From positions 131,826 to 195,825 of the forward strand of contig CALRDV010000002.1 of NCBI GenBank assembly GCA_943355005.1: 64,000 bases of DNA, written 5' to 3'. Source of the stretch: Patescibacteria group bacterium. GTDB taxonomy: Bacteria; Patescibacteriota; Microgenomatia; UBA1400; MFAQ01. How positions within the stretch are numbered: position 1 is the stretch's first letter; every line of letters begins with the position of its first letter. Both the position numbers and the translations under genes were made by a program. Below the pieces are notes generated by a model, which saw only the letters and a program-made list of their open reading frames with translations, had not been told where the DNA came from and searched no databases. Of the stretch, positions 1 to 64,000 are shown piece after piece.

Positions 1-988
1 CCCAATCTCTAAAAAGCTCTAACGCCACTTCTGCACATTCTTGATGAAATTTCTGAAAACTCTTCGAGCCAGAATCCATTTTCCTTGCAGTCGTGGTTAC
101 ATAATATTTAATTAGACTTGCCAGTACCATTTTATTGGTAATATATTTGTCGATTACCATTTTTCTCAGTTCTTGGTTTGCAGATTTCCCTAGTTGCTGC
201 AATATATTTACTCCCACCACAGCTCTGTCCCTATCTGCATAGCCCATTCTCAAAAATAAAGGATCGACAAAATATGCCTGTTTTTCTGAAAAGCAAATAT
301 TGGCAAAATTAAGATCGTGCATTGTCAAAACCTTATCTTCTTCATCAAAATCCTTCATTGTCTCCTCAACTATGACCTCGGCGAAATTTCTATTACCGGC
401 AAAATAAACCTCGCCATCTGAGTTTGTAAATCCACATTTCTTTTTGTCCCATGCATCAAAAAAGGGTTTATTCTTTTTAGACATTTCTTCCTTATTTAAT
501 TTTTTTGGATGCAATTCTTGTCCAAGCAAAGTCAACACCTCTCCTGAAATTTTCTCAATTTCATCTAAATCAATATCAGACACTTTCTTCGAATGCAACT
601 TTTCCAGTGCAACATCGAGTTTTTCTATTGTTTCTATATTCCAAGGACCACCCCAAGTAACATCGCTTAGATAATCAATTATCAGTATTTTTACTCCATC
701 TTCATCAATTAGTTTTTCATATCTTGGAAACAGTATCTCTGTCAAACCAACCTTCTCCAGAAACTGATATATTTCTGCTTCATACGCAACCAAACTGGCG
801 TCAACACTACTATTTCTAGAGTCTGCTACTTTCAAAAACAACCTCTTTCCCTCAGTTTCTAATAGGTATTTGGAGGCACCTGTAAAACCACCACCAATAA
901 CGGAAATTTTTACTCCATCTTCATTAATTTTCAAGACCCTGGACATTATTCCAAGAACTTTATTCTTTAGCTCAGTATCCATATCCAT
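1..988 (-). CDS. Phosphotransferase (APH/choline-kinase-like) family protein. The gene runs off the window start; only the N-terminal ~329 aa are in the window.
   Basis: Hand translation of the minus strand from the ATG at ~988: MDMDTELKNKVLGIMSRV...MHDLNFANICF...VDPLFLRMGYADRDRA. This resembles the HxDxxxxN catalytic loop and the D-containing motif of the aminoglycoside phosphotransferase / kinase-like fold. It is absent from the ORF track because the ORF is open at the window edge. Confidence 0.5.
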   Translation of the reverse strand, partial: MDMDTELKNKVLGIMSRVLKINEDGVKISVIGGGFTGASKYLLETEGKRLFLKVADSRNSSVDASLVAYEAEIYQFLEKVGLTEILFPRYEKLIDEDGVKILIIDYLSDVTWGGPWNIETIEKLDVALEKLHSKKVSDIDLDEIEKISGEVLTLLGQELHPKKLNKEEMSKKNKPFFDAWDKKKCGFTNSDGEVYFAGNRNFAEVIVEETMKDFDEEDKVLTMHDLNFANICFSEKQAYFVDPLFLRMGYADRDRAVVGVNILQQLGKSANQELRKMVIDKYITNKMVLASLIKYYVTTTARKMDSGSKSFQKFHQECAEVALELFRDW

Positions 989-1112
989 AAATCATACCAA
1001 ATCAAAAAGTTCGAAACCTATCCCGACCCCCTCTATTATAGTGATAAAATCGTGCCTAAAAATTTTTGCTCGCCCGCTGGGACGATTTTCGAACCTATTC
1101 AGCACAATAATA

Positions 1113-1793
1113 TTAAAAACCCTTATATTTATACAATTTTTTAGCATCTGGCTCGTAGATCCATATTATGTTTTCTTTCGGTCTATACAACAAATCCCAT
1201 CCTTCTCTTCCAGCAAGAGGAATCTTTATATCACCTACATGCCTCGTATCACCAACAGCGTTTGACGACGCACACACCTTTAGCATGTCTTTTATTTCTA
1301 AATCAGTTAATCCTAACAAAGTAGACCAGCTCAACTTTCTAGTTTTATCAGATATTTGCATATCACTACCAGACCCAACAATGTCTATCAACTGAGTCAC
1401 ACCTATACGATGAGTTCTTTCTATTCTCTTAAAAGGTAAGCCTCTTGCCGGTTCAGCAATTGTAATTACATCAAGATCATTTGTTTTTTGTAAAGCAAAT
1501 ACTGCACTAGCAGCTTCAGACCACAGTGATTCATGTATTAGAGTAATAATGCCAGATTGACGATTCCTCACAAGCGCCCCCGAACACTCTGAGAAATTAA
1601 CACTATAAATTGACTCACCTTTCGATGAAACTAAAACCGACTTTTCCGATCCAACGAGAAGACCATTAACTTCCTCTCTTGTAGCAAACGGTGGTGTATA
1701 TTTTTGAGTATCGAGTGACCACTCAAAGCCATCTCTAATTTCTAGTGGTTTCCTTTCAAATACTTCTTCTGTTACAAACTCACTTCCAAGCAT
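1113..1793 (-). CDS. Hypothetical protein
   Basis: 226-aa ORF from the track. I recognise no motif with confidence. Confidence 0.4.
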   Translation of the reverse strand: MLGSEFVTEEVFERKPLEIRDGFEWSLDTQKYTPPFATREEVNGLLVGSEKSVLVSSKGESIYSVNFSECSGALVRNRQSGIITLIHESLWSEAASAVFALQKTNDLDVITIAEPARGLPFKRIERTHRIGVTQLIDIVGSGSDMQISDKTRKLSWSTLLGLTDLEIKDMLKVCASSNAVGDTRHVGDIKIPLAGREGWDLLYRPKENIIWIYEPDAKKLYKYKGF

Positions 1794-1832
1794 AGTCTAA
1801 TATACCACAATACAATACTATAAGACTCTATG

Positions 1833-1905
1833 CTCCCCCGCCTGGACTCGAACCAGGGACATCCTCCTTAACAGGGAGGCGCTCTACCAACTGAGCTACA
1901 GGGGA
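1833..1905 (-). tRNA. tRNA-Asn (anticodon GTT)
   Basis: The reverse complement gives TCCCCTGTAGCTCAGTTGGTAGAGCGCCTCCCTGTTAAGGAGGATGTCCCTGGTTCGAGTCCAGGCGGGGGAG. It has a 7-bp acceptor stem, D-arm, anticodon loop CTGTTAA and T-arm GGTTCGAGTCC. Confidence 0.85.
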
Positions 1906-2014
1906 ATATGAACGAACATGGCTATTTTATCAAAACTAGCTACTCGAAGCAAGCCAAATCAGAATATCCCAATATCTAATTTGACAAGTTTGTCCAAAAA
2001 GACTAACTTTAGGT

Positions 2015-2443
2015 ATGGAATACCCAAAAGTAAGCCCTACCAAACGACCTCTTTGGTCTTGGATCCTTCTATATGTCCTAATCGGCAGCCTCATTTATGC
2101 TGGCTTCACTTATACATCTTCCAAGCAAAATCCGAGCACAACACCTACAAATACCGAAAGTTCTACCCCAGCAGAAAACATTAATATTGTTGTAAACAAC
2201 GACGGCTTTGATCCTCGAATAGTAGAGATAAAACCTGGGCAATCTATCACCTGGTCTAACCAAAGCGATGCAACTATTTCGATTGCCAGTGACCCTCACC
2301 CTACCCACACAGACTATCCCCCTTTAAACCTAGGTGCTATCAAAACAGGTGAGTCCAAATCACTTGCATTTCCTACCATCGGCGACTTTAAATACCACAA
2401 CCATCTTTCACCCAGCCAACGAGGAACAGTCACGGTGCAATAA
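2015..2443 (+). CDS. Membrane-anchored cupredoxin-like (plastocyanin/azurin-fold) domain protein
   Basis: N-terminal TM helix followed by a Thr/Ser/Pro-rich linker. The EIKPGQSITWSNQSD ... HPTH ... YHNH pattern is typical of small blue-copper/cupredoxin-like domains. Confidence 0.5.
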   Translation: MEYPKVSPTKRPLWSWILLYVLIGSLIYAGFTYTSSKQNPSTTPTNTESSTPAENINIVVNNDGFDPRIVEIKPGQSITWSNQSDATISIASDPHPTHTDYPPLNLGAIKTGESKSLAFPTIGDFKYHNHLSPSQRGTVTVQ

Positions 2444-2457
2444 TTTTCTGTAAACTT

Positions 2458-2811
2458 TTAAACCAACTTTCCCAGAACTACATTTAGAAGAGAAAGGACT
2501 ACTGCTCCAAGAAGTGCTGTTCCAAAACTATCCACCCTAAACCCAGGTACTATTCCACTCACAATCATTATCATAAAAGCATTAATCACAAAGGTAAACA
2601 ATCCCAAGGTCATAATATTTACCGGCAATGTCAAAAGAATCAAAATAGGTTTCAAAACAATAGACAAGACTCCCCAAACAATAGACACTACTGCTAAAGA
2701 CTGCAAATTTTCAATGTGTATCCCTGGCACAATATAAGCGGTTACATAAAAAGCCAGCGCATTGATGAGTAAGTTAATTAACATACCATATCTTATTCTC
2801 TTTTCTTCCAT
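2458..2811 (-). CDS. Phage holin family 4 / YvlD-like small membrane protein
   Basis: 117 aa with four hydrophobic segments. The N-terminal LINALAFYVTAYIVPGIHIE and central TLGLFTFVINAFMIMIV fit the YvlD/holin-IV-like family. Confidence 0.5.
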   Translation of the reverse strand: MEEKRIRYGMLINLLINALAFYVTAYIVPGIHIENLQSLAVVSIVWGVLSIVLKPILILLTLPVNIMTLGLFTFVINAFMIMIVSGIVPGFRVDSFGTALLGAVVLSLLNVVLGKLV

Positions 2812-2848
2812 ACTGTCAAATTAAACACTTGTATGTATATAATTCTTT

Positions 2849-3325
2849 ATGTCGGAAATTATAGATATTGGAGGCGCTGAAGACGAAAACTTCAGTTACG
2901 AGGACGGAGAGCTGGAAATCCTTGATTATGCGTATATAAAAGTTCGCGTAAAACTAAACGGCATTCAAGTCATTTCTGTTGTCGATAATGACAACAATCC
3001 ACTAGACAATAAAATATCTGCTGATAGTTTACTTATAGACGAAGTTCGCATGGACGCTTTAAGCGAGTATTTTTCTAATAATAACGTAAATTTTATTGGT
3101 GATCCATGGACCACTCCCGATCAGGAAGACTATCTCGGAAGTTTAGAAATTAATTGCCGGAGTTTAAACGAGGCATTAAAAAGCTCCAAAATCTGCATTA
3201 CCAAGATAAATGAATCAGGGACCTATTACTTCGAAGGATTGGATCAATTTGTCAAAGATTATATTGATAAACACTTCGATGATGAAAAATACCAACCTGA
3301 AGAGAGTGAAGATGAGGAAGAATAG
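2849..3325 (+). CDS. Hypothetical acidic protein
   Basis: 158-aa ORF with an extremely acidic C-terminus (EESEDEEE). It sits immediately upstream of tdk. Confidence 0.4.
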   Translation: MSEIIDIGGAEDENFSYEDGELEILDYAYIKVRVKLNGIQVISVVDNDNNPLDNKISADSLLIDEVRMDALSEYFSNNNVNFIGDPWTTPDQEDYLGSLEINCRSLNEALKSSKICITKINESGTYYFEGLDQFVKDYIDKHFDDEKYQPEESEDEEE

Positions 3326-3331
3326 CTTCAA

Positions 3332-3931
3332 ATGACCGAAAAACTCAAAGGCATCGCCGGTTCGATGTTTGCAGGCAAAACAGAAATGTTACTCAAAGAA
3401 ATTTCCCGTGCTGAGTATGCCGGAAAAAAAGTCCAAGTTTTTAAGCCCGCCATCGATACTCGCTGGGAAGCGGGCAGTATCTCCTCTCATTCCGGCGGCA
3501 GTCACGAAGCCACCCCGGTCAATAATTCCTACGAAATTATTGAATATTTAAATCCTGACACATATATGGTCGCTATCGACGAAATTCAATTTTTTGACGC
3601 CGGCATTATTGACGTAGTTCGCTTCCTTCTCGAAGAAGACATTAGGGTAATTTTTGCGGGATTATCACTGGACTTTAGAGCCGAACCATTTGGACCTATG
3701 CCGGAGCTCTTAGCTCTTTGCGACGATATAGATAGACCTACTGCCATATGCAATCAGAACATCGATGGACAAATCTGTGGTGAAGAAGCCACACGGACAC
3801 AAAGATTAATCAATGGCCGACCGGCCAACTACGACGACCCCATCGTCCTTATTGGTGCCTCACAAGAATATCAAGCCCGTTGCCCAAACCACCACAAAGT
3901 CCCCGGTAAACCTCAACCAAAGATAAAATAA
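3332..3931 (+). CDS. tdk: Thymidine kinase
   Basis: P-loop GSMFAGKTE, VAIDEIQFFD, and C-terminal Cys pairs (C..C ... C..H) matching the thymidine kinase zinc ribbon. Confidence 0.85.
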   Translation: MTEKLKGIAGSMFAGKTEMLLKEISRAEYAGKKVQVFKPAIDTRWEAGSISSHSGGSHEATPVNNSYEIIEYLNPDTYMVAIDEIQFFDAGIIDVVRFLLEEDIRVIFAGLSLDFRAEPFGPMPELLALCDDIDRPTAICNQNIDGQICGEEATRTQRLINGRPANYDDPIVLIGASQEYQARCPNHHKVPGKPQPKIK

Positions 3932-3932
3932 C

Positions 3933-5036
3933 CTACTCCAAATAATCCTGAAGTTTCCTTCTACGAGACGGATGTCTAAGTTTACGTAGCGCTTTACTTT
4001 CAATCTGTCTAATTCTTTCTCGAGTAACTCCAAATACTTTACCGACTTCTTCAAGTGTCAGAGGTTTACTTCCGTCCAATCCAAATCTCATTCTGAGAAC
4101 TTTACTTTCGCGTTCAGTCAGAGATCCAAGAGCTTCTTCCAGATTCTCATGCATGAGCTGTCTGGATGTAGCCTCGTATGGAGTCGCTTGTCTTTCGTCA
4201 GGAATAAAGTCCCCCAGTAATGAATCTTCATCATCTCCGATAGGAGTTTCCAGTGAAGTCGTCTTCTGAGCAATCTTTAAAATTTCACGGACCTTTTCCG
4301 GAGTGGTTTCCAGCTCTGCTGCGACCTCTTCATCGGTCGGCTCTCTGCCCAAGTCCTGCATTAATTTACGTTGTGTTCTGATCAATTTGTTGATCGTCTC
4401 CACCATGTGCACCGGAATACGGATAGTTCTGGCTTGGTCGGCAATAGCTCTAGTAATGGCCTGACGAATCCACCAAGTTGCATAAGTCGAAAATTTAAAA
4501 CCCTTCGTCCAATCATATTTTTCTACTGCCCGAATCAAACCCTTGTTACCCTCTTGAATCAAGTCCAGAAAACTCATCCCCCTTCCCATATATTTCTTGG
4601 CAATCGAAACCACAAGTCTGAGATTAGACTTAGTAAGCATGTCCTTAGCTCTTTTGTCTCCTCTTTCCACCTTCTGAGCCAAAGATATTTCTTCATCTCT
4701 TTTTAAGAGAGGAATTCTACCAATCTCTTTAAGATACATTCGGACCGGGTCATTTACCTCAGTGTCTTCCAATTTGGACAATGACTCTAGCTCTTTCTCT
4801 AGGTCACTAGAGGCAGCAGCTATTTCAGCATCCTGGCCGGCCAACACACTCTCAAACACATCAACATCAGCCTTAAAAAGCATTTCATACAAGTAATCCA
4901 AGTCGTTTACTTCGGTCTCAGGGTGAGGAAAATACTCCAAGATATCGTCTTGGGTTACAAATCCCTGTTCCTTACCTAAGGCTAAAATCTCTTTGATTTT
5001 TAGTTGAATGGATAGATCAGTCTTTTTATCGGCCAT
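3933..5036 (-). CDS. rpoD: RNA polymerase sigma factor RpoD (sigma-70 family)
   Basis: Regions 1.2-4.2 are recognisable: [65 protein letters not shown], and C-terminal [31 protein letters not shown]. Confidence 0.95.
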
Positions 5037-5073
5037 AATATTCTCTCCTATTTTAACACAGCTGAAGCCATAA

Positions 5074-6843
5074 TTACCCCAAGAGGACCATTATCTTGTT
5101 CTCTTCTCTATCCAGATCATTCAATTCCTGAGACAACTCTTCTTCTTTTGAGTCCGAACCTCCTGTTTTTACTGTTTTCAGCTCATCAATTAGTATTTTT
5201 CGCTTCTCCCTGATTACCTCCCTCAATAGCTGCACCGCCAAACTCAGAACATCCTTTTCTTCCGTCTCTCCTTCACCTTCTGCCATATAAGCATCTTCTA
5301 TGAGACCTTTGAGCTCTGCTGGAGCTTTTTCTACCAGCCTCGTCGCATCATTTTCATCAGTATCCAAAACCATAGCCAGAGCCTTTCCAAGTGCCCCAGG
5401 CAACTTTGTGTCTTTCACCCACGTCCTTATTTTGGATTTAGCACCTGGACAAATTAGTAAACCACCCACCAATCTCTTTGCTAATTTCTCCATTTTATTA
5501 TCAATTTGTTCGTTTTTATCCGGAACGTTCCTCAATTGATATTTTTCTACCGGACCCCTGCCAAATTTCATTCTCTCTATTTCTTGTTTCACCACCGAAG
5601 GTTCCACTCCAAGTTTTTCGGCCAGTTTTTTCGTCCAAACCTCTCTCACCACACTGTTCTCAATTTTTGCCAAAAATGGCACCACATCTTCTGTTACTTT
5701 TTTAATTCCCGATACTGTCGAGATATCATTTTTTTCCAAAGATTTCAGCATCACAAATTCATAAACATCAATAGCATTCTCCACCAACTCTCTCCATTTA
5801 TCTGGAAACTTTCTTGCGATTTCATCAGGATCTTTTCCTCCTTCAATATTTACCACCTTAATTTCCAAGCCTCGTTTCTCGGCAATATCTACTGCTCTCT
5901 TAATAGCAGCAATCCCTGCCTCATCAGCATCCAGAGATAAGTAGATTGTCTTGGCTAGCCTTGCTAACATTTCTATTTGATCTTCAGTCAGAGCCGTTCC
6001 TCCAACAGCCACTGTTTCAGACACCCCGGCGCCATAAGAACTTATTAGATCCATCTGTCCTTCCACCAAAATAGCTCTTTTCTTTTCTCTGATTGCTTGT
6101 CTTGCTTGGTAGAAGCCAAACAACATTCTACCTTTGTGATAGATTTCTGTTTCCGGTGAATTAAGATATTTTGGTTCACTCTCTTTTGCCAAGCTTGGCA
6201 GAATTCTCCCGGTAAAGCCCACCACTTTTCCACTTGCGTCCTGCAATGGGAACATTATTCTTCCCCGGAATTTATCATAATAACCTCCTCCGGTTCTTTT
6301 ACTTATTAGCCCTGCTTTCTCTAACAGCTCTTCGGAATATCCTTTTTTATTTACCAGATAGTTCATCAAATAGTCCCACCCGGGCATAGCATAGCCCAAA
6401 TTAAAAGTATCAATTAAATTGCTATTAATTTTTCTATCTTCCAAATATTTCCTGGCTTCTTCACCGGACTTCCCTTCGGTCAACAGCCAGTGGAAATATC
6501 TTGCCGCCAAATCCATAACCTCCAAAAGCTTTTGTTTATCATTAGGCACTTCAAATTTTCTGGAAACGAGTTTTACCCCTGCTTTTTCCGCCAGTCTCTC
6601 CAAAGCATCTCTAAAATCTATGCCTTCAATCTCCATCAAAAATTTGAATACATCGCCTCCGGCTCCACACCCAAAACATTTATAGAGTCGCATTTCTTCG
6701 TTTACCATAAATGACGGGGTCTTCTCGCTGTGAAAAGGACAAAGACCTTTTTGGTGCCTTCCTAATTTTTTGAGAGCCACATACTGACCAACCAGACCCA
6801 CAATATCGGTTTTTTGTTTTACTTCTTCGACTTGATCTTCCAT
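5074..6843 (-). CDS. dnaG: DNA primase DnaG
   Basis: CHC2 zinc finger ([11 protein letters not shown]...CFGCG) and a TOPRIM region ([11 protein letters not shown]...DADEAG). It lies directly upstream of rpoD in the conserved macromolecular synthesis operon arrangement. Confidence 0.93.
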
Positions 6844-6917
6844 CTTTGGGTTATATTAGTACAATTCCTCATTGATTGTACCAACTTGACCTTATGAGGG
6901 CAATTATTTTTCTTCTG

Positions 6918-7001
6918 CGGAGGAGGTGGGATTCGGACCCACGAGCGCCGGAGCGCACTCGCTTTCCAAGCGAGCGGAATAGACCACTATCCGACTCCTC
7001 C
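6918..7001 (-). tRNA. tRNA-Ser (anticodon GGA), type II with long variable arm
   Basis: The reverse complement is GGAGGAGTCGGATAGTGGTCTATTCCGCTCGCTTGGAAAGCGAGTGCGCTCCGGCGCTCGTGGGTCCGAATCCCACCTCCTCCG. It has anticodon loop TTGGAAA, a long variable arm and T-arm. Confidence 0.8.
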
Positions 7002-7042
7002 AAGTGAGCAAATGAAAAATTCCTTATTTTTCAGTTGCGAGC

Positions 7043-7066
7043 GCGGAGGTGTTGGATAACTACTGT
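7043..7066. repeat. Near-perfect 18-nt palindrome GGATAACTACTGTTATCC
   Basis: Seen directly in the sequence, downstream of tRNA-Ser(GGA). Its function is unknown; it could be a protein-binding site or part of a terminator. Confidence 0.4.
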
Positions 7067-7109
7067 TATCCGAACTCCTCACACAAACTAACACTCGAAC
7101 TTGTATATT

Positions 7110-7859
7110 TTACCTTAACTTGTCCAAGGCTGCGAGGAATTCACCGATTTCGTTAATGACCACAGTTCTCTCAGGCACCTCACCCTCCCTGTACACTGCC
7201 CAAGGACTAGGCATGTAGATTGTTCTCGACCCCAGTTCATCTCCTGGTTTGATATCCCCACTCAAACTATCTCCCACCACCAAACACCTTTCCGGCGCAA
7301 TTTCCATCGCATCCATTCCTCTTTTCCAATCAATCGATTTTTTGTGTCCATTCTCGTCCACAATCACCACAGTTTCGAAATAATTCCACAGACCAAGACT
7401 ATCTAGTTTGAAGTTCGTCCATTCCACATTCGCATGAGTCACTAGTACCATTTTGACTTTAGCTTTCTTCAAAACTTCCAGCGCCACCTTAGCCCCCTCC
7501 CGCATTCTAGGAACAATAGAGTAAATTCTCATTAACATATCTAAATTTTCCACAATCTCAGATTCACTTCCTTCGAATTCCTTTGCCAACTTCTCCACAA
7601 CTACCGCCCATCTTTTGGGGTTTACCCCCATCTTTTTATGTTCCTCATCATTTATGGGTTGTAATGCTCCCATAATTCTATCCTCTCCTACCCCAATCTT
7701 CTCAGCCACTTCCTCGGCATATTCCTGCATGCACTGAATGAATATTTCACTTGTGTAAATCAAGGTATCATCCAAATCGAAAAATACACCATCAACACCT
7801 AATCTTTTAAGTTTTTCTCCCACCGCGTCACAAACAGGATCGTTTTCCAGTTTAAACAT
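7110..7859 (-). CDS. HAD superfamily hydrolase
   Basis: N-terminal FFDLDDTLIY (HAD motif I) and downstream Asp-containing motifs (VVGDSLSGDI). Confidence 0.7.
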   Translation of the reverse strand: MFKLENDPVCDAVGEKLKRLGVDGVFFDLDDTLIYTSEIFIQCMQEYAEEVAEKIGVGEDRIMGALQPINDEEHKKMGVNPKRWAVVVEKLAKEFEGSESEIVENLDMLMRIYSIVPRMREGAKVALEVLKKAKVKMVLVTHANVEWTNFKLDSLGLWNYFETVVIVDENGHKKSIDWKRGMDAMEIAPERCLVVGDSLSGDIKPGDELGSRTIYMPSPWAVYREGEVPERTVVINEIGEFLAALDKLR

Positions 7860-7897
7860 GCCATATTCTACACCCAGAAACTAAAGAAAATTAATTG

Positions 7898-8060
7898 TGT
7901 ACCCGGTGCGATTCGAACGCACAACCTCGACCTGAGGGGTCTGAGATATTTTTAGAATTATCAATATCTCCCTTGAGGAGATATTGGTAATTAATTTGCA
8001 AAAATATCGAAGAATGCCGGAACCGATCTCGTAACGAGCTCGGTGAGGCGGGGGTGAAGG
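7898..8060 (-). pseudogene. tRNA-Arg-like 3' fragment fused to a degenerate copy of the hairpin repeat element (pseudo-tRNA / chimeric element)
   Basis: The ~31 nt GGTTGTGCGTTCGAATCGCACCGGGTACAC, equal to the T-arm plus 3' acceptor strand of the adjacent tRNA-Arg(CCG), is present. Upstream of it no D-arm or normal anticodon arm can be folded. Instead there is an 8-bp palindrome (ATATCTCC CTTGA GGAGATAT) and a hairpin, CCGAGCTCG-TTA-CGAGATCGG, homologous to the hairpin of the elements at 10489-10854. Confidence 0.45.
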
Positions 8061-8106
8061 TAAAGACGAAGTCTTTAATCCTGAACACAACTAAAAAAAC
8101 TATTTG

Positions 8107-8180
8107 TGTACCCGGTGCGATTCGAACGCACAACCACTTCCTTCGGAGGGAAGTACTCTATCCAGTTGAGCTACGGATAC
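8107..8180 (-). tRNA. tRNA-Arg (anticodon CCG)
   Basis: The reverse complement is GTATCCGTAGCTCAACTGGATAGAGTACTTCCCTCCGAAGGAAGTGGTTGTGCGTTCGAATCGCACCGGGTACA, with anticodon loop CTCCGAA. Confidence 0.8.
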
Positions 8181-8194
8181 ATACAGGTATTATC

Positions 8195-8524
8195 TCACTC
8201 CCCCTTTTTATTCCACACCCTTTTATTATTTATTTCCTCTTTCTCCCGGAACGCCTTCTCAGCATCTATGTTTAAATGGTTAGCCAAATCAATCACATAG
8301 CTAAATACATCAGCCCATTCATGATCTAACTCCATCTTCTCCGAATTATCATCAGTATGCATTTTGGTATATTGTCTCGCAGCTTTAGCGAGCTCTCCAA
8401 CTTCTTCAGAAAGATACATAAACAGTTCAGGGACCGTTGTGTCAGTAAAGTCTCTCTCAATCACCATCTCATTTATATACTCCTGATAATCTCCCAAAGA
8501 CGCTTTATCTTTAATTTTCTTCAT
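8195..8524 (-). CDS. MazG-like nucleotide pyrophosphohydrolase domain protein
   Basis: 109 aa with the EEVGELAKAARQY ... E..DV pattern of the all-alpha NTP-PPase (MazG) fold. Confidence 0.6.
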   Translation of the reverse strand: MKKIKDKASLGDYQEYINEMVIERDFTDTTVPELFMYLSEEVGELAKAARQYTKMHTDDNSEKMELDHEWADVFSYVIDLANHLNIDAEKAFREKEEINNKRVWNKKGE

Positions 8525-8568
8525 ACATCAAAAATTATTATATTTAGCCGGGTCTATCCACCGGTGGG

Positions 8569-8650
8569 CGGAGGATACAGGAGTCGAACCTGTTAGCCCA
8601 AAAGGGCATTGGTTTTCGAAACCAACGCATTACCGTCCTGCCCATCCTCC
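8569..8650 (-). tRNA. tRNA-Ser (anticodon CGA), type II
   Basis: The reverse complement is GGAGGATGGGCAGGACGGTAATGCGTTGGTTTCGAAAACCAATGCCCTTTTGGGCTAACAGGTTCGACTCCTGTATCCTCCG, with anticodon loop TTCGAAA and a long variable arm. Confidence 0.8.
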
Positions 8651-8693
8651 ATCGACTCGCCGTAGCTTTAGCAGAGGCGGTCATCGACATTTG

Positions 8694-8768
8694 TGAGCCC
8701 GGTGCGACTCGAACGCACGACCTCCTCCTTCGCAGGGAGGCGCTCTAATCCAACTGAGCTACGGACTC
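8694..8768 (-). tRNA. tRNA-Arg (anticodon GCG as read; could be ACG-type isoacceptor)
   Basis: The reverse complement is GAGTCCGTAGCTCAGTTGGATTAGAGCGCCTCCCTGCGAAGGAGGAGGTCGTGCGTTCGAGTCGCACCGGGCTCA, with anticodon loop CTGCGAA. Confidence 0.75.
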
Positions 8769-8806
8769 ATACGAGCTCTATTTTATCATCCTACGGGTCT
8801 TTCTCC

Positions 8807-9307
8807 TCATTCCAAGGGCATCTTCTCTCCCGCCCATTTCAAAGCTCTGTCTACCCAGGTCACAGCCGGCTCCTGGTATATCACCTTTTCTAACATCAAA
8901 TTCTTAATTTCATCCTCCTTTTTAGGATCAATTACCACCACCAAATGCCATGGAACGATAGATAGATTTATCCTCATGAGCCTAGTACCCCACTTAGTCT
9001 CAAACCAAAAATTAGTCATCTCTTCATACCTGTAAGTCTTCTCTGTCGATTTTAATCCCCAAGAAGTCAAAGCTGTTTTTATCATCTTCGGTTCAGTCTT
9101 GGCCATGGCCCAAAGCATGAATACAAGCGCCCAAATAACCACTACGGGCATCAGACCCTCAATAAAGTACATAATTATAGACACGAGGAAAGCAATCACG
9201 ATTACGGAACTGTAAAATTCTTTCGTCCAAACTTTATGAGGCCTATCATATGCCTCAAATTCCAAAAGTTCTTTTTCACTGAAATCTAAAGTGTCGGTTT
9301 TAGCCAC
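8807..9307 (-). CDS. Hypothetical membrane protein
   Basis: 166 aa with two central hydrophobic helices (VIVIAFLVSIIMYFIEGLMPVVVIWALVFMLWAM). Confidence 0.4.
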   Translation of the reverse strand: MAKTDTLDFSEKELLEFEAYDRPHKVWTKEFYSSVIVIAFLVSIIMYFIEGLMPVVVIWALVFMLWAMAKTEPKMIKTALTSWGLKSTEKTYRYEEMTNFWFETKWGTRLMRINLSIVPWHLVVVIDPKKEDEIKNLMLEKVIYQEPAVTWVDRALKWAGEKMPLE

Positions 9308-9329
9308 ATTTCATCTTAGCATAAGGCTC

Positions 9330-10085
9330 TCAAAGTAACTTAAATGAAAACTGTGCATCAGATATCACAGATTCGTTGTCCGGCCAAGTTACCATTGGAC
9401 CCGATGCAGTAGCCGCGTAACCATAACCTTTATTGACCGTAATTAAACTTCTACGCCTCATGTCGACCCCACCTACCACATAGTTTCCACCTATCAAATA
9501 ATAAGGTTGGCCTTTTAAGTAAAACAAAGAATCATTTTCAAATACAAAATCAGGAAAATCTTTTGATGTTTTATCTTTAATACTTTTAATTTGATCTGAC
9601 AAAGAACTCTCCTCAACGTTGCGTTTTTCCACAGTTAAGATTGTCGCATAATTAATATTTCCAATTGTTTTTGTAGTTGGATTCAGAAATATCACGATGG
9701 CTCCTGTTTTACCGGTTTCATCTAGCTGCCACCCTGACGGAGGAGTAATTTGAAAACCCTCTTTTTCATTTTTATAAATTCCTCCCCCAATTACACCACT
9801 TTCAGTTGATTGTGAATTGTTTAAGGTGACTACTTGGTTCTTGTTAGTACTAGTCTTTGTAGGCATCGTAATCTCTAGGTCAGGAGCCTCACCCGTCCCT
9901 CTTAGCATAACAATAATAATTAACAACACAACAGGACCAATCCCTAAATATACCAACCATCTCCATGGAATCTTTTTGGAAGGCACCTTTTCAGTTTCCG
10001 TATTCTTCTCTACAAATACCGGAATATCCACTAATACTTGCTGATTTTTTTCACCCTCTTTCTGAATTATATTTTCGAGCTCCAT
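9330..10085 (-). CDS. Hypothetical membrane-anchored protein
   Basis: 251 aa with an N-terminal TM helix (WRWLVYLGIGPVVLLIIIVML), then a Thr-rich linker and a globular domain. No motif recognised. Confidence 0.4.
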   Translation of the reverse strand: MELENIIQKEGEKNQQVLVDIPVFVEKNTETEKVPSKKIPWRWLVYLGIGPVVLLIIIVMLRGTGEAPDLEITMPTKTSTNKNQVVTLNNSQSTESGVIGGGIYKNEKEGFQITPPSGWQLDETGKTGAIVIFLNPTTKTIGNINYATILTVEKRNVEESSLSDQIKSIKDKTSKDFPDFVFENDSLFYLKGQPYYLIGGNYVVGGVDMRRRSLITVNKGYGYAATASGPMVTWPDNESVISDAQFSFKLL

Positions 10086-10127
10086 AACTTCAGTTTAAAC
10101 CATCTGGGCGGACCTGTCCGCCGGTAG

Positions 10128-10212
10128 GCGGAGGGGGCGGGATTCGAACCCGCGGTATCTTGCGATACGGAGGTTTAGTAAACCTCTGCACTCGACCACT
10201 ATGCGACCCCTC
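10128..10212 (-). tRNA. Type II (long variable arm) tRNA with atypical anticodon loop, reading ACU with a canonical 5-bp stem. Identity uncertain: Ser/Leu-like, or a pseudogene.
   Basis: The reverse complement is GGAGGGGTCGCATAGTGGTCGAGTGCAGAGGTTTACTAAACCTCCGTATCGCAAGATACCGCGGGTTCGAATCCCGCCCCCTCCG. Acceptor, D-arm, long variable arm and T-arm are good. The anticodon stem GAGGT/ACCTC encloses loop TTACTAA. Confidence 0.55.
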
Positions 10213-10217
10213 CACGG

Positions 10218-10299
10218 GCGGAGAGTACAGGGGTCGAACCTGTTAGGGCTTACGCCCATTAGTTTTCAAGACTAACGCATTACCGTCCTGCCCACTCTC
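10218..10299 (-). tRNA. tRNA-Ser (anticodon TGA), type II
   Basis: The reverse complement is GGAGAGTGGGCAGGACGGTAATGCGTTAGTCTTGAAAACTAATGGGCGTAAGCCCTAACAGGTTCGACCCCTGTACTCTCCG, with anticodon loop CTTGAAA. Confidence 0.8.
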
Positions 10300-10359
10300 C
10301 GTGTGTGCTTATTTTACCATTCCAAGTGCCTCTACTGGTAAAATAACTCTTGATCGTGA

Positions 10360-10441
10360 TGGAGGCGTCCGATAGTGGTTATTCGAGCGGGTTGCTAACC
10401 CGCGGCCCAAAAGGCCTCGTGGGTTCGAATCCCACCGCCTC
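10360..10441 (+). tRNA. tRNA-Ser (anticodon GCT), type II
   Basis: GGAGGCGTCCGATAGTGGTTATTCGAGCGGGTTGCTAACCCGCGGCCCAAAAGGCCTCGTGGGTTCGAATCCCACCGCCTCCG, with anticodon loop TTGCTAA. Confidence 0.8.
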
Positions 10442-10488
10442 CGCAAATTAAGTCTATTCGCCTTGCGCGAGTAGACTTAAATTTCGTT

Positions 10489-10592
10489 CGTGGGATTCGA
10501 ACAAGCCGGAACTAGTTTCGTAACGAACCTAGTGAGGCAGGTCTTGAGGCACCGAAGGTGACCGAAAGCGAATCCTTCTCCCACCGCCTCCG
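10489..10592 (+). repeat. tRNA-derived structured element, copy A (104 nt; possible small ncRNA)
   Basis: It starts with GTGGGATTCGAAC, the reverse complement of a T-arm. It ends with GCGAATCCTTCTCCCACCGCCTCCGC, whose last 14 nt are identical to the 3' end of tRNA-Ser(GCT), i.e. T-stem 3' strand + acceptor 3' strand + discriminator. It has an internal hairpin CTAG-T-TTCG-TAA-CGAA-C-CTAG and a duplicated heptamer TGAGGCA. It is followed by a strong bidirectional terminator. Confidence 0.6.
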
Positions 10593-10593
10593 C

Positions 10594-10637
10594 TAAAAAT
10601 AAATGTCCTCGCTTGTCGGGGACATTTATTTTTACCT
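10594..10637. terminator. Bidirectional rho-independent terminator
   Basis: A 14-bp perfect stem, AAAAATAAATGTCC / GGACATTTATTTTT, flanked by A-run and T-run. Confidence 0.7.
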
Positions 10638-10639
10638 TA

Positions 10640-10734
10640 AGTGGGATTCGAGTGACGGAGGCAAGCTCGTAACGATCTTGCCGAGTCCGGTACGAGCAAA
10701 ACTTCAGCAGAAGTTTATGCGAGAAAATCCCACC
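10640..10734 (+). repeat. tRNA-derived structured element, divergent copy C (~95 nt)
   Basis: It starts GTGGGATTCGAG and ends GCGAGAAAATCCCACCG followed by T7. It contains the conserved hairpin with compensatory substitutions (GGCAAG-C-TCG-TAA-CGA-T-CTTGCC) and a second 7-bp hairpin (AAACTTC AGCA GAAGTTT). Confidence 0.5.
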
Positions 10735-10750
10735 GATTTTTTTATTGCCA

Positions 10751-10854
10751 TGTGGGATTCGAACGAGTCGGAAGCAGTTTTGTAACAAACCTGCTGAGAC
10801 AGGTCCTGAGACACAGCAGGTGACCGAAGGCGAATCCTTCCCCCACCGCCTCCG
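10751..10854 (+). repeat. tRNA-derived structured element, copy B (104 nt)
   Basis: It is collinear with copy A at ~85% identity. The hairpin stems show compensatory changes (GCAG-T-TTTG-TAA-CAAA-C-CTGC). The duplicated heptamer is TGAGACA in both repeats, a concerted G-to-A change relative to copy A. The 3' end, CCCACCGCCTCCGC, is identical. Confidence 0.6.
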
Positions 10855-10915
10855 CAATAGAAAATTCTCGCGACACGTCCTTGCCTATTCTTTTTTTATT
10901 TGAGAAGATAAGTTA

Positions 10916-11704
10916 ATGAATTCTCGATCACAATTCTTCAAAAAGCTAGATATCTTCCTCCTAATTATTTTTCCAATATTTTCCGTCTTAATCTCACTTA
11001 CCTTAAAATCCAATTTTCTTACCTCCATTCTCTTGTTTTACGGACTTCCTTCGCTATGGTTATCACTAAGAACTCCAAACAGAGTAGCCAAAACTCTTAT
11101 TTTTACTTCCTTGCTTACACCCCCGTTTGGTCTTATTGTCGACTACATAGAAACAATTAATCACTCTTGGTTTATACCTCAGACCTCTTTCTCTTTTCGT
11201 GTTTTTGGAGTAATCCCAATCGAAGATCTAATTTGGGGTTTTTTTGTAGTTTACAGCACAATTATTTTTTACGAACATTTCCTAGATAAAGGGAAACATC
11301 AGCTCGTCGACAAGAGACTTAAGTTTCTTATATGGCCGTTATTTTCTGCATTGACAATATTTCTTGTCACATTAACTTCCAATCCAGACATCTTTATTTT
11401 CAAATACGCCTACCTGTGGCTCGGTTTACTTTTAGTATTTATTCCTTCCGTTACGTTTCTCTCTTTTTTTCCTCGCCTAATTTCAAAATATATCAAAACC
11501 GCCTCATATTTCTTTATTCTTTCCTTGTTGTTCGAGCTCACAGCACTTCAATTAAACCAGTGGACCTTCCCAGGAAACAACTTTATCGGCTGGGTACAAA
11601 TGTTTGGTTTTAAAATCCCCTTGGAAGAATTCTTCTTTTTCTTCATAATGACTTCTATCGGAATTCTCTCATATTACGAATTTTTCGACGACGACAGAAA
11701 ATAA
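10916..11704 (+). CDS. Polytopic membrane protein, hypothetical
   Basis: 262 aa with ~7 predicted TM segments. No catalytic motif recognised. Confidence 0.45.
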   Translation: MNSRSQFFKKLDIFLLIIFPIFSVLISLTLKSNFLTSILLFYGLPSLWLSLRTPNRVAKTLIFTSLLTPPFGLIVDYIETINHSWFIPQTSFSFRVFGVIPIEDLIWGFFVVYSTIIFYEHFLDKGKHQLVDKRLKFLIWPLFSALTIFLVTLTSNPDIFIFKYAYLWLGLLLVFIPSVTFLSFFPRLISKYIKTASYFFILSLLFELTALQLNQWTFPGNNFIGWVQMFGFKIPLEEFFFFFIMTSIGILSYYEFFDDDRK

Positions 11705-12502
11705 CTATCTCTTCTTAAATCCCAAAGACACTACAAAAATAGCCAAGGAAATTAGCACGATAGTTCCTCCTGTCGAAAGGTTCAAATAAAATGAGGTAAA
11801 AATTCCGGCCACCACCGAAAACAATGAAACCAGTTCCCCTATCAAGATTGTCACCCCAAAACTCTGTCGAAACTGCAAAGCCGTCACCACCGGAATTACC
11901 ATCAGAGCTGATATCAAGAGAACTCCTACGATTGGTATTGAAAGAGAAACCGTCAAAGCTGCCAATACTATTAGCCAAGTATTAATGGTTCTAGTGGGTA
12001 TTCCGCTTACTTGAGCCGACTCCTCATCGAAAGTTATGTAGACCAATTCCTTGTAAAACAAGAACAAAACTGTTGCCACCAATGCTCCTAGTATGCCAAT
12101 AATATAAAGATCGCTTTGGTTCACAGTTACAATCGAACCAAAGAGATAGTTGAGCAGGCCAACATTAAAGCCATGTGCCAAACTGATCAGCACAATAGCT
12201 AAAGCCAAGCTTCCGGACAAGAAGATAGCCAAAGCCGACTCTCCATAAACCTTCTTAGAAATTCTCAATCTCTCAATTACCACCGAAGAAAGGACCGTGG
12301 AAATCATTGCTGTCATAATCGGATTTACATTCAGCAGGAATCCAATAGCAATGCCAGCTAGAGATACATGTGCTAAGGTGTCAGCGATCAATGAATATCT
12401 TCGAAGCACCAAAAAGATTCCAATTAGTGGCGCAATCAAACCTATGATTACTCCAGCCACCAACCCTCTCAGGGCAAATCCGTATTGAAATATTTCAAGC
12501 AT
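11705..12502 (-). CDS. znuB: Metal (Zn/Mn) ABC transporter permease, ABC-3 family
   Basis: 265 aa, 8 TM. The ABC-3 signature region is LAHVSLAGIAIGFLL. The gene sits in an operon with an ATPase and an SBP. Confidence 0.8.
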   Translation of the reverse strand: MLEIFQYGFALRGLVAGVIIGLIAPLIGIFLVLRRYSLIADTLAHVSLAGIAIGFLLNVNPIMTAMISTVLSSVVIERLRISKKVYGESALAIFLSGSLALAIVLISLAHGFNVGLLNYLFGSIVTVNQSDLYIIGILGALVATVLFLFYKELVYITFDEESAQVSGIPTRTINTWLIVLAALTVSLSIPIVGVLLISALMVIPVVTALQFRQSFGVTILIGELVSLFSVVAGIFTSFYLNLSTGGTIVLISLAIFVVSLGFKKR

Positions 12503-13256
12503 GGTTGTGATGATGAATAAATTTTTTGTCCCCGTAAAGCTTTTCCATCTCGGATTTTACAAACTTCTTTGGGTTTTCGTCATAAGTTAAAGCTCTATTA
12601 ACGAAAGCTATCTCTGTAACTTCATTAACTACCGCTTCAATATCGTGCGAAATAAACACAAGTGTCAATTCCAGCTCATGATTTAGTTTTTTTAGTAAGT
12701 GATAGAACTGATCTTGAGCTTGTACATCCACTCCTGCCATCGGTTCATCCAGGAATATCACATCAGGCTGTCCCGCGAGAGCTCTAGCAATGAACACTCT
12801 TTGCTGTTGCCCTCCTGACAGATCTCCAATAATCCTATCTTTAAAATCGTACATTTCTACCTGTCTTAGAGAATCGCTAATAATTTTCTTGTCTTCTTTT
12901 CTCAGGTTCTTAAACAATCCAATTTTTCCAAACCTTCCCATAGCCACCACTTCATACACTGTTGCAGGAAAGTTAACGTCAAAATTAATCACCTTTTGTG
13001 GTACATACCCTACTCTAGTCCAATCCTTGAAGGTATGAATATCTTCACCAAACATCTTGACTACTCCCTTAGATGGTTTTAGTAACCCCAAAATAATTTT
13101 TATCAGCGTTGTTTTTCCTCCCCCGTTAGGACCAATCACCCCCAAATAATCACCTTTATGAATATTCAAACTAACTTTCTCCAATACAAGATCCTCATTG
13201 TAAGCAAAGCTCACTTCTTCAATTTCGATAATGTTTTGTGTGTGATCTACCGGCAT
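12495..13256 (-). CDS. znuC: Metal ABC transporter ATP-binding protein
   Basis: Walker A GVIGPNGGGKTTL, signature LSGGQQQRVFIARAL, Walker B VIFLDEP. Confidence 0.85.
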   Translation of the reverse strand: MPVDHTQNIIEIEEVSFAYNEDLVLEKVSLNIHKGDYLGVIGPNGGGKTTLIKIILGLLKPSKGVVKMFGEDIHTFKDWTRVGYVPQKVINFDVNFPATVYEVVAMGRFGKIGLFKNLRKEDKKIISDSLRQVEMYDFKDRIIGDLSGGQQQRVFIARALAGQPDVIFLDEPMAGVDVQAQDQFYHLLKKLNHELELTLVFISHDIEAVVNEVTEIAFVNRALTYDENPKKFVKSEMEKLYGDKKFIHHHNHA

Positions 13257-14170
13257 TCTAGTGCAATTTTTAAGTTTGCTAAATTTTCCTCCATTAAAGT
13301 TAAATAATTTTTCCCTTGCTTTGCATCATTATCACTTATTCCTTCAATCGGGTCTAATACTAAGGTTTTTGCCCCAATCTCTTCAGCTACTGTCTGAGCC
13401 AGCTTTGGACTTACCAATTTTTCAAAAAATATGTACTTCAGATTTTCTTTCTTCGCTAGATTAGAAATCTCTACAAGCTGTTTAGTAGATGGCTCCTCAT
13501 CCGGACTTATCCCGGATATCGAAATTTGTGTTAATCCGTACTCTCGTGTCAAATATCCAAACGCATCATGTGAAGTCACCACTTTGTGTTCCTTGCATTG
13601 CGACAATCCCACTTTAAAGTCCGCGGACAATTTATCCAACTTAGCCAAAATCACTGTTTGATTTTCCAGATAATATCTCGAATTTGATTCATCCATCCTA
13701 ATCAGCTCCATTGTTATCATTTCTACTTCTTTTTTAGCCAACTCTGGCGAAAGCCATACATGGGGATCATTATTCTCCATTAGTCCGGTAGCTAACTCAA
13801 CGACCTTAGCCCCGTCTTTTGCTATTTTTGTCGCCCAAGATTCAAAGCCACCACCATTTATAAAGACTAATTTGCTTTTTTGAATCTGCACCAAATCTCT
13901 GGCAGTCGGTTCGTAATCGTGTGGCTCAACTCCGGAAGGGGTAATGTTTATGACATTAACCTTATCTCCCCCAATTTCCTTGACAAAGAAATAAACCGGA
14001 TAAAACGAAGTCACCACTAACGGTTTTATTTCACTGTCATTGCGAGGCACTGAGTGCTGTGGCCCGCTGGTACCCGAAGGGGTGAATCCAGGATAAATAT
14101 CAATTAATCCCAAAACAGCTATCACAAAAATAAAAACCAATATTACCGTTAGAATCGTATTTCTCTTCAC
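13247..14170 (-). CDS. znuA: Metal ABC transporter substrate-binding protein (TroA/ZnuA, cluster 9 SBP). It carries an in-frame palindromic-repeat insertion after the signal anchor.
   Basis: An N-terminal signal anchor, a His/Asp-rich metal site (HDYEP, HVWLSPE) and the two-lobed SBP pattern. Residues TPSGTSGPQHSVPRNDSE are encoded by a copy of the dispersed repeat family, cattgcgag...ggcccgctggtacccgaaggggtgaatcc. Confidence 0.8.
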   Translation of the reverse strand: MKRNTILTVILVFIFVIAVLGLIDIYPGFTPSGTSGPQHSVPRNDSEIKPLVVTSFYPVYFFVKEIGGDKVNVINITPSGVEPHDYEPTARDLVQIQKSKLVFINGGGFESWATKIAKDGAKVVELATGLMENNDPHVWLSPELAKKEVEMITMELIRMDESNSRYYLENQTVILAKLDKLSADFKVGLSQCKEHKVVTSHDAFGYLTREYGLTQISISGISPDEEPSTKQLVEISNLAKKENLKYIFFEKLVSPKLAQTVAEEIGAKTLVLDPIEGISDNDAKQGKNYLTLMEENLANLKIALECR

Positions 14171-14188
14171 TGCTATTATTGTAATAGA

Positions 14189-14863
14189 TTAATGGGCCAA
14201 TGCCAGCCCCCACACAATTTCTACTCCGGCTTTCTTAAGGACTTTCGTGCATTCCCTCATGTCGGCACCACTGGTAAAAACATCATCCACTAGCAATACT
14301 TTTTTAGCTTTCAGTCTTCCGGACCATTCTTTGCCGACAGAAAACACCCCTTTTATGTTTTCCTCTCTTTCTTCCCTTGTCTTCATTAACACTTGTTGTT
14401 TTGTATTTTTGTTTCTCCTTAACACCCTCTCTATTTTGACACCTGGCATCTGAGATCCAATAACTTGCCCCAGCAATTCCGCTTGATTAAACCCCCGCCA
14501 ATTTTCCCGATAATAATACAATGGCACCGGAACCAGCAAATCAAAAACAATTCCTGTTTCAAACCTGAAATCTCTAAGAACTATACCCGCCAAATCCTTA
14601 TTAAACCCATATTTGATCCCATCCACCACTGCTCTCATGATCGGTTCCTTATATTCAAAAATGGCTATCAACCCATTCATTCCACTTGGTGAATCACACC
14701 TCGGATGAGTCCACCCCATAGGAGAACCTTCACCACACTCAGGACATATCTGGTCTATCGTGTCCAGTCTTTCCATACAATCCTTACACAAAAAGCTTCC
14801 TATTTCTTTGCACCCGACACATATCTTTGGGTATACAAAATCTATAATTGCCTCCAAAATCAT
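14189..14863 (-). CDS. comFC: ComF family protein (competence protein ComFC, PRTase-like)
   Basis: N-terminal Cys-rich zinc ribbon (CVGCKEIGSFLCKDC ... CPECG) and a C-terminal phosphoribosyltransferase motif, VLLVDDVFTSGADM. Confidence 0.8.
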   Translation of the reverse strand: MILEAIIDFVYPKICVGCKEIGSFLCKDCMERLDTIDQICPECGEGSPMGWTHPRCDSPSGMNGLIAIFEYKEPIMRAVVDGIKYGFNKDLAGIVLRDFRFETGIVFDLLVPVPLYYYRENWRGFNQAELLGQVIGSQMPGVKIERVLRRNKNTKQQVLMKTREEREENIKGVFSVGKEWSGRLKAKKVLLVDDVFTSGADMRECTKVLKKAGVEIVWGLALAH

Positions 14864-14889
14864 ATCTAATCTTAATGTAAAATAGCCTT

Positions 14890-15327
14890 GTGAGTGTCCA
14901 AAACAAAAAAGCCTATTTTGATTACGAAGTTATCGAACCTTACGAGGCGGGAATTGAGCTGACCGGAGCCGAAGTTAAGAGCGTTAGAGGTGGTGGTGCC
15001 AACTTTGCCGGCGCCAGAGTCCTCATCCGTGAAGACGGTGCCTACTTATCAGGCCTAAATATTCAGAAATACAAATTCGCCACCGATCCTGACTATAATC
15101 CCTCCCGTATCCGCAGGCTCCTCCTACACAGGAAAGAAATCGTGGCTATGAACACCAAAATGAGGTCGGCAGGTTTGACTTTAGTGCCTCTGAAGCTGTA
15201 TAATAAGGGCAGTCTCGTGAAGGTGCAAATCGCTCTAGTCCGAGGCAAGAAGAAGTTCGAAAAGAGAGAGTTGATTAAAAAAAGGGTCTCAAACCTGAGC
15301 ATAGCGAGACGTTTAAAAAACCAATAG
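14890..15327 (+). CDS. smpB: SsrA-binding protein SmpB
   Basis: Canonical SmpB sequence throughout (KKAYFDYEVIEPYEAGIELTGAEVKS ... RIRRLLLHRKEI ... LTLVPLKLYNKGSLVKVQIALVRGKK). Confidence 0.93.
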   Translation: MSVQNKKAYFDYEVIEPYEAGIELTGAEVKSVRGGGANFAGARVLIREDGAYLSGLNIQKYKFATDPDYNPSRIRRLLLHRKEIVAMNTKMRSAGLTLVPLKLYNKGSLVKVQIALVRGKKKFEKRELIKKRVSNLSIARRLKNQ

Positions 15328-15585
15328 ATGAAAGGACAAAAAATGGATCTGTTCTGGACTAAAATTATGCCCGAATGTGTTTCTAAGTACCCTTGGGCAG
15401 GTGAATTCACGGCTAAAATGAGCTTAAAGAAATTTCAAGAAGGTGTTAAAGCCAAAATTAAAGCTATGGACGAAAACGAATTTGACCTCTTCTTGGCCGC
15501 CGTTGTCATGCAAGCCAGTCGCGATCAAATGATGGGTGTTAACCTTACTGAAAAAATCGGTTTTCTCCGAGGTCTCCGCGCCTAA
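15328..15585 (+). CDS. Hypothetical small protein
   Basis: 85-aa ORF that starts 1 nt after the smpB stop. Confidence 0.35.
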   Translation: MKGQKMDLFWTKIMPECVSKYPWAGEFTAKMSLKKFQEGVKAKIKAMDENEFDLFLAAVVMQASRDQMMGVNLTEKIGFLRGLRA

Positions 15586-15694
15586 CACTCACCACCCAAC
15601 CACTGTCATTCCCGACCTGAGTGGGCCGCTGGTACCCGAAGGGGTAAATCCATAAAAGTTGACCTCTACGCTCATTCATGATATTATAAGACAT

Positions 15695-16109
15695 GGGGAC
15701 GACAGGATTCGATGGGATAGTACGTTTACAGTTGCAAGCCTCCTTTGGTAATAGGAGTCAAAAAGACCAAAAAATACTTGTCAATAAAGAAGACAAAATA
15801 CTTGGTTTCATCTCTAGTGGAGTTAAATCCCTTTTTGGTGAAGTCAAATCTTCCGCTCCCGTTTACGCTTTTGCCTAAATAGTAGCTTTGAAGACGTCTT
15901 GAGAGCCAGCGGATCCCGGGCTTCTCACAAGGCGAAAAAATACCGGATTGAATGCTTCAGGTTTGATTTAGGCCTGAGGACTAACTTTTCTAAATCGACC
16001 ATAAGGTGTTCTTGTTTGCCTGAAGCTTTATGGAAAATCGGCAAACTACGCTTGTAGACTCTGTAGGCTTAATATTTCAGACGAGAGTTCAATTCTCTCC
16101 GTCTCCACA
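15695..16109 (+). ncRNA. ssrA: tmRNA (SsrA), ~413 nt
   Basis: The 5' end GGGGACGACAGGATTCGATGGGA pairs with the 3' end CGTCTCC-A-CA to form a tRNA-like acceptor stem. The 3' T-arm is GAGAGTTCAATTCTCTC. The internal tag reading frame ends ...SSAPVYAFA followed by TAA TAG. It lies immediately downstream of smpB and is followed by a terminator hairpin. Confidence 0.8.
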
Positions 16110-16113
16110 TAAA

Positions 16114-16146
16114 ACAAAGACCCTTCCTTGTGAGGGGTCTTTGTTT
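16114..16146. terminator. Bidirectional terminator hairpin
   Basis: CAAAGACCC-TTCCTTGTGA-GGGGTCTTTG followed by TTT. It sits between the ssrA 3' end and the stop of the convergent 649-aa gene. Confidence 0.6.
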
Positions 16147-18094
16147 ATCTCACCACCCCTACTGTTCCTGCATACAATACCAACAATTGACCTTGTTCAT
16201 CAAATTCAATATCTCCGGCACCAATGAACCTACCTGATTTTAGGACCTGATTGCACACACCCGTATCCTTGAGACAAACAATTACATTTCCCGAGGTACT
16301 ATCAAGAAGAGCTAATTTTGTTCCATTCTGATCTACAGCAATTCTTTTTACTTTTAGATTCACCGGTAATCCACTTAGAGAGAACTGTTCTTTAGCTCCC
16401 CTTCTGAATCTATCCACTTGTCCATTAGAGGCTACTATCCAGATATCCGTATCCATAGCCATATCAACGGGCTCAAACGAAATAACCTGGTCTTGCTTCA
16501 ACCATCTTGTTCTGTCACCAAAACCATCCGCCACCCCGGCGTATTTATATATTTCTTTATTTCCCTGATCCAATACATACAAATTACTTCCAAACTTTCC
16601 TATAGCCACCGGCTTTGCCACTGCAGCATCAAATTTAATTAAGTCCGCTCCCGTCAAAGCATCTCTTACCCCTCCCGAACTTAACATCATAGGTTTACTG
16701 GCCTCTCCTGCTACATCTACCCATCCCAACCCCTCACCTTTTCCGGCCACGACTTTGATATCCTTTGTTTTGGAGTCTGCTGTTACCACCACCCCCATTA
16801 AAGAATCGAGTGACTGAAACTGCGACCCCTTAATAAGCCCCAACCTCTCTCCTTTAAAACCTTGTCTTACCAAATCAATTCTCAAAATCTCATCAACTTC
16901 ACTTTCTTTCTCTCCTGAAGCTGATGTCCAACCATCGTTAATCTTTTTTTCCAAATCCAACAAGTCTTTCTTATATTTACCGGATTCAAACTGGCTTCTA
17001 CCGGAACTAAATTCTGCCTTTACGTCTTCTATCAATTTCTTTGCCCCGGAAGGATTAATACTTATTAAATTTCCGGCCTCCTGAAGACTTTTTTCAATAG
17101 GATCGGAAAAACTTTGCCATTTTTTAAGTTCGGCAGTCTGCTTTATTTTTATGGACCCGGTTATCAAACTTACCAACAATAACACCAAGAATATGAGACC
17201 CAAAAGCATCGACCATTTTTTTCTTTTTACATTCTCTTTTCTGTCCACCAAACCCTTTTGTTTTACTTGACGGAAACCTATCCATTTATTTATCAATTTT
17301 TCCTTAAAACCCAAAGGTCCAACCAATCTGTCTTGAGCTAAATCAAAAGAAGGTCTATTCTCAGTCATTTCAGAATCTTCTTTTACATTGCCCGAAAAAT
17401 CCTCTTCAATATCTTTTATTTCAGATCCCAATTCAGCCACCGGTACCGTAACTTTAAAATTACTATTTTCTACAACTTCAAAATCTTTGTCTTCCATCCC
17501 CACCTCCATCAATTTACCAAAGTTAAAAATAAGCCCGGCAGCTGCATTACCCATATCCACAAGTTCTTTACTCCACTGAGAAATATCCACTTCCGTAGAT
17601 TTAGGTAGTTTATCAGACATCTGTTCGGGGAATATTCCAGAACAAATAACCAGTTTATCTCCCTCCTCCACCACCCCTTTTACCACCTTACCCGGAATTA
17701 AATTTTTTGAAAAATCAAACTCTTTTTCTTGTCTTACCAATGTCACCACTCCCTCACCCCATCTTGTAATTCTTATCTCACGTTTACCATCTCGAACATT
17801 TATCCACACCCACACTCCGGTCATGTCAGGGTATTTTTTCTGCCAACTGTTTCCAAAATCACTCAAATCACCCAAAGAGTCCAATTTATTGAAGTACTCC
17901 TCTACCCATCCCATCAATTCTGCATCGATTTCAGCCCAATCATCTCTCTTTTCTCCAAGTACAACTCCAAAAAGAGCTCCTTTGTTCTGCAATTCTTGAT
18001 CATCATACGGAATTCGTGCATAAATCTGTGCCCATCCATTTGAGCCTTCCTCGTTTACAATTCTCCAAAAAGATAGTCCTAAACCGGTATTCAT
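16145..18094 (-). CDS. Large hypothetical protein with a central TM helix
   Basis: 649 aa. The N-terminal ~270 aa is a soluble domain, there is a central hydrophobic helix (WSMLLGLIFLVLLLVSLITG), and the C-terminal ~330 aa is rich in G/V/D repeats and may be a beta-rich domain. Confidence 0.45.
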   Translation of the reverse strand: MNTGLGLSFWRIVNEEGSNGWAQIYARIPYDDQELQNKGALFGVVLGEKRDDWAEIDAELMGWVEEYFNKLDSLGDLSDFGNSWQKKYPDMTGVWVWINVRDGKREIRITRWGEGVVTLVRQEKEFDFSKNLIPGKVVKGVVEEGDKLVICSGIFPEQMSDKLPKSTEVDISQWSKELVDMGNAAAGLIFNFGKLMEVGMEDKDFEVVENSNFKVTVPVAELGSEIKDIEEDFSGNVKEDSEMTENRPSFDLAQDRLVGPLGFKEKLINKWIGFRQVKQKGLVDRKENVKRKKWSMLLGLIFLVLLLVSLITGSIKIKQTAELKKWQSFSDPIEKSLQEAGNLISINPSGAKKLIEDVKAEFSSGRSQFESGKYKKDLLDLEKKINDGWTSASGEKESEVDEILRIDLVRQGFKGERLGLIKGSQFQSLDSLMGVVVTADSKTKDIKVVAGKGEGLGWVDVAGEASKPMMLSSGGVRDALTGADLIKFDAAVAKPVAIGKFGSNLYVLDQGNKEIYKYAGVADGFGDRTRWLKQDQVISFEPVDMAMDTDIWIVASNGQVDRFRRGAKEQFSLSGLPVNLKVKRIAVDQNGTKLALLDSTSGNVIVCLKDTGVCNQVLKSGRFIGAGDIEFDEQGQLLVLYAGTVGVVR

Positions 18095-18115
18095 TGTTGG
18101 GCAGGTGTTCCTTTC

Positions 18116-18337
18116 CTAAGCTAATAGTACTATAACAGTCACAAAAAGAGACAGAAGAAAGTACCCCCAAGTTAGAACTTTCAAGCTTCCACCGATGGGA
18201 AAGTTAACTACATTGTTCATTAAGTTTTCTTGGCGCACCATTACAAAAGACAAAATCAGAACCAGAACCATCGATATCTTTACCATAACTCCGACTATCA
18301 AACTTAAATTTATGACTAGTCCGGGTATTATTTCCAT
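18116..18337 (-). CDS. Small membrane protein, hypothetical
   Basis: 73 aa with two hydrophobic helices. Confidence 0.3.
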   Translation of the reverse strand: MEIIPGLVINLSLIVGVMVKISMVLVLILSFVMVRQENLMNNVVNFPIGGSLKVLTWGYFLLSLFVTVIVLLA

Positions 18338-18343
18338 ATATTG

Positions 18344-19024
18344 TTATTCCTGATTATTTTGATCATCATGCTCTTCAATTAATTGTGAAATTACCGCCAC
18401 CACTTTGTCAGGGTAAGCTATAGACTCAAAAGTAAAAGCCGAAGATTCATCTCTCGCGTTCGGAACATTCTGTTTTGAGGCAGTTTCTACAATCACATCA
18501 CCGTAATTAAAGAAACTGGCAAGCATCCCTCTTTGAGAATAATTAACATCTTCAATTTTGTTCAGTTGACATACGTTGACATTTTTACTCAGTAGCCCCA
18601 CAAAATCAACATCTATTATTCTCTCATTTGTCACTATGTAAACATTGTAAAACCACATTAAAAAATTCTGCAGTCCGTAAAAAGCCAGAACCATATACCA
18701 AAGCATTGTCATACCAATCAGAGCATTTCCGTCCAACATTTTAATAAAAGGAAATTCTTTCCAAAACATCGGTATAAATAATGAAAAAGAAACTACTGTT
18801 ATCCACCCCAGATTCCTAATTATATGTTTCCTACCCAAAATTACGATTTTTTCATCTTCTTGTTGAGATTCAAACTTTGACCATTCAGGAATCGCCACCA
18901 AAGATCCCCACTGGCTACGAGGACATGATCCTAAAATCTTTTCCACATCATCAACCACATTCTCTGATTTCTTGGCTTTAAAAATCTCCGGCATACCTAA
19001 TTGTACCAAACACCACGTCGTCAT
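18344..19024 (-). CDS. YdbT/YdbS-like bacterial PH (bPH_2) domain membrane protein
   Basis: A two-TM hairpin (RNLGWITVVSFSLFIPMFW ... MLWYMVLAFYGL) followed by a domain containing IVTNERIIDVDF and ending GDVIVETAS, as in bPH_2. Confidence 0.55.
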   Translation of the reverse strand: MTTWCLVQLGMPEIFKAKKSENVVDDVEKILGSCPRSQWGSLVAIPEWSKFESQQEDEKIVILGRKHIIRNLGWITVVSFSLFIPMFWKEFPFIKMLDGNALIGMTMLWYMVLAFYGLQNFLMWFYNVYIVTNERIIDVDFVGLLSKNVNVCQLNKIEDVNYSQRGMLASFFNYGDVIVETASKQNVPNARDESSAFTFESIAYPDKVVAVISQLIEEHDDQNNQE

Positions 19025-19320
19025 TGCGAGACTCGACTTTAGGTCGGCCGTGGCAATCCCACACCACTGTCATTCCCGACCCGCTTCGCCATAGCTTCAG
19101 CGAGGCGAGCCTGAGTGGGCCGCTGGTACCCGAAGGGGGAAATCCCCCTCCACTCGTCATTGCGAGGAGTGAAACGACGTGGCAATCCCACACCACTGTC
19201 ATTCCCGACCTGATCGGGAATCTATATAGATAAATACCAATTTTTAACACCATGACTACTAGCACTTAGAGTTACGAGTGAGTACGGTTTTTGGCGGGCT
19301 TCGAAACGCGATAAAAAAAT
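19017..19320. repeat. Intergenic cluster of dispersed palindromic repeat elements (composite of at least four repeat types)
   Basis: Two copies of cgtcattgcgag-[hairpin]-gtggcaatccc, two copies of (cac)tgtcattcccgacc(tgatcgggaatc), one copy of gagtgggccgctggtacccgaagggggaaatcc, and one copy of agttacgagtgagtacggtttttggcgggcttcgaaac. The same units recur at more than 15 other places in the window. Confidence 0.8.
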
Positions 19321-19323
19321 TGA

Positions 19324-21078
19324 CTATTTTTTCTCAATATTAAACAATCCACTCTTCAGTGATATCTTCCCCGGCGCCCTCAAAGTAAATACTTTGTAAT
19401 ACTCTTGTCCAGAAACCTGGAAAGATCCTCTATTGGTTTGGAAAACAACATTAGCCGTCTGTCCATTATCTCCATAAGTGATACTTAGACTACTAACACT
19501 TGTAATCGCCCCGCCTTGACTATTTGCCTCATTCTTCATCTGTTCCATACTCCAAGGATCACCAGATTTATTAAAACAACCTACATAATCAATAGGCAAA
19601 ATGTGTTCTACCCCACTACCACTCCGATACACAATAATCGCGTTTAAGATATCCGACATCTCCGATTCATTTAGCCAAGGATGAGATCTCCCGCAGCTTT
19701 CCTTGTTTTCATTTCTATACCAAGCCTTATAAAACCACGGACTACCGGCAGTTTTTTCATAAGCTTGCGACGTCCACCCACTTCTCCCTGTCGGCGTATC
19801 CCAAAGCGAAGGAGTCGTATATCCCGCATAGTTATCTGTATAAGACTCTTGATACCCGCCTGATGTTGAAGCATACCAAGATTTAAATGGTTTTCCGTTG
19901 TTCATCATTACCCAGCCTCGAGTTGCATTTACAGCTTCTTCCCACTTCCCCCCCTTATTACTATTTTTATACACCTGGCATGCTTGAGTCGTACAGATTG
20001 CTCCTCCTCTGCCTTCATCTGTCCAAGCAAGAACGTAAGACCTCGCCGCTACGGCTTGTGCCTTCAGAGCTTCCATTCCTCCGTTATCCCCCCAACCACC
20101 GGGCATCTCATAAATTCTCTTGACATATGTTTCTATATCCATTCGTCCATACCCTTGGACACTTATTTGTTTCCCAGCATCATAATCTTTCTTGATAGAG
20201 ATACTTCCTCCGTAATAAGCATGAAGAATATCATCCGCGTTTTGTCCGGCCTTAGCTCTGCCATAAGCTCCATACTGACTCATTCCCTTAAAGTGAGGTG
20301 CCCCAAAAGAAAACGAGGCAAATGCAGGGGAAAATCCAGGGTTGTAATCCGGTCTGGAAGCAGGATCGTCTGCTAGAGGCACATCACCTACTGTTGTTTG
20401 AAAATTTCCTTGTTTCTCAGCCAGTAGTGATTGCTGCTGAGCCGACAAAGCTGCGATTTTCCCGGACAGATCTTTTTGGTATGCTTTCGCTTTGGCCACT
20501 TCTCCAAAGAAGAAGCTGTTCTGCTTATCCAGCTCTGTCTGAAGCTTAGCCAATTGTTCTTTCTGAGTCTCCAAGTTCTTTTTATCTATCTCAAGTTGGC
20601 CTATCTCAGTTACCAAATTTACTATTACAGCCTTATCCCTATCACTACTTTCTTGTCTATAGTTCAGCTCCAATCTGGCTTCACCCATGCTTGTTTTAGA
20701 TAACAGGCTCGCCCATAAAGGCTGTGACCTAAGCCGGATATACATTTCTCTTATCTTTGCAGACAAGACGACATATTGCGTCGAAACCTTCTCACCTCGA
20801 TCTTTTATACCCATTTCTGTTGCCTTAAGTTTCGTAACCGCTAGATTTATCTGTGATTGAATCGATTTAATCCTGGCATTTAGCTTCGTAATTTCCGCTT
20901 CGAGTGGCACCGTAGCATTCTTACTCGCCTGCAAAGAACTATTTAATTCTCCTATTTGAGCTCCCAAACAAGTAATTAGTTCATCCCCGCTTTTGCCATC
21001 GCAGCTAGTATCTGCCTTTACTAGTCCGGCAAAAACACTGAGCAAAACCACCATGATTAATAAATATCTCCACTTCAT
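19324..21078 (-). CDS. SpoIID/LytB domain protein with an N-terminal signal peptide and long coiled-coil region
   Basis: The C-terminal domain has the SpoIID/LytB signature (GMSQYGAYGRAKAGQNADDILHAYYGG, ALKAQAVAARSY). The N-terminal ~250 aa is coiled-coil. Confidence 0.7.
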   Translation of the reverse strand: MKWRYLLIMVVLLSVFAGLVKADTSCDGKSGDELITCLGAQIGELNSSLQASKNATVPLEAEITKLNARIKSIQSQINLAVTKLKATEMGIKDRGEKVSTQYVVLSAKIREMYIRLRSQPLWASLLSKTSMGEARLELNYRQESSDRDKAVIVNLVTEIGQLEIDKKNLETQKEQLAKLQTELDKQNSFFFGEVAKAKAYQKDLSGKIAALSAQQQSLLAEKQGNFQTTVGDVPLADDPASRPDYNPGFSPAFASFSFGAPHFKGMSQYGAYGRAKAGQNADDILHAYYGGSISIKKDYDAGKQISVQGYGRMDIETYVKRIYEMPGGWGDNGGMEALKAQAVAARSYVLAWTDEGRGGAICTTQACQVYKNSNKGGKWEEAVNATRGWVMMNNGKPFKSWYASTSGGYQESYTDNYAGYTTPSLWDTPTGRSGWTSQAYEKTAGSPWFYKAWYRNENKESCGRSHPWLNESEMSDILNAIIVYRSGSGVEHILPIDYVGCFNKSGDPWSMEQMKNEANSQGGAITSVSSLSITYGDNGQTANVVFQTNRGSFQVSGQEYYKVFTLRAPGKISLKSGLFNIEKK

Positions 21079-21098
21079 CTCTCTTAGTTTAACTCATC

Positions 21099-21524
21099 AT
21101 GATAAAATTACCTTGCATGAAATATCTTTCCCGGCTGCTCGCCGCCACACTTCTATCTTGGTTTTTGCTTTTTCCCACTCTTACACACGCTGCAAGTCTC
21201 AACCTTGTCTCTCCCAGAGGTAACTGTGGAAACAACGAAATTGATACTGCTCTTGGCTGTATTTCCACAGAAGTGGGAACGGGTCCAAACACCTTCTTCA
21301 GTTCCATTATTGGCATCGCAGTCGGACTCGGTGGAGGTCTTGCCCTCCTTCTTATGCTTTATGGGGTCTTTATCGTCACCACCTCTGCCGGCATTCCGGA
21401 CAAGCTCAAGGAAGGCCAAGAAATTATTACCTCCGCCATCTCAGGTCTTATTTTTATCCTTCTCTCCGTCTTTCTCCTCAATTTCATCGGTATCAAAGTT
21501 TTAAGCCTACCTGGTTTACAATAG
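21099..21524 (+). CDS. Small two-TM secreted/membrane protein, putative VirB2/TrbC-like T4SS pilin paralog
   Basis: A classical signal peptide (cleavage near THA-AS), a Cys-containing mature region, and then two hydrophobic helices separated by a short polar loop (IVTTSAGIPDKLKEGQEI). Confidence 0.4.
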   Translation: MIKLPCMKYLSRLLAATLLSWFLLFPTLTHAASLNLVSPRGNCGNNEIDTALGCISTEVGTGPNTFFSSIIGIAVGLGGGLALLLMLYGVFIVTTSAGIPDKLKEGQEIITSAISGLIFILLSVFLLNFIGIKVLSLPGLQ

Positions 21525-21528
21525 AAAT

Positions 21529-21873
21529 ATGTTAAATTTCACCAAACAGGTCTATGCAGCTGCCGGTGGCACAGGAGTTGATATTTCAAGTATGGACAGC
21601 CCCGTCAAAGCCTTGATTCCCAACAATGCCGACCTGGGCAAATTATTCTCTCAACCCCTCCTCCGTTTTGTCTTTGTCGCCGTCGGTCTGGTTTTTATGT
21701 TTAATCTGGTCATGGCCGGCTGGGACCTTATGCTTAGCTCCGGAGATCCAAAGAAAGTTGCCACAGCCACCACCAGAGTCACCAACGGTTTTATGGGAAT
21801 AATTATATCGATGACGGCATATGTAGTTGTCAAAATCATCCTGACATTCTTAGGTCTAGGTACCATCATTTAA
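21529..21873 (+). CDS. Putative VirB2/TrbC-like pilin paralog
   Basis: An N-terminal leader MLNFTKQVYAAAGG, a first TM helix, the loop SSGDPKKVATA, and a second TM helix. This is the same architecture and loop motif as the 24167-26784 array. Confidence 0.5.
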   Translation: MLNFTKQVYAAAGGTGVDISSMDSPVKALIPNNADLGKLFSQPLLRFVFVAVGLVFMFNLVMAGWDLMLSSGDPKKVATATTRVTNGFMGIIISMTAYVVVKIILTFLGLGTII

Positions 21874-21900
21874 CAATCTCTTGTTATAATTCAAAACTGA

Positions 21901-22611
21901 ATGGAACCTTCAATAAAACACATTGCAATCTTGATGGACGGCAATCGTCGTTGGGCCAAACAAAAAGGTATGGAGCCTTTCAAGGGGCACGAGTACGCCG
22001 CCAACCATACAATTGAACCCCTTATTGAAAAATGTGTCGATCTAGGCATTCCCTATGTTACCTTTTGGGCCTTCTCCACCGAAAACTGGAAAAGGGATGA
22101 AACTGAAGTCAATGAACTTTTGAGAATATTTCGTTTTGCTTTCGGTGGTTTAGCCACCAGATTTATCAAGAGAGGAGCAAAGCTTAAAATTTTGGGGGAT
22201 ATTTCCCGCTTCCCTAAAGATATTGTTGAAAAATCTATCGAGACCATGAATAAGTCTTCACAGAACCATGCCATCACCGTTTCTTTTGCTCTAAATTATG
22301 GTGGTCGTGATGAGATCCTCCGAGCCGTCAAAAAAATCATTCAAGAAAAACTTACCTCTGACAACGTAAATGAAGAAATTTTTTCAGCTCATCTAGACAC
22401 TTCTGGTATGCCAGACCCGGATATGATCATCCGTACCGGAGGTGAACAAAGAACCTCCGGTTATCTACCTTGGCAGTCCGCCTACTCCGAACTTTTCTTC
22501 ACCCCCACCTTATTTCCCGACTTCACTCCCAACAAACTCGAAGAAATTATCCGCGACTTCAGCCACAGAGATAGACGATTCGGCGGCGACTCCACTCCAA
22601 AGACGAAATAA
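21901..22611 (+). CDS. uppS: Isoprenyl transferase (undecaprenyl diphosphate synthase)
   Basis: HIAILMDGNRRWAKQKG near the N-terminus and the family-typical C-terminal region ending FSHRDRRFGG. Confidence 0.9.
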   Translation: MEPSIKHIAILMDGNRRWAKQKGMEPFKGHEYAANHTIEPLIEKCVDLGIPYVTFWAFSTENWKRDETEVNELLRIFRFAFGGLATRFIKRGAKLKILGDISRFPKDIVEKSIETMNKSSQNHAITVSFALNYGGRDEILRAVKKIIQEKLTSDNVNEEIFSAHLDTSGMPDPDMIIRTGGEQRTSGYLPWQSAYSELFFTPTLFPDFTPNKLEEIIRDFSHRDRRFGGDSTPKTK

Positions 22612-22899
22612 AATCTCATCAGTTGCTGAAACATCAAAACCTTTTCTTTCAAATCTTTGTCTTATTTGCTGATAGCTACCAGTCAAAGGTATCTCTCCTC
22701 CGGGATACTTATAAATATTTAATTCTCGGTGATTCATTCTTTCTCCCGTAAAGCGCATATTAACAGGCTGATTCCGCCAATTTCGTGGTATTTCCATAAA
22801 AACAATCCTAAAACAATCCCCCCACCAAACACTCTCACGATTGTCACTCAGGTAAAGCCGAACATTTGGTGCAGAAGACTAGCCAACAAACCGCACGGA

Positions 22900-22990
22900 A
22901 GCTGTACATAGGAGCCGAAGGGAATCCCGCTAATGCGGGACGAGATAGTTACGAGTGAGTACGGTTTTTGGCGGTCTTCGAACCAACAAG
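22900..22990. repeat. Dispersed repeat copy (agttacgagtgagtacggtttttggcggtcttcgaacc type plus flanking unit)
   Basis: Matches 19265-19315 at ~90% identity. Located between the uppS and polyprenyl synthetase genes. Confidence 0.6.
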
Positions 22991-22995
22991 TGAAG

Positions 22996-24078
22996 CTAGA
23001 CTTCCCTCTCCACCATATACAAAGCAATCCCCTCAAGATAATTCACAGCTTCCTCATTTAATCCTATTCCGTGGAGCTTGGCCACACTACCACTCGCTCG
23101 TTTTGCATAATTCCTAGCCACTTCCACCGAATATTTATAAGAACCGCTTTCTTTAATGGCCTTTTTCGCCACTTCTATTTCATTTTTATTGGCATCCAAT
23201 TTCCCCCAAACTCTCATCAAGTCAATTTTTTGCTCCTTAGATCCTATCTCCATTGTCTTGGACACCAACAAAGTAACCTTTCCTTGTAACAAGTCAGAAT
23301 TTGCCGACTTTCCTGTTTTTTCTTCATCTCCATATACTCCCAGTACATCGTCTTGAAGTTGAAATGCGATACCCGCATCTACCGAATAATCATGCAGGAC
23401 ATCCATCGTCTCACGATTTAGCCCGGAAAGAATTCCTCCTATCAATAGTGGGTTTTCATAAGTATAAATCGCTGTCTTTGCCCTATGAAGACTCATTACT
23501 TTCTCTTCGGACATGTCTCCAAGTTTTGGCAAACTCGTGTCATACGCTTGTCCATAAGCAGTATTAGTTATCCCTCTCAGAAATTGTTTCATTGCATTAT
23601 TTACCTTTTCCGAGTCAAAACCACTAGTCAAAAGCCTCTCAAAACCCAGGCATAAGACAGCATCTCCCACATTCACCGCCATACTATCTCCATAATGTTC
23701 ATCACCATTTGCAAAAAATACTTGAGTTGTCGGCAAACCCCTTCTCACCAAATCTCTATCCATAAAATCGTCATGCATTAATAATGCTGTGTGAACAAGT
23801 TCCACTGCCTCCGCAGCCCTCCAAACTCTTTCATCAGACTTTATTCCACCAAGTAAAAAGCTGTAATAAATAAATGATGCCCTAATTCTCTTGGCTTTTC
23901 TTAAATTGTGTTCCTTAGCGTGAAGCAACATCTTTCTTATCAATTCTTTTTGTGATTGATTGAATCCAAAATTACTGGCAATCTCTTCCTCCCAATACTT
24001 TTCCAGCCTAGAATCAGCCTCTTTGGCTAACAGCTCCAATCTAGCTTTTGCCCGTCTACCTAAGTCATTTGTTTCCAT
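22996..24078 (-). CDS. Polyprenyl synthetase family protein (trans-isoprenyl diphosphate synthase)
   Basis: First and second Asp-rich motifs (LMHDDFMDRD and FQLQDDVLGVYGDEEKTGKS). Confidence 0.85.
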   Translation of the reverse strand: METNDLGRRAKARLELLAKEADSRLEKYWEEEIASNFGFNQSQKELIRKMLLHAKEHNLRKAKRIRASFIYYSFLLGGIKSDERVWRAAEAVELVHTALLMHDDFMDRDLVRRGLPTTQVFFANGDEHYGDSMAVNVGDAVLCLGFERLLTSGFDSEKVNNAMKQFLRGITNTAYGQAYDTSLPKLGDMSEEKVMSLHRAKTAIYTYENPLLIGGILSGLNRETMDVLHDYSVDAGIAFQLQDDVLGVYGDEEKTGKSANSDLLQGKVTLLVSKTMEIGSKEQKIDLMRVWGKLDANKNEIEVAKKAIKESGSYKYSVEVARNYAKRASGSVAKLHGIGLNEEAVNYLEGIALYMVEREV

Positions 24079-24093
24079 GTCTCCAATTTTACT

Positions 24094-24113
24094 GTAAAAT
24101 GACAGTAATCCAT
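24094..24113. promoter_or_regulatory. Inverted repeat TTACTGTAAAATGACAGTAA in the divergent promoter region upstream of the pilin array
   Basis: Half-sites TTACTGT(A) / (T)GACAGTAA. The site is ~55 nt upstream of the first pilin ATG and ~20 nt upstream of the divergently transcribed polyprenyl synthetase gene. Confidence 0.35.
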
Positions 24114-24166
24114 AAATTAATAAGGATTACGTCATCCTCGACCTGATCGAGGATCCACAAATACAT

Positions 24167-24487
24167 ATGATTATTCGACCAGCCCTGGCAGCCTTAGAAC
24201 CTCTAGAAGGACTTTATGCCCCGGGAAAAGCCATGGGAGGTAGTGGGGCTACTCTATCCACTCTACTAAATCCGCTAATTTATAATTTCCTCATCATCTC
24301 CGGAATTCTTGCTTTCATTGTCATTATTTTCGCCGGTTTTAGCTACATCACCGCTTCAGGGGACAAAGGAAAAATTGAGATGTCCCAGAACATGCTAAAC
24401 TATGGCATACTAGGTTTAATTGTTGTTGTTTTGGCCTTTTTAATTACTCGAGTTATTGGAGCCGTCTTTGGCTTTAAATTCTTTTAA
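24167..24487 (+). CDS. VirB2/TrbC-like pilin paralog 1
   Basis: 106 aa: TM1 (LIYNFLIISGILAFIVIIFAGF), loop TASGDKGKIEMSQN, TM2 (ILGLIVVVLAFLITRVIG). Confidence 0.55.
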   Translation: MIIRPALAALEPLEGLYAPGKAMGGSGATLSTLLNPLIYNFLIISGILAFIVIIFAGFSYITASGDKGKIEMSQNMLNYGILGLIVVVLAFLITRVIGAVFGFKFF

Positions 24488-24493
24488 ATACTT

Positions 24494-24862
24494 ATGATAA
24501 ATAATTTAAAATATTTTACATCTACCGTCTACGCAGCAGCTGGTGATGTCGTAGGAATTATAGATCTACCGGTAGGTGTTCCAAAAGAAGTTGTTCAAAC
24601 TACAGATATTATATCTGCCCTCATCCGCTTTTTAATCGTTATTGCCGGACTTTTCTCTCTTTTTCAATTTATAACCGGAGGTATCGCTTTTATTTCCTCT
24701 GGTGGTGACAAAGGTAAAATCACAGAAGCCCAAAACAAAATTCAAATGAGTATTATTGGACTAGTCATTATTACTGCTAGTTTTATAATCATCGCTCTCG
24801 TCAGTAGAATACTTTTCGGATCTTTTACCGCCATACTCGCACCAAAATTACAATCAATCTAA
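24494..24862 (+). CDS. VirB2/TrbC-like pilin paralog 2
   Basis: Leader MINNLKYFTSTVYAAAGD, TM1, loop SSGGDKGKITEAQ, TM2. Confidence 0.55.
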   Translation: MINNLKYFTSTVYAAAGDVVGIIDLPVGVPKEVVQTTDIISALIRFLIVIAGLFSLFQFITGGIAFISSGGDKGKITEAQNKIQMSIIGLVIITASFIIIALVSRILFGSFTAILAPKLQSI

Positions 24863-24863
24863 A

Positions 24864-25232
24864 ATGTTTAAAATTATATCTCCCATCTATGCATCTAACC
24901 CTATTGATTTAGGAAAGGAAATAGAGGGGTCCGGAGTATACCAAACAGGCATAAGTTCTACTGTTCAAACCAGTTTTGGAGGTTTTATTTCTTCTGTTAT
25001 TACTACACTAACTGTTGTTGGTAGTCTAGCCTTCGTTGTTTACTTTACTGTCGCGGGACTAAAATGGATTAGCGCCGGCGGCGACAAGGGCAAAGTAGCC
25101 GAAGCTCAAACCCAAATGACCCAATCCGCCATCGGCCTAATCGCCATTGTAGCCTCTTACTTTATCATCGGCATTGTCGGTGCCGTCCTTGGTTTAGATA
25201 TTCTCAATCCATTTAAAGCGCTTAAATTTTAA
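24864..25232 (+). CDS. VirB2/TrbC-like pilin paralog 3
   Basis: Leader MFKIISPIYASNP, TM1, loop SAGGDKGKVAEAQ, TM2. It starts 2 nt after paralog 2. Confidence 0.55.
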   Translation: MFKIISPIYASNPIDLGKEIEGSGVYQTGISSTVQTSFGGFISSVITTLTVVGSLAFVVYFTVAGLKWISAGGDKGKVAEAQTQMTQSAIGLIAIVASYFIIGIVGAVLGLDILNPFKALKF

Positions 25233-25236
25233 TAAC

Positions 25237-25590
25237 ATGATCATACAAATAGCCCAACCTGCTCTAGCTGCCGATGAAATAGTAAACAATGCCATCTCTA
25301 GCAAAGTCACCAGTTTAGGTGCGGGTGGAGGTCTAGCTTTTTACATTGCCACTCTCTGGCAAACCGTAATCACCGTAGGAGGCATCGCCTTCATTATTTA
25401 TCTCGTTTGGGGTGGCATAGAGTATCTCACTTCAGGGGGTGACAAGGGTCGGATTGACGATGCTCAGAAAAAAATTACCAGTTCTGTAATCGGTATTGTG
25501 ATCCTTGTTGCTTCCTACTCCATCACCTATTTCATCCAACAGGTCTTCAAGATTAACATTCTCAAACCTGTATTTCCCAACGCACTATGA
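25237..25590 (+). CDS. VirB2/TrbC-like pilin paralog 4
   Basis: Leader MIIQIAQPALAADE, TM1, loop TSGGDKGRIDDAQ, TM2. Confidence 0.55.
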   Translation: MIIQIAQPALAADEIVNNAISSKVTSLGAGGGLAFYIATLWQTVITVGGIAFIIYLVWGGIEYLTSGGDKGRIDDAQKKITSSVIGIVILVASYSITYFIQQVFKINILKPVFPNAL

Positions 25591-25949
25591 TCACAAGTTT
25601 TATTCCCAAAGTATTCGCCGCCGCCGATATAGAACTCCCTATCGGCGACACTGTTACCAAAAATAACTTTTTTGGCTATACATGCATCGGCCATCTCGTT
25701 AGCAACTTAGTTAGCGCCGCTTTTATTATTTCAGGTATCGCTTTCTTTGTTATCTTGGTCATGGGTGGAGTCCAGTGGCTGGTCTCAGGTGGCGACAAGG
25801 GTAAAGTCGAAAGTGCTCAGAAAAGTATTTCTGCAGCTCTCATCGGTTTAGCTATAGTTGCCAGTAGTTACGCTGTTTATATCTTAGTTCTTGAGTTCTT
25901 CGGTATCAATCTCGACGCGCTCTGTACAGCTAACCCACTAGGAAATTGA
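25587..25949 (+). CDS. VirB2/TrbC-like pilin paralog 5
   Basis: Leader MITSFIPKVFAAADI, TM1, loop VSGGDKGKVESAQ, TM2. It overlaps paralog 4 by 4 nt. Confidence 0.55.
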   Translation: MITSFIPKVFAAADIELPIGDTVTKNNFFGYTCIGHLVSNLVSAAFIISGIAFFVILVMGGVQWLVSGGDKGKVESAQKSISAALIGLAIVASSYAVYILVLEFFGINLDALCTANPLGN

Positions 25950-26011
25950 CAAGACTAAAATCATATATAATAGTAAGTATTACGAATATCAATTATTAAA
26001 AAATAAAAAAT

Positions 26012-26353
26012 ATGTCCTTTATTTCCCAAGTCTACGCAGCTACCGGCCAACTAGGAGTTCCCCAACCAACGGGTATGAAAATCACCGATATCGGTGTTCT
26101 TATTAGTCGTGTCATTTCCGTCGCCTTTATTATTGCCGGCATCCTTACCTTCGCTTTCTTAGTCATGGGTGGTATCGAGTGGCTAACTTCAGGTGGAGAC
26201 AAAGGTAAAACCGAAAGCGCCAGAAACCGTATCACTGCCGCTATCGTCGGTCTTGCCATCGTCGCCGCATCATGGGCTCTAATGAAACTCATTGCCTACT
26301 TCTTCGGTGTCGACGTCTTCGAGGGAAACATCAATATCCCTAAACCTTACTAA
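26012..26353 (+). CDS. VirB2/TrbC-like pilin paralog 6
   Basis: Leader MSFISQVYAATGQ, TM1, loop TSGGDKGKTESAR, TM2. Confidence 0.55.
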   Translation: MSFISQVYAATGQLGVPQPTGMKITDIGVLISRVISVAFIIAGILTFAFLVMGGIEWLTSGGDKGKTESARNRITAAIVGLAIVAASWALMKLIAYFFGVDVFEGNINIPKPY

Positions 26354-26372
26354 GCATTTAGGATTAGAAAAT

Positions 26373-26402
26373 AAAAAATCCCGGTTACCCGGGTTTTTTT
26401 AT
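26373..26402 (+). terminator. Rho-independent terminator
   Basis: AAAAAATCCCGGTTACCCGGGTTTTTTTAT: a GC-rich 7-bp stem followed by T7. Confidence 0.7.
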
Positions 26403-26418
26403 AATATATAATCAAATC

Positions 26419-26784
26419 ATGTCATTCCAATTAGTTACACAAGCTTATGCTGCGAGCTGGGCTTCAATTGATCCAGCATGTGTCGGCTCACAAATTGGCT
26501 CTGTAGATGCCAGTGATGTCGTCACCATTGGTGGTATTAAATGTTTAATTGCTAACCTTCTTTCTCCCATTCCTGGACTCATCGCTCTAGTGGCTGTCGG
26601 TGTACTCATCATGGCAGGTATTCGTCTTATGTCTGCCGGAGCCGAGCCCAAAGCCATCGCCAGCGCTTGGAACATGTTCACTTACGCCATCATCGGTCTC
26701 ATTCTTCTTGCAGTAGTTTGGCTAGTTCTTGTAATAATCGAGAACTTCACCGGAGCTCAGGTAACCAAATTCGGAATCCCTTAA
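26419..26784 (+). CDS. VirB2/TrbC-like pilin paralog 7 (divergent)
   Basis: Leader MSFQLVTQAYAASWA, TM1 (LLSPIPGLIALVAVGVLIMAGI), loop SAGAEPKAIASAW, TM2. Its own promoter-like ATAATATATAAT box follows the upstream terminator. Confidence 0.5.
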   Translation: MSFQLVTQAYAASWASIDPACVGSQIGSVDASDVVTIGGIKCLIANLLSPIPGLIALVAVGVLIMAGIRLMSAGAEPKAIASAWNMFTYAIIGLILLAVVWLVLVIIENFTGAQVTKFGIP

Positions 26785-26824
26785 AAGCTATTCTCATTCT
26801 TACTTACCACGTATAATCATTTTA

Positions 26825-29800
26825 GTGAAGAAATCCTTTTTGATAGTTACCGTTACTTTCCTTCTGGCTCTAGTTCTGACTAGTATATCTTTGAATGCAA
26901 AAATAAGTTTTGCCGCCAACCCGGCACCGGAAGCAACACCAACAACAGACCCTAGTACTTCAACATCAGTTGCCGAACAAGCCAACCCCGGTCCACCGAT
27001 AGGTATTCCTTGTGGCAAAACCATGTGTCTCGATAATGAAGTCTGTGTTCAATACAAAGGTGATGTTGATATGCACTGTGCTCCTGCAGTTCCAACCCCT
27101 TCTATTTCAGGACCAACAACACCTACCCCCACCCCATCAGGTGTCATCACCCCCACCACTGCTCCCATTCCCGCTGCCCCTCTTCCTGACAAATGCCCGG
27201 AAGGTACAGGAGTATTTCCTCCAAACGGAAAATGCTACAGCAACATCAAGAGTACTCCCAAAGACCCCAATATTTATGACAAAACTTGTATCTATCAGCC
27301 AGTTGTCCAATACACCGATACTCGTAGTTACAACACCCCAAACAAACAATCCTTTGTTCAATGTGGAAAAGGTGACAGCCCTTTTGGACCTGGTCCTGGT
27401 GGAAAAGACCCAAATTGCGATGTTGCACTTCTAGTAAACACCGATGTCAAACAAGCCGAGCTTGGAAGCTACGGACCCAGTCTTCCTGCTGAATATGTCT
27501 ACTCTCCGGATTTTCTGGCTCAAAATTATCTCTACAATTCTTTATTCGGTCGACCCATGGACTTCTCCAATAGCGGTGAGAATAACGGTGAAGTTCCAAA
27601 CAGGGAAGCTTATCGTACATACTGGCGCCTTATGCCGGCTAGCAACCAAGCCAATCTACGCTCATTTATATTGAATATGGCGAACGATAATCAAATTGAT
27701 AATATCTTTTTTGATTTTACGGATACCAACGGTCTACAGAAAAAAACCGACTTTAAATCCCTCTATAAAGCTTTAGAAAAACAAGTCATCTTATTTTGGA
27801 AGTTCCCTTTCATTAGAGTTGGTTGCCTTATAACCTACCCTGTATGTCCTGAATATGCACAAGCCACAAGAGAATTAAAGCCAGTATTTCAAGATTTATT
27901 CGACACTGCACTTAGACTAGATCTTCCCTTAGCTACCCCCGCAATACAAGCATACAATCTGGCCATCGCAGCTTTTGATAAAGATCTTGACGGTCCATAT
28001 AATGCTTTCGTCCCTTTAGACTTCAACAGTGTTCGAAGTTATATCCTAAAAAAACCGGACGTAAAAGAAAACGATGCATATAAATTCTTCAAATATTTTG
28101 AGCCACTACCTAGATATAAACTCTACAATGTCTCATTCGAACACTTACCTTACGTTGGTGCTATCTACCAAGGATTGCTTTCTCCCAAATTCGGCATGTT
28201 ACCCGCACTTCAACCACAGTGGGTAGTTGATAAATATACTACTCCTGATGGTCTCTCAGACTACAGAATGGGAAACAAGCCCGAAGAACTACCGGAAGTT
28301 GCTATAGCTCACCAGGGATTTATAGATCAGCTAGAAGCCGAAGCCAAAGCAATAATCACCAGTCCTCTTGGGTGGATAGCTGATAAGATTTCAGGAATTT
28401 TCTCAGATGAAAAAACTCTAAAAAAAGGATACATCACAGCAGACAAAGACAAATATACCGATGATGAGCGCATTGGCGAAATCAGAGAGGTCTATACCAA
28501 CCCCGTAGGTTGTCCCCTTCCCCTTAGTTATCATGTCTTAGCTCCCAAAACAGCCGCCAAATCTGTTGACGATCACCATCAAGTAATTATTATTCCCGGA
28601 CAGAGACTTGCTTGGTTCTACACGCCGTCTTGTAGTAATCTCGGGGAAAAATGTTCAGTTGTAGGAGGTAAAACTGTTTGTGTTCCCGCCACTTGCACAG
28701 GAAAAGGTAAATACATTGAAGGAGATCAGTGCTGTGAACCAGCCTGGAGCGTCGAAGCCACCGAAGATGCCAAAGCTTTTGATGTCCTAAACAATCCCAA
28801 ACAGGCCGACATCAGAGAGGCTGTGGCCACCAATCCGGAATACTCCTTTTATACTATGATGTTGCCGGATGGTAAACAGAGTATTCCTGAAGCTTCCATT
28901 GATGCTCCGGTAGCTCATCACATTGCAGTCAAAACCCTGCCCAATGGTAAAGGTGAAGTTCTAAATGAATATGAACCTATAAACCGCATCAGCAATGGAG
29001 CCCAAGACTCAATACATTACCTTCAAAACTGCTGGACTGTCCCAGGGAGTCTTCAAAACTCACCCAGATGCAGTCTTACAATAGCCTCAGCTTCCGCATG
29101 CGCCGAACCCCCTGTTTTTACCCCAGATCCTAGCTGTAAAATTAAAAACAACACTCTCAAACTCCCAGACTCTTTAGTAAAAGCAATCGAAGCCGCAGCG
29201 ACCGCCTTCAAAGTTCCTCCTAGTTTAATTATTGGCTTATTCTATGGTGAAGGAGCTTTTAACCCTGGTTCCAAATACTTGCAAGAAGACTTTGTCTCCC
29301 AAAATCTTGCTGCGTGCACCGTAATCCCAGGTTGCAATCCTAGTGCAAATTCGATAAATTCCATTGTCCAGTATCCATCAATCTGGCTGAAACCATATGT
29401 AGACGCAGTCAAAGTCTTTGATCCGGCTCGAAAACCAAATTTATGTAATCTTTTGGATGGCATTTTTGCTATGACCAAAGGAATCGCTCAAACACAGTAT
29501 GGCAATCCTCTCTTTACCGGAAAAACTTGTTTCAATATTCCATTAAACAATGGCTCAGCCAAATCATCAGGCACCTGTTCTTGGGACGAAAGAAATGTCG
29601 AAACCGCTATTCGTGTTTGGGAACTAGGTACTACTTATTCCGAAGGCAATAGTTGTCTTACCAAGGCCGGGAGCTGTCTTACCGGTGGCGGTTACGCAGC
29701 ACAGTGTCCCACAGGAGGAGATACATGCGAAACCAAAGATAGGAGATATTCTCAAGCCAGTCATAACGGCTGTGTTTACGACATTTACAAAGAAAACTAA
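26825..29800 (+). CDS. Large secreted Cys-rich protein (~991 aa) with Pro/Thr-rich linker. Hypothetical, co-located with the pilin array.
   Basis: A signal peptide/anchor (LIVTVTFLLALVLTSISLNA) and a PT-rich low-complexity segment (PTPSISGPTTPTPTPSGVITPTTAPIPAAP). It has numerous Cys residues spread over the length and no ATPase or enzymatic motif I can recognise with confidence. Confidence 0.5.
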   Translation: MKKSFLIVTVTFLLALVLTSISLNAKISFAANPAPEATPTTDPSTSTSVAEQANPGPPIGIPCGKTMCLDNEVCVQYKGDVDMHCAPAVPTPSISGPTTPTPTPSGVITPTTAPIPAAPLPDKCPEGTGVFPPNGKCYSNIKSTPKDPNIYDKTCIYQPVVQYTDTRSYNTPNKQSFVQCGKGDSPFGPGPGGKDPNCDVALLVNTDVKQAELGSYGPSLPAEYVYSPDFLAQNYLYNSLFGRPMDFSNSGENNGEVPNREAYRTYWRLMPASNQANLRSFILNMANDNQIDNIFFDFTDTNGLQKKTDFKSLYKALEKQVILFWKFPFIRVGCLITYPVCPEYAQATRELKPVFQDLFDTALRLDLPLATPAIQAYNLAIAAFDKDLDGPYNAFVPLDFNSVRSYILKKPDVKENDAYKFFKYFEPLPRYKLYNVSFEHLPYVGAIYQGLLSPKFGMLPALQPQWVVDKYTTPDGLSDYRMGNKPEELPEVAIAHQGFIDQLEAEAKAIITSPLGWIADKISGIFSDEKTLKKGYITADKDKYTDDERIGEIREVYTNPVGCPLPLSYHVLAPKTAAKSVDDHHQVIIIPGQRLAWFYTPSCSNLGEKCSVVGGKTVCVPATCTGKGKYIEGDQCCEPAWSVEATEDAKAFDVLNNPKQADIREAVATNPEYSFYTMMLPDGKQSIPEASIDAPVAHHIAVKTLPNGKGEVLNEYEPINRISNGAQDSIHYLQNCWTVPGSLQNSPRCSLTIASASACAEPPVFTPDPSCKIKNNTLKLPDSLVKAIEAAATAFKVPPSLIIGLFYGEGAFNPGSKYLQEDFVSQNLAACTVIPGCNPSANSINSIVQYPSIWLKPYVDAVKVFDPARKPNLCNLLDGIFAMTKGIAQTQYGNPLFTGKTCFNIPLNNGSAKSSGTCSWDERNVETAIRVWELGTTYSEGNSCLTKAGSCLTGGGYAAQCPTGGDTCETKDRRYSQASHNGCVYDIYKEN

Positions 29801-29827
29801 TCTGCCTCTTTTCCTGTATAATTTTCA

Positions 29828-31570
29828 TTGACTATGCGACGACTTCAAAAACACCTCAGCCTCATTCTTTTGTTTATTTTTGTATCAATTTCAGTAACTC
29901 TTGCACCAATTACCAGCGCCGCCTCAGGCCCCACTCTCAAAGAAAATCTTTTTGGGCAAGACAACCTTAAAGCTCCCCAAGACTACATAAAGGAATATTG
30001 TGACAAAAGATCGGGTGACCTTATGAATTTAGAAACTTGGTACTCTGGAAAATGTTCTCCAGGAATAGATTCCATGAGTGGTGATGGTGTTGGATTTGCC
30101 GACATAGTGATACTACAGGGTTTGGAATGGTTGTATGGACCACAATACAGTTCTTTTTTAGACAGTCTTATAAAATCTCTAAAATTTATTGAGTCGATAA
30201 AGTCCAAAGCAATATCTGGAGAAATAAAACCAAGTGAAATTGCGTTTGTAGATATGGGTAACATAGGGCTGGTTGGTTCCCTTGGTCGTATAACTACCGG
30301 GCTGGCCAGTGTCAGACCTGCCAGTTCCATGGATTACTTAGCTTATGTCTCCACAAACCTAAAACAACACAAAATCATACCCGATACTTACGCAGCCGGT
30401 CCAGGATATGGATACTCAGCACTAGCACCAATCCTTCCACTCTGGAGAGCTTTTAGAAACATTTCATATCTTATGTTTGCTTTCGCTTTTGTTCTTTATG
30501 GAATGATGATTATGTTTAGAGTCAGAATCGATTCCAAAACCGCAGCTACTATTCAGCTCGCTATTCCAAAATTGATAGCTACTTTAATAATGATTACATT
30601 TTCTTACGCTATTGTTGGATTGCTTGTTGACCTCTCCACTGTGGCCACAGCTATGAGCATAAATATTCTAAAAGCAGGCGGTATTTTAACCTCCTCAGGA
30701 GTAGGAGAGTTCATTCCGCTTGTTGTAAGTGGCCAATCAATATTTGGAGCAATTGGCTCCTTCATTGTTAACACGATAGTAGCAATATTGGTTTCTCCAT
30801 TTATTTTTTTCAATCTTATGGTAGGCGGTTTACTAGGCATAGTTGTAGCCGGCGCAACAGCAATCGTTACAACCTTTGTTCCTTATATAAATGGTATTGG
30901 TCTATTCGTAGGATCACTAATCTTATTCGGAGTCATCATTTCATACGTAAGACTAATAGGTAAACTTTTCCAAGCTTTTATAAGCATTATCGTAAATCTT
31001 ATTTTCGCTCCGATAATATTACTCGGGAATCTATTACCAGGATCAACATCTTTTAGTGATTGGTTAAAAAGTATTTATGGTAATCTAGCTGTCTTCCCTG
31101 TTGCCTGCTTTTTCTTAACCCTTTCTTATGCTCTTATGTGTCAACCCATCCTATCTATTATTGGAAACTTTGGTAGCAGTATTCCCGGCATAAGCCGAGG
31201 ATTTCTTGAATCACTTTTAGGTGTCAACTCACTCTCAACACTAGGAAACATTTGGACACCACCGATGACGATACCTGGTGGAGGAGCAATAGTTAGTGCA
31301 GGAGGAGGCGGATTGGGTAATTTGACAGGTAGTGCTGGAAGCCTAATGCTTGCCACCATCGGCTTTGGACTACTACTTATGTCCAGTAAATATGTCGAAA
31401 TGGTTGAGAAAGCTCTCAAAACTCCTCCATTCCCATACGGAGCTGCCATTGGTGAAGCTCTAAAATCAGGACTAAAACAATCAACTGAACTTGCAAACAG
31501 GAGACCTGGTCCGTCTGTAGCAAAGGATACAGCAAATGTCTTAAACAAAGTGGTTGAGGTAACAAAATAA
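29828..31570 (+). CDS. Polytopic membrane protein, putative VirB6/TrbL-like T4SS channel component
   Basis: 580 aa: a signal anchor, a ~200-aa extracytoplasmic domain, then at least 7 TM helices (FAFAFVLYGMMIMF, LIATLIMITFSYAIVGLLV, FIVNTIVAILVSPFIFFNLMVGGLLGIVVAG, and others). The assignment rests mainly on topology and gene context. Confidence 0.4.
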   Translation: MTMRRLQKHLSLILLFIFVSISVTLAPITSAASGPTLKENLFGQDNLKAPQDYIKEYCDKRSGDLMNLETWYSGKCSPGIDSMSGDGVGFADIVILQGLEWLYGPQYSSFLDSLIKSLKFIESIKSKAISGEIKPSEIAFVDMGNIGLVGSLGRITTGLASVRPASSMDYLAYVSTNLKQHKIIPDTYAAGPGYGYSALAPILPLWRAFRNISYLMFAFAFVLYGMMIMFRVRIDSKTAATIQLAIPKLIATLIMITFSYAIVGLLVDLSTVATAMSINILKAGGILTSSGVGEFIPLVVSGQSIFGAIGSFIVNTIVAILVSPFIFFNLMVGGLLGIVVAGATAIVTTFVPYINGIGLFVGSLILFGVIISYVRLIGKLFQAFISIIVNLIFAPIILLGNLLPGSTSFSDWLKSIYGNLAVFPVACFFLTLSYALMCQPILSIIGNFGSSIPGISRGFLESLLGVNSLSTLGNIWTPPMTIPGGGAIVSAGGGGLGNLTGSAGSLMLATIGFGLLLMSSKYVEMVEKALKTPPFPYGAAIGEALKSGLKQSTELANRRPGPSVAKDTANVLNKVVEVTK

Positions 31571-31689
31571 AATTAAGATTTTCTTCTATACATATCTTGT
31601 TTTCCTATATATCAGTCACCGTATCCTTGAATTCCCAGTCATAAAGATGATAAAAAAACATCTTTATAAACACTTTTCCAAGCCACAAG

Positions 31690-34566
31690 CTAGAAGGTTC
31701 TTCTAGAATTTAGGTAGTCTTTTAACATATCTGCTCCCGGAACTGCATCCGAAATACGGTCGACTATGCTTCGAGCCACTTTTTCACCTGGAGTAAATAC
31801 CACATCAGCTGTTTTTAAGAGAGGGTTTGTAGAATGTCGAATTAATGGACCACCTTGATATTCAGGTAATTCGATTGCCTTTAAATCCCTGGTTTCATCG
31901 TCAATTTTCTTTTGATCATTTTCACCAAAGATCATTCCTCCATCATTAGCGTGTCGCTTGAAGGTCTTTAAAGAATCTACTCTAGCCTTGCCTACCCAAG
32001 CCTTTAACTGATCATAGTATTCTGGAGCCATCAACACATCTGCTGCTTTACCGGCATATCCACCAAAGACGATCATCAGATCAGCCAGTTTCGAAGGTAA
32101 TAAAAATTTTGGCTTATCTCTAGTTTGAGTTGATAAATCCCGGACGTTCAACGGATTATATATACTTAATTCCCAAAGCACGTTTAAACTCTCGTCGAAC
32201 ACTTGTTTATCCGCATCTTTCTTTTTTATCACCCCCAAATCCACCAAAGTATTTAGACTGGTTCTAATATCCGAGAGAAGAACTTGTGCTTTTGGTATTG
32301 CCGAAATTTTATCGGTTTCCGCACCTAGTGCCCCTATTCCAACCGTGATTGCAGTTCTGACTTTATCTCCTGCTTTAAAAGTATTATAGGCATCCATTTC
32401 TGGATGGTTTTTAACCCAGACTGGGTCAGTTAGCTCAGTTGCTTGCAAGAATTCTCCACTCATAGCTCTTTCGTAGTACAGGGCACGCTCTTTAACATCT
32501 TTTCCTTGAGCATCAATCCCTACTTTCCCCGGAACGCGCAGAGCAGAGTTCGCCAAAACTTTAACTTCGTCTGAAAAAGGAACAAACCCTTCAGTTTCTA
32601 TTTTTTTCTTATAGACTTCCAACACTCTTCGAGACCCTGTATAAACTTTCAACTTTACTGCCGCAGCTCTCGATTCTGAAAATTTAAATAATCCATTTAG
32701 ATAATGCTTCCATGTATAGTTTCCTTCTTCCTTGTACGCTTGAAATAGTTGCCAAGCCAAATCTCGAGCATCTTCTCCATATATCGTACCAATCATTTCC
32801 ATAGCTCTAGCTCTATCAGCTGATAGGTATTCAGGGTGAAAGATGTTTTGATCTCGACCTACAAATTGATTTAATCGAGCGTCCCATGGACCGCCAGGAT
32901 CTTTTACATTATTTCCTAACTTTAACAGAACCGAGAAAGCAGCATCAACCTTTTTTGTTGTTGCACCCTCAGCCTCTCCCAAGGAATCTATAGATCTTAA
33001 AAAATCATAAGTTTCATTCAGTATTATCGAAGGACTTGCTGGATTTGATTCGTTCCCCTTCATGTCGCTAATAAACTTTTTCAACCCTTCTGAACTTTCA
33101 TAAGATTTATATGTTTCTTCTTGTATTTGCAACCGTCTTAAATTTACTCTAGCGGAGATTTCTGCTTCCACTTCATTCTTAATTTTCTCTCTCTTTCTTA
33201 AGTCTCCTCCCTCAAGTGAAGTAGGGAAGAGATATACTCCTCCCCCTTTCGAGGTATCTAATCCCATTTCTCTAGAAATTTCTAGAATTAAAGCTTTTTC
33301 GATATCACTCAGTGAAAGTTGAGATTCTTTATCAGTTAATCTTATAATTTCTCGAACTCGTTTACGCATTTCTCGTTTAAAACCAAGTTCGTCGTTAGGA
33401 ATTTCAACAGAACCGGTTTTAACCTCTTTGATCCCAAGAGAAGCATATGCCCTATCTAGGGTGGCCAAATCAGAGGTTAAATTGTTATTTATCCAAGCTC
33501 TTACCAAATTATTCCGTTCTTCGCCAGGATCTTTAGATAGTATCCAATCGATTCCCACACTATTAGTTGCCTCCGTAGCTCTTGGAGTGGGAGTCGGCTC
33601 AGGTGTAGGAGTGGGAATGGGTTCAGGTGCTGCAGTAGGACCATCACCCTCGAATTTCACCCCAAGACTCCTAAGATAATCAGCAGCTACATCCTTACTA
33701 ATCCATCCAATATTGCTTCCATCGCGTCTTCTTCTCGGTTCGAAAGTTTGATCTACATAACCTGCTGCTTCTCTAAGTCGCTGCCTTTCCCATACACCAT
33801 CAGGAGAATCTTCGAGCACAGTATCTCGCAAGTTGACTCCTTGAATCCTTAACTTTTCGACCAACTGTTCTCTTTCGACAGCCGTCATCTCCCCCCCAAT
33901 TTGCTTCAAGTCATCCAATATACTTTGATTATCCTCACCATTTTCAGCTCCACCAACAACCACACCCTCCAGAGGCTTACCGTCACCCTCCTCTTCCCCG
34001 AGAAGTCTGTCAAAATGTGCTCTTAATTCTACTTGATTCTTGTATCTTGATTCATATCTATGATCGGGGTCATCTTCACCTTTAACTGAAATCCATTCCG
34101 CGGAAATAGAACCATCATCTTTAAATTTCTCATATCTAGGTTCATTTTGCCAAGAAGTGTCAGTCTCTGCCGTAACAAGTTCGATTGATTTATCTAACAA
34201 ATCAGGCTCTTTGACTTCGGGGATAACCATATTCACCTTTGCTTGTTCAAAAAGTATGTCTAGCTTTTCTTTCCCTACTCCTAAACCCTCAAGTTCAGCT
34301 AAAACATGTAAACCTTCGCCTTCCAAAGAAGTCAATCCTTCTGACAATGCTACAAGTTTCTCTATGGTTTCAACTTCTAGAACCCCGAGTCCATATGACT
34401 CGGCAAGTTTTTTAAAAATCTCTTCATCCTTATTCCAACCCCACCCATCAGCAGCAAACTTAAGGTCAGCCGCAAAAGTTTCCCCATATCCGGGGTCAGA
34501 CTCATCTGGATGAAAAGAATCATCTTTCCATGATTCTGTGCGTGATGTGATAGTTTCTTTCTCCAT
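31690..34566 (-). CDS. Large hypothetical acidic protein (958 aa)
   Basis: No TM segment, an internal PTPTPEPTPTP linker, and no recognisable catalytic motif. Confidence 0.45.
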   Translation of the reverse strand: MEKETITSRTESWKDDSFHPDESDPGYGETFAADLKFAADGWGWNKDEEIFKKLAESYGLGVLEVETIEKLVALSEGLTSLEGEGLHVLAELEGLGVGKEKLDILFEQAKVNMVIPEVKEPDLLDKSIELVTAETDTSWQNEPRYEKFKDDGSISAEWISVKGEDDPDHRYESRYKNQVELRAHFDRLLGEEEGDGKPLEGVVVGGAENGEDNQSILDDLKQIGGEMTAVEREQLVEKLRIQGVNLRDTVLEDSPDGVWERQRLREAAGYVDQTFEPRRRRDGSNIGWISKDVAADYLRSLGVKFEGDGPTAAPEPIPTPTPEPTPTPRATEATNSVGIDWILSKDPGEERNNLVRAWINNNLTSDLATLDRAYASLGIKEVKTGSVEIPNDELGFKREMRKRVREIIRLTDKESQLSLSDIEKALILEISREMGLDTSKGGGVYLFPTSLEGGDLRKREKIKNEVEAEISARVNLRRLQIQEETYKSYESSEGLKKFISDMKGNESNPASPSIILNETYDFLRSIDSLGEAEGATTKKVDAAFSVLLKLGNNVKDPGGPWDARLNQFVGRDQNIFHPEYLSADRARAMEMIGTIYGEDARDLAWQLFQAYKEEGNYTWKHYLNGLFKFSESRAAAVKLKVYTGSRRVLEVYKKKIETEGFVPFSDEVKVLANSALRVPGKVGIDAQGKDVKERALYYERAMSGEFLQATELTDPVWVKNHPEMDAYNTFKAGDKVRTAITVGIGALGAETDKISAIPKAQVLLSDIRTSLNTLVDLGVIKKKDADKQVFDESLNVLWELSIYNPLNVRDLSTQTRDKPKFLLPSKLADLMIVFGGYAGKAADVLMAPEYYDQLKAWVGKARVDSLKTFKRHANDGGMIFGENDQKKIDDETRDLKAIELPEYQGGPLIRHSTNPLLKTADVVFTPGEKVARSIVDRISDAVPGADMLKDYLNSRRTF

Positions 34567-34622
34567 ATAATCGAATTACTTAACCAATTATACCAAAATT
34601 ACAGCCTCAACACTCCTCCCCA

Positions 34623-36224
34623 TTAGAGCTTAGTAACATCAATTCCGGCGTCCTGAAGACGTTTCACTACAATTTTATAGCTTTCGGTATTACAAAATGC
34701 AGGTATTATTGCCAATTTAAGGTCAAAATTCATTCCTGCATATTCCAAAAGCTCACGCCCTTCTAGTATGGGGTAGTTTTCAATCACAGGAGCTTCTGGT
34801 TCTGATTCTTCGGGACCACTCGCAATTCCAACACCGTTTAAATAAATCAAAGCTTCTGATTTACTCTTATAAAATTCATTCTTTTTCAGCTTTGGATCCC
34901 ACAAAAACTCTGCGGCGGCGGCAACGAATTCTCTATTCCTAAATCTTTCTATCTCTCCGGGAGAATCCTGAGTCAAAGACATCCTTGGGAGATTAATTCC
35001 CATTTTTCTCATTTTATCTACAACTTCCCATCTATTTTTTCTTTGCTCTGGAGTTAAGGATTCATCAAAAAAAGTAGCGTTTTTCAAATCACCAACGATT
35101 TCAGGATACCAAATAAGTTTCCTTTCTCCGGTCTCTACTTTTTCGATTCTCCCTCCGGCGACATCAACTTCTTGATCTTTCAATATTTTGCTTTCCGCCG
35201 AATCTTCCTCAACCTTTTGAGCCTTCACATTTTCTACTTCTTCGACAAACACCTCCTTTCTTCTTCTCGCCTCTCTCAAGAGATTAAGGTTTATACCTGA
35301 TTTATGTAGTGCTGAATCCATATCTTCCCATTCCTTTGGTTCATCTATTTTTATTTTCAAGAAATCATCTATTTCCTTAAGTATTTTCTTGCCTCCCTTA
35401 TAATCTCTCGACGATTTTTCGGTCACTGGAGGCAACCAACGAATACCGTTTTTTTTGCTTCTATTCTTAACGTCTATCCAAATCTCATTCGAATACTCCT
35501 TATCTGGATATATTACTCTCAAATCAGAAACCAAATGCTCCGTATAGTACTTAATCAAATCCTCCTCAGATACTACTTCTTTTTTTTCAGCTATATTCTT
35601 TTTTCTTTCAACTGCTTCCGTTAACCCCAAAATTCCCATATCTATTGGAAGAACCGTTTTAGTTTCTTTCTTCCAATTTAACAATCCTGCGTCTGGTTGG
35701 GTTTTTTCTGGTAAATCCATATCTATCTGACTGACCACTCTTGCGCGTTCAATTCTCCTTTTCACTTTACCAGGTATTTCGTCAACAACCTCATCTTGAA
35801 TCTCATCTTCCCGCCTCTCTTCTTTTTCACCACTACTTTTTTTAACAATCCCTTCAATTACATCTTTCTTCCAGTTCAAAATCGTAAAATCATCAGGAAT
35901 GTTACCATCTCCTCGTATTATTTCTCTGAGCTGCTTAATTTGATCCCTGAATTCTTCATAAGCAACGCCATTAGTAAAATTCAAAATCTCCCCTTTCTTT
36001 TTAATCGCGACAACCACTATTCCCAGCTCAGAAAAATCATACAAATCTCTCAAATTATTATAAGCATCCACTGTCGCCTGCCTCTGCACCAGATCTTTCA
36101 TATCATCCATCACTTTAAACTCCGTCAAACCTCCAATTTTGAGCAAACTACGATAAACATCAACTTTCTTCCGCACTTCATGCTCAGGCGTTATTTTCCC
36201 TTTATCATCATAATCGAATGGCAT
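34623..36224 (-). CDS. Hypothetical protein (533 aa)
   Basis: A charged, Lys/Glu-rich ORF with no recognised motif. It is convergent or divergent with the neighbouring T4SS-like genes. Confidence 0.45.
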   Translation of the reverse strand: MPFDYDDKGKITPEHEVRKKVDVYRSLLKIGGLTEFKVMDDMKDLVQRQATVDAYNNLRDLYDFSELGIVVVAIKKKGEILNFTNGVAYEEFRDQIKQLREIIRGDGNIPDDFTILNWKKDVIEGIVKKSSGEKEERREDEIQDEVVDEIPGKVKRRIERARVVSQIDMDLPEKTQPDAGLLNWKKETKTVLPIDMGILGLTEAVERKKNIAEKKEVVSEEDLIKYYTEHLVSDLRVIYPDKEYSNEIWIDVKNRSKKNGIRWLPPVTEKSSRDYKGGKKILKEIDDFLKIKIDEPKEWEDMDSALHKSGINLNLLREARRRKEVFVEEVENVKAQKVEEDSAESKILKDQEVDVAGGRIEKVETGERKLIWYPEIVGDLKNATFFDESLTPEQRKNRWEVVDKMRKMGINLPRMSLTQDSPGEIERFRNREFVAAAAEFLWDPKLKKNEFYKSKSEALIYLNGVGIASGPEESEPEAPVIENYPILEGRELLEYAGMNFDLKLAIIPAFCNTESYKIVVKRLQDAGIDVTKL

Positions 36225-36369
36225 ATTACTCTCATCTTATCATTTTCAACCCCCCTCAAACAAGTTCAAAACACCCATCCTTTTTCCGAGGGCAAACATC
36301 AAAATAGAGTATATCACTCTTTAAAGATAGACTTGATTTGCCCGTCTTTTTATCCCACAATTTACTTTC

Positions 36370-38055
36370 ATGAAGTATATATTTGTTTCCGGTGGAGTTG
36401 TTAGTGGATTAGGTAAAGGTATCACCTCCTCCAGTATCGGCACACTCCTTCAATCTCAGAGTTTAAAGGTATCCATAATGAAGATCGATATGTATCTAAA
36501 TATCGACGCCGGCACCATCCGTCCCCAGGAACACGGAGAGGTATTTGTCACTGAAGACGGTCTTGAAACAGATCAAGATCTCGGCAACTATGAAAGATTT
36601 TTAGGAATATCTCTAAGAAGAGAAAATTACATGACCGCCGGACAAGTATACAAATCAGTTATCGACCGCGAACGTGCTTTTGGTTACGAAGGAGAAGATG
36701 TTGAAGCTGTTCCTCATGTAACCGACGAAATCATAAACCGTATAACCAACTCCGGCAAAATAAATAACGCTGACATTGTCATTATCGAGCTGGGTGGCAC
36801 TGTCGGCGAATATCAGAATGGTATTTTCTTTGAAGCCAGCCGCATCCTCAAACTTAGAAACCCCAAAGATGTTCTCCAAGTCCATGTTACATATGTACCT
36901 TTCATCAAAACCATAGGCGAGCTGAAAAGCAAACCAGCTCAGCAATCAGTCCAGCTTCTTAACGGTATGGGTATTCAGCCGGACTTTGTAGTCATTCGAA
37001 GCGAACTGCCTATCGACCAAAAGCGGAAGGAAAAAATTGCTGTTTTTAGCAATCTAAATCAACAAGACATTATTAGCAATCCGGATATTCAAAGTATTTA
37101 CAGTCTACCGATGCTCTTCGAAGATCAAAGCTTTGCCGAGAAAATTATCAAAAAGCTAAGTCTTAAGAAAAGAAAAAATTCCTCAGGATTATTAGCTTGG
37201 AAAAAATTCGAGACTGCCCACCAAACATCGAAGAAGAAAATAAAAATTGCCTTAGTCGGCAAATACTTTACTACCGGTGATTACAAGCTGACCGATTCTT
37301 ATGTCTCCGTCATCGAAGCTATCAAACAAGCCGCTTGGACTCAAAGCTTAGATCCGGAACTGGAATGGATAGATAGTACCGAATTTGAAAGAGGAAATAT
37401 TAGCCTAAAAGAGTTCGCCGGCATTATTGTTCCTCAGGGTTGGGGTCACCGAGGAGTAGAAGGAAAACTGATGGCAGTCAAATACGCCAGAGAAAACAAA
37501 ATCCCCTATCTTGGTTTATGTTTTGGTATGCAGATGGCTACCATTGAATTCGCCCGCAATGTTTTGAAATTAAAAAATGCCAACTCTACCGAGGTGGATT
37601 CTAAAACCAAATACCCGGTCGTCCACGTCATGCCGGAGCAAGCCGAATATCTAAAGAAGAAACAATATGGCGGTACGATCCGTCTGGGATCCTGGCCTTG
37701 TCTTTTAAAGCCCGGCTCCACACTGTCAAAAATCTATGAAAAATATAGTATCAACCCAGACTCGCCTTGGTTAACAGACCGAAATATAAATGACACTTCC
37801 AAAAATAAAGCCCAACTCGTTTTCGAACGCCACCGCCACCGCTATGAATTCAATAACGAATATCGGGAAGTTTTCGAAAAAGCTGGTTTTGTTATCTCCG
37901 GTACTTCCCCTGATGGCAAACTTGTGGAAGCTATCGAGCTAAAAAATCATCCTTTCTTTATTGGTACTCAATTCCATCCGGAATATATTGCAAGACCTCT
38001 GACTCCACATCCCATCTTCATGGCTTTTATCCAGGCCTCTTCAAAGAAGAAATAA
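36370..38055 (+). CDS. pyrG: CTP synthase
   Basis: N-terminal KYIFVSGGVVSGLGKGITSSSIG, and a glutamine amidotransferase domain (GLCFGMQMATIEFARN ... H..YE). Confidence 0.95.
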   Translation: MKYIFVSGGVVSGLGKGITSSSIGTLLQSQSLKVSIMKIDMYLNIDAGTIRPQEHGEVFVTEDGLETDQDLGNYERFLGISLRRENYMTAGQVYKSVIDRERAFGYEGEDVEAVPHVTDEIINRITNSGKINNADIVIIELGGTVGEYQNGIFFEASRILKLRNPKDVLQVHVTYVPFIKTIGELKSKPAQQSVQLLNGMGIQPDFVVIRSELPIDQKRKEKIAVFSNLNQQDIISNPDIQSIYSLPMLFEDQSFAEKIIKKLSLKKRKNSSGLLAWKKFETAHQTSKKKIKIALVGKYFTTGDYKLTDSYVSVIEAIKQAAWTQSLDPELEWIDSTEFERGNISLKEFAGIIVPQGWGHRGVEGKLMAVKYARENKIPYLGLCFGMQMATIEFARNVLKLKNANSTEVDSKTKYPVVHVMPEQAEYLKKKQYGGTIRLGSWPCLLKPGSTLSKIYEKYSINPDSPWLTDRNINDTSKNKAQLVFERHRHRYEFNNEYREVFEKAGFVISGTSPDGKLVEAIELKNHPFFIGTQFHPEYIARPLTPHPIFMAFIQASSKKK

Positions 38056-38080
38056 CACGATATACTTAAGGTAGTTCTCT

Positions 38081-39136
38081 ATGGCTATTCAACAGCATCC
38101 ACTACCACAGGACATTAGCTCCTATCGCTTCCGCCTAATTGGCGATATGACTATCAAGCAGTTTGCCTCTCTTGGCATCTGTATTGTTTTAGCCATTATT
38201 GCGTACAGTATGCCCCTCCCTTTCTTTTTTAAATACCCTTTAGCCTTTATGTTTATCGTACTAGGCGTAGGTATGGCTTTTGTCCCCGTTCAAGGACGTT
38301 CTCTGGATGTTTGGATTCTTGCTTTTATCCGTTCCATTTATTCTCCGACTCAATATACATGGAAACGTTCTGAAGAAACTGTTTCAAATGAAATGTCTAT
38401 GAAGAGTAATGGAGTGGGTACTCAAGCAGTTACAAACGCCAGAATCGAACTCACCCAAGCTCCCGCTTCAGTCCCCAATACTCCATCTGTCTCCATCACC
38501 CCTCCTGCATCAGAGCCAAAAACAGAAGAGAGACTCGAAATAACTCCTCCACCATCCGTCATTGCGAACCCGCCTTCAGAGGGTGTGGCAATCCAGGCTA
38601 CAAATCAAACCGAAGTCCCAGTTCCTGAATTAGGAAAAATTATAACTTCCTTAGCCCCAGTAATACCTACCGAGCCGGAAAAACCCACCCAACCAATAAC
38701 ACTTACTGTCATTCCGGGCTTGACCCGGAATCCATCTGGTACATCAGACGCCCAATCGACACCATCCGTCATTGCGAGAGACCTACCCGCTGTGGAAGGA
38801 GCACGGCAATCTAGTTTACCAGCCACCCCATCAACTAACCCTCCCCAGCAAACCCAGCTCCCCATCCCCTACACCCCCACTACCCCAAACACTCTCGTTG
38901 GACTTACGTTGTCTCCGGAAGGTAAAATTTTGGACGGGGTCATGGTAGAAATTCAGAGAAACGGTCTAACTTCCAGAGCCACCAAAAGTAACAAACTTGG
39001 CCAATTTATGTTCGCCAGACCTTTGGAAAATGGCTTGTATCAAATCCTCGCCGAAAAAGATTCTTTTACCTTTTCACCATACTCTTTAGATCTTACCGGC
39101 ACTATTATCCGACCTCTTAAAATCCAAGCACAATAA
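38081..39136 (+). CDS. PrgI/VirB3-like membrane protein with C-terminal carboxypeptidase-regulatory-like domain. It contains in-frame palindromic repeat insertions.
   Basis: The N-terminus (YRFRLIGDMTIKQFASLGICIVLAIIAYSMP ... AFMFIVLGVGMAFVP) has the two-TM PrgI-like pattern. The C-terminus (LTLSPEGKILDGVMVEIQRNGLTSRATKSNKLGQFMFARPLENGLYQILAEKDSFTF) resembles a CarboxypepD_reg beta-sandwich. The central Pro/Thr linker includes VIPGLTRNPSGTS and PSVIARDLP, which are encoded by copies of the dispersed repeats. Confidence 0.45.
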   Translation: MAIQQHPLPQDISSYRFRLIGDMTIKQFASLGICIVLAIIAYSMPLPFFFKYPLAFMFIVLGVGMAFVPVQGRSLDVWILAFIRSIYSPTQYTWKRSEETVSNEMSMKSNGVGTQAVTNARIELTQAPASVPNTPSVSITPPASEPKTEERLEITPPPSVIANPPSEGVAIQATNQTEVPVPELGKIITSLAPVIPTEPEKPTQPITLTVIPGLTRNPSGTSDAQSTPSVIARDLPAVEGARQSSLPATPSTNPPQQTQLPIPYTPTTPNTLVGLTLSPEGKILDGVMVEIQRNGLTSRATKSNKLGQFMFARPLENGLYQILAEKDSFTFSPYSLDLTGTIIRPLKIQAQ

Positions 39137-39138
39137 TC

Positions 39139-39789
39139 ATGGCAGACAACGTTAAATCCTCCACCCAAGAAAGCCTCGATATTTACACTATCAAAAACCA
39201 TTTGGTTTTTCTCAAAGATGGTTCTTGTTCTCTGGTACTAAAAACTACCGCTATCAACTTCAATTTATTATCTGAAGAAGAACAAGACGCCACTATTTAT
39301 GGCTACGCCGGATTACTCAACTCTCTCTCATTTTCTATTCAAATCCTTGTTCGATCTCAACGAAAGAATATTTCCGATTATATAAATCTTCTGGATACCC
39401 GTATTCAAAGTACTCCTTCCCAAAAAGTCAAAGAACAGCTTCTTTCCTATCGTCAATTTGTAAAATCTCTAGTTAAAGAAAATCGCGTTTTGGAGAAAAA
39501 GTTCTATATTATTATTTCTTTCTCTGCTGTTGAGCTTGGAGTTACTAAATCAACCTTTAATCCGTTTGCCAAAACTCCCCAAAAACCTCCTTTTGATATC
39601 GAATATATTGAAGAAAAAGCCTCCATGGCTCTCTATCCTCGACGCGACCACATCATCCGACAATTTGCCAGAATTGGTCTCAAGGCAAGCCAACTCACCA
39701 CCAGCGAACTCGTCACACTCTTCTATACTATTTACAATCCTGGTAGCGTCACCCAACAAATCACTCCGGGTAAATCCGTCGCCTCCTAA
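39139..39789 (+). CDS. Hypothetical protein, possibly a separately encoded VirB4 N-terminal-like domain
   Basis: 216 aa, translationally coupled with both neighbours. Weak resemblance to T4SS ATPase N-terminal domains (LVFLKDGSCSLVLKTTAINFNLLSEEEQDA). Confidence 0.35.
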   Translation: MADNVKSSTQESLDIYTIKNHLVFLKDGSCSLVLKTTAINFNLLSEEEQDATIYGYAGLLNSLSFSIQILVRSQRKNISDYINLLDTRIQSTPSQKVKEQLLSYRQFVKSLVKENRVLEKKFYIIISFSAVELGVTKSTFNPFAKTPQKPPFDIEYIEEKASMALYPRRDHIIRQFARIGLKASQLTTSELVTLFYTIYNPGSVTQQITPGKSVAS

Positions 39790-39818
39790 ATCTTCTTTTC
39801 TTAAGTTATACTTAAAGC

Positions 39819-41693
39819 ATGGCTCTGAATCTATTTTCTCTTGGCAAAAAAGCCGCTCCGACAACAGCTGTTGAATCAACGGTACCAGCCAACACGCCTC
39901 CTCATAACTCCAACACTTCGGGGTTAAAGTCCACCGCTTCTAGCCAGTCAGTTCAAGATATTATTGCTCCATCGGCTGTCGAAGTAGATTTTTCTTTTAT
40001 CAAAATAGATGATAACTACGTCCGAACTCTTTTTGTCACTGGCTACCCGCGTTACGTTTCGGCTAATTGGCTCTCCCCCCTGATCAATTTCAACCACTCC
40101 TTGGATATTTCCATGTTTGTTTACCCCTCCGACTCCAAAGATACTTTAGATAGTCTCAGGCGACGCATTGCCGAAATGGAAGCAGAAATAAATACTGATA
40201 TCGAACGAGGTCGTATCCCCCGCGCTGCCACCGAAGCCGGATTAGAAGACGCCAAGGTTCTCCAATCTCAACTTGTTAAAGGAGCAGAAAGATTTTTTCA
40301 ATTCTCTTTGTATATCAGCATCTCCGGAGACTCAGTCAAAGAGCTAGACACTGTTACTGCTCAAGTTCAATCCATGTTGGCTTCCCTCCTTATCATCAGC
40401 AAGGTCGCCTCTTTATCTATGGAGGATGCTTTCAAAACCACTTTGCCGTATTGCAAAGATAAATTAATGTTAACTCGGAACATGGATACCACAGCCCTCT
40501 CTACTACTTTTCCATTTACATCTTCTGAACTCTCTGATAATCAAGGTATTCTTTACGGCGTCAACGCTCATAATGATTCTCTCGTAATTTTTGATCGCTT
40601 CTCTCTTGAGAATGCCAATATGCTCATACTCGCCACTTCCGGTGCCGGTAAGTCTTATGCAGTAAAGCTCGAAATTCTTCGTTCTCTTATGTTCGACTGC
40701 CAAGTTATTATTCTAGACCCGGAAAACGAATACGAAATGGTCACCAAATCTGTCGGTGGCAACTATCTCTCTTTCTCCACCGGTGCTACTCACAAAATTA
40801 ACCCCTTCCAAATCGCCAGACCACAAGATAGCAGTGAAGATGAGATGGGTTACAAATATCTTTTCCTTATGTCGCTTCTAAAAATCATGATTGGTGTCAT
40901 GGATCCTATTGAAGAAGCCACTATGAACCGCGCTTTAGTTCTCACTTATCGTCAGAAGGGCATTTCGGAAGATCCAACTACTCACATTCTGGAGGCACCC
41001 AGAATGGAAGATCTTTATCGTGCTCTTATCGGCATGGAAGAAAGTGTTTCCAAGACTTTAGCTGCCAGACTAGAAAGATATGTCATGGGTGGTGTAAAAG
41101 GTATTTTTGATCAGCAAAGCAATATCGACATCAATGCTCCCGTCACCGTTTTTACTTTAAGGGACACTGCCGACGAAATTCGCCCTATTATCATGTTTAT
41201 GATTCTAGACTTTGTTTGGAACCAAGTCCGCAAAGACTTACGCAAAAGAATTCTCGTTGTCGATGAGGCTTGGTACCTCATGAGATACGAAGATTCCGCC
41301 AAAATTCTTCAGGGTTTTGTCAAACGCGCACGTAAATATTACTTTGGTGTATCTATCATTTCTCAGAACGTCGACGACTTTCTTGGTTCAGCTTACGGCA
41401 AAGCTATTATTACCAACTCTGCCCTCAAACTCCTCCTTAAACAATCCTCAGCTGCCATCAATCAGATCTCTGAAGTCTTCTATCTCTCTCAAGGAGAGAA
41501 ACAACTTCTTCTCTCTGCTGGCCAAGGTGAAGGTATTTTCTTCGCCGGTATGAATCACGTAGCTATCAAAATTATTTCCTCTGCCGACGAACATGCACTT
41601 GCTACCAGTAAACCGGCCGAAATTCTCGAAGCCAGAAAGAAAGAAAAAGAAGCTCGAGAAGCTGAAATCGCAGCCGATAAAGCCAACACCTAA
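39819..41693 (+). CDS. VirB4/TrbE/CagE-family T4SS ATPase
   Basis: Walker A NMLILATSGAGKSYAV, Walker B RILVVDEAWYLM, and an N-terminal YVRTLFVTGYPRYVSANWL segment typical of the VirB4 family. 624 aa. Confidence 0.75.
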   Translation: MALNLFSLGKKAAPTTAVESTVPANTPPHNSNTSGLKSTASSQSVQDIIAPSAVEVDFSFIKIDDNYVRTLFVTGYPRYVSANWLSPLINFNHSLDISMFVYPSDSKDTLDSLRRRIAEMEAEINTDIERGRIPRAATEAGLEDAKVLQSQLVKGAERFFQFSLYISISGDSVKELDTVTAQVQSMLASLLIISKVASLSMEDAFKTTLPYCKDKLMLTRNMDTTALSTTFPFTSSELSDNQGILYGVNAHNDSLVIFDRFSLENANMLILATSGAGKSYAVKLEILRSLMFDCQVIILDPENEYEMVTKSVGGNYLSFSTGATHKINPFQIARPQDSSEDEMGYKYLFLMSLLKIMIGVMDPIEEATMNRALVLTYRQKGISEDPTTHILEAPRMEDLYRALIGMEESVSKTLAARLERYVMGGVKGIFDQQSNIDINAPVTVFTLRDTADEIRPIIMFMILDFVWNQVRKDLRKRILVVDEAWYLMRYEDSAKILQGFVKRARKYYFGVSIISQNVDDFLGSAYGKAIITNSALKLLLKQSSAAINQISEVFYLSQGEKQLLLSAGQGEGIFFAGMNHVAIKIISSADEHALATSKPAEILEARKKEKEAREAEIAADKANT

Positions 41694-41695
41694 CC

Positions 41696-44695
41696 ATGGC
41701 TAACTACGAAAAAGAAATTAAGGAAGCAGTTGGAGTCCTTGATTATCTCGATAGAAAAATCGATTACAACGAGGAACCAGAAGCCGCAAAATGGTTATCT
41801 TCTGGATTCTTTTACTACAAAGAATACTTTCGTTTAAACAAAAATCCAGAGTTCAAATTTGACCAAAAAGTCGAAAATTACGATTCTTTTCAAAAGAATG
41901 TAGAAAAACCAGTCTTCAACAAGATTATTCAATTTTATATTTCTCTACAGAATCTTCCGGATGAAGTTTATCGTAATGTTCCAATTCGTTTTTTAGGAGA
42001 ACCAGAATTAGTTAGTGATGGCAGAGTAAAGATAAAAATTCATTTTAATGAAATATTTGTCAGAGGGTTACTCTCAGACATTCCCAGCTATCTCGAACTA
42101 GATACAGGGTCTATTTCCAATATTGATGATGTCTTAAAAGTCGGAGATATTAAGACTCCAGACAATATAAAAGTAATAACCAGTGAAAATGAAATTATAG
42201 TTTCCCTTACAGACCTCCAAGAAAAGGAAACTCCTACTACAGTATCAACAACCGATGAAAAAATAAGTGAAGAAGAGGTAGCTGATACGAAAGAATTAAC
42301 AGAGCAGGCTAACCTTGAAGAAGAATCGATAAAACCCAAAGAACTGAATGTTGGCGATGCTGGAAGTGTCCCTCCCGAAATAGAAAGTCTTGTTGGTGAA
42401 TACAAAAAGAATCTTAATCGTTTAAATGAGCAAGAGATCAAAGATAATCATCAAAAATCCGTTGCAGAACAAGTAAAAATCGCAATTGAACACTCAAATC
42501 GACGAGAATTAATATTGGCGAACCGGCGAGAACGAGAAGCAAAGGGTGAAAAATTTCAAGACCCGGACCAGGTAATTGTTAGTTATGGCTCTCCTAAGGA
42601 CAACACTAAAGAGGATGCTCTTCAACTATCCTTTAATGCAATTGAACGAACGGCGACACTTTACAGTGGTTTCAAAACACTTCCTAAAAACATACAAAAA
42701 CAAATAGTCTTTCAGGCAGTAGAACTAAATACTATTGGAATTTTCGATTTGGATGCCGCTATTCAAACAGCTTCATACCAATTAGGAATTAAGGGTATAA
42801 CCTCACCTTTTGTCTCAAGTATCTTCGAAGAAATAGATCACGAGGACAACTTTTTAAAAGAAACCGAATCAAAACTTCATCAAAATGAAAAATCAATCGA
42901 TTTCTTGAAGTCTAAAAACACTCTTACCGAATCAGAACGACAGTCTCTTATTAAACTAATCAAGGAAAACGGAGATCTTTCGACAAACCTTGGAAAAATC
43001 CCCACAAATTTTAATAGTTTTCTTTTATCCAATGAAGACAAATTTAAAGAATATTCCAAAATCATAGACCACAAAGATGCTGATCCTAAAGACGTTCTAG
43101 ACCTAAAAGAAAACACTTTAGATGCCAACAAAAAGATACTATCTATCCAAAAAAACTTACTTCTTAACGGTATCCAACCTAAAACATTCACAGATTTAGA
43201 TAAAATTAATGGTCTCGCTGAAGCCATTCAAAAGGATTTAAAAGTTCTAAATAAAAACGCTACTTATGAAGGATCATATTCCGCAGCTGTTGTCGGAATG
43301 GCTCCTGGAGGCTCCGGCGAAGCCCTTGTAATTCTAAATTTTTCCAAAGGATTAACAGGTGAAACTCTTCGCAAAGCAGAGGCCTTTGCTTTAGCAAATC
43401 CAAAATCAGCTACAGCTATATTTTTAAGGAACAACACTAAGACCGTTGAGATTGCTCGAAGTTACATTAGAAAAATAGAAAATTCCCCTCTAGGAAAAGA
43501 AATTCTACCCGCTATAGGGAAAGCCAATTTTATTATTAGTGCAGTAACAAACCCCGTTGGAGCCTTAAAAAGCTGGGCCGGCAAAAAAGCCGGCGAACAA
43601 TTGGCTATCCGCATTTCGGAAAAAATTGGAAATGAAGTACTCAAAAATGCGGCAAATACCCTACTTACTCAAGGAATGAAGGGGGGGGTAAAAAAACTAG
43701 CATCAGAAGCGGCTACCAAAATGGCCGCTAAAGTTGCCACTTGGGCAGCGGTCAAACTCGGTATAAGTCTTTCAGCTGAATCCCTAAACGCTATCATGCC
43801 TGGTCTTGGAGTAATTGTGGATATTGTCATCCAAGCAATCATATGGGTTGCTGAAAAAACAATCGGTCAAGTTAAGAAAAATTTAGATTCTCTATGGAGA
43901 GAGATGGGCTGGGGAGAAGAATTCCGCACGCGAGATATCATAGTTCCTGTAGTAGCAGTCGTCGCAACAGCAACCACCTTCGTCATCGCCAAAGGTTTTA
44001 TTATAAAAAAAGCGACCCAAATAGCGGCCATCTCAGCTGTCAAGATACTCCTTTCCGCAGGAGGTTTTATTCTTGCTTATGTCATGTTCGCCTACCTTGT
44101 TGCTCCAATTCTATCCACTTTAGTCCAGTTCGACAGTCTCGAAAAAGTCGAGTACCCATCTGCAACATCAAACGAACCGGCTATTCCGGGGTGTCCGTCT
44201 CGATGGCCTGTCACAGGTTCATTCAGAATCACTCAAGGACCGGGTGGTAAATATTCACATTACAGCTCCGGATACGACCAATCTGTAGATATTGCTGCCC
44301 CATCAGGTACAACTGTATTTAGCACCTCAGATGGAATTGTCAGTTTTGCCGCCGTCTCCGGACCATATTTAAATACAAATGTTGTTTTTGTTGACTCTAA
44401 ATTACCAGACGGAAAGTCTTTTCAAGTTATCTATGCTCACTTAAGTTTTATGAAAGTACACAAAAACGACAAAGTTAAAGTTGGAGATATAATTGGATCT
44501 TCAGGTACAGCCGGCTCCGGAGCTCACTTACACTATGAGTACAAGGGGATTAAGTACAATCAGTGTCCGGCCGGAAACTTAAAATTAGCCGAAAACTGCG
44601 ATTCCCACTCAGTTCCGGGAGCAGGCTTCAGATGTGTACCCGACGTCGGCACCTTCTTATATACTAATGGTGGAGCTGGAATAGTAGGGCATTAA
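41696..44695 (+). CDS. Large (999 aa) membrane-associated protein with C-terminal M23 (LytM) peptidase domain, a putative T4SS-associated cell-wall hydrolase (VirB1 analog)
   Basis: The C-terminus has YDQSVDIAAPSGTTVFSTSDGIVSF ... YAHLSFMKVHKNDKVKVGDIIGSSGTAGSGAHLHYEY (HxxxD / HxH M23 metallopeptidase signature). There is a long coiled-coil/charged middle and TM helices around residues 740-790. Confidence 0.65.
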   Translation: MANYEKEIKEAVGVLDYLDRKIDYNEEPEAAKWLSSGFFYYKEYFRLNKNPEFKFDQKVENYDSFQKNVEKPVFNKIIQFYISLQNLPDEVYRNVPIRFLGEPELVSDGRVKIKIHFNEIFVRGLLSDIPSYLELDTGSISNIDDVLKVGDIKTPDNIKVITSENEIIVSLTDLQEKETPTTVSTTDEKISEEEVADTKELTEQANLEEESIKPKELNVGDAGSVPPEIESLVGEYKKNLNRLNEQEIKDNHQKSVAEQVKIAIEHSNRRELILANRREREAKGEKFQDPDQVIVSYGSPKDNTKEDALQLSFNAIERTATLYSGFKTLPKNIQKQIVFQAVELNTIGIFDLDAAIQTASYQLGIKGITSPFVSSIFEEIDHEDNFLKETESKLHQNEKSIDFLKSKNTLTESERQSLIKLIKENGDLSTNLGKIPTNFNSFLLSNEDKFKEYSKIIDHKDADPKDVLDLKENTLDANKKILSIQKNLLLNGIQPKTFTDLDKINGLAEAIQKDLKVLNKNATYEGSYSAAVVGMAPGGSGEALVILNFSKGLTGETLRKAEAFALANPKSATAIFLRNNTKTVEIARSYIRKIENSPLGKEILPAIGKANFIISAVTNPVGALKSWAGKKAGEQLAIRISEKIGNEVLKNAANTLLTQGMKGGVKKLASEAATKMAAKVATWAAVKLGISLSAESLNAIMPGLGVIVDIVIQAIIWVAEKTIGQVKKNLDSLWREMGWGEEFRTRDIIVPVVAVVATATTFVIAKGFIIKKATQIAAISAVKILLSAGGFILAYVMFAYLVAPILSTLVQFDSLEKVEYPSATSNEPAIPGCPSRWPVTGSFRITQGPGGKYSHYSSGYDQSVDIAAPSGTTVFSTSDGIVSFAAVSGPYLNTNVVFVDSKLPDGKSFQVIYAHLSFMKVHKNDKVKVGDIIGSSGTAGSGAHLHYEYKGIKYNQCPAGNLKLAENCDSHSVPGAGFRCVPDVGTFLYTNGGAGIVGH

Positions 44696-44697
44696 TT

Positions 44698-45720
44698 ATG
44701 AAAAACTTAAAAGAATTTTTCCAAAAAATTACTCAATCCCCAAAAATACTTGTACTTGTAGGTATTTTTCTGTTTTTCTTCATCATCGTACTTATAATTC
44801 TTTTTAGCGGTAAACCTACGGAAAAAGATGCCACTTCCATTACTCCAACACCTACACCGGTGGTCGGAATTATTACCATGGAGGAACCTGTCCCCACCCC
44901 AACGCTTAAAATTGTCTGGACTACTCAAGATTTAAATGTCCCAGAGACTATGGACATATTCTCTATTAAAAATCCTCTAATAAATCAAAAAACAGGCGAT
45001 CTTTTGGCTCAAAAGCTTGGATTCGAATCAAGCAACGAACAAGAATCTATCAGTGAAAATCTCCGGATCTGGTCAAAAGGCTCCGCTTCCATCATTCTCA
45101 ATTTTGAAGACAATTTACTTCAATACTCCGCAGGAACATTACCTCAACTAGCAGTACAAAACGTTACTGACGATACCTATTTTGTTACGGCCAGAAATTA
45201 CTCTCAGAATGTCTTTGGAATTGGTACAGCTCAGGGATTAATAAACCACAGTGTTACGTATTTAGATGAACACGACGCCCCCATTAGTTCGGATAAGGCA
45301 GTGGTCATTAGGGTTTCTTTTTACCAGTCGGTAAATGTTTTACCTGTAGCCACCATTTCACAATCAGGTGCAGTTTTCACCCTTTATCTAGACAAAAAAC
45401 TATCACTCCTAAGTATGTCCGTCAAAAATGCCTACTCAGAATTATCTTCGCTTGGCAAATTCAAGACAACGCCCCTAGTTGATTTAATAAGCAACTCGGA
45501 TTCCATGGCATTAAGAATAAATGCTTCCAGTAATCAAGATATCAGTTCAGAAATGGTGTCTTCAAAAACAATTACTTTTAATCAGGCTTCAGCCCAAACT
45601 GCCTATCTCTCAAAAGAAAATCAGTTAATACCAGTATATCTATTAAGTGGCACTGTTAGAGCCGGTATCGTTCAAAATCAACCTGGTCTATACATCCTCC
45701 CCATTATTCTTCCACAATAG
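44698..45720 (+). CDS. Membrane-anchored hypothetical protein, candidate VirB8-like component
   Basis: 340 aa: an N-terminal TM anchor (ILVLVGIFLFFFIIVLIILF), a PT linker, then a globular domain. The assignment is by position after the M23 protein and by the bitopic topology only. Confidence 0.3.
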   Translation: MKNLKEFFQKITQSPKILVLVGIFLFFFIIVLIILFSGKPTEKDATSITPTPTPVVGIITMEEPVPTPTLKIVWTTQDLNVPETMDIFSIKNPLINQKTGDLLAQKLGFESSNEQESISENLRIWSKGSASIILNFEDNLLQYSAGTLPQLAVQNVTDDTYFVTARNYSQNVFGIGTAQGLINHSVTYLDEHDAPISSDKAVVIRVSFYQSVNVLPVATISQSGAVFTLYLDKKLSLLSMSVKNAYSELSSLGKFKTTPLVDLISNSDSMALRINASSNQDISSEMVSSKTITFNQASAQTAYLSKENQLIPVYLLSGTVRAGIVQNQPGLYILPIILPQ

Positions 45721-45767
45721 AACTAATCGTTTTTTAGACTAAATATAAAATCTAAAATTAAAAATAT

Positions 45768-46880
45768 TTAAGTCTGTGTCCTCACCGGCATTACTACTTG
45801 TACCCAGCCATCATCATCTTCACGCTTAAACACACTTGGCTTCAATTCACCTTCCGTCTCCCAAACCACTCTCTCAGAATTATTCACCCCCAAGTAATCT
45901 AGCAAATACCTGGCGTTAAAAGCTACAGTTAATCCGTCGCCTTCAACTTCAGTTTCCAACTCTGTAGAATTACTACCTAGTTGACTACTTTCTGCCTTCA
46001 CAATTAGTTTTTCTTCATCAATAGACATTTTTACAATATTTGCATTATCCCGCGCAAACAAATTGGCCCTCTTGACCGCTTCCAATAGCTCTTCTCGGTT
46101 AAACACCGCCTTAGTTGAATAAGTATTCGGCATGATTTGTTGATAGGGTGGAAACTCCCCTGCAATCAGTCGAGATGAAACTTCCAAATCGGCAATAGTA
46201 AAAATTACTTGTTGGTTCTCTTTATCAAATTCAATTCCAAAACTATCCTCCCCTGTCTCGGCTAATACTTTTGAGATTTCTTGTAGAGATCTGGCCGGCA
46301 GAATAAATCTGGTATTTTTTTCTATCGTCGTTTTAACCACACTTAGTTTGTCTACACTAAGTCTGTATCCATCCGTCGCGGCCAAAATAGTTTTATTTTC
46401 ATCCAGTTCCCAAAGTACCCCAGTTAACACCGGTCTAGTATCATCTCTGGCAGCCGAAATACAAACTCTATCCATCTTCTGGCGAAATTCTCCACTCTTC
46501 AAAGTAATCTGTACTTTCTTGGCTCTAGGAATACTTGGATAGTCTTCCACACCTTGTCCTACCACTTCGGCATTGATTCCCTTAGCTGACACAGTCAATG
46601 TGTTTTTATCCGAAGAAAGAGTTACATTCCCGACAGGTAAACTGGAAACCAGTTCTCCAAAAAGTTTGGCTGGTACCACCATCTCACCCTCTTCGTCGAT
46701 CTTGGCCGGCAACTTCACCCAGAAACTTACTTCCAAGTCGGTCGAGACCAAGTTTACTTCATTTTTAGTTACTTTCAAAAGTACTCCTGAAAGAATCGGC
46801 AACTGAGGCCTTGCCCCAATTCCCCTATTTACGATTCCCAAATATTTCTTTAAATCTGTTGCTTGGACTGTTATCTTCAT
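45768..46880 (-). CDS. dnaN: DNA polymerase III beta subunit (sliding clamp)
   Basis: 370 aa: MKITVQATDLKKYLGIVNRGIGARPQLPILSGVLLKV, a three-domain clamp pattern. Confidence 0.9.
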   Translation of the reverse strand: MKITVQATDLKKYLGIVNRGIGARPQLPILSGVLLKVTKNEVNLVSTDLEVSFWVKLPAKIDEEGEMVVPAKLFGELVSSLPVGNVTLSSDKNTLTVSAKGINAEVVGQGVEDYPSIPRAKKVQITLKSGEFRQKMDRVCISAARDDTRPVLTGVLWELDENKTILAATDGYRLSVDKLSVVKTTIEKNTRFILPARSLQEISKVLAETGEDSFGIEFDKENQQVIFTIADLEVSSRLIAGEFPPYQQIMPNTYSTKAVFNREELLEAVKRANLFARDNANIVKMSIDEEKLIVKAESSQLGSNSTELETEVEGDGLTVAFNARYLLDYLGVNNSERVVWETEGELKPSVFKREDDDGWVQVVMPVRTQT

Positions 46881-46983
46881 TCTTTAAATATTGTATATGT
46901 ATTCTTTTAATTAAATGCTTCTTGTTTGCTTACTAATATATTATTTATCTTAAATAAATATAGTAGTTATTAGTAATAGGTGA

Positions 46984-47229
46984 CGTGGATAAGTGGAGAC
47001 TAGCTTCAGCACGTGCCTGTTTTTCGTGTTACTAAGTTTTTATCGACTCATACATCCATCCTTTTGTCTCTTTGTCTCAGAATCTACTCACAAAAATAAA
47101 CTAACAACTCTATATTCTTGTGGATTCTTTTCTGGATAACTTGGCGACTTGTCCACCTACTTTTAAAATTTTAAAGACTTCTGCACACTTTGAATAGATA
47201 TCCACAGCACGTGGATAACTTGTGGATAT
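46984..47229. promoter_or_regulatory. oriC-like DnaA-box cluster between dnaA and dnaN, with adjacent AT-rich unwinding region (~46881-46980)
   Basis: Matches to TTATCCACA or its complement: CGTGGATAA (~46984), TGTGGATTC (~47119), CTGGATAAC (~47132), TTGTCCACC (~47149), ATATCCACA (~47198), CGTGGATAA (~47210), TGTGGATAT (~47221). There is another box, CTATCCACA, at ~48672 upstream of dnaA. Confidence 0.65.
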
Positions 47230-48681
47230 TTACGTGTATAACGCTTGTTTTAGTGCATTAACTTTTCGCCTGATATCCACGTTTTCTTCTATCTGCACTT
47301 TCATTTTTTCGACCGCGTGCATTACTGTTGTATGATCTCTCCCGCCCATCAGTTCGGCAACTTCGGTCAAATTTAGGTCGAGGATATCTCTCAAGATATA
47401 CATCGTAATGTGTCTAGCTACCACCAAGTCCGCTTTTCTACTGGTACCCAAAAGATCTTTATTTCGGAAATCAAAGTATTTGGCGACGGTAGAAATTACT
47501 TTGAGTGGTCTGACTTTAATATCCTTCACTGTGCTTGATGGTAGTCCTAGGTTCTTCTGTACCATTTCTTTGGTCAGCACTACCCCGTCCAAGTTTGCTG
47601 TTGCCGCCAACTGTCCAAAAGTTCCCTCCAGTTCTCTGGCATTCGTAGGGAAGCTGGTAGCCATAAGCTCAAACGCGCCATCGTCAACATCCACTTTAAG
47701 ATCAAGTGCTCTCTGTTTGAGTATTGCGAGTCTCATTTCATAATCAGGTAAGCCAATATCCACCATCATTCCTCCGAGGAATCTACTACGGAGCCTTGCT
47801 TCCAATCCCACAATCTCTTGGGGCTTGCGATCGCTCGTCATAATTATTTGTACTTGCCTATTCGTCAATTCATTGAAAGTGTGGAAGAACTCTTCTTGTG
47901 TTGAATCTTTTCCTCCAAAAAACTGTACATCGTCGACGAGAAGAGCTCCCACTTGGCGATACTTCTTCTTAAAAGCGTCAACAAGTTTAGATTTAAAAGA
48001 ACCGACCAGGTCGTTGGTAAACTGTTCGCTGGTAATGCACATAATTTTTCCAACTCCTTTTTTGACCAGTTCGTGCCCTACTGCATGCATCAAGTGAGTC
48101 TTCCCTACTCCAACCCCTCCATATATAAATAGAGGATTATGTCTCGTCCCGGGGAAATCTACCACTGCCTTGCCGGCAGCGAAAGCCAACCTATTCGAAC
48201 TTCCGACCATATAAGATTCAAAGTGATATCTGGGATTAAGATTTGTGTTGGTAGACTTGCTATCTTCTTGTGGTGCGAAGAGACCGATGTTTGTCTCATT
48301 AGGTTTTGCGCTTTCAAAATCCTTTTTCGGGTATTTTGTCTCTTTGTTTTGCTCTATTACAAGCAGTGCAATGTCACATCTTTTTCCTGAAATTTTCTCA
48401 GCAGACTGCTTTATGATGCTGTAATACTTGGTTTCAACTGTGTGACTCAGAAATGCCGACGGAGTTACTAGTTCAAGGAGTAGTCTTTCTTCATCAATGG
48501 AAGTAATAGAACGTAAATAACAAGGCTTGATAAAGCCCGCAAAACTTGCCGGAGTCATAGATACACCAAGCTCTCCGCAAATACTATGCCATAATTTCTC
48601 ACTGTCCATACCGTCATTCTCAACACTTATCCACATTTTTACAACCCCCAATTTACCCAAAAAGACTACTACTATCCACAT
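47230..48681 (-). CDS. dnaA: Chromosomal replication initiator DnaA. The true start is probably the internal ATG at ~48609.
   Basis: AAA+ Walker A GGVGVGKTHLMHAVG, Walker B LLVDDVQF, and the C-terminal DNA-binding domain (ADLVVARHITMYILRDILDLNLTEVAELMGGRDHTTVMHAVEKM). The first 24 codons of the track ORF overlap a DnaA box. Confidence 0.9.
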   Translation of the reverse strand: MWIVVVFLGKLGVVKMWISVENDGMDSEKLWHSICGELGVSMTPASFAGFIKPCYLRSITSIDEERLLLELVTPSAFLSHTVETKYYSIIKQSAEKISGKRCDIALLVIEQNKETKYPKKDFESAKPNETNIGLFAPQEDSKSTNTNLNPRYHFESYMVGSSNRLAFAAGKAVVDFPGTRHNPLFIYGGVGVGKTHLMHAVGHELVKKGVGKIMCITSEQFTNDLVGSFKSKLVDAFKKKYRQVGALLVDDVQFFGGKDSTQEEFFHTFNELTNRQVQIIMTSDRKPQEIVGLEARLRSRFLGGMMVDIGLPDYEMRLAILKQRALDLKVDVDDGAFELMATSFPTNARELEGTFGQLAATANLDGVVLTKEMVQKNLGLPSSTVKDIKVRPLKVISTVAKYFDFRNKDLLGTSRKADLVVARHITMYILRDILDLNLTEVAELMGGRDHTTVMHAVEKMKVQIEENVDIRRKVNALKQALYT

Positions 48682-48755
48682 CAGTTCTCTTCCGTTGCTT
48701 TTCTAGGGTATAATACTAAACAGTCACGTGATTCTCACGCAACAAACAAAACCCT

Positions 48756-48893
48756 ATGCCAAAAAGAGTATACCAACCAAAAAAAGTCAAACGTATTAGA
48801 AAGCACGGTTTTCGTATCAAGATGGCCTCAGCTGGTGGTCGAAACGTAATCAAACGTCGCCGAGCCAAAGGTAGAACCAAGTTAGCCCTCTAA
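48756..48893 (+). CDS. rpmH: 50S ribosomal protein L34
   Basis: Hand translation gives [45 protein letters not shown], which matches the L34 consensus (...THGFRARM...GR.V...RR.KGR..L). The stop appears to overlap the rnpA ATG (TAATG). It is too short for the supplied ORF track. Coordinates are +/-1. Confidence 0.7.
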
Positions 48894-49240
48894 TGCCTCT
48901 TCCGGCCATAAACCGGCTTCCCCTTCGATTTGAAAGAGATCGCCTTACACGTGAGGGTCGTTCATTCCACACCCGTCACTTTACCCTCGTCACCGCACCC
49001 TTTGACTCGCCAGAGCTGAAAGCGACGGCGAGCCGCTTCTCCATCCTCCTCTCGAAAAAAACCGCCCGCCTAGCCGTCGACCGCAATCTCATTAAACGCC
49101 GTACCTCCGCCATCCTGGCCCAAATACTCCTCTCCTTCCCTCCGGCCGATTACCTAATCATCCCCAAACGCTCCGTTCTGGACACCCCCCTCCCCGAACT
49201 TCTCTCCGACCTCTCCACTGCCATCCCCAAACTCAGATAA
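48893..49240 (+). CDS. rnpA: Ribonuclease P protein component
   Basis: 115 aa, basic, with LLSKKTARLAVDRNLIKRR (the RnpA RNR-like motif). It is in the conserved rpmH-rnpA order. The gene is conspicuously GC-rich (~57%) relative to its surroundings. Confidence 0.8.
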   Translation: MPLPAINRLPLRFERDRLTREGRSFHTRHFTLVTAPFDSPELKATASRFSILLSKKTARLAVDRNLIKRRTSAILAQILLSFPPADYLIIPKRSVLDTPLPELLSDLSTAIPKLR

Positions 49241-49242
49241 TG

Positions 49243-49277
49243 TTGTCATTCCCGACCCGATCGGGAATCCATTCTCT
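49243..49277. repeat. Dispersed palindromic repeat copy (gtcattcccgacccgatcgggaatcc)
   Basis: Located immediately after the rnpA stop codon. Stem TTCCCGA/TCGGGAA. Confidence 0.7.
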
Positions 49278-49365
49278 CTATTCACCCCATAACTATACTT
49301 TTGCTTGATTTACAGCTACAATCCCCTCAGAAAGTATCCGCACGTTTAAAAAGGAGAAAAACCAA

Positions 49366-49887
49366 ATGTCCGACTCAAATTGGATTACTGACGCAATTGA
49401 AAAAGGAAAAAGCAAAAAGAATAAGTCCGACGAACTTAGAAAACAAATAGAAGTTCAAAAACAACTAGACAAAAAGAGAAAAATCGAAGAAAGTAAAACA
49501 CTATTTTGGATGGTCTGTGGAAAAAGTTATTCTGAAATAGAGAATCTATTGTCGAATAGGTCTGGGTTGAACATTACAACTTACCGTGGTGAAATTGTGA
49601 GTCATGTACATACACCTATAGTCACCTCATACTATGATGAAGTCCATGTCGACAATGAAGGAGGATCCGTTTACCAACATGCATGTACATATGGGGTAAC
49701 TTGGACAATTAACTTTCACGATAAACAGATGGAATTTTCTTTAGTTGTGAAAAGATACACAAATACTAAAATGGTATTATTTGTGATACCTTTTGAAGAA
49801 GTAAAATACACCCCATCTACAAACGTAGAAAAGGTTAAAAAAATGATCGAGGATTGGCTCATCGAGATTTATTCCGAACAAAAATAA
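49366..49887 (+). CDS. Hypothetical protein
   Basis: 173-aa ORF with a good RBS (AAAAAGGAGAAAAACCAAATG) and a rho-independent terminator just downstream (ACAGGGCCGAGACCCTGTTTTTTT). Confidence 0.5.
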   Translation: MSDSNWITDAIEKGKSKKNKSDELRKQIEVQKQLDKKRKIEESKTLFWMVCGKSYSEIENLLSNRSGLNITTYRGEIVSHVHTPIVTSYYDEVHVDNEGGSVYQHACTYGVTWTINFHDKQMEFSLVVKRYTNTKMVLFVIPFEEVKYTPSTNVEKVKKMIEDWLIEIYSEQK

Positions 49888-49944
49888 CCACCGAACAGGG
49901 CCGAGACCCTGTTTTTTTATACAAAAAAGCAGGGTCTCCCCTGC

Positions 49945-50280
49945 TTAAAATTCTAAATCAACAATTAATTTCTTATTCAAGATACTATTTGTTTTAACTT
50001 CAATATAAAGTTTTGCTCGGGCAATCTTAAGCTCAAAATCAAGCTGTGCAATCGACACTGCCATATCAACAATCTCTTGCGGTACATCTACTGTTCCTAG
50101 TAAAGCATAATCTTCTTGATCAAGATTAAAGCCGGTAAATGCGTAAACTTGCTTGTCGACGACATTGATACATAATCTACCCAGCTCCTCAATTATCAAC
50201 CTTCGCATTAATCTTCCTCCCCCGCGACCAAAGTCCAAAACACTATCCGGAACCCTCTGACTAATTAGTTTAGCTTTCAT
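49945..50280 (-). CDS. Hypothetical protein (111 aa)
   Basis: ORF with its own terminator hairpin on the minus strand (AAGCAGGGGAGACCCTGCTTTTTT). No motif recognised. Confidence 0.4.
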   Translation of the reverse strand: MKAKLISQRVPDSVLDFGRGGGRLMRRLIIEELGRLCINVVDKQVYAFTGFNLDQEDYALLGTVDVPQEIVDMAVSIAQLDFELKIARAKLYIEVKTNSILNKKLIVDLEF

Positions 50281-50330
50281 GATAGCTCCTTTTAAAGTCC
50301 TAAGTCTTGCCCCTATTCTATCAGAATCAA

Positions 50331-50930
50331 TTATTTTATAGACGAGTTTAAAATCTTCGCCATTTCCTCTATTACTTGCTCCCCACTCTCATACTTAATT
50401 CCTTTAATCCCAAATTCTTTAGATGCTTCCAAATTATCCTCAGAATCATCTACATATATACATTCCTCACCTTTCAAATCGTTCTCAATCAGCAAGTTTT
50501 GAAAAGCCATTGGATCCGGTTTTACAAATCCTGTTTCCCAGGAAAAATAAGACTTATCAACTACTTCAAATAGCTCCGGAAAATATTTTCTGTAATACTC
50601 AGTCCTCTCCTTAAAATTATTTGAAAGGGTAAAAACCTTAAATCCACCATCTCTTAAAGATCTGGCATAATTACACATCTGATCGTTTATAGACTCACCA
50701 GAGAAGTAAAATTCAAAAAACTCATCCAATCTCATACCGACCAAATTCAATAAAGGTGTCCAGACCTCTTCACCTTTGCGGACAGTGTTCCTTACCTCCT
50801 TAAGGATTGGCTTCATCACCCCAAGAATCTCCTCTAAGGATTTATCTGATTTTTCCGCCAGTCTTTCACTGAGGTTTTTACTTAGTAGGAAGACTCCATT
50901 CAAATCAAAGATTACTGCTTTTATGGGCAT
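50331..50930 (-). CDS. HAD superfamily hydrolase
   Basis: N-terminal VIFDLNGVF (motif I) and a C-terminal YVDDSEDNLEASKEFGI (motif IV region). Confidence 0.65.
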   Translation of the reverse strand: MPIKAVIFDLNGVFLLSKNLSERLAEKSDKSLEEILGVMKPILKEVRNTVRKGEEVWTPLLNLVGMRLDEFFEFYFSGESINDQMCNYARSLRDGGFKVFTLSNNFKERTEYYRKYFPELFEVVDKSYFSWETGFVKPDPMAFQNLLIENDLKGEECIYVDDSEDNLEASKEFGIKGIKYESGEQVIEEMAKILNSSIK

Positions 50931-50966
50931 ACGGCTAATTTTATCAGTTCGAGATATAATTCAACC

Positions 50967-51197
50967 GTGATTTCCTTCTACCAAAAATACATTTCTCCTT
51001 ACTACCACGCCCTAGGTCATGCCCTTTTTGGGGATACTTTTGCTTGTCGTTTCTCTCCTACTTGTTCCGAGTACTCCAGACAAGCCTATTCTTCATATGG
51101 TATTATTGTCGGGACAAAACTCTCCGTCAGTCGCTTCCTCCGATGTCAACCTTTTAGTAAAGGCGGACTAGACCCACTACCTGCTAAAATCAAATAA
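50967..51197 (+). CDS. yidD: Membrane protein insertion efficiency factor YidD
   Basis: 76 aa: YQKYISPYY ... CRFSPTCSEYSRQA ... G..KG..RLLRCHP-like pattern. Confidence 0.8.
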   Translation: MISFYQKYISPYYHALGHALFGDTFACRFSPTCSEYSRQAYSSYGIIVGTKLSVSRFLRCQPFSKGGLDPLPAKIK

Positions 51198-51199
51198 CT

Positions 51200-51937
51200 A
51201 TGCTCGCACCACTAAACAACCTTCTCTATCAATCTCTCGTCTTTTTCTATCATCTCTTTGGTGGTAATTTGGGCTTACCTATCATTGCTATTACTCTCAT
51301 CACAAAGTTAGTTCTCCTTCCTTTAGTTCTTCCGTCCATGAAATCAGCCAAGAAGATGCAAGATCTAAAGCCACATCTAGATAAACTAAAATCTAAACAT
51401 ACAGACAAGAAAGATCTCCAGACAGCACAAATGGCTCTTTACAAAGAGCACGGTATCAATCCTGCTGCCGGATGTCTCCCTCAAATTGTTCAGATTATCA
51501 TTCTCATTGCCCTCTACGGAGTCTTTATAGACTTTATTAAACAGCCTTCTATTGGCGGTGTAGTGGTTAATCCGCATTTCTTATATTTAGATCTTACAAA
51601 ACCTGACCATACCTATATCATGCCGGTACTTGCAGGATTAACTCAGCTAATCTTCTCTCTTATGATGCAGTCAGGGGTTGAATCACATGTTGTCAATCCA
51701 AAAAATAAAGAAGAGAAGAAAAAAGAAGAAGATAACTTGGAAATGGCAGCCAGTATGCAACAGCAGATGATCTACATGATGCCTCTAATGACTGTCCTTA
51801 TTTCACTCAACTTCCAATCTGGTCTTATCCTCTACTGGGTTGCTTCCACCGTTTTCTCCATTATTCAGCAGTACTACTTCTCCGGTCTAGGCGGTCTCAA
51901 ACCCGTCCTACTTAAACTAAAGATTATTAAACAATAA
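51200..51937 (+). CDS. yidC: Membrane protein insertase YidC/Oxa1 family (short Gram-positive type)
   Basis: 245 aa, 5 TM: IITKLVLLPL, QMALYKEHGINPAAGCLPQIVQIIILIALY, PLMTVLISLNFQSGLILYWVASTVFSIIQQ. Confidence 0.8.
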   Translation: MLAPLNNLLYQSLVFFYHLFGGNLGLPIIAITLITKLVLLPLVLPSMKSAKKMQDLKPHLDKLKSKHTDKKDLQTAQMALYKEHGINPAAGCLPQIVQIIILIALYGVFIDFIKQPSIGGVVVNPHFLYLDLTKPDHTYIMPVLAGLTQLIFSLMMQSGVESHVVNPKNKEEKKKEEDNLEMAASMQQQMIYMMPLMTVLISLNFQSGLILYWVASTVFSIIQQYYFSGLGGLKPVLLKLKIIKQ

Positions 51938-51942
51938 TAAAA

Positions 51943-52404
51943 ATGGACCAATCAAAAGTAACCGAAATACTTTCTAATGTCTTAACTCAGCTGGAGTTAA
52001 AAGATGAACAAATTAAAATTGAAGTCGCCGACGAAGATAATATCAGTATCTTGCTTACTCCTTCCACGGACGCTGCCGGTATTTTTGTTGGTCACCACGG
52101 TGAAGGTCTCGCTTCTCTTCGGATGATTTTCTCACTCATGATCTACCAGCGATTTGGTGTCTGGCCCAAACTTCATCTAAATGTAAATGACTACCAAGAG
52201 CGTCGAGAAGACTCTCTCAAAGAACTGGCTCAAAATGCAGCCGATCGCGCCATCTCTCTACAGAAAGAAATCATTCTTCCTAATCTCAGTTCCTATGAGC
52301 GACGAATAATTCACCTATTCTTGGAAGAAGTTCCGGGTGTCCGCACCGAATCCCGAGGTGAAGCCCCCTATCGCCAGATGGTAATCATCCCCACGGCAGA
52401 ATAA
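51943..52404 (+). CDS. jag: Jag/KhpB-like RNA-binding protein (KH + R3H domains)
   Basis: The C-terminal LSSYERRIIHLFLEEVPGVRTESRGEAPYRQMVIIP is the R3H motif region. It sits in the conserved position after yidC. Confidence 0.7.
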   Translation: MDQSKVTEILSNVLTQLELKDEQIKIEVADEDNISILLTPSTDAAGIFVGHHGEGLASLRMIFSLMIYQRFGVWPKLHLNVNDYQERREDSLKELAQNAADRAISLQKEIILPNLSSYERRIIHLFLEEVPGVRTESRGEAPYRQMVIIPTAE

Positions 52405-52601
52405 TAATAAAAATTCTCAATAAGTACGTTCATGTACTTTGCTGAAATCATATGAGTAATTTTTTTTCGAACAAATCCGTCGCAGTGCGTCGTAAATCTG
52501 TTTTGAATTCAATGAAATAGTGGCGAGTGCGGCACACTCTTGACGTGTGCGGTTTGAGACCACGTAGATGAGAAATAGATTTACAGCAACCGACGTTCCC
52601 T

Positions 52602-53789
52602 GTGAGAAAAAGATTTGCGAACATGAAAGAACGAAGTACAATCGTCATAGTGTTTTCAACCATCCTTCTAAATCTAATAGTATTCTTCCTCCCCACACAG
52701 TTGGGTATACATTTTTGGCCGGATTTCTCCCGCGCCGCCGGCATCAAGGTGGATTATCTCTCCCCCACTTTATATTTCACAGACCTCCTTCTTATTTCAT
52801 ACATCATCGCTAGTTTCTCAAAACTACTAACCTGGTCGAAGAAAAACATCAAAGTTCTACTAATATTTTTGCTGTTTATCTCTTTCAATTCTATCTTTGG
52901 CATCTCCACTCTCAACACACTGTTTTGGTGGCTTAGACTTTCACTGTACCTGGCTCTCTTTGTCGCTTTTCGTCAAAATAAAATCACCTGGTCGCAAATC
53001 AAAAATCCTCTTATCGTCTCTACTGCGCTAGTGGTTGTCTTGCAAGCAATTCAGACATATCTTCAACACTCCCTAGGCGGACCCTTATATTTGCTAGGTG
53101 AAAGAACATTTAACACATCCACCACAGGGCTGGCACGGATGAATTTGTTCGGTCTCGACTTTGTCCGTTCACCTGCCACATTCTCACATCCGAACTCCTT
53201 ATCAGGCTATCTGCTGATGGTCTACTGTCTTCTGGATTTTTACAAATCCCCTCTCTGGCAGCGACTAATAGTCTTTCTTGGTCTAATTCTTACTTTTTCA
53301 AAAGCTTCTTTATTAGCCTTTCTTTTGACAATCAGCTTTCACATAAATTCAGTGATGTTAATAAACCTCACTATTGTGTTTTCTTTTTTACAGCCTTTTC
53401 TGCCTGCTATCCCCAGTGCAGTTCAATTTATCTCTGATCGTCTCTTTTTACTTCTTCCGGCAAAAAACATAATTTATGGTTCATCATTGCTTGGAGTAGG
53501 ACTTGGAAACTTCATCCCGGCTCTCGTCTCTTATATTCCTGGGTCATTTCTGATACCTGAGAAGTTACAGCCGGTTCACAACTTACTTCTCTTGCTCATA
53601 TCAGAGATTGGCTTTGTAGGCCTCACTCTCCTTCTGATTATCATTAAGACTAATATAAAAAGAGTTAACAAACAGAGATTTTTGGTAATTTTGGCCATTG
53701 TTCTAATTACAGGTATTTTTGATCATTATTGGTGGACCCTTCCCCAAAACAAAATAATCTTCCTTCTCGCCACCGCCATTATGCTTTAG
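52602..53789 (+). CDS. Polytopic membrane protein, O-antigen ligase/polymerase (Wzy_C)-like
   Basis: 395 aa with ~11 TM segments and a large loop. The membrane topology is typical of the family. Motif-level confidence is modest. Confidence 0.45.
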   Translation: MRKRFANMKERSTIVIVFSTILLNLIVFFLPTQLGIHFWPDFSRAAGIKVDYLSPTLYFTDLLLISYIIASFSKLLTWSKKNIKVLLIFLLFISFNSIFGISTLNTLFWWLRLSLYLALFVAFRQNKITWSQIKNPLIVSTALVVVLQAIQTYLQHSLGGPLYLLGERTFNTSTTGLARMNLFGLDFVRSPATFSHPNSLSGYLLMVYCLLDFYKSPLWQRLIVFLGLILTFSKASLLAFLLTISFHINSVMLINLTIVFSFLQPFLPAIPSAVQFISDRLFLLLPAKNIIYGSSLLGVGLGNFIPALVSYIPGSFLIPEKLQPVHNLLLLLISEIGFVGLTLLLIIIKTNIKRVNKQRFLVILAIVLITGIFDHYWWTLPQNKIIFLLATAIML

Positions 53790-53792
53790 AAT

Positions 53793-54233
53793 ATGGCTAT
53801 GTCGAAAACAATTGAACTCCTCGAAATAAACACTGATGGTGGCTCACGTGGTAATCCGGGTCAGGCGGCTATTGGTGTGATTGCAGTTTCTGGTGGACAA
53901 AAAGTATTTTCACTTTCCGAAAGAATTGGAGAAACTACGAATAATGTAGCTGAATATACTGCAGTACTTCGAGCTCTCGAGACTATAGAGGAAAAAGAAA
54001 TTTACACCGAAAAGATTCGCTTTATTTTAGATTCGGAATTAATCCTAAAACAAATTACCGGCGCTTACAAAGTTAAACAGCCGCACCTACAAGTCCTTCG
54101 TAAAAAAATAGTGGACCTAATCAAAAAGTTACGCGATTCTGGACAGATAAAGTTAATGTCATTTGTGAATGTACTGCGTGAGAAAAACAAAGAAGCTGAC
54201 AAGCTTGTAAATGACGCTCTCGATAACCAATAG
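53793..54233 (+). CDS. rnhA: Ribonuclease HI
   Basis: INTDGGSRGNPGQAAIGV ... NNVAEYTAVLRALE ... D..NKEADKL, the RNase H catalytic DEDD pattern. Confidence 0.85.
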   Translation: MAMSKTIELLEINTDGGSRGNPGQAAIGVIAVSGGQKVFSLSERIGETTNNVAEYTAVLRALETIEEKEIYTEKIRFILDSELILKQITGAYKVKQPHLQVLRKKIVDLIKKLRDSGQIKLMSFVNVLREKNKEADKLVNDALDNQ

Positions 54234-54242
54234 AAATTTCAA

Positions 54243-54282
54243 ATTCGTCTTGTCATTCCGGGCTTGACCCGGAATCCATCCC
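54243..54282. repeat. Dispersed palindromic repeat copy (gtcattccgggcttgacccggaatcc variant)
   Basis: Immediately after the rnhA stop. The stem has compensatory substitutions (TTCCGGG/CCCGGAA) relative to the TTCCCGA/TCGGGAA variant. Confidence 0.7.
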
Positions 54283-54490
54283 AAAAATACCTGATATTTT
54301 CTAAGTAATAATTTATGTGGATAAGTCTAATCGAAGCTATGCCTAAATTTTCACATGTAGAATGTACATACAGAAAAGAAAATATAGTGTGCGTAGAAGA
54401 AATTTTGAACAAGCCTAAAAATATATAGAGAAACTGTACGAACAGTAGAGTCTTAAAAAGTAAAAAGAGTAAATCCTCTATACTAAATTA

Positions 54491-57214
54491 ATGTCAGCCG
54501 GAACTACTAAATTTGCTCTTTGGAGTAACAACTCTTATCTTGAGGATGCTTTTTTAGGAGAAACTTCTTTGGAGGATATTAAGTTTCTGGAGTATCGGGA
54601 ATCTAATTCCCTTCCATATGTGCTCATATTAATTGATCTAATGGAAGACTTAAGTAACATTAGTCAGAAGCTAATCAATTTTTACAAACATGTTCGTGAA
54701 AACAATCAAAAACTTACTGTATTGCTTCTTCATGGAGAAAATATAGATACCGAAAAGAATATATATTTCGAGGAATTGTTAAATAAAATTTCCGACGGCA
54801 AACCGTTACACCGATTAGTAATAACCAAAGATTTGTTTCAATCCGCTCTTATAACTTCTGATACTTACATTGAGAAATATATACTTGAGGCTATATCAAA
54901 TCGCAAAGTTAATATCTCTGCCAAAGGTGAAAATCAATACTTCCCTATTACTTTTCCTGACCTAATCAACAGTTTAAAAAAAATCTTCTTTTTAAATGCT
55001 ACTTCAGGTAAAACATTTTGGATTCTGGGTGATCCTGTTACAGACTTAGAAATCGCCTACCTGGTCAAGAAAAATTTAGAAGATACTGAGGGTCAGGAAT
55101 TTGAGATAGATTCCTCTGGAGAAAATATAAAAAACTCCGTAGATATGAACTCCTTGGGAAATCAGTCCAGAGCTCTATTAAATTGGGAACCAAAAGACGA
55201 TTTTAATTTAATTCTTAAAGATGCAATAAAAAGACTTGGGGAGGATAGATCACTTCTTATAACCAGGTTGCATCATGTCAAGGAACAAAATAAGTACCCT
55301 CAAGCCAAAAAGATTGGTGTGTTATTTGAAAATATTGGTCAATTTATAAATAAAATAAAACCTAAAAATAGGAATAAAAAAACAATAGAATCAGGTAGGG
55401 AACTAATAAAAATATTTTTTGAGTACACTGTAGCAATCGCTTGTTTAATATATCTCACGGTCTCTTTGGCATTTATCTCTTTTACAGGCTTATCTCTTCA
55501 AGCATTGGAAGGTAGTGTTGCCAATTTAAGAAAAGGGGATATTGCTGGATCGGTGAAAGAATTAAACAATTCCACAAAATACTTAGTAATAGGAGAAAAC
55601 AGCTATTCCTTTGTATCACCGATAATTGCCTTAATTGCTCCTGATTTTCACTTAAAAAATTACAACCTATTTATCTTTCTTCATTATTCTCAGACAAGTT
55701 TGACAAATTTACAACAAACTTACAATTTGGCAGAAAAGATCTATCAGACAATAGGAGATACAACCCCAAAGCAGTTTTACTCCGACTCAAGCCTTGCGCT
55801 GAGGTCTAACCTGGGACAGCTCTATGAAAATCTAAATCAAATAGATTTACTTACTAAGTCAGGCAAATTACCTAAAATCTTGGAAGAAAAGCTGAATAGT
55901 AGTAATGAGTTCAAAAATCTGAATAAAATTGAGCAACAAGTGACAGATTTACTCAAAACAGCCGAACTGATTCCGTCAATGCTGGCAGGGGACTCGGCCA
56001 AAAACATTGTAGTACTCTTTCAAAATAGTTTTGAAATACGACCCACGGGAGGAGCTATTGACTATGTCTTATCTTTGGTGATTGATAATGGTCGAATAGT
56101 GTCTAGAAAAATATATCGTAGTGACGAAATAGATGCACTATCGGCAGGCGTCGTTTCAGCACCTCCACTTGTTCGTCTCTATACGGGTATTGAAGATTGG
56201 AAAATGAGAGATTTAAACTTCAATCCAGACTTTCCACAAACATCTGGCAACCTATCCTGGTTCATTGAGAAAAATCTAAAATTCAAGCCGGACATCATAC
56301 TCGGAGTAACGGAAAATCTATTTGTCAGTCTGCTAATTGAAAACCAAGGAATTCTTCTAAATGGCCAAAATATTACATCTGATACTCTTACGTCTGAAAT
56401 GTCAAAAATCTCACCGAGTCCCCTTTACCATAAGTTAATAGATTATTATCTCGATAGGATAATAGACCACAAACTTACCTTGGTATCCTTGGGTAGGGTG
56501 GTTGCTTCACTATCTCAAAACAATCAGATGTTGTTTTGGACGGCAGATACAAACATTGAGAAAGTAATAATTAGTCAGTCATATTCCGGCTCAATCTTTC
56601 CTCATTCCTGTATTGGAGGTCTCTCGTCTACCAAAAATTGTTTAAGTGAGACAACTTACTTTAATGAATCCAATTTTTCATTAGTGCCTTTAGGTTCCAA
56701 ACTTCAAAGAAAAATTAGGCATACTGTCACTTTGGAACAGAACAGTGTCAAACATGAATATAGAGTTGAATATCAGTTTAATTCTCAAGTGTCTGATATA
56801 AATCGCGACTTGAATGAAGTAATCCAGATTTATGGACCACAAAATTCGGTCTTAAATAAAGTAGTTTTGGACGACAAGAATATATCTCTAGCTGGAGTAT
56901 TAAATCAGCAGGATAACTTGCTTGAACGTTTTCAAATCCCCTTGAGTATGTCCTTCAATCAACCTCACACTTTGATAATCCAATTTACTTCTCTTGTTTC
57001 TCAGCCGAATGTTCTACCTTTCTCTTACTCCCTAACAGAATATCACCAGACAGGATTCACTGTCGAGGATACTGAGTTAGTCTTAAACTATCCTGAATCG
57101 GCAAAACCTAGTGTGATTTCAGCACCAGTAACTATGGGGCCGAATAGTCTAAACCTAGTGCTGCCTGCCAAAACTACAACTTTTGGAGTGAGTTTGACCA
57201 CCTCCAATCAATAA
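54491..57214 (+). CDS. Large membrane-anchored hypothetical protein (907 aa), possibly DUF4012-like
   Basis: A soluble N-terminal ~300 aa, a TM helix (FFEYTVAIACLIYLTVSLAFISF), and a large C-terminal domain containing FEIRPTGGAIDYVLSLVIDNGRIV. The family assignment is tentative. Confidence 0.4.
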   Translation: MSAGTTKFALWSNNSYLEDAFLGETSLEDIKFLEYRESNSLPYVLILIDLMEDLSNISQKLINFYKHVRENNQKLTVLLLHGENIDTEKNIYFEELLNKISDGKPLHRLVITKDLFQSALITSDTYIEKYILEAISNRKVNISAKGENQYFPITFPDLINSLKKIFFLNATSGKTFWILGDPVTDLEIAYLVKKNLEDTEGQEFEIDSSGENIKNSVDMNSLGNQSRALLNWEPKDDFNLILKDAIKRLGEDRSLLITRLHHVKEQNKYPQAKKIGVLFENIGQFINKIKPKNRNKKTIESGRELIKIFFEYTVAIACLIYLTVSLAFISFTGLSLQALEGSVANLRKGDIAGSVKELNNSTKYLVIGENSYSFVSPIIALIAPDFHLKNYNLFIFLHYSQTSLTNLQQTYNLAEKIYQTIGDTTPKQFYSDSSLALRSNLGQLYENLNQIDLLTKSGKLPKILEEKLNSSNEFKNLNKIEQQVTDLLKTAELIPSMLAGDSAKNIVVLFQNSFEIRPTGGAIDYVLSLVIDNGRIVSRKIYRSDEIDALSAGVVSAPPLVRLYTGIEDWKMRDLNFNPDFPQTSGNLSWFIEKNLKFKPDIILGVTENLFVSLLIENQGILLNGQNITSDTLTSEMSKISPSPLYHKLIDYYLDRIIDHKLTLVSLGRVVASLSQNNQMLFWTADTNIEKVIISQSYSGSIFPHSCIGGLSSTKNCLSETTYFNESNFSLVPLGSKLQRKIRHTVTLEQNSVKHEYRVEYQFNSQVSDINRDLNEVIQIYGPQNSVLNKVVLDDKNISLAGVLNQQDNLLERFQIPLSMSFNQPHTLIIQFTSLVSQPNVLPFSYSLTEYHQTGFTVEDTELVLNYPESAKPSVISAPVTMGPNSLNLVLPAKTTTFGVSLTTSNQ

Positions 57215-57257
57215 AAGTCATTTCGAAAATTGTTAGTGGGTTGAGAACAGAGGCTGG

Positions 57258-57944
57258 TTGGGTTACAATACCGTCATGAACAAATACATCCTTAAAGCAG
57301 AGAAGCGTGTCCTTCTTGGTAGTAAAGTTAAGAAACTTAGGCGTTTGGGGACTATTCCGGCTAACGTTTTTGGACACACCATCGTAAGTCAGGCCATCCA
57401 AGTTTCGGAAGTTGAATTTAATCGTGTATACAAGCAAGCCGGCGAAACCAGTCTTATTTGGATCAAGATTGAAGGTGAAGACAAAGAAAGACCCACCTTA
57501 GTTAAGGCCCTTACAAACAATCCAATTACCGGTCAGAAATACCACATCGATTTTCACCAGGTGAATCTAAAGGAAAAAGTTACTGCGAACATCCCTGTCG
57601 AGTTAGTGGGGGAAGCTCAGATGGTCAAAGATGGTCAAGCTATTATTGATCTCAACCTTCATGAAATTGAAGTTGAAGCACTCCCCACAGATTTACCAGA
57701 GAGTATCGATTTTGACATCTCTCTTCTTAAAGAAATTGGTGATTCCCTCAAAGTTGGTGATGTTAAGTTGTCATCCGAAGTTACTGTTCTAACCGATTCT
57801 GAGATGACCGTCGTCGCTCTTGGAGCTTTACAGAAAGAGGAAGCTCCTCTGGAAACCGAAGTCTCCGAAGATGTTACCGGAGCCGTCGAAGGCGCTGAGG
57901 GTGAAACCAAAGAAGGTGATAAAGCAGAAGCCAAAACTGAATAA
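57258..57944 (+). CDS. rplY: 50S ribosomal protein L25 / general stress protein Ctc
   Basis: The N-terminal beta-barrel domain (LGSKVKKLRRLGTIPANVFGH ... VEFNRVYKQAGETSLIWIKIEG ... VKALTNNPITGQKYHIDFHQV) and an acidic C-terminal tail. Confidence 0.85.
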   Translation: MGYNTVMNKYILKAEKRVLLGSKVKKLRRLGTIPANVFGHTIVSQAIQVSEVEFNRVYKQAGETSLIWIKIEGEDKERPTLVKALTNNPITGQKYHIDFHQVNLKEKVTANIPVELVGEAQMVKDGQAIIDLNLHEIEVEALPTDLPESIDFDISLLKEIGDSLKVGDVKLSSEVTVLTDSEMTVVALGALQKEEAPLETEVSEDVTGAVEGAEGETKEGDKAEAKTE

Positions 57945-57946
57945 AC

Positions 57947-57995
57947 AACCGTCATTGCGAGGCTCGACTTTAGGTCGGCCGTGGCAATCCAGGGT
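57947..57995. repeat. Dispersed palindromic repeat copy (cgtcattgcgaggctcgactttaggtcggccgtggcaatcc)
   Basis: Near-identical to the copy at 19017-19062. It is followed by a bidirectional terminator hairpin (AACAGCCACT-TGA-GTGGCTGTTTTTTG) at ~58008-58035. Confidence 0.7.
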
Positions 57996-58073
57996 TTAAT
58001 TCAACAAAACAGCCACTTGAGTGGCTGTTTTTTGTTGTTCTATCTTGAAGGAGTCTCTTCGTTAAAATCCGGT

Positions 58074-60221
58074 TTATTCTTTCGGCCAATTTGCGGATAT
58101 TAACAGCCCTTCCTGGGGGAACACTTCCTTCCACGCCGACTCTGTCACAAAAGGGACAAAAGGGTGAAGCATTATTAAGAAAGACTTGTAGCCGTTTTTA
58201 AGAAGTTCAAGTGATACTTTCCCAGATTTGCAATTCTCGATAGATTCATCACAGAACCAGTGCCAAAACTCATTATAAACAGACTCCGCTGCCAGACCTA
58301 CCTTGTTAGCTTCCAATAATCTAGTTAACTCCTTTTGAACCTCTTGTAGTTTAGTTTTAAAATTCTCATTGCCTTCTCCTGTAAATTCGTCATTGCGAGG
58401 AGCGGAGTGACGTGGCAATCTCACTCCATCCACAATTTCCTGACCTTCACTCTTGGAATCGCCTTCTCTAGGGGTTTCCATCTCTGTAATAAATCTTCCG
58501 GCGTTCCAGATTTTGTTTCCAAAATTTCTCATTCCTCGAACTTTATTTTCCCCTGTATTACTATCTTGCCCCGGAGTTGTGCTCATCACCAATGCCATTC
58601 GAAGCGAGTCGGCACCATATTTATCTGTAAGTTCAAGTGGGTTGATTACATTACCAATACTCTTGCTCATCTTTCTGCCTTGCTCGTCTCTCACCAATCC
58701 GTGCAAATAAACGCATTTGAAAGGAGACTTGCCTGTCATATATATTCCTAACAACATCATCCTCATTACCCAGAAGGGGAGAATATCATAAGCTGTCTCC
58801 ATGACGTCAGTGGGGTAGTATACGTCGAAGTCTCCTTGCTTACTTGTCTTGAGTGTCACCACTGGCCACTGTCCGGAAGAGAACCACGTGTCAAAAGTAT
58901 CTGTTTCTTGAGTGTATCCTTTGCCCGGGCTCATTTCACTCACCACAAATTCTGTTTTAGTCTCATCTTTGTACCAAACCGGCATTCTAATTCCCCATAC
59001 GATTTGTCTGCTTACATTCCAATCTCTAAGATTGCTCAACCAATGTCTTAAGATTTTGTCGTGCCCGGATCCCATAACTACGGACTCTTCGGTATCTAGA
59101 GATTTCAGGGCATTTTCAGCCAAGGTCTTAACCTTTATAAAGAATTGTTTCATTGGCAAAGGTTCAATTGTTCGATGACAGCGATAACAAGTGCCCACAC
59201 TGTGCGTATATGGCTTTGTCTCTATTAGAGCGCTGCCTAAGTCGGTAACTATCTTTTCTCTGGCTTCACTTACATTCATACCTTCATAAAGCCCTGCATT
59301 GGCCGTCATTTTCCCTTTTGTTCCAATTACCTGGTGATTCAAAACAATCTCATCCATATTCCAACCTTGTCGCACAGCCACATCCCAATCGTTCTGGTCG
59401 TGTGTTGGTGTAATTTTTACGGCTCCGGTGCCGAACTCCATATCCACCATTGCATCTCCGACAATAGGGATTTCCCTGCCCACCAGTGGTAGTGTTACTT
59501 TCTCCCCAATTAAATTTTTGTATCTTGGGTCTTCCGGATTTACAGCCACAGCCACATCTCCAAGCATTGTTTCAGGCCTTGTGGTGGCTACCGAGAGCTT
59601 TCCGTAATTAATCTTGTATATCTTATCTTCTCTCTCCTCGTGGTCCACCTCAAGTTCGGAATATGCCGTTCCACACTTCGTACAGAAATTTACCAGCCTG
59701 ACTCCACGATAGATCAATCCATCTTCATGCAGTTTTATAAAAGTCTTGGTTACTTCCTTTACAATTTCCGGGTCGAGCGTAAATTTGTATCTACTCCAAT
59801 CTGCACTGGCTCCCAATTTCTTCACTTGGTCGATAGCAACTCCGGAATTTTCGTGTACATAATCCCAAATCATTTTGTAGAGAGTGTCTCTGTCAAAATC
59901 AAATCTACTTTTTCCTTGCTTGGCTAATTTTTTCTCAAACACAAACTGAGTTTCAATCCCTGCATGATCTGTACCCGGCAGCCAAAGAACTGCTTCACCC
60001 TTCATCCTATGAAAGCGTACCAAGATGTCCTCTATAGTTACGAACATTGCATGACCAACGTGTAAGGGGTCATTCGCGTTAGGAGGAGGCATAATTACAG
60101 TAAATGGTTTTTGACCCGTTTTTTTTACATCATCTCCCGACGGTGGGGTAAAAGCTCCACTCTTTTCCCACTCAGCATAAATCTCTGCTTCGGTTTCTTT
60201 GTGCTCGTAATTTTTATTCAT
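58074..60221 (-). CDS. valS: Valyl-tRNA synthetase (short form) with an in-frame palindromic repeat insertion near the C-terminus
   Basis: PPPNANDPLHVGHAMFVTIEDILVRFHRMKGEAVLWLPGTDHAGIETQ (HIGH region, ValRS-like), and KMSKSIGNVI. The residues GVRLPRHSAPRNDEF near the C-terminus are encoded by a copy of cgtcattgcgaggagcggagtgacgtggcaatc (~58385-58430). Confidence 0.8.
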   Translation of the reverse strand: MNKNYEHKETEAEIYAEWEKSGAFTPPSGDDVKKTGQKPFTVIMPPPNANDPLHVGHAMFVTIEDILVRFHRMKGEAVLWLPGTDHAGIETQFVFEKKLAKQGKSRFDFDRDTLYKMIWDYVHENSGVAIDQVKKLGASADWSRYKFTLDPEIVKEVTKTFIKLHEDGLIYRGVRLVNFCTKCGTAYSELEVDHEEREDKIYKINYGKLSVATTRPETMLGDVAVAVNPEDPRYKNLIGEKVTLPLVGREIPIVGDAMVDMEFGTGAVKITPTHDQNDWDVAVRQGWNMDEIVLNHQVIGTKGKMTANAGLYEGMNVSEAREKIVTDLGSALIETKPYTHSVGTCYRCHRTIEPLPMKQFFIKVKTLAENALKSLDTEESVVMGSGHDKILRHWLSNLRDWNVSRQIVWGIRMPVWYKDETKTEFVVSEMSPGKGYTQETDTFDTWFSSGQWPVVTLKTSKQGDFDVYYPTDVMETAYDILPFWVMRMMLLGIYMTGKSPFKCVYLHGLVRDEQGRKMSKSIGNVINPLELTDKYGADSLRMALVMSTTPGQDSNTGENKVRGMRNFGNKIWNAGRFITEMETPREGDSKSEGQEIVDGVRLPRHSAPRNDEFTGEGNENFKTKLQEVQKELTRLLEANKVGLAAESVYNEFWHWFCDESIENCKSGKVSLELLKNGYKSFLIMLHPFVPFVTESAWKEVFPQEGLLISANWPKE

Positions 60222-60228
60222 ATTTATA

Positions 60229-60310
60229 TCGTCATTCCCGACCTGATCGGGAATCTATATAGATCGTCATTGCGAGTTTCGGTATTCCGAACCGCGGCAA
60301 TCCAGGTTAA
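60229..60310. repeat. Two adjacent dispersed palindromic repeat copies upstream of valS
   Basis: gtcattcccgacctgatcgggaatc followed by cgtcattgcgagtttcggtattccgaaccgcggcaatcc. A third copy is at ~60415-60450, and a perfect 12-bp inverted repeat (CCCTCGTCAATC...GATTGACGAGGG) is at ~60322-60362. Confidence 0.7.
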
Positions 60311-60557
60311 TAATTTAAAAAACCCTCGTCAATCTCCATTATAAAGGGGATTGACGAGGGCCAATTAGGCGGTACCACCTCGCATTATACTTAATTCGTT
60401 TGGGTTCTACTTCCATTGTCATTCCCGACCTGATCGGGAATCCATAAATAGTTTCCTCCCTAGCTCAGAGGTGACTAATCTCTTCATCGCTCTCTTGCTA
60501 ATTCTATCACAATCGAATAAAATAACCCATAGAGTTTGAACAAAAGGAGATATTAAT

Positions 60558-60803
60558 ATGTCCTCTAATCTTTTGATTGTCTTACTACTTGCTTTTGTAG
60601 TTCTTTCAAACATTTTTTCCGTTAAACAACCACATAGGCCGACTTGGGTAGACTATTTCTACTTCATTGTCTTTCTTGCCATGGCTGTATATTCTTTTTC
60701 TACAGTGAAGACATTGTTCCTTATTTTTGGATATACAATTGCAGCTTTTTCGGAATTCTACTATCACAATCTATTTGTAAACTTCAACAAAAAACAGAAA
60801 TGA
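60558..60803 (+). CDS. Small membrane protein, hypothetical
   Basis: 81 aa, two TM helices, with a strong RBS (AAAGGAGATATTAATATG). Confidence 0.45.
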   Translation: MSSNLLIVLLLAFVVLSNIFSVKQPHRPTWVDYFYFIVFLAMAVYSFSTVKTLFLIFGYTIAAFSEFYYHNLFVNFNKKQK

Positions 60804-60849
60804 TACCATCACTCCCATCTTATTTGATGGGAGTTTTTAGTGGAGAAAA

Positions 60850-61947
60850 TTAAACCACTCCCAAACTAGGATCAGGCTTCAAATCCAACCCTGTTTCCTC
60901 AGGCCTTAGAATTGCCGCGGCCCCCACCATCGCCGCATTATCTCCACAATACTTCAGTTCAGGCACGAAGAAATTGATTCCATATTTTTCAACTTCATTT
61001 CTTAAAGCCTCTCTTAGTTTCTTGTTTGCCGCCACTCCTCCGGCGAGCAATACACTTCTTGGTTGATACTTCTCTACGGCGAGCATTGTCTTCTTTACTA
61101 GAACCTCGGTCACTGCCTCACTAAACTCCCTCGCCAACAGATTCCTTTTAAGTTCGTCATTCCGAGCGACCGGCACACCGTGACGGGAGTCGAGGAATCT
61201 CACTCCACCTTTTACGTCATTCCGGGCTTGACCCGGAATCCAGGTTTTAAAATCTTCACTCTCCACCATTCGAGCAATCGCCGCCTTAATTCCCGAAAAA
61301 CTCATATCCAAACGTGGGTCATGGATCAGTGGTCTTGGAAGTTTAAATACATTTTTATTTTTATTCCATTCTTCTTCAGTGATTTTACTCGCCGCCTTAT
61401 CCATCTCCGGCCCACCCGGATAGGGCAGACCCAGTATTCTGGCTGCTTTATCGTAAACCTCACCAGCAGCATCATCCCGAGTTCCCCCAATCCACGTCCA
61501 TTTTGTAAGGCTTTCCAAAAGAATCAAATCTGTGTGTCCACCACTTACCACAAGTCCCACCGCCGGCAATTCCGGCACATTATTCTCCCCAATCCAGTTC
61601 GCCAACACATGTGCAGTCATATGGTTTACTCTTAGCAGAGGTTTCTTCCATGACCAAGCCAAAACCTTTGCCGTCTCGACACCAATTAACAAACTTCCCA
61701 TCAAACCCGGACCATAACTCACCGCAACAGCATCTACTTCGGTGTCTACTAGGGCTTCGATAATTACGGGGATAATACTTCTGATTTGCTCACGTGCCGC
61801 CACTTCAGGTACGATTCCACCATATTTCTGATGCATTTCCATTGAACTGGCCACGATATTCTTAATTACTCTCACTCCATCACCAAAATTCTCCACTACA
61901 GCCGCAGCAGTTTCATCACAGGTACTTTCAATAGCCAAAACTTTCAT
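60850..61947 (-). CDS. tsaD: tRNA N6-adenosine threonylcarbamoyltransferase TsaD (Kae1/YgjD family) with an in-frame ~30-aa palindromic repeat insertion
   Basis: MKVLAIESTCDETAAAVV ... GGHT ... and the C-terminal GGVAANKKLRE. Residues IPGQARNDVKGGVRFLDSRHGVPVARNDE are encoded by tandem repeat copies at ~61150-61255 (gtcattccgagcgaccggcacaccgtgacgggagtcgaggaatc + gtcattccgggcttgacccggaatcc). Confidence 0.85.
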   Translation of the reverse strand: MKVLAIESTCDETAAAVVENFGDGVRVIKNIVASSMEMHQKYGGIVPEVAAREQIRSIIPVIIEALVDTEVDAVAVSYGPGLMGSLLIGVETAKVLAWSWKKPLLRVNHMTAHVLANWIGENNVPELPAVGLVVSGGHTDLILLESLTKWTWIGGTRDDAAGEVYDKAARILGLPYPGGPEMDKAASKITEEEWNKNKNVFKLPRPLIHDPRLDMSFSGIKAAIARMVESEDFKTWIPGQARNDVKGGVRFLDSRHGVPVARNDELKRNLLAREFSEAVTEVLVKKTMLAVEKYQPRSVLLAGGVAANKKLREALRNEVEKYGINFFVPELKYCGDNAAMVGAAAILRPEETGLDLKPDPSLGVV

Positions 61948-61956
61948 TCTCCTATT

Positions 61957-63684
61957 TTACCTCGAAGCAGCTTCTCCCGTGCCTCTCATGTAAATTGCTT
62001 GCCATGGCTGGTAGTTACTAACGAAAGTTTTTTCATAAATACTTTCCCCATTTTTTTCTACTTTGTAATCAAAAGAGACCTTCGCCCCCCAAGCTGCCCA
62101 ATCAATCTGTTTTATTGTCCCGGCAGGAAGAGTAGGGTCGTCAACATACATAGTAGCCGGTGGTGCTGATTGGTTAGAAATTCTTGGTTTGGAAACTGTT
62201 GATTTTCTACCATCACTCGTTCCATAAATATCCACTTTCATAGATAAATTTTTGGTATCTACGGTTTCTTGAATCAAAATATAGTTGCCCGTATCGTTCA
62301 AAAATTTGAAGTCAGCACTTGGATAAAAAACAGTCGCATCAATTCCGGGGGGACTATCTTGCTCATAATAACCCACTCGGTAGGCATGGGCCTTTCGCTC
62401 AGTAATTGGAAGTCCGGCGTTCAGTGCCGCTCTAAAAGTAGTTGTTGAGACTTGGCAAACCCCTCCGCCATCACCGAGGACTGTTCTGCCACCACTGATA
62501 ATATATGCGCTTTGGTAACCGGTAGCTCTTGAAATATCTCCAATCGTGTTAATAAAAGAAAACTCCTCACCAGGTGCTACCAGTGTTCCATTTACTCTTG
62601 AAGCAGCTAGATTTACATTAAATACTCTTCCTGGGATCGAGTGAAAAAAGGTGGATTTACCTGAGCCGATGAGTTCTTTGATACCTAAATTGTTTATGTC
62701 TCCTGTTTTGACTTTTGGATAGGCGAGAATTACCGGAATTTCGAATTGTGCATCTTCACCTTCAGCTAAGTAGCTAGCTAGACCGGTTCTCAATTTTGGG
62801 ATATCTATAGTGGCTCCGACAACTTCAGGTTTGAATTCATTTACCTTATTCTCTTCAAAAATAAATACGGCATCTTTTGGCTCCACTTCGACCGATGTTT
62901 TGATATTCGCCACCAAGGCTTCAAAACTTTCTTGATCAATTGGATCACTAACCAAACCAAACAGATTAATCAATTCACTCGAGCTTAATTTTCTCTCAAA
63001 ATCTCTAAAGTGAAGTTTGGGTTGTTTGTTTTGCCATTTTTCTAGACTGGTAATTGCATTTTTTACAAGGTCTGGGTTTTCTTTTGTCTCTACTACGGTA
63101 GTAGGGACTTGGATTACATGAATTCCGGGTAGTCCAAATTCTTTAACAATTTGGTTATTCAAAAGGTCAGTGTTTATTTCTTCGCCATTTTTCCCGGGGA
63201 CTAGCTTAAAATTGTCTCCCTCCTTAATTATCTTAGGCCAGCTTGGCTTTTGGTTTATAGAATCAGAAATTTGACCAATCATATCCGCAAGCTCATCTTT
63301 GCTATAGCTTACAGGTACTTCGATAATCCTTCCATCTATAAGAGTTTTTATCTCTTCAGAGATTTGTGTCAGAATATTTCCATTTCTTCCAACTCCCATA
63401 GCCTGGTCCACTGCCCAAGCCAAATCATATGTGGTTTTTATGCCGTCGAGGTTCGTAATTTTCTTCCCTTTATACTCCAGTGTAATTTTGCTTGGCTGGG
63501 CACCGAAGTAATTGTTAGTTAATTTAAGCCCGGATACTCTGTCCATACCTGTCATATCCAAGCCTGCGATATAAACCTTTGGAAGTATTAGATTTCTAAA
63601 AGCCAGTCTAAAACCGGTATAAATAGTAATCACCACCAAAAAGATGATAATAAGTGAGCTTAATATGTATTTTAATTTTCGCAT
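61957..63684 (-). CDS. VanW family protein (membrane-anchored)
   Basis: An N-terminal TM helix, and the C-terminal VanW signature GDGGGVCQVSTTTFRAALNAGLPITERKAH. Confidence 0.7.
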   Translation of the reverse strand: MRKLKYILSSLIIIFLVVITIYTGFRLAFRNLILPKVYIAGLDMTGMDRVSGLKLTNNYFGAQPSKITLEYKGKKITNLDGIKTTYDLAWAVDQAMGVGRNGNILTQISEEIKTLIDGRIIEVPVSYSKDELADMIGQISDSINQKPSWPKIIKEGDNFKLVPGKNGEEINTDLLNNQIVKEFGLPGIHVIQVPTTVVETKENPDLVKNAITSLEKWQNKQPKLHFRDFERKLSSSELINLFGLVSDPIDQESFEALVANIKTSVEVEPKDAVFIFEENKVNEFKPEVVGATIDIPKLRTGLASYLAEGEDAQFEIPVILAYPKVKTGDINNLGIKELIGSGKSTFFHSIPGRVFNVNLAASRVNGTLVAPGEEFSFINTIGDISRATGYQSAYIISGGRTVLGDGGGVCQVSTTTFRAALNAGLPITERKAHAYRVGYYEQDSPPGIDATVFYPSADFKFLNDTGNYILIQETVDTKNLSMKVDIYGTSDGRKSTVSKPRISNQSAPPATMYVDDPTLPAGTIKQIDWAAWGAKVSFDYKVEKNGESIYEKTFVSNYQPWQAIYMRGTGEAASR

Positions 63685-63749
63685 TCTTGGTATACTTTAA
63701 CTGTAATCAGTTCTCTCTGCTTATACATTTTAACTTGACTACTTAACTT

Positions 63750-64000
63750 ATGGATAATCAATTTCCTCTTCCCGGCCCATCTTCCACACTACCGGAACCA
63801 TCTTTAGTACCTCAAGCTACAGAAATTTCTCCTTTACCAAACCCGGAGGAGGCTGCTCCACCACCTCCCGGATATATACCACCGGCATCAGTGAACCCAC
63901 CCACCATTAAATCATCTCCTTTCAAAATTATCGGACCAATTCTCATTGGTTTAGTTGTTGTTGGACTAATTGCCTTTATTTTGTTCAAGCTACTTGCTAA
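63750..64000 (+). CDS. Pro-rich membrane protein, partial (runs off window end)
   Basis: Hand translation gives MDNQFPLPGPSSTLPEPSLVPQATEISPLPNPEEAAPPPPGYIPPASVNPPTIKSSPFKIIGPILIGLVVVGLIAFILFKLLA... The ORF is open to the window edge, so it is absent from the track. Confidence 0.4.
   Translation, partial: MDNQFPLPGPSSTLPEPSLVPQATEISPLPNPEEAAPPPPGYIPPASVNPPTIKSSPFKIIGPILIGLVVVGLIAFILFKLLA

Follow-up and report, generated by a model that had tools for sequence, protein, structure and literature searches.

Hydrolases of the cell wall that are linked to type IV secretion systems (T4SSs) are, as such, an already known kind of component. In the described cases, e.g. VirB1 of Agrobacterium and, from Gram-positive conjugation, PrgK, TraG of pIP501, CwlT and TcpG, a glycosidase with a lysozyme-like or SLT fold lies within the T4SS cluster and is adjoined by a separate peptidase (PMC12102498). 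For Patescibacteria, Quinonero-Coronel et al. surveyed thousands of genomes and reported few VirB1 homologues and no adhesins (PMC12102498), and the pilin-array T4SS, which is essential in the sole genetically tractable member of the group, has had its function called completely unknown (PMC11665869, PMC10633639). The T4SS locus of Southlakia epibionticum (Saccharibacteria) holds a pilin array, PrgI, VirB4 and an M15B/M23-like protein, together with SEML1_0006, an essential protein in which two lysozyme-like domains are combined with one cysteine-proteinase domain (PMC10633639). Other systems that invite comparison are the muramidase effectors with immunity proteins (e.g. Tse3-Tsi3, Tge), the bacteria-killing T4SS effectors of Xanthomonas, and the phage tail lysins (tape-measure and tail-tip lytic transglycosylases (LTs), phi29 gp13, T7 gp16), where a lysozyme-like domain ends a large carrier and a filament crosses a foreign wall.

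Here we describe a gene from a 64-kb stretch of DNA of an ultrasmall, uncultivated Patescibacteria (CPR) member that is Collierbacteria-like (the window; positions below are counted within it, and all features given by position lie on the forward strand) that encodes a 991-aa exported, Cys-rich protein directly after an array of T4SS pilin genes. By predicted fold and context, the locus places a glycosidase domain inside a T4SS cluster (pilins, PrgI, TraC-like, VirB4-like, M23), as VirB1-type systems do, and the adjoining peptidase is here of the M23 type. Unlike the VirB1/PrgK-type hydrolases, the protein matches no SLT, CHAP or NlpC model, its putative catalytic domain is C-terminal, behind ~750 aa of a novel Cys-rich part, it bears a probable signal peptide instead of an N-terminal membrane anchor, its gene stands after the pilin array, and the putative catalytic domain has been exchanged among close relatives. 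SEML1_0006 is likewise a lysozyme-like protein of a Patescibacteria T4SS locus, but it matches PF18013 and PF01832, is 643 aa long and has its gene downstream of VirB4, behind that of the peptidase; moreover, the Saccharibacteria pilin array is not followed by a large secreted gene.

The antibacterial effectors differ in another way, in that the 991-aa protein would leave the cell by Sec and not through a secretion channel; a Pfam scan found no XVIPCD, MIX or PAAR-type delivery domain in it, and its tail, unlike the muramidase effectors with immunity proteins, is accompanied by no partner gene. Phage tail lysins resemble it not only in architecture but also in that a tape-measure LT motif is among its two PDB sequence matches and gp13, gp16 and tail-tip lysins are among its fold matches; however, its core shows no similarity to viral predicted structures or PHROG families, and the gene has a chromosomal setting, near dnaA/dnaN and T4SS genes. 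The protein is unlike the small helical proteins of the VirB5/TraC family (~220 aa), and it has no PrgB-type adhesin domains, no C-terminal LPXTG (its C-terminus reads '...HNGCVYDIYKEN') and no adhesin family match.

An exported protein with a fixed place in the T4SS locus

The open reading frame (26825..29800 including the stop codon, GTG start) and its translation define a gene that is present once in the window. With 42 full-length homologues at 37-57% identity, and 268 matches at E<=1e-3 in an exhaustive search of 1.84 billion representatives, it is a genuine, conserved gene, far beyond chance. The original prediction had described the product as a Cys-rich protein with ~40 Cys and a signal anchor. 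The count is 32, of which 22 are kept in at least 90% of the 42 homologues. As for the anchor, the hydrophobic N-terminus is there, and no other segment of the protein is hydrophobic, but its composition (residues 1-30, 26825..26914: MKK, a hydrophobic core and a likely cleavage site at SFA|A) points to a cleavable Sec signal peptide. The predicted Pro/Thr-rich stalk was confirmed, with two linkers (residues 27-50 and 88-121) that consist of ~75% P/T/S/A and enclose a small 4-Cys beta module (residues 55-87, 26987..27085). The Cys of this module (C63, C68, C74, C85) are conserved in at least 90% of homologues, and in the predicted structure its beta strands 61-87 reach a pLDDT of ~70-78, against values below 50 in the flanking linkers.

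The conserved core that follows (residues 121-750, 27185..29074) is of mixed alpha/beta structure and is proposed as the carrier or targeting part. These ~630 aa are recognised by no curated family model, and no relative of the core outside its own family was detectable by sequence or fold. Scans of the whole protein, its tail and 41 homologues against Pfam, NCBIfam and PHROG returned zero matches, and a PDB sequence search with the whole-family profile gave nothing meaningful.

Upstream lie seven VirB2-like T4SS pilin genes (24167-24487, 24494-24862, 24864-25232, 25237-25590, 25587-25949, 26012-26353 and 26419-26784), open reading frames that show paralogue similarity and share a two-helix 'SGGDKGK' build throughout (24167..26784). 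A PF18895 (T4SS_pilin) scan that covered two of the seven matched the last two array pilins above the gathering score, with weak NCBIfam pilin matches in addition. The last pilin frame ends at 26784, leaving a gap of exactly 40 nt, as originally stated. Two more pilin-like frames of 141 and 114 aa (21099..21873, tblastn pilin match 21532-21858) lie further upstream, with two prenyl-diphosphate synthase genes between them and the main array, and the same pair occurs in three related loci (L001, L006, L007). On the other side, 27 nt after the 991-aa gene, begins a 580-aa polytopic membrane protein (29828..31570). It had been called VirB6-like, for which its many hydrophobic segments and its position speak, but it has no match in Pfam, NCBIfam or PHROG, and we treat it as a candidate VirB6 analogue. 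No terminator-like site was found between the last pilin gene, the 991-aa gene and the next gene. A hairpin that might attenuate read-through occurs at 26380-26393.

The rest of the T4SS core (38081..44695) was assigned by Pfam matches and PHROG peptidase matches, and comprises a PrgI/VirB3-like protein (38081-39136), a 216-aa protein that is TraC/TrsD-like by position (39139-39789), a VirB4-like ATPase (39819-41693) and, last, a membrane protein of 999 aa that contains an M23 peptidase domain (41696-44695). Its order is the same in L001, L003, L006 and L007, where the homologue of the 216-aa protein has PF26593. The window also contains wall-related genes (a SpoIID homologue, undecaprenyl-diphosphate synthase and polyprenyl synthase), so that a wall is probably present. 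Across the 24 loci examined, the homologue of the 991-aa gene adjoins the pilin array in all, and it is followed by a homologue of the 580-aa membrane protein in 23, which therefore keep the order of pilins, 991-aa gene and polytopic membrane protein; the gene holds this position despite nearby insertions (toxin-antitoxin pairs, CTP synthase). An insertion in one relative (L026) carries a 'GNELNS...TEYG' pattern like that of clan GH-A glycosidases, for which there was no Pfam support.

A lysozyme-like tail and its fusions to pilins

The claim that the protein has no recognisable enzymatic motif fails because its last 220 aa adopt a lysozyme-like fold. Structure prediction and fold search gave an alpha-helical, two-lobe domain of this class (GH23/SLT-like) for residues 772-991 (29138..29797), the 'type A' tail, with the T6SS muramidase effector Tse3 among its best matches and gp13, gp16 and tail-tip lysins also among its fold matches. 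Over its last ~60 residues the tail model is poor, and the full-length model, itself of low quality, gave the same fold class as its top match. The original prediction had pointed to the segment GEGAFNPGS as weakly SLT-like, and the lectin-like subdomain that it had also raised appeared among neither folds nor families. No confident assignment of the protein to a housekeeping fold was obtained.

The candidate catalytic residue is Glu809 in 'YGEGAFN' (GAA codon, 29249..29251), which immediately follows helix 28-37 in the model of the domain and is invariant in 17/17 type-A sequences, including those fused to pilins. The type-A profile had only two PDB sequence matches, both to LT catalytic motifs aligned on this residue, i.e. 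the Glu of 'TESSFNP' in MltC and that of 'TESRFN' in a phage tape-measure LT, at non-significant E-values of 0.7 and 1.3. Models of PF01464 SLT and related lysozymes in Pfam and NCBIfam matched neither the tail alone at E<=10 nor the 41 homologues, and by reading of the type-A alignments the family-1 LT motifs that come after the Glu (GLMQ, AYNxG) are absent. Further type-A invariants are C837, C874-N875, D878, C902, W920, C944 and C983. The invariance of Glu809 in all 17 sequences argues for retained catalysis, and we infer that the type-A tail is catalytic, with Glu809 as the acid.

The type-A domain also occurs on pilins. P0048, P0049 and P0050 are fusions that combine a PF18895 pilin domain with one of type A (37-40% identity, 95% coverage); these proteins are encoded in a Paceibacterota T4SS operon, downstream of a VirB4-like gene with two small open reading frames between. 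They share with the 991-aa protein the type-A domain, the invariant Glu, the Cys pattern and the T4SS setting, and differ from it in the carrier, which in the fusions is a VirB2-like pilin (~165 aa plus linker) and in the 991-aa protein a separate 750-aa part whose gene comes after the pilins. The fusions support a physical link of the 991-aa protein to the pilus. Another pilin fusion, in L008, ends in an 'H..D ... H.H' arrangement, which looks like an M15/LAS zinc peptidase pattern; Pfam and PDB sequence searches lent this assignment no support, and it was set aside.

Tail exchange and a partner gene of type-B tails

Conservation and variability, which the original prediction had proposed to check, divide between a core that is conserved and a tail that is exchanged between relatives. 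At least four mutually unalignable tail types (A-D) occur, with type B the commonest. The cores of P0012 and P0013 are 95% identical and carry different tails (B vs C). At the DNA level, L004 and L005 are 92% identical up to codon ~765, unalignable for ~1.4 kb, and then 94% identical again. Type-A tails, conversely, are 55-59% alike on cores that are only 38-43% alike. The tail is a cassette that is swapped by recombination between relatives. In this the family resembles polymorphic toxins, where recombination exchanges unrelated C-terminal modules behind an N-terminal part that is conserved.

Comparison of the tail profiles gave a short match between A and B round the Glu motif (39 columns, E 6e-4), a weak match between C and D (E 0.015) and no others, so that common ancestry of all tails is not established. 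Segments of 'YNGGGN' in type B and 'GPMQI...NAYG' in type D were seen, and PDB sequence searches with types B, C and D returned nothing meaningful; one type-B match, to a designed Kelch-repeat protein, was an artefact. The tail families, a divergent and putatively lysozyme-like set, match no curated model, and it is for type A that this fold is shown.

A membrane-anchored gene of ~188 aa stands directly after the 991-aa-gene homologue at 14/14 type-B loci vs 0/10 others, counts that overstate independence because the loci are phylogenetically related. We regard its product, which likewise matches no curated family model, as a candidate inhibitor or immunity protein for the type-B tail, whose likeness to a toxin with a cognate immunity gene downstream is one of association only. 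No partner gene was seen at the type-C and type-D loci examined. In the window, the conserved membrane protein comes next after the type-A tail and no homologue of the ~188-aa protein occurs in the 64 kb, so the co-varying downstream immunity gene of polymorphic toxins has no counterpart, and the effector-immunity analogy is not directly applicable there. The idea that the downstream gene is itself an orphan type-A tail cassette came from P0044, a type-A match of 188 aa that proved to be a fragment; it is ruled out, the downstream product being an unrelated membrane-anchored protein.

A proposed wall-cutting head and its alternatives

We give about an even chance to the reading in which the 991-aa protein is an accessory part of the T4SS and its pilus, with the ~630-aa core carrying an exchangeable lysozyme-like catalytic head that would cut a cell wall, most likely that of a host. 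The protein would be exported together with the VirB2-like pilins and kept by its core at the pilus or contact site. There the head, with Glu809 as acid, would cleave the glycan strands of peptidoglycan, most likely that of the host cell touched by the pilus, and the wall so opened could admit the pilus or the T4SS channel. Both the association with the pilus and the choice of the host wall, not the producer's own, as target are what we infer. The several tail types, the mismatch between cores and tails and the type-B partner gene we count in favour of an outward-facing, fast-changing target.

A wall probably surrounds the producer too, and it is possible, though we doubt it, that the head works on that wall, cutting it locally for assembly of the T4SS channel or pilus alongside the M23 protein, in the manner of VirB1, PrgK, TraG(pIP501), CwlT and TcpG. 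Apart from this protein the T4SS locus has an M23 peptidase (41696-44695) and no recognisable glycosidase; Gram-positive T4SS hydrolases pair the two activities (PMC12102498), and the S. epibionticum locus combines an essential lysozyme-like protein with an M15B/M23-like one (PMC10633639). A housekeeping hydrolase directed at its own cell, however, leaves the repeated replacement of cassettes between near-identical cores unexplained, as it does the presence of the type-A domain, in the fusions, at a pilin's outer end; it would have no need of ~750 extra conserved, Cys-rich extracellular residues, and SLT and CHAP models gave no homology. A still more general role would be that of an autolysin or cell-division hydrolase with no relation to the T4SS, next to the pilins through lineage-specific gene order. 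Wall-related genes do lie nearby (SpoIID-like, undecaprenyl-diphosphate synthase, polyprenyl synthase), but the gene keeps its place, with the pilins on one side and the polytopic membrane protein on the other, despite insertions, type-A domains have been fused to pilins independently in another class, and tail polymorphism is not expected of a division enzyme, which makes this role hardly credible.

Turned outward, the protein might instead be an adhesin or tip protein, whose core fastens the pilus to the host surface, possibly helped by a catalytically dead tail that binds glycans, while tail exchange tracks host glycans. Its size, extracellular nature and richness in disulfides would fit, as would the stalk-like Pro/Thr linkers, the small Cys module and a gene placed immediately after the pilin array, and receptor-binding proteins typically vary in their distal domains. 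The part of an adhesin is also vacant, given that none was detected in the Patescibacteria dataset of Quinonero-Coronel et al. (PMC12102498). We nevertheless consider it unlikely, in view of the absence of any detected lectin, Ig-like or adhesin family or fold, the invariance of Glu809 in all 17 type-A sequences, pilin fusions included, and a type-B partner gene that looks more like inhibitor or immunity logic. That logic would suit a polymorphic antibacterial toxin, a secreted wall-degrader with exchangeable heads and cognate immunity that is aimed at competitors or prey and is merely co-located with the pilus genes; the exchange of unalignable C-terminal modules behind a conserved N-terminal part, the strict co-variation of type B with its membrane-anchored neighbour and the presence of Tse3 among the best fold matches agree with it, as does the type-B module, which also forms the end of many differently built proteins, NAGPA glycosidase domains being present in some. 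Yet types A (in the window), C and D have no partner gene, each locus has one copy at one fixed position and no arrays of orphan tails, the 188-aa gene being no such cassette, and the domain is linked with the pilus by the pilin fusions, so that we hold this to be very improbable. The original prediction had offered a tip adhesin or surface effector. Export, the fixed neighbourhood of the pilin array and the fusion of the domain to pilins elsewhere bear out its general sense, no lectin or adhesin fold or family does so for its first half, and 'surface effector' is closer to the evidence. For the 991-aa protein, with its exchangeable lysozyme-like tail, a tool with which the pilus machine opens walls is a likelier role than that of a plain adhesin.

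A broader picture can be put forward tentatively, as somewhat doubtful. The T4SS pilus of Patescibacteria could be a wall-piercing device with interchangeable cutting heads at its outer end, fused to pilins in some lineages or mounted on a dedicated carrier of new fold, as in the uncultivated Collierbacteria, and swapped by recombination so as to match or escape host walls and inhibitors, with type B requiring membrane-anchored self-protection. The specific idea offered is that enzymes displayed on the pilus meet the host surface and cut the wall there; if true, the need for the pilin-bearing T4SS in epibiotic growth would have a concrete mechanism. One further protein, P0112, joins a type-B-like module to a weakly pilin-like C-terminus.

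A secreted protein encoded behind the pilin array

The gene at 26825..29800 (plus strand, GTG start) encodes a protein of 991 aa and, as originally predicted, starts 40 nt past the stop codon that closes an array of seven small pilin ORFs (24167..26784, plus strand). Each of these ORFs encodes a leader and a pair of hydrophobic helices, with a loop reading 'SGGDKGK'; both of the two that were scanned matched PF18895 (T4SS_pilin) above threshold. The expected membrane protein follows, a 580-aa ORF with many hydrophobic segments starting 27 nt past the 991-aa gene, and no terminator-like site lies between the last pilin gene and these two genes. Between pilin genes six and seven, a perfect GC hairpin followed by a T-run (CCCGG-TTAC-CCGGG, 26380-26393), terminator-like on both strands, could dampen transcriptional read-through towards pilin gene seven and the 991-aa gene. 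The latter is single copy within the window, which also holds PrgI/VirB3-like, VirB4-like and M23-peptidase genes, adjoined by dnaA and dnaN, an arrangement matching that described for Patescibacteria T4SS loci (PMC12102498).

The gene is conserved among related genomes, a point proposed for checking, and tied to the pilin/T4SS locus. Among 5.8 billion proteins searched through a word index, 42 full-length homologues turned up (37-57% identity, one named Candidatus Collierbacteria). Scanning GTDB at one genome per species located 17 loci, and those with informative titles are Candidatus Collierbacteria. In an exhaustive HMM search, 268 of 1.84 billion representative proteins matched at E<=1e-3. 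In the 24 loci examined, pilin genes lay upstream wherever the flank was long enough, and in 23 the next gene was homologous to that for the polytopic membrane protein; this order was kept even where toxin-antitoxin pairs or other genes had been inserted.

The protein was divided into domains using an alignment of the 42 sequences and an AlphaFold model (mean pLDDT 70). Its sole hydrophobic segment, at the N-terminus, reads as a probable signal peptide (residues 1-30: MKK, hydrophobic core, SFA|A) rather than the signal anchor first proposed. Next, a linker leads to a small, conserved beta module with four Cys (55-87), after which comes a Pro/Thr linker (88-121); segments 27-50 and 88-121 are ~75% Pro/Thr/Ser/Ala, in agreement with the suggested stalk. 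Cysteines number 32, not ~40, and 22 are conserved in >=90% of homologues. The conserved core (121-750; pLDDT 70-94 in most 10-residue blocks) contains most of the invariant residues, e.g. 'REAYRTYWRL', 'YPVCPEYA', 'DDHHQV' and 'AQDS.H.LQNCW', and searches with these ~630 aa detected no relative outside the family, including no fold relative. The tail, after invariant C749, was poorly modelled in the full-length run.

Tail types, predicted fold and exchange

At least four unalignable tail types follow C749 in the family: type A, as in the window ('...VPPSL..G..YGEGAFNPGS...'), the majority type B ('...GVPCEVLAGIHY.EGDNNP...YNGGGN'), type C ('...GVNPAFALT.WL.ESGASNY') and type D, in one protein ('...WKLEGGATQ...GPMQI'). 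After further type-A sequences had been collected, residues 772-991 were modelled alone with 17 sequences (pLDDT 76, pTM 0.80; 85-95 over the first 130 residues). The best fold matches were MltF (8.9), a lysozyme-like chitinase (8.6), the T6SS muramidase Tse3 (8.4), MltC (8.0), Slt (7.9), and Slt70, g-type lysozyme and MltE (7.2), and the next ~40 were lysozyme-like without exception. Glu809 (codon 29249-29251), positioned after helix 28-37 of the domain model, is invariant, and the type-A profile touched only two PDB sequences, MltC and a phage tape-measure LT domain, both aligned on the catalytic 'TES.FN' with the Glu matched (E 0.7 and 1.3). The type-A tail is, in its predicted structure, a lysozyme-like fold. 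Both the fold and the catalytic residue therefore uphold the weak SLT likeness in the original prediction, and the accompanying claim that no recognisable enzymatic motif is present falls, but the tail gives no match to the curated SLT family, and type A lacks the later family-1 motifs. Sequence searches with tails B, C and D found nothing, and profile comparison among the types gave a single short A-B match.

The tail is an exchangeable cassette. Core identity is independent of tail type: the cores of P0012 (type B) and P0013 (type C) are 95% identical, and those of P0014 (A') and P0011 (C) 82%. Two related loci, L004 and L005, show 92% DNA identity over a stretch starting at the last pilin gene and reaching codon ~765 of the present gene, after which ~1.4 kb is unalignable before identity returns at 94%. 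Among type-A proteins, tails are 55-59% alike, compared with 38-43% for cores.

Directly 3' of the gene, a protein of ~188-191 aa with an N-terminal membrane anchor and no family match is encoded in 14/14 type-B loci (e.g. L001 12955-13521, L003 13011-13577, L005 4373-4948) and in none of 10 loci with other tails, the window included, a strong association but not a proper test, since the loci are not independent. Such a distribution would suit a type-B-specific partner, and the protein is a candidate inhibitor or immunity factor; no partner gene was found for the window's type-A tail.

The type-B module alone also ends many other proteins of 300-1400 aa (P0077-P0193 set) and is therefore a widespread unannotated domain; two of ten scanned (P0078, P0089) carry an N-terminal NAGPA phosphodiester glycosidase domain. 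A distant family member of 961 aa (L026, 3944-6829), without a Pfam match, has a type-C-like tail and a ~290-aa core insertion whose 'GNELNS ... LTEYG' pattern recalls clan GH-A glycosidases.

Pilin fusions and proposed role

The type-A profile also found three proteins of 388-402 aa (P0048, P0049, P0050) in which a PF18895 pilin domain is joined by a ~100-aa linker to a type-A domain (37-40% identity, 95% coverage) that retains the Glu and Cys pattern. P0050 lies downstream of a VirB4-like gene, two small ORFs between, in a Paceibacterota T4SS operon near dnaA; the gene after it encodes an almost identical pilin half joined to another tail, rich in Cys and His. Such a tandem pair occupies L008 10001-12219 (Paceibacterota, GCA_020049655.1, contig JAHZTS010000544.1): the ~165-aa VirB2-like pilin halves are nearly identical, but one gene ends in the type-A lysozyme-like domain and the other in a Cys/His-rich domain ('SHHEWRAIDI...HEDHIHFS'), which resembles M15/LAS peptidases by eye but gained no Pfam or PDB sequence support. 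A type-B-like module is joined to a weak pilin-like C-terminus in P0112. Fusions of this kind argue that the domains work on the pilus; by analogy, the Collierbacteria core would take the place of the pilin as carrier of the head.

We give about an even chance to a wall-cutting protein, exported together with the pilins, whose core would hold it at the pilus or contact site and whose exchangeable head would cut peptidoglycan, most likely that of the host wall, so that the pilus or channel could pass. That the target is variable and faces outward is favoured by the pilin fusions, by cassette exchange and by the partner gene of type B. In the main rival, which we consider possible yet rather doubtful, the protein and the M23 peptidase would together act like VirB1 on the wall of the producing cell. 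This pairing would mirror Southlakia epibionticum, with its essential lysozyme-like SEML1_0006 and its M15B/M23-like SEML1_0007 (PMC10633639). It is unlikely that the protein is an adhesin whose tail only binds. That the protein is a free polymorphic toxin seems quite improbable, and that it is an unrelated autolysin very improbable indeed.

T4SS-linked wall hydrolases, polymorphic muramidase effectors and phage tail lysins are all known already. New here are the ~750-aa N-terminal portion, with its core lacking a detectable fold relative, the position in a monoderm-type T4SS downstream of an array of VirB2-like pilins, tails unrecognised by curated models and swapped among genes that are otherwise almost identical, the fusions to pilins and the partner gene of type B. 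A survey of T4SS in Patescibacteria reported few VirB1 homologues and no adhesins, proposing that other glycosidases might take over the role (PMC12102498); the 991-aa family is a candidate for it. The family gives a testable lead on what the essential CPR T4SS does, a lead based on structure prediction and on genomic association in a lineage not yet cultivated.

Other features of the window

After the VirB4-like gene, a 999-aa protein (41696-44695) has hydrophobic segments at ~697-812, an M23 peptidase domain at residues 862-950 and an unexpected Pfam match, Ribosomal_TL5_C (residues 94-172, E 1e-11). Within the T4SS locus, the minus strand encodes two large, highly charged proteins of 958 and 533 aa (31690-36224) with no predicted membrane segment or family match; related loci have large minus-strand ORFs (801-953 aa) and a variable second gene at the equivalent position. 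Between these genes and the PrgI-like gene lies a CTP synthase gene (36370-38055), absent from the equivalent position in relatives L001, L003, L006 and L007; the T4SS locus of this genome is thus interrupted. ARAGORN called a 414-nt tmRNA at 15695-16108 with a long tag peptide (VNKEDKILGFISSGVKSLFGEVKSSAPVYAFA), and a dense tRNA cluster at 6917-10444 includes two tRNA-Arg and five tRNA-Ser, one tRNA-Ser (10127-10213) being called with anticodon ACT, which is unusual for bacteria.

Follow-up and report, generated by a model that had tools for sequence, protein, structure and literature searches.

Repeat-derived segments, probably CGTC-tagged REPs, in the predicted linker of a PrgI-family protein from a Microgenomates bacterium

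Three segments in the linker of a PrgI-family (VirB3-like) protein from a bacterium of the Microgenomates (CPR) are, with high probability, copies of CGTC-tagged REPs of the same genome that entered the gene, are translated and persist in a permissive tether. REP- or RPE-like insertions that are tolerated in a linker are a kind of event already known; the novelty lies in the Microgenomates host. Throughout, "the window" denotes the whole 64-kb stretch of DNA that was analyzed, to which all coordinates refer.

A PrgI-family protein with a hypervariable linker

The gene that hosts the three repeats is an ORF of 351 aa (38081–39136, plus strand). Residues 8–91 match the Pfam family PrgI (PF12666) with an E-value of 6.6e-8 and 33.4 bits against a cut-off of 27, a score above the gathering cut-off that places the protein in this family. 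The protein has 451 homologues at E <= 1e-5, and the 120 that are listed range from 264 to 362 aa in length. The gene belongs to a conserved block with genes for a TraC-like protein, a VirB4-like (VirB4/TraG-P-loop) ATPase and a cell-wall hydrolase, and synteny is kept in the loci L002–L004 and L246. The Pfam match and the gene block thus bear out the first-pass annotation of this DNA, which had called the host a PrgI/VirB3-like T4SS protein.

The N-terminal PrgI membrane domain (aa 1–124; 38081–38452, +) is strongly conserved in our alignment of homologues (A1), and AlphaFold predicts helices at residues 18–21, 25–43, 48–67 and 74–87, with pLDDT of up to 91. The linker that follows (aa 125–259, 135 aa; 38453–38857, +) is hypervariable and unalignable between orthologues, is composed of 19% proline, 13% threonine and 10% serine, and has no match in Pfam even at E <= 10. 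The C-terminal domain (aa 260–351; 38858–39133, +) is near-invariant in the same alignment and shows a weak match to CarboxypepD_reg that lies under the Pfam cut-off (E = 0.0036); its predicted β-strands are of low confidence in the AlphaFold model. The linker itself is modeled without secondary structure and with pLDDT below 50 throughout (means of 10-residue blocks), which is weak evidence for disorder since low pLDDT extends into the C-terminal domain as well.

Conservation of the ORF suggests that the linker is translated, and in the predicted protein the tryptic peptides that cross its repeats include NPSGTSDAQSTPSVIAR, DLPAVEGAR and PTQPITLTVIPGLTR. Could the ORF instead be an artefact of annotation or assembly, with a short PrgI gene followed by intergenic REPs and then by a separate gene, or with sequences chimerically joined at repeats? 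The contig comes from a metagenome assembled from short reads and the REPs of the window are mostly intergenic (12/19), both of which would fit such an error. Against this, the 405-nt linker is open in one frame, the N-terminal domain, linker and C-terminal domain are fused in all 19 aligned homologues, records of this protein exist for two contigs, and the repeats (26–50 nt) are shorter than the assembler k-mer as inferred from the contig name (k141). We consider an artefact very unlikely.

Three repeat segments in the linker

Segment 1 (38556–38597, +) is of the type that we call R2, with the DNA sequence CCGTCATTGCGA..GTGGCAATCCAGG and the peptide SVIANPPSEGVAIQ; a tail resembling CCAGG.T..AAAT, also present in the copies at 14084, 57985, 60298 and 61237, may extend the unit to about 38608. 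Segment 2 (38706–38736, +) is of the R1 type, is read as TVIPGLTRNP and consists of the tag TGTC, an 8-bp stem (ATTCCGGG/CCCGGAAT), the loop CTTGA and the tail CCA. It has exact copies elsewhere in the window, with 30/30 identical nucleotides at 54251–54280 (blastn E = 2.8e-11) and 27/27 at 61216–61242. Segment 3 (38766–38815, +), again R2, has the sequence CCGTCATTGCGAG..CACGGCAATCT and the peptide SVIARDLPAVEGARQS, and its inner module GACCTACCCGC resembles GACCTGCCCGCAG of loci L002 and L003. The DNA strings and peptides that had been quoted for these segments in the first-pass annotation all lie inside the ORF at 38081–39136 (+), where that annotation had put them.

The pattern GTCATTGCGA-N10-40-GGCAATC, which segments 1 and 3 both match, occurs seven times in the window, always on the plus strand, against an expectation of 0.00 from 100 dinucleotide shuffles. 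Covariance models trained only on copies outside the PrgI gene (alignments A3 and A2) recovered all three segments as their top non-training matches within the window: segment 2 with the R1 model (46.5 bits, E = 5.2e-11), and segments 1 (28.0 bits, E = 3.8e-7) and 3 (23.7 bits, E = 1.2e-5) with the R2 model. The first-pass annotation had held that its reading would fall if the linker matches sank below what random similarity produces, and these held-out E-values (5e-11, 4e-7 and 1e-5) set them apart from it. Chance likeness within low-complexity, C-rich sequence would be in keeping with the compositional bias of the linker and with the merely marginal matches outside the three segments, but it is refuted by the exact 30-nt identity of segment 2, by seven pattern matches where shuffling predicts 0.00 and by held-out E-values of 5e-11 to 1e-5, so that its probability is negligible.

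The hairpin of segment 2 is perfect, with an 8-bp stem, a 5-nt loop, a folding energy of -8.5 kcal/mol and z = -4.5. Segment 1 retains the outer stem ATTGC/GCAAT, with a stability not above that of shuffles (z = -0.8); segment 3 retains both end motifs around a decayed inner hairpin (z = +0.7). The perfect R1 copy looks recent and the R2 copies, with their decayed inner hairpins, look older.

Pattern matches, blastn and held-out models agree that the Pro/Thr linker is partly built of repeats, as had been proposed from the sequence, to the extent of only about 41–50 of its 135 residues; in the rest of the linker we detected no further repeat-derived sequence, only marginal matches. An upstream remnant (38475–38555, compared with the array at 19060–19155) was rejected, as 158 of 500 shuffles reach the observed score, and a common 5' extension, CCACCCAACCA, is marginal (17 of 300 shuffles reach its score). 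The orthologues include no closely related PrgI linker with an empty site from which exact insertion boundaries or a target duplication could be read.

The comparison of orthologue linker lengths that the first-pass annotation had proposed gives a median of 76 aa, and the 135 aa of the host rank 77th of the 79 measured. REP-type segments are found in each of the five longest orthologue linkers, at non-homologous positions. They are verified at the DNA level in L245 (3416–3446, E = 1.8e-8), L246 (10701–10732, E = 2.5e-6) and L002 (10403–10497, by inspection), and are known by peptides only in P0118 (VIPAKAGIHPD and VVIAR...DVAIS).

We propose that REP copies entered the PrgI gene and became part of the protein, landing in a tether without predicted structure between the membrane domain and the C-terminal β-rich domain. 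They would persist there because the tether lacks predicted structure, because the sense orientation offers a stop-free reading frame (V-I-A/P...) and because added tether residues would be of little cost. The main consequence for the protein would be a tether longer by about 41–50 residues, an effect that is likely modest.

Copies elsewhere in the window, reading frame and strand polarity

The window contains 19 repeat units of 26–80 nt, all on the plus, C-rich strand and all with a YGTC tag. R1 units have an 8-bp stem and a 5-nt loop, with compensatory stem variants among the copies. R2 units combine an outer stem of 5 bp that begins ATT with an internal loop and an inner hairpin that varies. 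Twelve units are intergenic: a composite REP upstream of the tmRNA gene (15603–15654, +); a mosaic array of four head-to-tail REPs (19018–19226, +, with units at 19018–19062, 19067–19147, 19154–19191 and 19196–19226 and spacers CACACCACT / CCTCCACTC); upstream of a T4SS pilin gene array, an R1 copy whose stem shows compensatory changes, ATCCTCGA/TCGAGGAT (24129–24159, +, 46.5 bits); R1 copies a few nucleotides past the rnpA stop codon (49243–49273, +) and about 19 nt past the RNase H gene (54250–54280, +), the latter identical to segment 2; an R2 copy about 7 nt past the L25 gene (57949–57993, +); and a group between the ValRS-like and TsaD genes (60229–60446, +) that comprises R1 at 60229–60259, R2 at 60264–60306 and R1 at 60416–60446. 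At its gathering threshold Rfam matched only tRNAs and the tmRNA in the window, so that no curated RNA family covers the repeats.

The other seven units (37%) are intragenic, in PrgI, TsaD, a ValRS-like synthetase and ZnuA. The TsaD gene (60850–61947, minus strand; Pfam PF00814, E = 2e-78) carries two antisense REPs. The first is an R1 copy at 61214–61244 (plus strand, gene on minus) that is identical to segment 2 over 27/27 positions, is read as WIPGQARNDV and falls in a stretch of about 39 aa absent from Thermotoga maritima TsaD (the alignment to PDB 6nak breaks at query residues 231–269) and from the orthologues P0124, P0130, P0132 and P0138. The second, at 61154–61203 (+; R2 model 22.1 bits, E = 3.9e-5), is read as VRFLDSRHGVPVARNDE and is present in some orthologues only (P0122, P0123). 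Among TsaD orthologues with 66–86% identity, empty, single-REP and double-REP alleles occur at one site, there is a second variable site, and the unoccupied site reads CTCGTC on the REP strand. In the gene for the ValRS-like class I tRNA synthetase (58074–60221, minus), an R2 copy at 58387–58424 (+), read as RLPRHSAPRNDE, lies where the protein has about 19 extra residues relative to the ValRS of Thermus thermophilus (1gax), in the region that separates the catalytic from the anticodon-binding domain. In the ZnuA gene (13247–14170, minus) a composite REP at 14034–14092 (+), read as GFTPSGTSGPQHSVPRNDS, sits after the hydrophobic N-terminus and before the ZnuA domain (Pfam ZnuA match from aa 52).

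IPGLTRNP in the PrgI linker and IPGQARND in TsaD had been described as one unit read in the same frame. They do stem from the same 27-nt unit and share a codon register, with coinciding codon boundaries (GTC/ATT versus AAT/GAC), while the implied reading of the same strand does not hold: TsaD is encoded on the minus strand, so IPGQARND is the reverse complement of the unit, and it is solely the palindromic stem that makes the two peptides resemble each other.

The eight sense-strand copies observed in PrgI linkers all use the V-I-(A/P) frame, and the four antisense intragenic copies in the window all use the N-D frame. The former regularity would be expected if the peptides (SVIA..VAIQ, VIPGLTRNP) were selected linker motifs, for instance docking or processing sites, and their likeness reflected a reused peptide module. 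Yet identical DNA occurs in intergenic spacers and, reversed, inside unrelated enzymes; the peptides are missing from most orthologues and differ in position where present; and the frame bias is at least partly due to stops in the other frames, as the R1 loop places a TGA in the second sense frame and the middle frame of the antisense strand invariably ends in TGA. The TsaD orthologue P0126, furthermore, uses another open antisense frame and reads its repeat as RFPIRSGMT. We regard selection for the peptides as highly improbable, and a fixed codon register, once considered as a strict rule, is downgraded by the stops that exclude some frames and by P0126.

The plus strand has a GC skew of -0.19 regardless of gene direction, and by the usual skew convention the C-rich strand is the leading-strand template. 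At L166 and L248 the skew is positive on the plus strand and the REPs lie on the minus strand; in other Patescibacteria loci the REP strand is mixed. Across phyla the motif falls on the C-rich strand in 97 of 147 loci (p = 1e-4), a modest excess that gene orientation may confound.

A motif scan of the 64-kb window found no gene for a GIY-YIG/Ssn nuclease, phmmer with the GIY-YIG protein of L234 gave nothing significant there (best E = 0.19), and a Pfam scan of 29 ORFs of the window yielded no match to a transposase family; the genes beside the repeat clusters have housekeeping or T4SS functions according to Pfam. The repeats may have spread through a single-stranded DNA step acting on the hairpin. 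The likely agent would be encoded elsewhere in the genome, as an Ssn-type GIY-YIG nuclease or some other enzyme. The placement of the repeats on one strand could be kept either by the single-stranded step or by selection against self-cleavage during replication.

Another reading keeps the intragenic copies for a role in the DNA, as directional sites for an Ssn-type single-strand nuclease or for recombination, placed on either side of parts of the T4SS gene. Cuts at the repeats in single-stranded DNA, whether incoming or under replication, would modulate recombination of the linker and C-terminal domain, as proposed for the Neisseria NTS around surface-protein genes. All three PrgI copies retain the two features critical for SsnA, a GTC tag and a C behind the palindrome, the strict strand polarity would suit a strand-specific enzyme, and the copy at 24129–24159 is just upstream of the T4SS pilin array. 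NTS also cluster near membrane-protein genes in Neisseria, and the projected density of about 300 repeats per Mb (our own arithmetic) would lie within the range tied to host-associated bacteria (PMC11893778). This reading has to contend with the lack of an ssnA-like gene in the window, the loss of hairpin stability in two of the three copies, repeat positions that are not conserved between orthologues and the fact that just 2% of Neisseria NTS are intragenic (PMC11893778), and it appears to us rather improbable.

We favor REPs that are tolerated in the tether. A broader and distinctly speculative extension of this reading, which we offer with low confidence, is that the CGTC REPs of Collierbacteria-like Microgenomates form a replication-strand-polarized system driven by single-stranded DNA. 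Such a system would be confined to the C-rich strand, insert at or next to pre-existing CGTC sites and routinely vary the length of tethers and loops, both in surface machinery (the PrgI linker) and in essential enzymes (TsaD, ValRS), with a strand rule possibly derived from avoidance of Ssn-type self-cleavage on the exposed lagging-strand template.

Several implications follow from the repeats themselves. The CGTC type of REP (dRS3/NTS, RPE-4/6) can now be placed in CPR bacteria, where very small genomes tolerate it inside essential genes besides intergenic sites. In the annotation of CPR proteins, odd peptides such as VIPGLTRNP, SVIAR..., ...PRNDE and WIPDQVGND can be taken for inserts that derive from repeats and not for features of the protein family. 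The one-strand orientation and the empty and filled TsaD alleles provide a concrete system for the study of CGTC REP movement, and the same data can be used for testing the influence of Ssn-type nucleases on repeat orientation.

Relation to known repeat systems

By their sequence features the window repeats match the CGTC-tagged REP type, which includes the Neisseria dRS3/NTS and the Rickettsia RPE-4/6. CGTC REPs are defined by the tag CGTC (variants TGTC and CCTC), an 8–9-bp stem whose first pairs are A-T and T-A, a 4–5-nt loop and a CCA tail; CGTC-1 has been equated with dRS3 and RPE-6, and RPE-4 is of the CGTC type as well (Di Nocera, De Gregorio & Rocco 2013, PMC3733652). They have been reported in five phyla, mostly in Alphaproteobacteria, occur mostly as head-to-head dimers and include intragenic copies, some in tRNA synthetase genes (PMC3733652). 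The tag is present in all three linker segments (CCGTC in segments 1 and 3, CTGTC in segment 2), and the tail is AATCCA in segments 1 and 2, AATCTA in segment 3 and CCA or CTA in most other copies; the stem and loop definition fits R1 and segment 2 and does not fit R2 (segments 1 and 3), with its 5-bp outer stem. Like CGTC REPs, the window repeats are dispersed, often within 20 bp of gene 3' ends, lack a known dedicated transposase and are in some cases intragenic, including in tRNA synthetase genes. They differ in the R2 structure, the high intragenic share (7/19), the CPR host and an arrangement that is head-to-tail on one strand (19/19 on plus) instead of head-to-head. The literature that we searched held no relevant description of REPs in CPR bacteria. 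Searches of full texts with the repeat sequence returned one Neisseria construct, which pointed to dRS3, and otherwise mostly primer coincidences.

The Neisseria NTS, with the consensus CGTCATTCC...GGAATCYRG, are directional and their motifs are spread across phyla; cleavage and binding by SsnA, a GIY-YIG single-strand nuclease, depend on a GTC directly before the palindrome and a C directly behind it (Chenal et al. 2025, PMC11893778). R1 is likewise directional and shares the flanks and outer stem of NTS, CGTCATTCC...GGAATCC(A/R)G, and the SsnA determinants occur in every catalogued unit, the three PrgI copies included. As with NTS, hundreds of copies are to be expected per genome. The intragenic share differs, with 37% in the window against 2% in Neisseria. 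The published SRM string HGTCWYN(0-2)YYVSBRHN(0-5)WNVSBRGN(0-2)RNCYNB has no match in the window (0.14 in shuffles), and the R1 hairpin, checked by hand, misfits its fixed stem positions; we accordingly claim no sequence membership in SRM as defined.

Short hairpins of a kind recognized as single-stranded DNA, together with mosaic arrays, recall the GTAG-tagged REP/BIME (REPIN) elements with their RAYT (TnpA-REP) transposases, from which the window repeats differ in the CGTC tag and in that no Y1 transposase was seen in the window. IS200/IS605 elements use the lagging-strand template for both insertion and excision, and a study cited in the same source links replication to the orientation of transposable elements (PMC6006769). 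Unlike them, the repeats described here carry their tag on the C-rich strand, which under the skew convention mentioned above is the leading-strand and not the lagging-strand template.

The link to the Rickettsia palindromic elements follows the published assignment of RPE-4 and RPE-6 to the CGTC type (PMC3733652). RPEs are palindromes that have been inserted into the reading frames of unrelated and in many cases essential genes, where they encode function-compatible peptides (PMC10969869). The classic RPE-1 measures about 100–150 bp and each copy encodes a conserved peptide (Ogata et al. 2000, 2002, via PMC10969869), as opposed to the 26–80 nt found here. The lineage is another one, and three copies share a single linker. 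Like RPEs, the window repeats are inserted in frame without gene disruption, in the PrgI, TsaD, ValRS-like and ZnuA genes, and in TsaD the empty and filled alleles exist side by side among orthologues.

Repeat copies in the PrgI linker

The gene at 38081-39136 (+) encodes a 351-aa protein whose residues 8-91 match the Pfam PrgI family (PF12666, 33.4 bits against a cut-off of 27), and an identical protein is recorded on a 255-kb metagenome contig. It is followed on the 3' side by genes for a TraC-like protein, a VirB4/TraG-P-loop ATPase, an M23 peptidase and a 340-aa protein, and then by dnaN and dnaA, a block with conserved synteny in the related contigs L002, L003, L004 and L246. Judging by the source names of its homologues, the lineage belongs to the Microgenomates and is near Collierbacteria. 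The VirB4-like ATPase orthologues of L003 (11713-15375) and L246 (11733-15371), about 1,220 aa long, contain an intein with a LAGLIDADG domain; that of the window (39819-41693, 624 aa) has no intein. When 19 PrgI homologues are aligned, the N-terminal (aa 1-124) and C-terminal (aa 260-351; only a sub-threshold match, to CarboxypepD_reg, E = 0.0036) domains are near-invariant, and the region between them is unalignable. This 135-aa linker is rich in proline (19%) and threonine (13%); the AlphaFold model, which is poor overall and hence only a weak pointer to disorder, gives it no secondary structure and a mean pLDDT below 50 in every 10-residue block.

Three segments of the linker, at 38556-38597, 38706-38736 and 38766-38815, had been assigned to the R2, R1 and R2 types of repeat in the first-pass annotation, and the strings quoted there are indeed present. 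The window was scanned, with filters off, using two covariance models (R1 and R2) trained solely on copies outside the PrgI gene. The segments were the top-scoring matches outside the training sets (segment 1, R2, 28.0 bits, E = 4e-7; segment 2, R1, 46.5 bits, E = 5e-11; segment 3, R2, 23.7 bits, E = 1e-5) and therefore stand well above random similarity. Segment 2 is identical to 54251-54280 over 30 nt and to 61216-61242 over 27 nt, and the pattern GTCATTGCGA-N10-40-GGCAATC has seven matches in the window, segments 1 and 3 among them, with none expected from shuffles. The segments are thus copies of the genome's own repeats, lying in frame within a variable tether. The hairpin of segment 2 is intact (z = -4.5), segment 1 keeps the outer ATTGC/GCAAT stem alone, and in segment 3 the inner hairpin is gone.

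The proposal that repeats built part of the linker holds for about 41 of its 135 residues, or about 50 counting shared tails; a search of the rest for further remnants found none that was significant. A comparison of orthologue linkers, suggested along with that proposal, places the window protein 77th in length of the 79 measured, 59 residues above the median of 76 aa. REP-type segments occur in all five longest linkers, at non-equivalent positions: besides the window protein, these are P0090 (locus L245, TGTCATCCCGGACCCGATCCGGGAT, E = 1.8e-8), P0015 (L246, TGTCATTCCGGCCAGCGAGCCGGAATC, E = 2.5e-6), P0009 (L002, a 95-nt composite unit recognized by inspection) and P0118, where they are known from the peptides VIPAKAGIHPD and VVIAR...DVAIS alone. 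On the basis of the long linker, the repeats in the five longest linkers and the gain and loss seen in TsaD, we argue that the PrgI copies are probably insertions, the main effect of which would be a longer tether.

Repeat architecture and reading frames

Each of the 19 repeat units in the window consists of a YGTC tag, a stem starting with ATT (ATTCC.../ATTGC...) and closing with ...GGAAT/...GCAAT, and a C(C/T)A tail, extended in many units to CCAGG.T..AAAT. R1 units have an 8-bp stem, with compensatory changes from copy to copy, and a 5-nt loop; in R2 units a 5-bp outer stem encloses a variable inner hairpin. Judged by sequence, these units match the CGTC-tagged REP superfamily, in stem and loop length the R1 units only. 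The superfamily is characterized by a CGTC/TGTC tag, an 8-9-bp stem starting with AT, a 4-5-nt loop and a CCA tail, and no dedicated transposase is known for it; Neisseria dRS3 and the Rickettsia elements RPE-6 and RPE-4 belong to it, and some of its members are inside genes, tRNA synthetase genes included (PMC3733652). Another repeat family, D15, has no relation to the CGTC REPs; its two 36-nt copies (19270-19305 and 22947-22982, 97% identical) each lie close downstream of a gene on the minus strand.

The peptides IPGLTRNP in PrgI and IPGQARND in TsaD had been described as one unit read in the same frame. The unit is the same and the codon boundaries coincide, but the strand does not: TsaD is encoded on the minus strand, so that IPGQARND derives from the reverse complement of the unit that encodes IPGLTRN, and the two peptides look alike because the stem is palindromic. 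Stop codons exclude some frames, since the middle antisense frame always has a TGA at its end and the second sense frame has a TGA in the R1 loop. The V-I frame is used by 8/8 sense copies seen in PrgI linkers and the N-D frame by 4/4 antisense copies in the window. This register is nevertheless not strict: in the TsaD orthologue P0126 the other open frame of the antisense strand is used and gives RFPIRSGMT. Selection would filter repeats to open frames and permissive sites.

Several further features of the window were recorded. At 19020, the CAT in the GTCATT tag of a repeat is the ATG start listed for the minus-strand ORF 18344-19024, the true start of which may lie further downstream. An R1 repeat (24129-24159) directly precedes seven small tandem ORFs of 106-122 aa (24167-26784, +), the first matching T4SS pilin PF18895. 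Adjoining a tRNA-Ser cluster, three tandem structured units of ~110-120 nt (10488-10870, +) each have a GUGGGA...UCCCAC closing helix and a conserved hairpin, CCGGAAC..UCGUAACGA..GGUGAGGC, related to one at 8012-8052; the fold of the middle one has z = -4.3, and the sole Rfam match is weak (RtT-like, E = 0.11). Beside other tRNA-Ser genes, ARAGORN predicts a tRNA-Ser whose anticodon, ACT, is unusual (10127-10213, -).

Gain and loss in other genes

Orthologous genes gain and lose these repeats, as is seen most cleanly among TsaD orthologues of 66-86% identity. Six of them (P0124, P0130, P0132, P0138, P0155 and P0169) have no insert at the site after ...ARMVE, P0121 and P0125-P0129 have one REP there (e.g. 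WIPDQVGND), and the window protein, P0122 and P0123 have two. The indel is clean in the nucleotide alignment (~39 nt), a second variable site follows ...ANWI, and T. maritima TsaD lacks the window's insert. The empty site of P0124 (locus L247) reads AAT CTT GAC GAG, giving CTCGTC on the strand of the repeat (compare window 61140-61260); the tag, already present there, hints that it may perhaps belong to the target rather than to the mobile unit.

The class I tRNA synthetase at 58074-60221 (-), 715 aa long, is closest to ValRS (PDB 1gax, E = 4e-150) and not to LeuRS. Against the 862 aa of 1gax it is short, with the alignment stopping at 1gax residue 707, and at its repeat it has ~19 residues that 1gax lacks. 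On the 1.09-Mb Collierbacteria contig L004, an R2-type REP (20293-20347, 34.8 bits, E = 2.8e-9) lies inside rnpA, the product of which has 129 aa versus 115 aa in the window; it is a further intragenic copy, in a small essential gene.

Strand polarity, spread and known relatives

All 19 units lie on the plus strand, and the window's genes lie on both. GC skew of that strand is -0.19 overall, -0.115 in plus-strand and -0.278 in minus-strand genes, which indicates a component independent of gene orientation. Skew is likewise negative, with REPs on the plus strand, in L002, L004, L245 and L246, and positive, with REPs on the minus strand, in L166 (Collierbacteria) and L248; other loci from Patescibacteria go either way. 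In a set of 147 loci drawn from many phyla, the tag lies on the C-rich strand in 66% (p = 1e-4), a figure that gene orientation may confound. The leading strand is conventionally the G-rich one, by which the tagged strand would be the leading-strand template. The dnaN (-), dnaA (-) and rnpA (+) genes adjoin one another at 45768-49240, a grouping typical of an origin; skew, however, is about -0.2 on both sides, with no change of sign at dnaA, and would thus place the replication origin elsewhere.

The R2 end-motif pattern is spread very widely, with at least 120 loci in a viral collection and at least 120 in a genome collection, the genome matches listed including Alpha-, Beta- and Gammaproteobacteria, Bacteroidota, Oscillospiraceae, Chloroflexi, Planctomycetota and several Patescibacteria, among them a Collierbacteria genome. 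These counts alone prove nothing, since by our own arithmetic ~130 chance matches are expected over the whole genome collection; what shows them to be real repeats is the existence of loci with several copies and of hairpin cores that recur, such as GAGCG(C/A)AGCGACG(T/C).

The flanks and outer stem CGTCATTCCCGCGMAVGCGGGAATCYRG of the Neisseria NTS (dRS3) are common to R1. The GIY-YIG nuclease SsnA cleaves NTS in single-stranded DNA, on one strand only, with GTC upstream of the palindrome and C after it as key positions (PMC11893778). If a nuclease acted here like SsnA, the tagged strand would be the cleavable one; the strand exposed as template for lagging-strand synthesis would be the other. 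The repeats may have spread through a process, catalysed in trans, that acts specifically on hairpins in single-stranded DNA; a search of the 64-kb window for a mobilising enzyme found none, and the published search string for the Ssn-related motif (SRM) matches none of the window's units. In-frame REP/RPE insertions and the CGTC REPs themselves are already known, and our literature search turned up no relevant report of REPs from Patescibacteria. The novelty is confined to the host group, the three copies in one T4SS linker, the high intragenic share and the strand arrangement. In N. meningitidis 2% of NTS are intragenic (PMC11893778), compared with 7/19 repeats in the window, and whereas CGTC REPs typically form head-to-head dimers (PMC3733652), the window's units are strictly single-strand and head-to-tail.

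Follow-up and report, generated by a model that had tools for sequence, protein, structure and literature searches.

The window analysed here is a stretch of 64,000 nucleotides from a Patescibacteria group bacterium. It carries a gene cluster in the order PrgI, TrsD, VirB4, hydrolase, a 340-aa gene, dnaN and dnaA, and this cluster is a chromosomal, oriC-proximal type IV secretion system (T4SS) of the monoderm type in a Collierbacteria-like genome. The earlier note had placed the hydrolase within a T4SS-like locus, and the profile searches bear this out. The gene upstream of it (39819..41693, on the forward strand like all features below) encodes a VirB4-like ATPase of the CD1110 family, which matches Pfam P-loop_TraG (3e-26) and, above the cut-off, NCBIfam NF045971 (7e-106). 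Next to it lies a TrsD/TraC-like protein (39139..39789), a homologue of the VirB4 N-terminal domain with matches to NCBIfam TrsD (2e-06) and to VirB4 N-termini; its orthologues in relatives are PF26593 TraC-like. The first gene of the cluster (38081..39136) encodes a PrgI-family (VirB3-like) membrane protein with two TM segments, a Pfam PrgI match above the cut-off (6.6e-08) and a long Pro/Thr-rich C-terminal extension.

The hydrolase is a single ORF of 999 aa (41696..44695) according to the ORF list and its translation, and a public assembly holds an identical gene call with the Pfam domains TL5_C and M23. As had been noted before, its ATG lies 2 nt past the TAA of virB4 (TAACCATG). Likewise, its own stop codon is separated by 2 nt from the start of the 340-aa gene, which we call the partner gene. 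The order PrgI, TrsD-like, VirB4 and hydrolase, beside dnaN/dnaA, was found in all 10 relatives looked up. In addition, the searches of ORFs of at least 150 aa within the window turned up neither a relaxase nor a coupling protein, which matches the published description of Patescibacteria T4SSs (PMC12102498). An SLT-like stretch ('GEGAFNPGS') in a 991-aa upstream protein is no more than a tentative hint of a second hydrolase, with no support from Pfam or PDB.

The region also contains the housekeeping genes pyrG, dnaN, dnaA, yidC, rpoD and dnaG, and cell division is a common role of M23 enzymes. Thus, the gene might be a housekeeping autolysin, acting for example in cell separation, that merely sits beside T4SS genes near oriC with no link to secretion. 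However, it directly follows virB4 in 11/11 loci, with junctions that are 2 nt long or overlapping, although the other neighbours vary. Furthermore, its big, family-specific and presumably cytoplasmic body was found only in this T4SS context, and the swapping of heads between enzyme classes described below is unlike division hydrolases. An autolysin is therefore very improbable in our judgement.

Architecture of the N-terminal body and the membrane region

The earlier note described a charged, coiled-coil-like N-terminal region of about 750 aa. AlphaFold models show that this region is not uniformly coiled coil, and a confident multi-helix domain is predicted instead (pLDDT 85-95 for residues 1-85 and 220-600). 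The protein begins with a conserved N-terminal head ('MANYEKEI...'; aa 1-85, 41696..41950; pLDDT 73-91) that aligns with the N-termini of the family. It is followed by a lineage-specific insert (aa about 86-215, 41951..42340) and by a family-conserved all-helical domain (aa 216-696, 42341..43783), which is presumed cytoplasmic and whose last about 100 aa form basic amphipathic helices. Altogether, the N-terminal about 700 aa are confidently modelled as a helical domain of no recognised fold, and searches of Pfam, NCBIfam, PHROGs and structures found no known T4SS component or fold in the body. Between relatives the body is 46-68% identical, in contrast to 89-96% for VirB4. A mere structural adaptor would not be expected to evolve so fast.

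The insert consists of a bL25/TL5 C-terminal-like beta domain, at residues about 58-180 and overlooked in the earlier note, and an acidic linker. It matches Pfam PF14693 (TL5_C; aa 94-172, 1e-11, 45.5 bits against a cut-off of 27), the NCBIfam bL25/Ctc models and bL25 chains in PDB, and it is 32% identical to the bL25 of the same genome (BLASTP, 3e-19). The insert falls short of the whole-protein bL25 equivalog thresholds of NCBIfam, and thus it is a copy of the domain rather than a ribosomal protein. Since the identity is only 32%, a recent origin of the insert by duplication of the rplY gene of this genome was also rejected. The insert is a gap in 18/18 aligned homologues and is missing from 171 fetched proteins.

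TM helices had previously been placed near residues 740-790. This part is hydrophobic, but Kyte-Doolittle analysis gives three segments (697-719, 747-769 and 776-812), all of which are also modelled as helices. Helix 1 (aa 697-719, 43784..43852) corresponds to the AF2 helix 704-736, is found in the family alignment and contains a conserved D708. Helix 2 (aa 747-769, 43934..44002) is likewise found in the family alignment and corresponds to the AF2 helix 746-763. Helix 3 (aa 776 to about 803-812, 44021..44104) is seen in the family alignment as well, and in the AF2 model it is a single continuous helix, 772-815. It runs into an invariant motif, A803-P-I-L-S-T-L-V-Q-F-D-S814 (44102..44137), at which the conserved body gives way to a swappable head. 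The consensus of this junction motif is APxLSTLVQxDS, and the pattern AP[LIMV][LI]S[TA]LVQ[LF][DEQ]S is present in 55 family proteins.

The hydrolase has no signal peptide, and the flank ahead of helix 1 is basic. With three helices and the N-terminus inside, the head comes to lie outside, and thus an extracytoplasmic peptidase head is the likely topology in this model. Meanwhile, the loop between helices 1 and 2 holds about 5 K/R and the positive-inside statistics are ambiguous, so that the sequence could also be read as leaving the head in the cytoplasm.

The M23 head and its putative zinc motif

The catalytic head of about 185 aa follows the junction motif. It contains an M23/LytM metallopeptidase domain (aa 836-950, 44201..44545), and residues 862-950 match Peptidase_M23 (Pfam PF01551) with 62.6 bits against a cut-off of 28.7. 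Both by fold and by profile score the domain belongs to family M23. A Cys-containing tail with the stop codon (aa 951-999, 44546..44695) completes the protein, and C957 and C968 are kept in 37 of the 41 M23-type tails that were aligned.

A complete HxxxD ... HxH signature had been claimed for this domain. The second half stands, and H915 and both His of H944-L-H946 are invariant (41/41 M23-type tails). However, the first motif is incomplete: the hydrolase reads D861-Q-S-V-D865 where ShyA reads HNGTD, and the column of the canonical first Zn-ligand His is variable across the family. The only His nearby is H855, which lies 10 residues ahead of D865 (Hx9D). Its equivalent is invariant in the 41 M23-type tails, 6-9 residues ahead of the Asp. 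Thus, the metal-binding His, whose loss on alignment the earlier note had taken as the mark of a degenerate domain, is formally missing at the canonical column, and the invariant upstream His probably stands in for it. Since the loop with H855 has an AF2 pLDDT below 50, zinc binding by this residue is proposed from its conservation. In profile alignments, the His of the family pairs with the canonical His across a gap of 5 residues (9gy1), or else with an upstream LytM His that is not a ligand.

A wider spacing has counterparts in family M23. In the LasA/beta-lytic proteases of subfamily M23A and in gp13 of phage phi29, more than 3 residues separate the first Zn ligand from the Asp that follows it. 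The structures 3it5 and 3csq of this group are among the profile matches of the head, although these matches are weak (E 2e-03 and 2e-04). The hydrolase shares with these enzymes the catalytic fold, the HxH and the middle His. The sequence similarity is weak, and the equivalence of H855 to their first ligand is putative.

The missing canonical His could also mean that the domain is a degenerate, non-catalytic LytM, which would serve as a protein-binding module and, paired with the partner, form a portion of the channel outside the cytoplasm. Close structural matches of the head do include the non-catalytic LytM domains of Csd2, EnvC, B. subtilis SpoIIQ and DipM, and a binding module would suit the strict pairing with the partner described below. 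In addition, the LytM domain of PrgK was reported to be regulatory and not catalytic (PMC12857230). However, the four canonical catalytic residues (D865, H915, H944 and H946) and the upstream His are invariant in 41 diverged sequences, and the three other head classes of the family all retain their catalytic residues. Degenerate LytM domains are usually missing several catalytic residues. Because all of the interchangeable heads keep these residues, the enzyme activity appears to be under selection, and we consider the degenerate reading improbable. The Hx6-9D motif widens the range of sequences known for M23 enzymes that are likely to be active, and it cautions against labelling such domains degenerate by motif scan alone.

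Head and partner gene are exchanged as one cassette

The 55 proteins with the junction motif carry four classes of head: 41 are M23, 7 CHAP-like, 4 C39-like and 3 Amidase_2, with a weak CHAP-like match in some members. The alternative heads keep their catalytic residues, which are Cys/His in the CHAP-like and C39-like heads and His/His/Lys/Asp in Amidase_2. The heads are Cys-rich, in line with extracytoplasmic domains. The classes are interleaved on the phylogeny of the body, and the nearest neighbours by N-terminal body bear differing heads.

The partner gene (44698..45720, 340 aa) encodes a protein with a TM helix at its N-terminus (TM scan), a linker rich in Pro/Thr and an ectodomain, and all partners share this plan of a TM anchor with an ectodomain. 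The partner in the window is homologous only to partners of M23-type loci. The six M23-type partners are mutually homologous but only 21-33% identical to each other; the two Amidase_2 partners are 45% and the two CHAP partners 62% identical, and the one C39 locus carries a partner type of its own. Neither Pfam nor PDB profiles matched the partner, and no similarity to VirB8/NTF2 was detectable, and AF2 modelled it poorly (pLDDT 43). An HMM built from the six M23-type partners matched the other classes at the TM helix and linker only (2.5-13 bits). Thus, the idea that all partner classes form one fast-evolving family was rejected, and common ancestry of their ectodomains is not supported by these sequence comparisons.

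In 11/11 sequenced loci the partner family goes with the head class and not with the phylogeny, even though the genomes share about 80-96% identity in VirB4, dnaN and dnaA. For instance, between the loci L001 and L005, VirB4 is 96% and the body 65% identical, and the head and partner are unrelated. Conversely, L012 and L001 share 70% identity in the head and 45% in the partner, with only 38% in the body. At the DNA level, identity between relatives falls from about 85% to about 35%; the break comes just past the junction motif, and the low stretch coincides exactly with the interval bounded by this motif and the end of dnaN. These results show that, in inheritance and in exchange alike, the head travels with the downstream membrane-anchored protein as a single cassette, also between clades. 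The hydrolase slot recombines and evolves faster than any other part of this locus, which is otherwise almost frozen.

Proposed role at the secretion system and significance

We propose, with a probability of about 0.6, that the gene product is a peptidoglycan hydrolase which is anchored in the membrane, coupled to the T4SS and paired with a cognate partner. Its family, from Microgenomatia (Collierbacteria-like), had not been described before. In the proposed mechanism, the hydrolase gene would probably be translationally coupled to virB4, and the body would stay in the cytoplasm and dock on the machine of VirB4, TrsD and PrgI. Since the body contains no known T4SS component or fold, the docking on VirB4 is suggested by gene order. 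The hydrophobic helices would hold the Cys-containing head outside the membrane, where it may cleave the cross-linking peptides of peptidoglycan at the site of secretion. The partner would bind its cognate head and restrain or position it, as an inhibitor or an immunity-like protein; this part is inferred from the co-variation of the two.

The earlier note assigned to the gene the VirB1 role of local peptidoglycan remodelling. A modular hydrolase packed tightly into a monoderm-type T4SS cluster is consistent with that role, and its place in the cluster is kept in the relatives. Previous surveys found that canonical VirB1 homologues are seldom linked to virB4 and that few components are recognisable in Microgenomatia, and non-canonical hydrolases were expected in the VirB1 role in Patescibacteria (PMC12102498). 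However, a plain housekeeping VirB1 role predicts neither cassette swapping nor an evolution far faster than that of the neighbouring genes. These two findings agree no less well with a role in host interaction or of the effector/immunity kind.

Among monoderm conjugative T4SSs, PrgK (pCF10), TraG (pIP501) and Orf14 (Tn916) are VirB1-like, membrane-anchored peptidoglycan hydrolases, and like them the present hydrolase sits in a T4SS cluster beside virB4. Unlike them, it has no SLT, muramidase, CHAP or NlpC-P60 domain, with only M23 and TL5_C found in Pfam, NCBIfam and PHROGs. It also differs in its single M23 head with Hx9D, in a helical, presumably cytoplasmic body of about 700 aa, in three hydrophobic helices instead of one, and in a head that is swapped together with the downstream gene between near-identical genomes. 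A counterpart by position is found in Ca. Southlakia epibionticum (Saccharibacteria), in which peptidase and lysozyme homologues after virB4 were described as essential for epibiotic growth (PMC12102498, citing PMC10633639). In both cases, wall hydrolases directly follow virB4 in a chromosomal Patescibacteria T4SS that lacks a relaxase. However, Southlakia belongs to the class Saccharimonadia and not to Microgenomatia, and this comparison is one of descriptions, not of sequences. A fusion of body, TM region and head, a junction motif and a co-varying partner are described in neither PMC12102498 nor PMC10633639.

Alternatively, the locus may tentatively be read as a polymorphic effector/immunity cassette, in which the head acts on the wall of a host or competitor at T4SS contact and the partner is the immunity protein. 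The head might then be displayed, cleaved near the junction motif or translocated, and its class might match the wall chemistry of the host, as a determinant of host range. Three hallmarks of polymorphic toxins such as CdiA-CT/CdiI, Rhs and LXG are present, namely unrelated heads on a conserved body, a demarcation motif at the swap point and a co-varying downstream gene. In addition, the hydrolase and partner form a divergence hotspot amid conserved neighbours, and a TM anchor with an ectodomain would place the partner in the compartment in which protection from a wall hydrolase is required. Patescibacteria T4SSs lack a relaxase and are suspected of effector delivery to hosts; in one species tested the system is essential for epibiotic growth, and its action was called completely unknown (PMC10633639, PMC11665869). 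There is also a precedent in Xanthomonadales, where T4SS-delivered effectors with cognate immunity proteins (X-Tfe/X-Tfi) have toxic domains that include peptidoglycan hydrolases (PMC6759196).

Other observations argue against the effector/immunity reading. In contrast to polymorphic toxins, the hydrolase is present in one copy per genome, and in the relatives' loci no orphan head or immunity modules follow it and dnaN comes directly after the head and partner. Hydrophobic helices just ahead of the head, with a linker of only about 20 aa, tether the head near the producer's own membrane, and no cleavage site or secretion signal for its release was identified. In X-Tfe the conserved recognition domain is C-terminal, not N-terminal. 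The hydrolases of monoderm conjugative T4SSs are modular too (PMC12857230). We therefore hold an effector/immunity cassette to be possible and clearly less probable than the T4SS-coupled hydrolase proposed above. The head may cut either the producer's own wall, as VirB1 does, or the wall of a host.

The exchange of head and partner means that the gene may be a host-interaction weapon and not a housekeeping hole-puncher. It is conceivable, at the same tentative level, that Microgenomatia carry an oriC-proximal T4SS with an exchangeable 'warhead plus antidote' cassette, in which the head would hit the host wall where epibiont and host touch and the partner would protect the producer. If this is true, no effector/immunity pair would have been assigned to a T4SS of Patescibacteria before, and a toxin fused to a machine-bound membrane protein would be a new architecture among polymorphic toxins; the head class would be a rapidly evolving determinant of host range. 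The four head/partner pairs offer a concrete and cheap experimental handle. As a T4SS-coupled hydrolase, the family fills the hydrolase slot of the Microgenomatia T4SS, together with an obligate partner gene that travels with the head.

The T4SS locus

The earlier note placed a gene at 41696-44695, and an ORF was found exactly there, on the + strand and with 999 aa. Its ATG is also, as claimed there, 2 nt past the stop of the upstream gene, which encodes a VirB4-type ATPase (Pfam P-loop_TraG, 3e-26; NCBIfam CD1110 family, 7e-106, above cut-off), and another 2 nt separate the hydrolase stop from the start of the next gene. The VirB4 gene is preceded by genes for a TrsD/TraC-like protein (39139-39789) and a PrgI (VirB3-like) protein (38081-39136, +). 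Downstream, dnaN and dnaA are on the opposite strand, with yidC and jag beyond them. The remaining window genes are housekeeping ones (pyrG, rpoD, dnaG, tdk, znuABC, uppS, leuS, one tmRNA and tRNAs), and none of the window ORFs of at least 150 aa was recognised as a relaxase or coupling protein. Close homologues are labelled Candidatus Collierbacteria in their sources. The locus is a chromosomal, oriC-proximal, monoderm-type (MPF-FATA-like) T4SS. Such systems have been described in Patescibacteria, Microgenomatia included (Quinonero-Coronel et al., PMC12102498).

The PrgI/VirB3-like protein has 351 aa, far above the typical VirB3 length, with a long extracytoplasmic Pro/Thr/Ser-rich extension and a beta-rich C-terminal part; its identity among relatives (67-78%) is below that of VirB4 or TrsD (86-96%). 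In addition, pyrG (CTP synthase; 36370-38055, +) lies between the minus-strand acidic genes and prgI in the window genome only, and loci L001 and L003-L007 of the relatives have no gene there. GC skew (2-kb windows, 1-64000) was negative throughout, and its sign did not change at dnaA/dnaN (~46-49 kb), the presumed origin region.

Upstream of prgI, two large, very acidic proteins (31690-34566 and 34623-36224, both -) have neither a TM segment nor a family match. Their position is conserved in all relatives, and the genes vary widely in number and length (958+533, 756+749, 939+658, 816+517, 844, 731 and 942+375). They appear to make up a further hypervariable section of the T4SS locus, and their products are candidate substrates or cytoplasmic components. 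Also syntenic in relatives are genes for a Cys-rich secreted protein of 991 aa (26825-29800, +) and a polytopic membrane protein of 580 aa (29828-31570, +). The latter is a candidate VirB6-like channel subunit, a component reported as scarce in Microgenomatia. The terminal stretch FYGEGAFNPGS of the 991-aa protein recalls lytic transglycosylase motifs, a reading that found no support in Pfam or PDB. About 30 kb from the T4SS cluster, an ORF of 166 aa (8807-9307, -) gave a borderline Pfam VirB3 match (23.4 bits vs cut-off 23.9). Other cell-wall-related genes encode a SpoIID-domain protein of 584 aa (19324-21078, -) and a VanW/PG_binding_4 protein of 575 aa (61957-63684, -).

Head classes, catalytic residues and topology

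In Pfam, hydrolase residues 862-950 matched Peptidase_M23 (4e-17) and, unexpectedly, residues 94-172 matched the C-terminal domain of ribosomal protein bL25/TL5 (1e-11). NCBIfam and PDB searches gave both assignments as well. Over 128 residues, this bL25-like stretch shares 32% identity with the bL25 that the genome itself encodes (57258-57944). It forms an insert of ~130 residues (41951-42340, aa ~86-215) in the presumed cytoplasmic body, which has no assignable fold. The insert faces a gap in 18/18 aligned homologues and was absent from 171/171 other related proteins fetched. Thus, the body tolerates large insertions.

Word-index searches yielded 18 full-length relatives, and an exhaustive representative search yielded 48 clusters at E ≤ 1e-30. 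A nearly invariant junction motif at the end of helix 3, AP[LIMV][LI]S[TA]LVQ[LF][DEQ]S, was common to 55 proteins, and the 159-212 residues past it fell into four unrelated classes of head: M23 (41 proteins), CHAP-like (7 proteins, with weak Pfam CHAP matches), Peptidase_C39_2-like (4 proteins) and Amidase_2 (3 proteins). The catalytic residues expected of each class are retained. Furthermore, the classes are interleaved across the body phylogeny. For instance, P0001 (M23) and P0002 (Amidase_2) are each other's closest match in the body, at 69% identity, and the closest body to that of P0006 (CHAP-like) is that of P0013 (M23), at 66%.

The earlier note had read a complete HxxxD ... HxH signature in the M23 head. 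The second half holds for H944 and H946; the first does not, and D861-QSV-D865 stands opposite HNGTD of ShyA. Across 12 aligned M23-type members, H855, D865, H915, H944 and H946 fall in invariant columns, and column 861 is variable. Across the M23-type tails, D865, H915, H944 and H946 are invariant in 41/41, and a His lies 6-9 residues upstream of the Asp in all 41. Judged from the alignment, these five (His, Asp and then three His) make up the catalytic set of M23 enzymes, except that the first motif is wider. LasA-type M23A enzymes and phi29 gp13 have a wider His-Asp spacing, and both were among the weak profile matches. On this reading the head would be catalytically active through a zinc site of the form Hx6-9D, in which H855 may ligate zinc; the H855 loop has pLDDT <50 in the AF2 model. 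It is unlikely that the head is a degenerate LytM domain that serves only to bind proteins, as in SpoIIQ, EnvC or PrgK, because the five residues are invariant and the catalytic sets of the alternative heads are intact.

Hydropathy gave three segments (697-719, 747-769 and 776-812), and AF2 likewise gave three helices, not four. The hydrolase has no signal peptide, the ~100 residues ahead of helix 1 are strongly basic, the flank beyond helix 3 is acidic with few positive charges, and conserved cysteines occur in the heads of every class. These features favour an inside N-terminus, three passes and an outside head, to which we would give roughly two chances in three. However, the loop that joins helix 1 to helix 2 averages ~5 Lys/Arg, which speaks against an outside head.

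Exchange of head and partner

Genomic context was available for 10 relatives with DNA and one without. The gene order in every relative was PrgI, TrsD-like, VirB4, hydrolase, one small gene, dnaN and dnaA. A housekeeping autolysin that merely neighbours the T4SS genes is therefore unlikely, since the place after virB4 is invariant and tightly packed.

The product of the small gene, the partner, always has a TM helix at its N-terminus, joined to an ectodomain by a linker rich in Pro and Thr, and the ectodomain family tracks the head class (11 sequenced loci, and one known by gene lengths only). The partners in the six sequenced M23 loci (326-354 aa) are mutually homologous (BLASTP 2e-04 to 1e-103; L006/L007 only 7e-03). 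Those of the two Amidase_2 loci (337 and 339 aa) share 45% identity (3e-88), and those of the two sequenced CHAP-like loci (138 and 146 aa) share 62%, with one of 134 aa at the locus without DNA. The C39-like class is represented by a single sequenced locus, with a partner of 153 aa. Between classes, similarity is limited to the TM helix and linker. The window partner (44698-45720, 340 aa) has the TM helix, the Pro/Thr linker and an alpha/beta ectodomain. It had no match in Pfam, PHROG or PDB and only a handful of homologues, and its predicted structure model was poor. Other M23-type partners are 21-46% identical to it, although VirB4 of those genomes is ~90% identical; thus, the partner is extremely fast-evolving.

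Loci L001 and L005 share 96% identity in VirB4, 94% in TrsD, 92% in DnaN and 95% in DnaA; their hydrolase bodies are only 65% identical, and their heads and partners are unrelated. Nucleotide identity is 80-88% through virB4, a mosaic of 39-93% within the body, ~35% over the interval that opens directly past the junction motif and closes with the partner gene, and ~80% again at dnaN. Conversely, L012 and L001, from different sub-clades (body identity 38%, VirB4 84%), have a common Amidase_2 head (70% identical) and partners 45% identical. Therefore, head and partner act like a single, sharply bounded cassette that can be exchanged, and the hydrolase gene in its entirety is a divergence hotspot. 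Within the body (L001 10001-12103 vs L005 10001-12031), nucleotide identity switches between 39-60% in some blocks and 85-93% in others, in genomes otherwise ~85% identical. This pattern suggests several recombination tracts or hypervariable segments besides the cassette.

Own wall or host wall

Modular VirB1-like enzymes are textbook knowledge. For Saccharibacteria, a passage of PMC12102498, citing PMC10633639, already notes wall hydrolases adjoining virB4. In the literature searched, we found no description of the fusion of body, three helices, junction motif and swappable head in Microgenomatia, of the head's strict co-variation with a downstream membrane-anchored partner, of the Hx6-9D M23 variant, or of the bL25-domain insert.

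It is safest to say that the 999-aa protein is this lineage's peptidoglycan hydrolase coupled to the T4SS, and that it is a functional analogue of the VirB1-like, membrane-anchored hydrolases found in monoderm conjugation, such as PrgK, TraG and Orf14 (PMC12857230). It also has a bulky body, presumably on the machine side, and a cognate partner outside the cytoplasm. The data also fit a polymorphic toxin/immunity-type cassette, in which the T4SS hydrolase would act on the host. All three hallmarks of such systems that we tested were found, and it is not obvious why an enzyme that only punches holes in the cell's own wall would need four different chemistries, a partner transferred along with it, or divergence this fast between genomes that are nearly identical. 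Furthermore, action on the host agrees with what has been suspected of the relaxase-less T4SS of Patescibacteria (PMC10633639, PMC11665869). However, the cassette is single-copy, orphan modules are absent, a short tether holds the head to the producer's membrane, and no release signal turned up. The hydrolase/partner family gives direct experimental access to what the CPR T4SS does.
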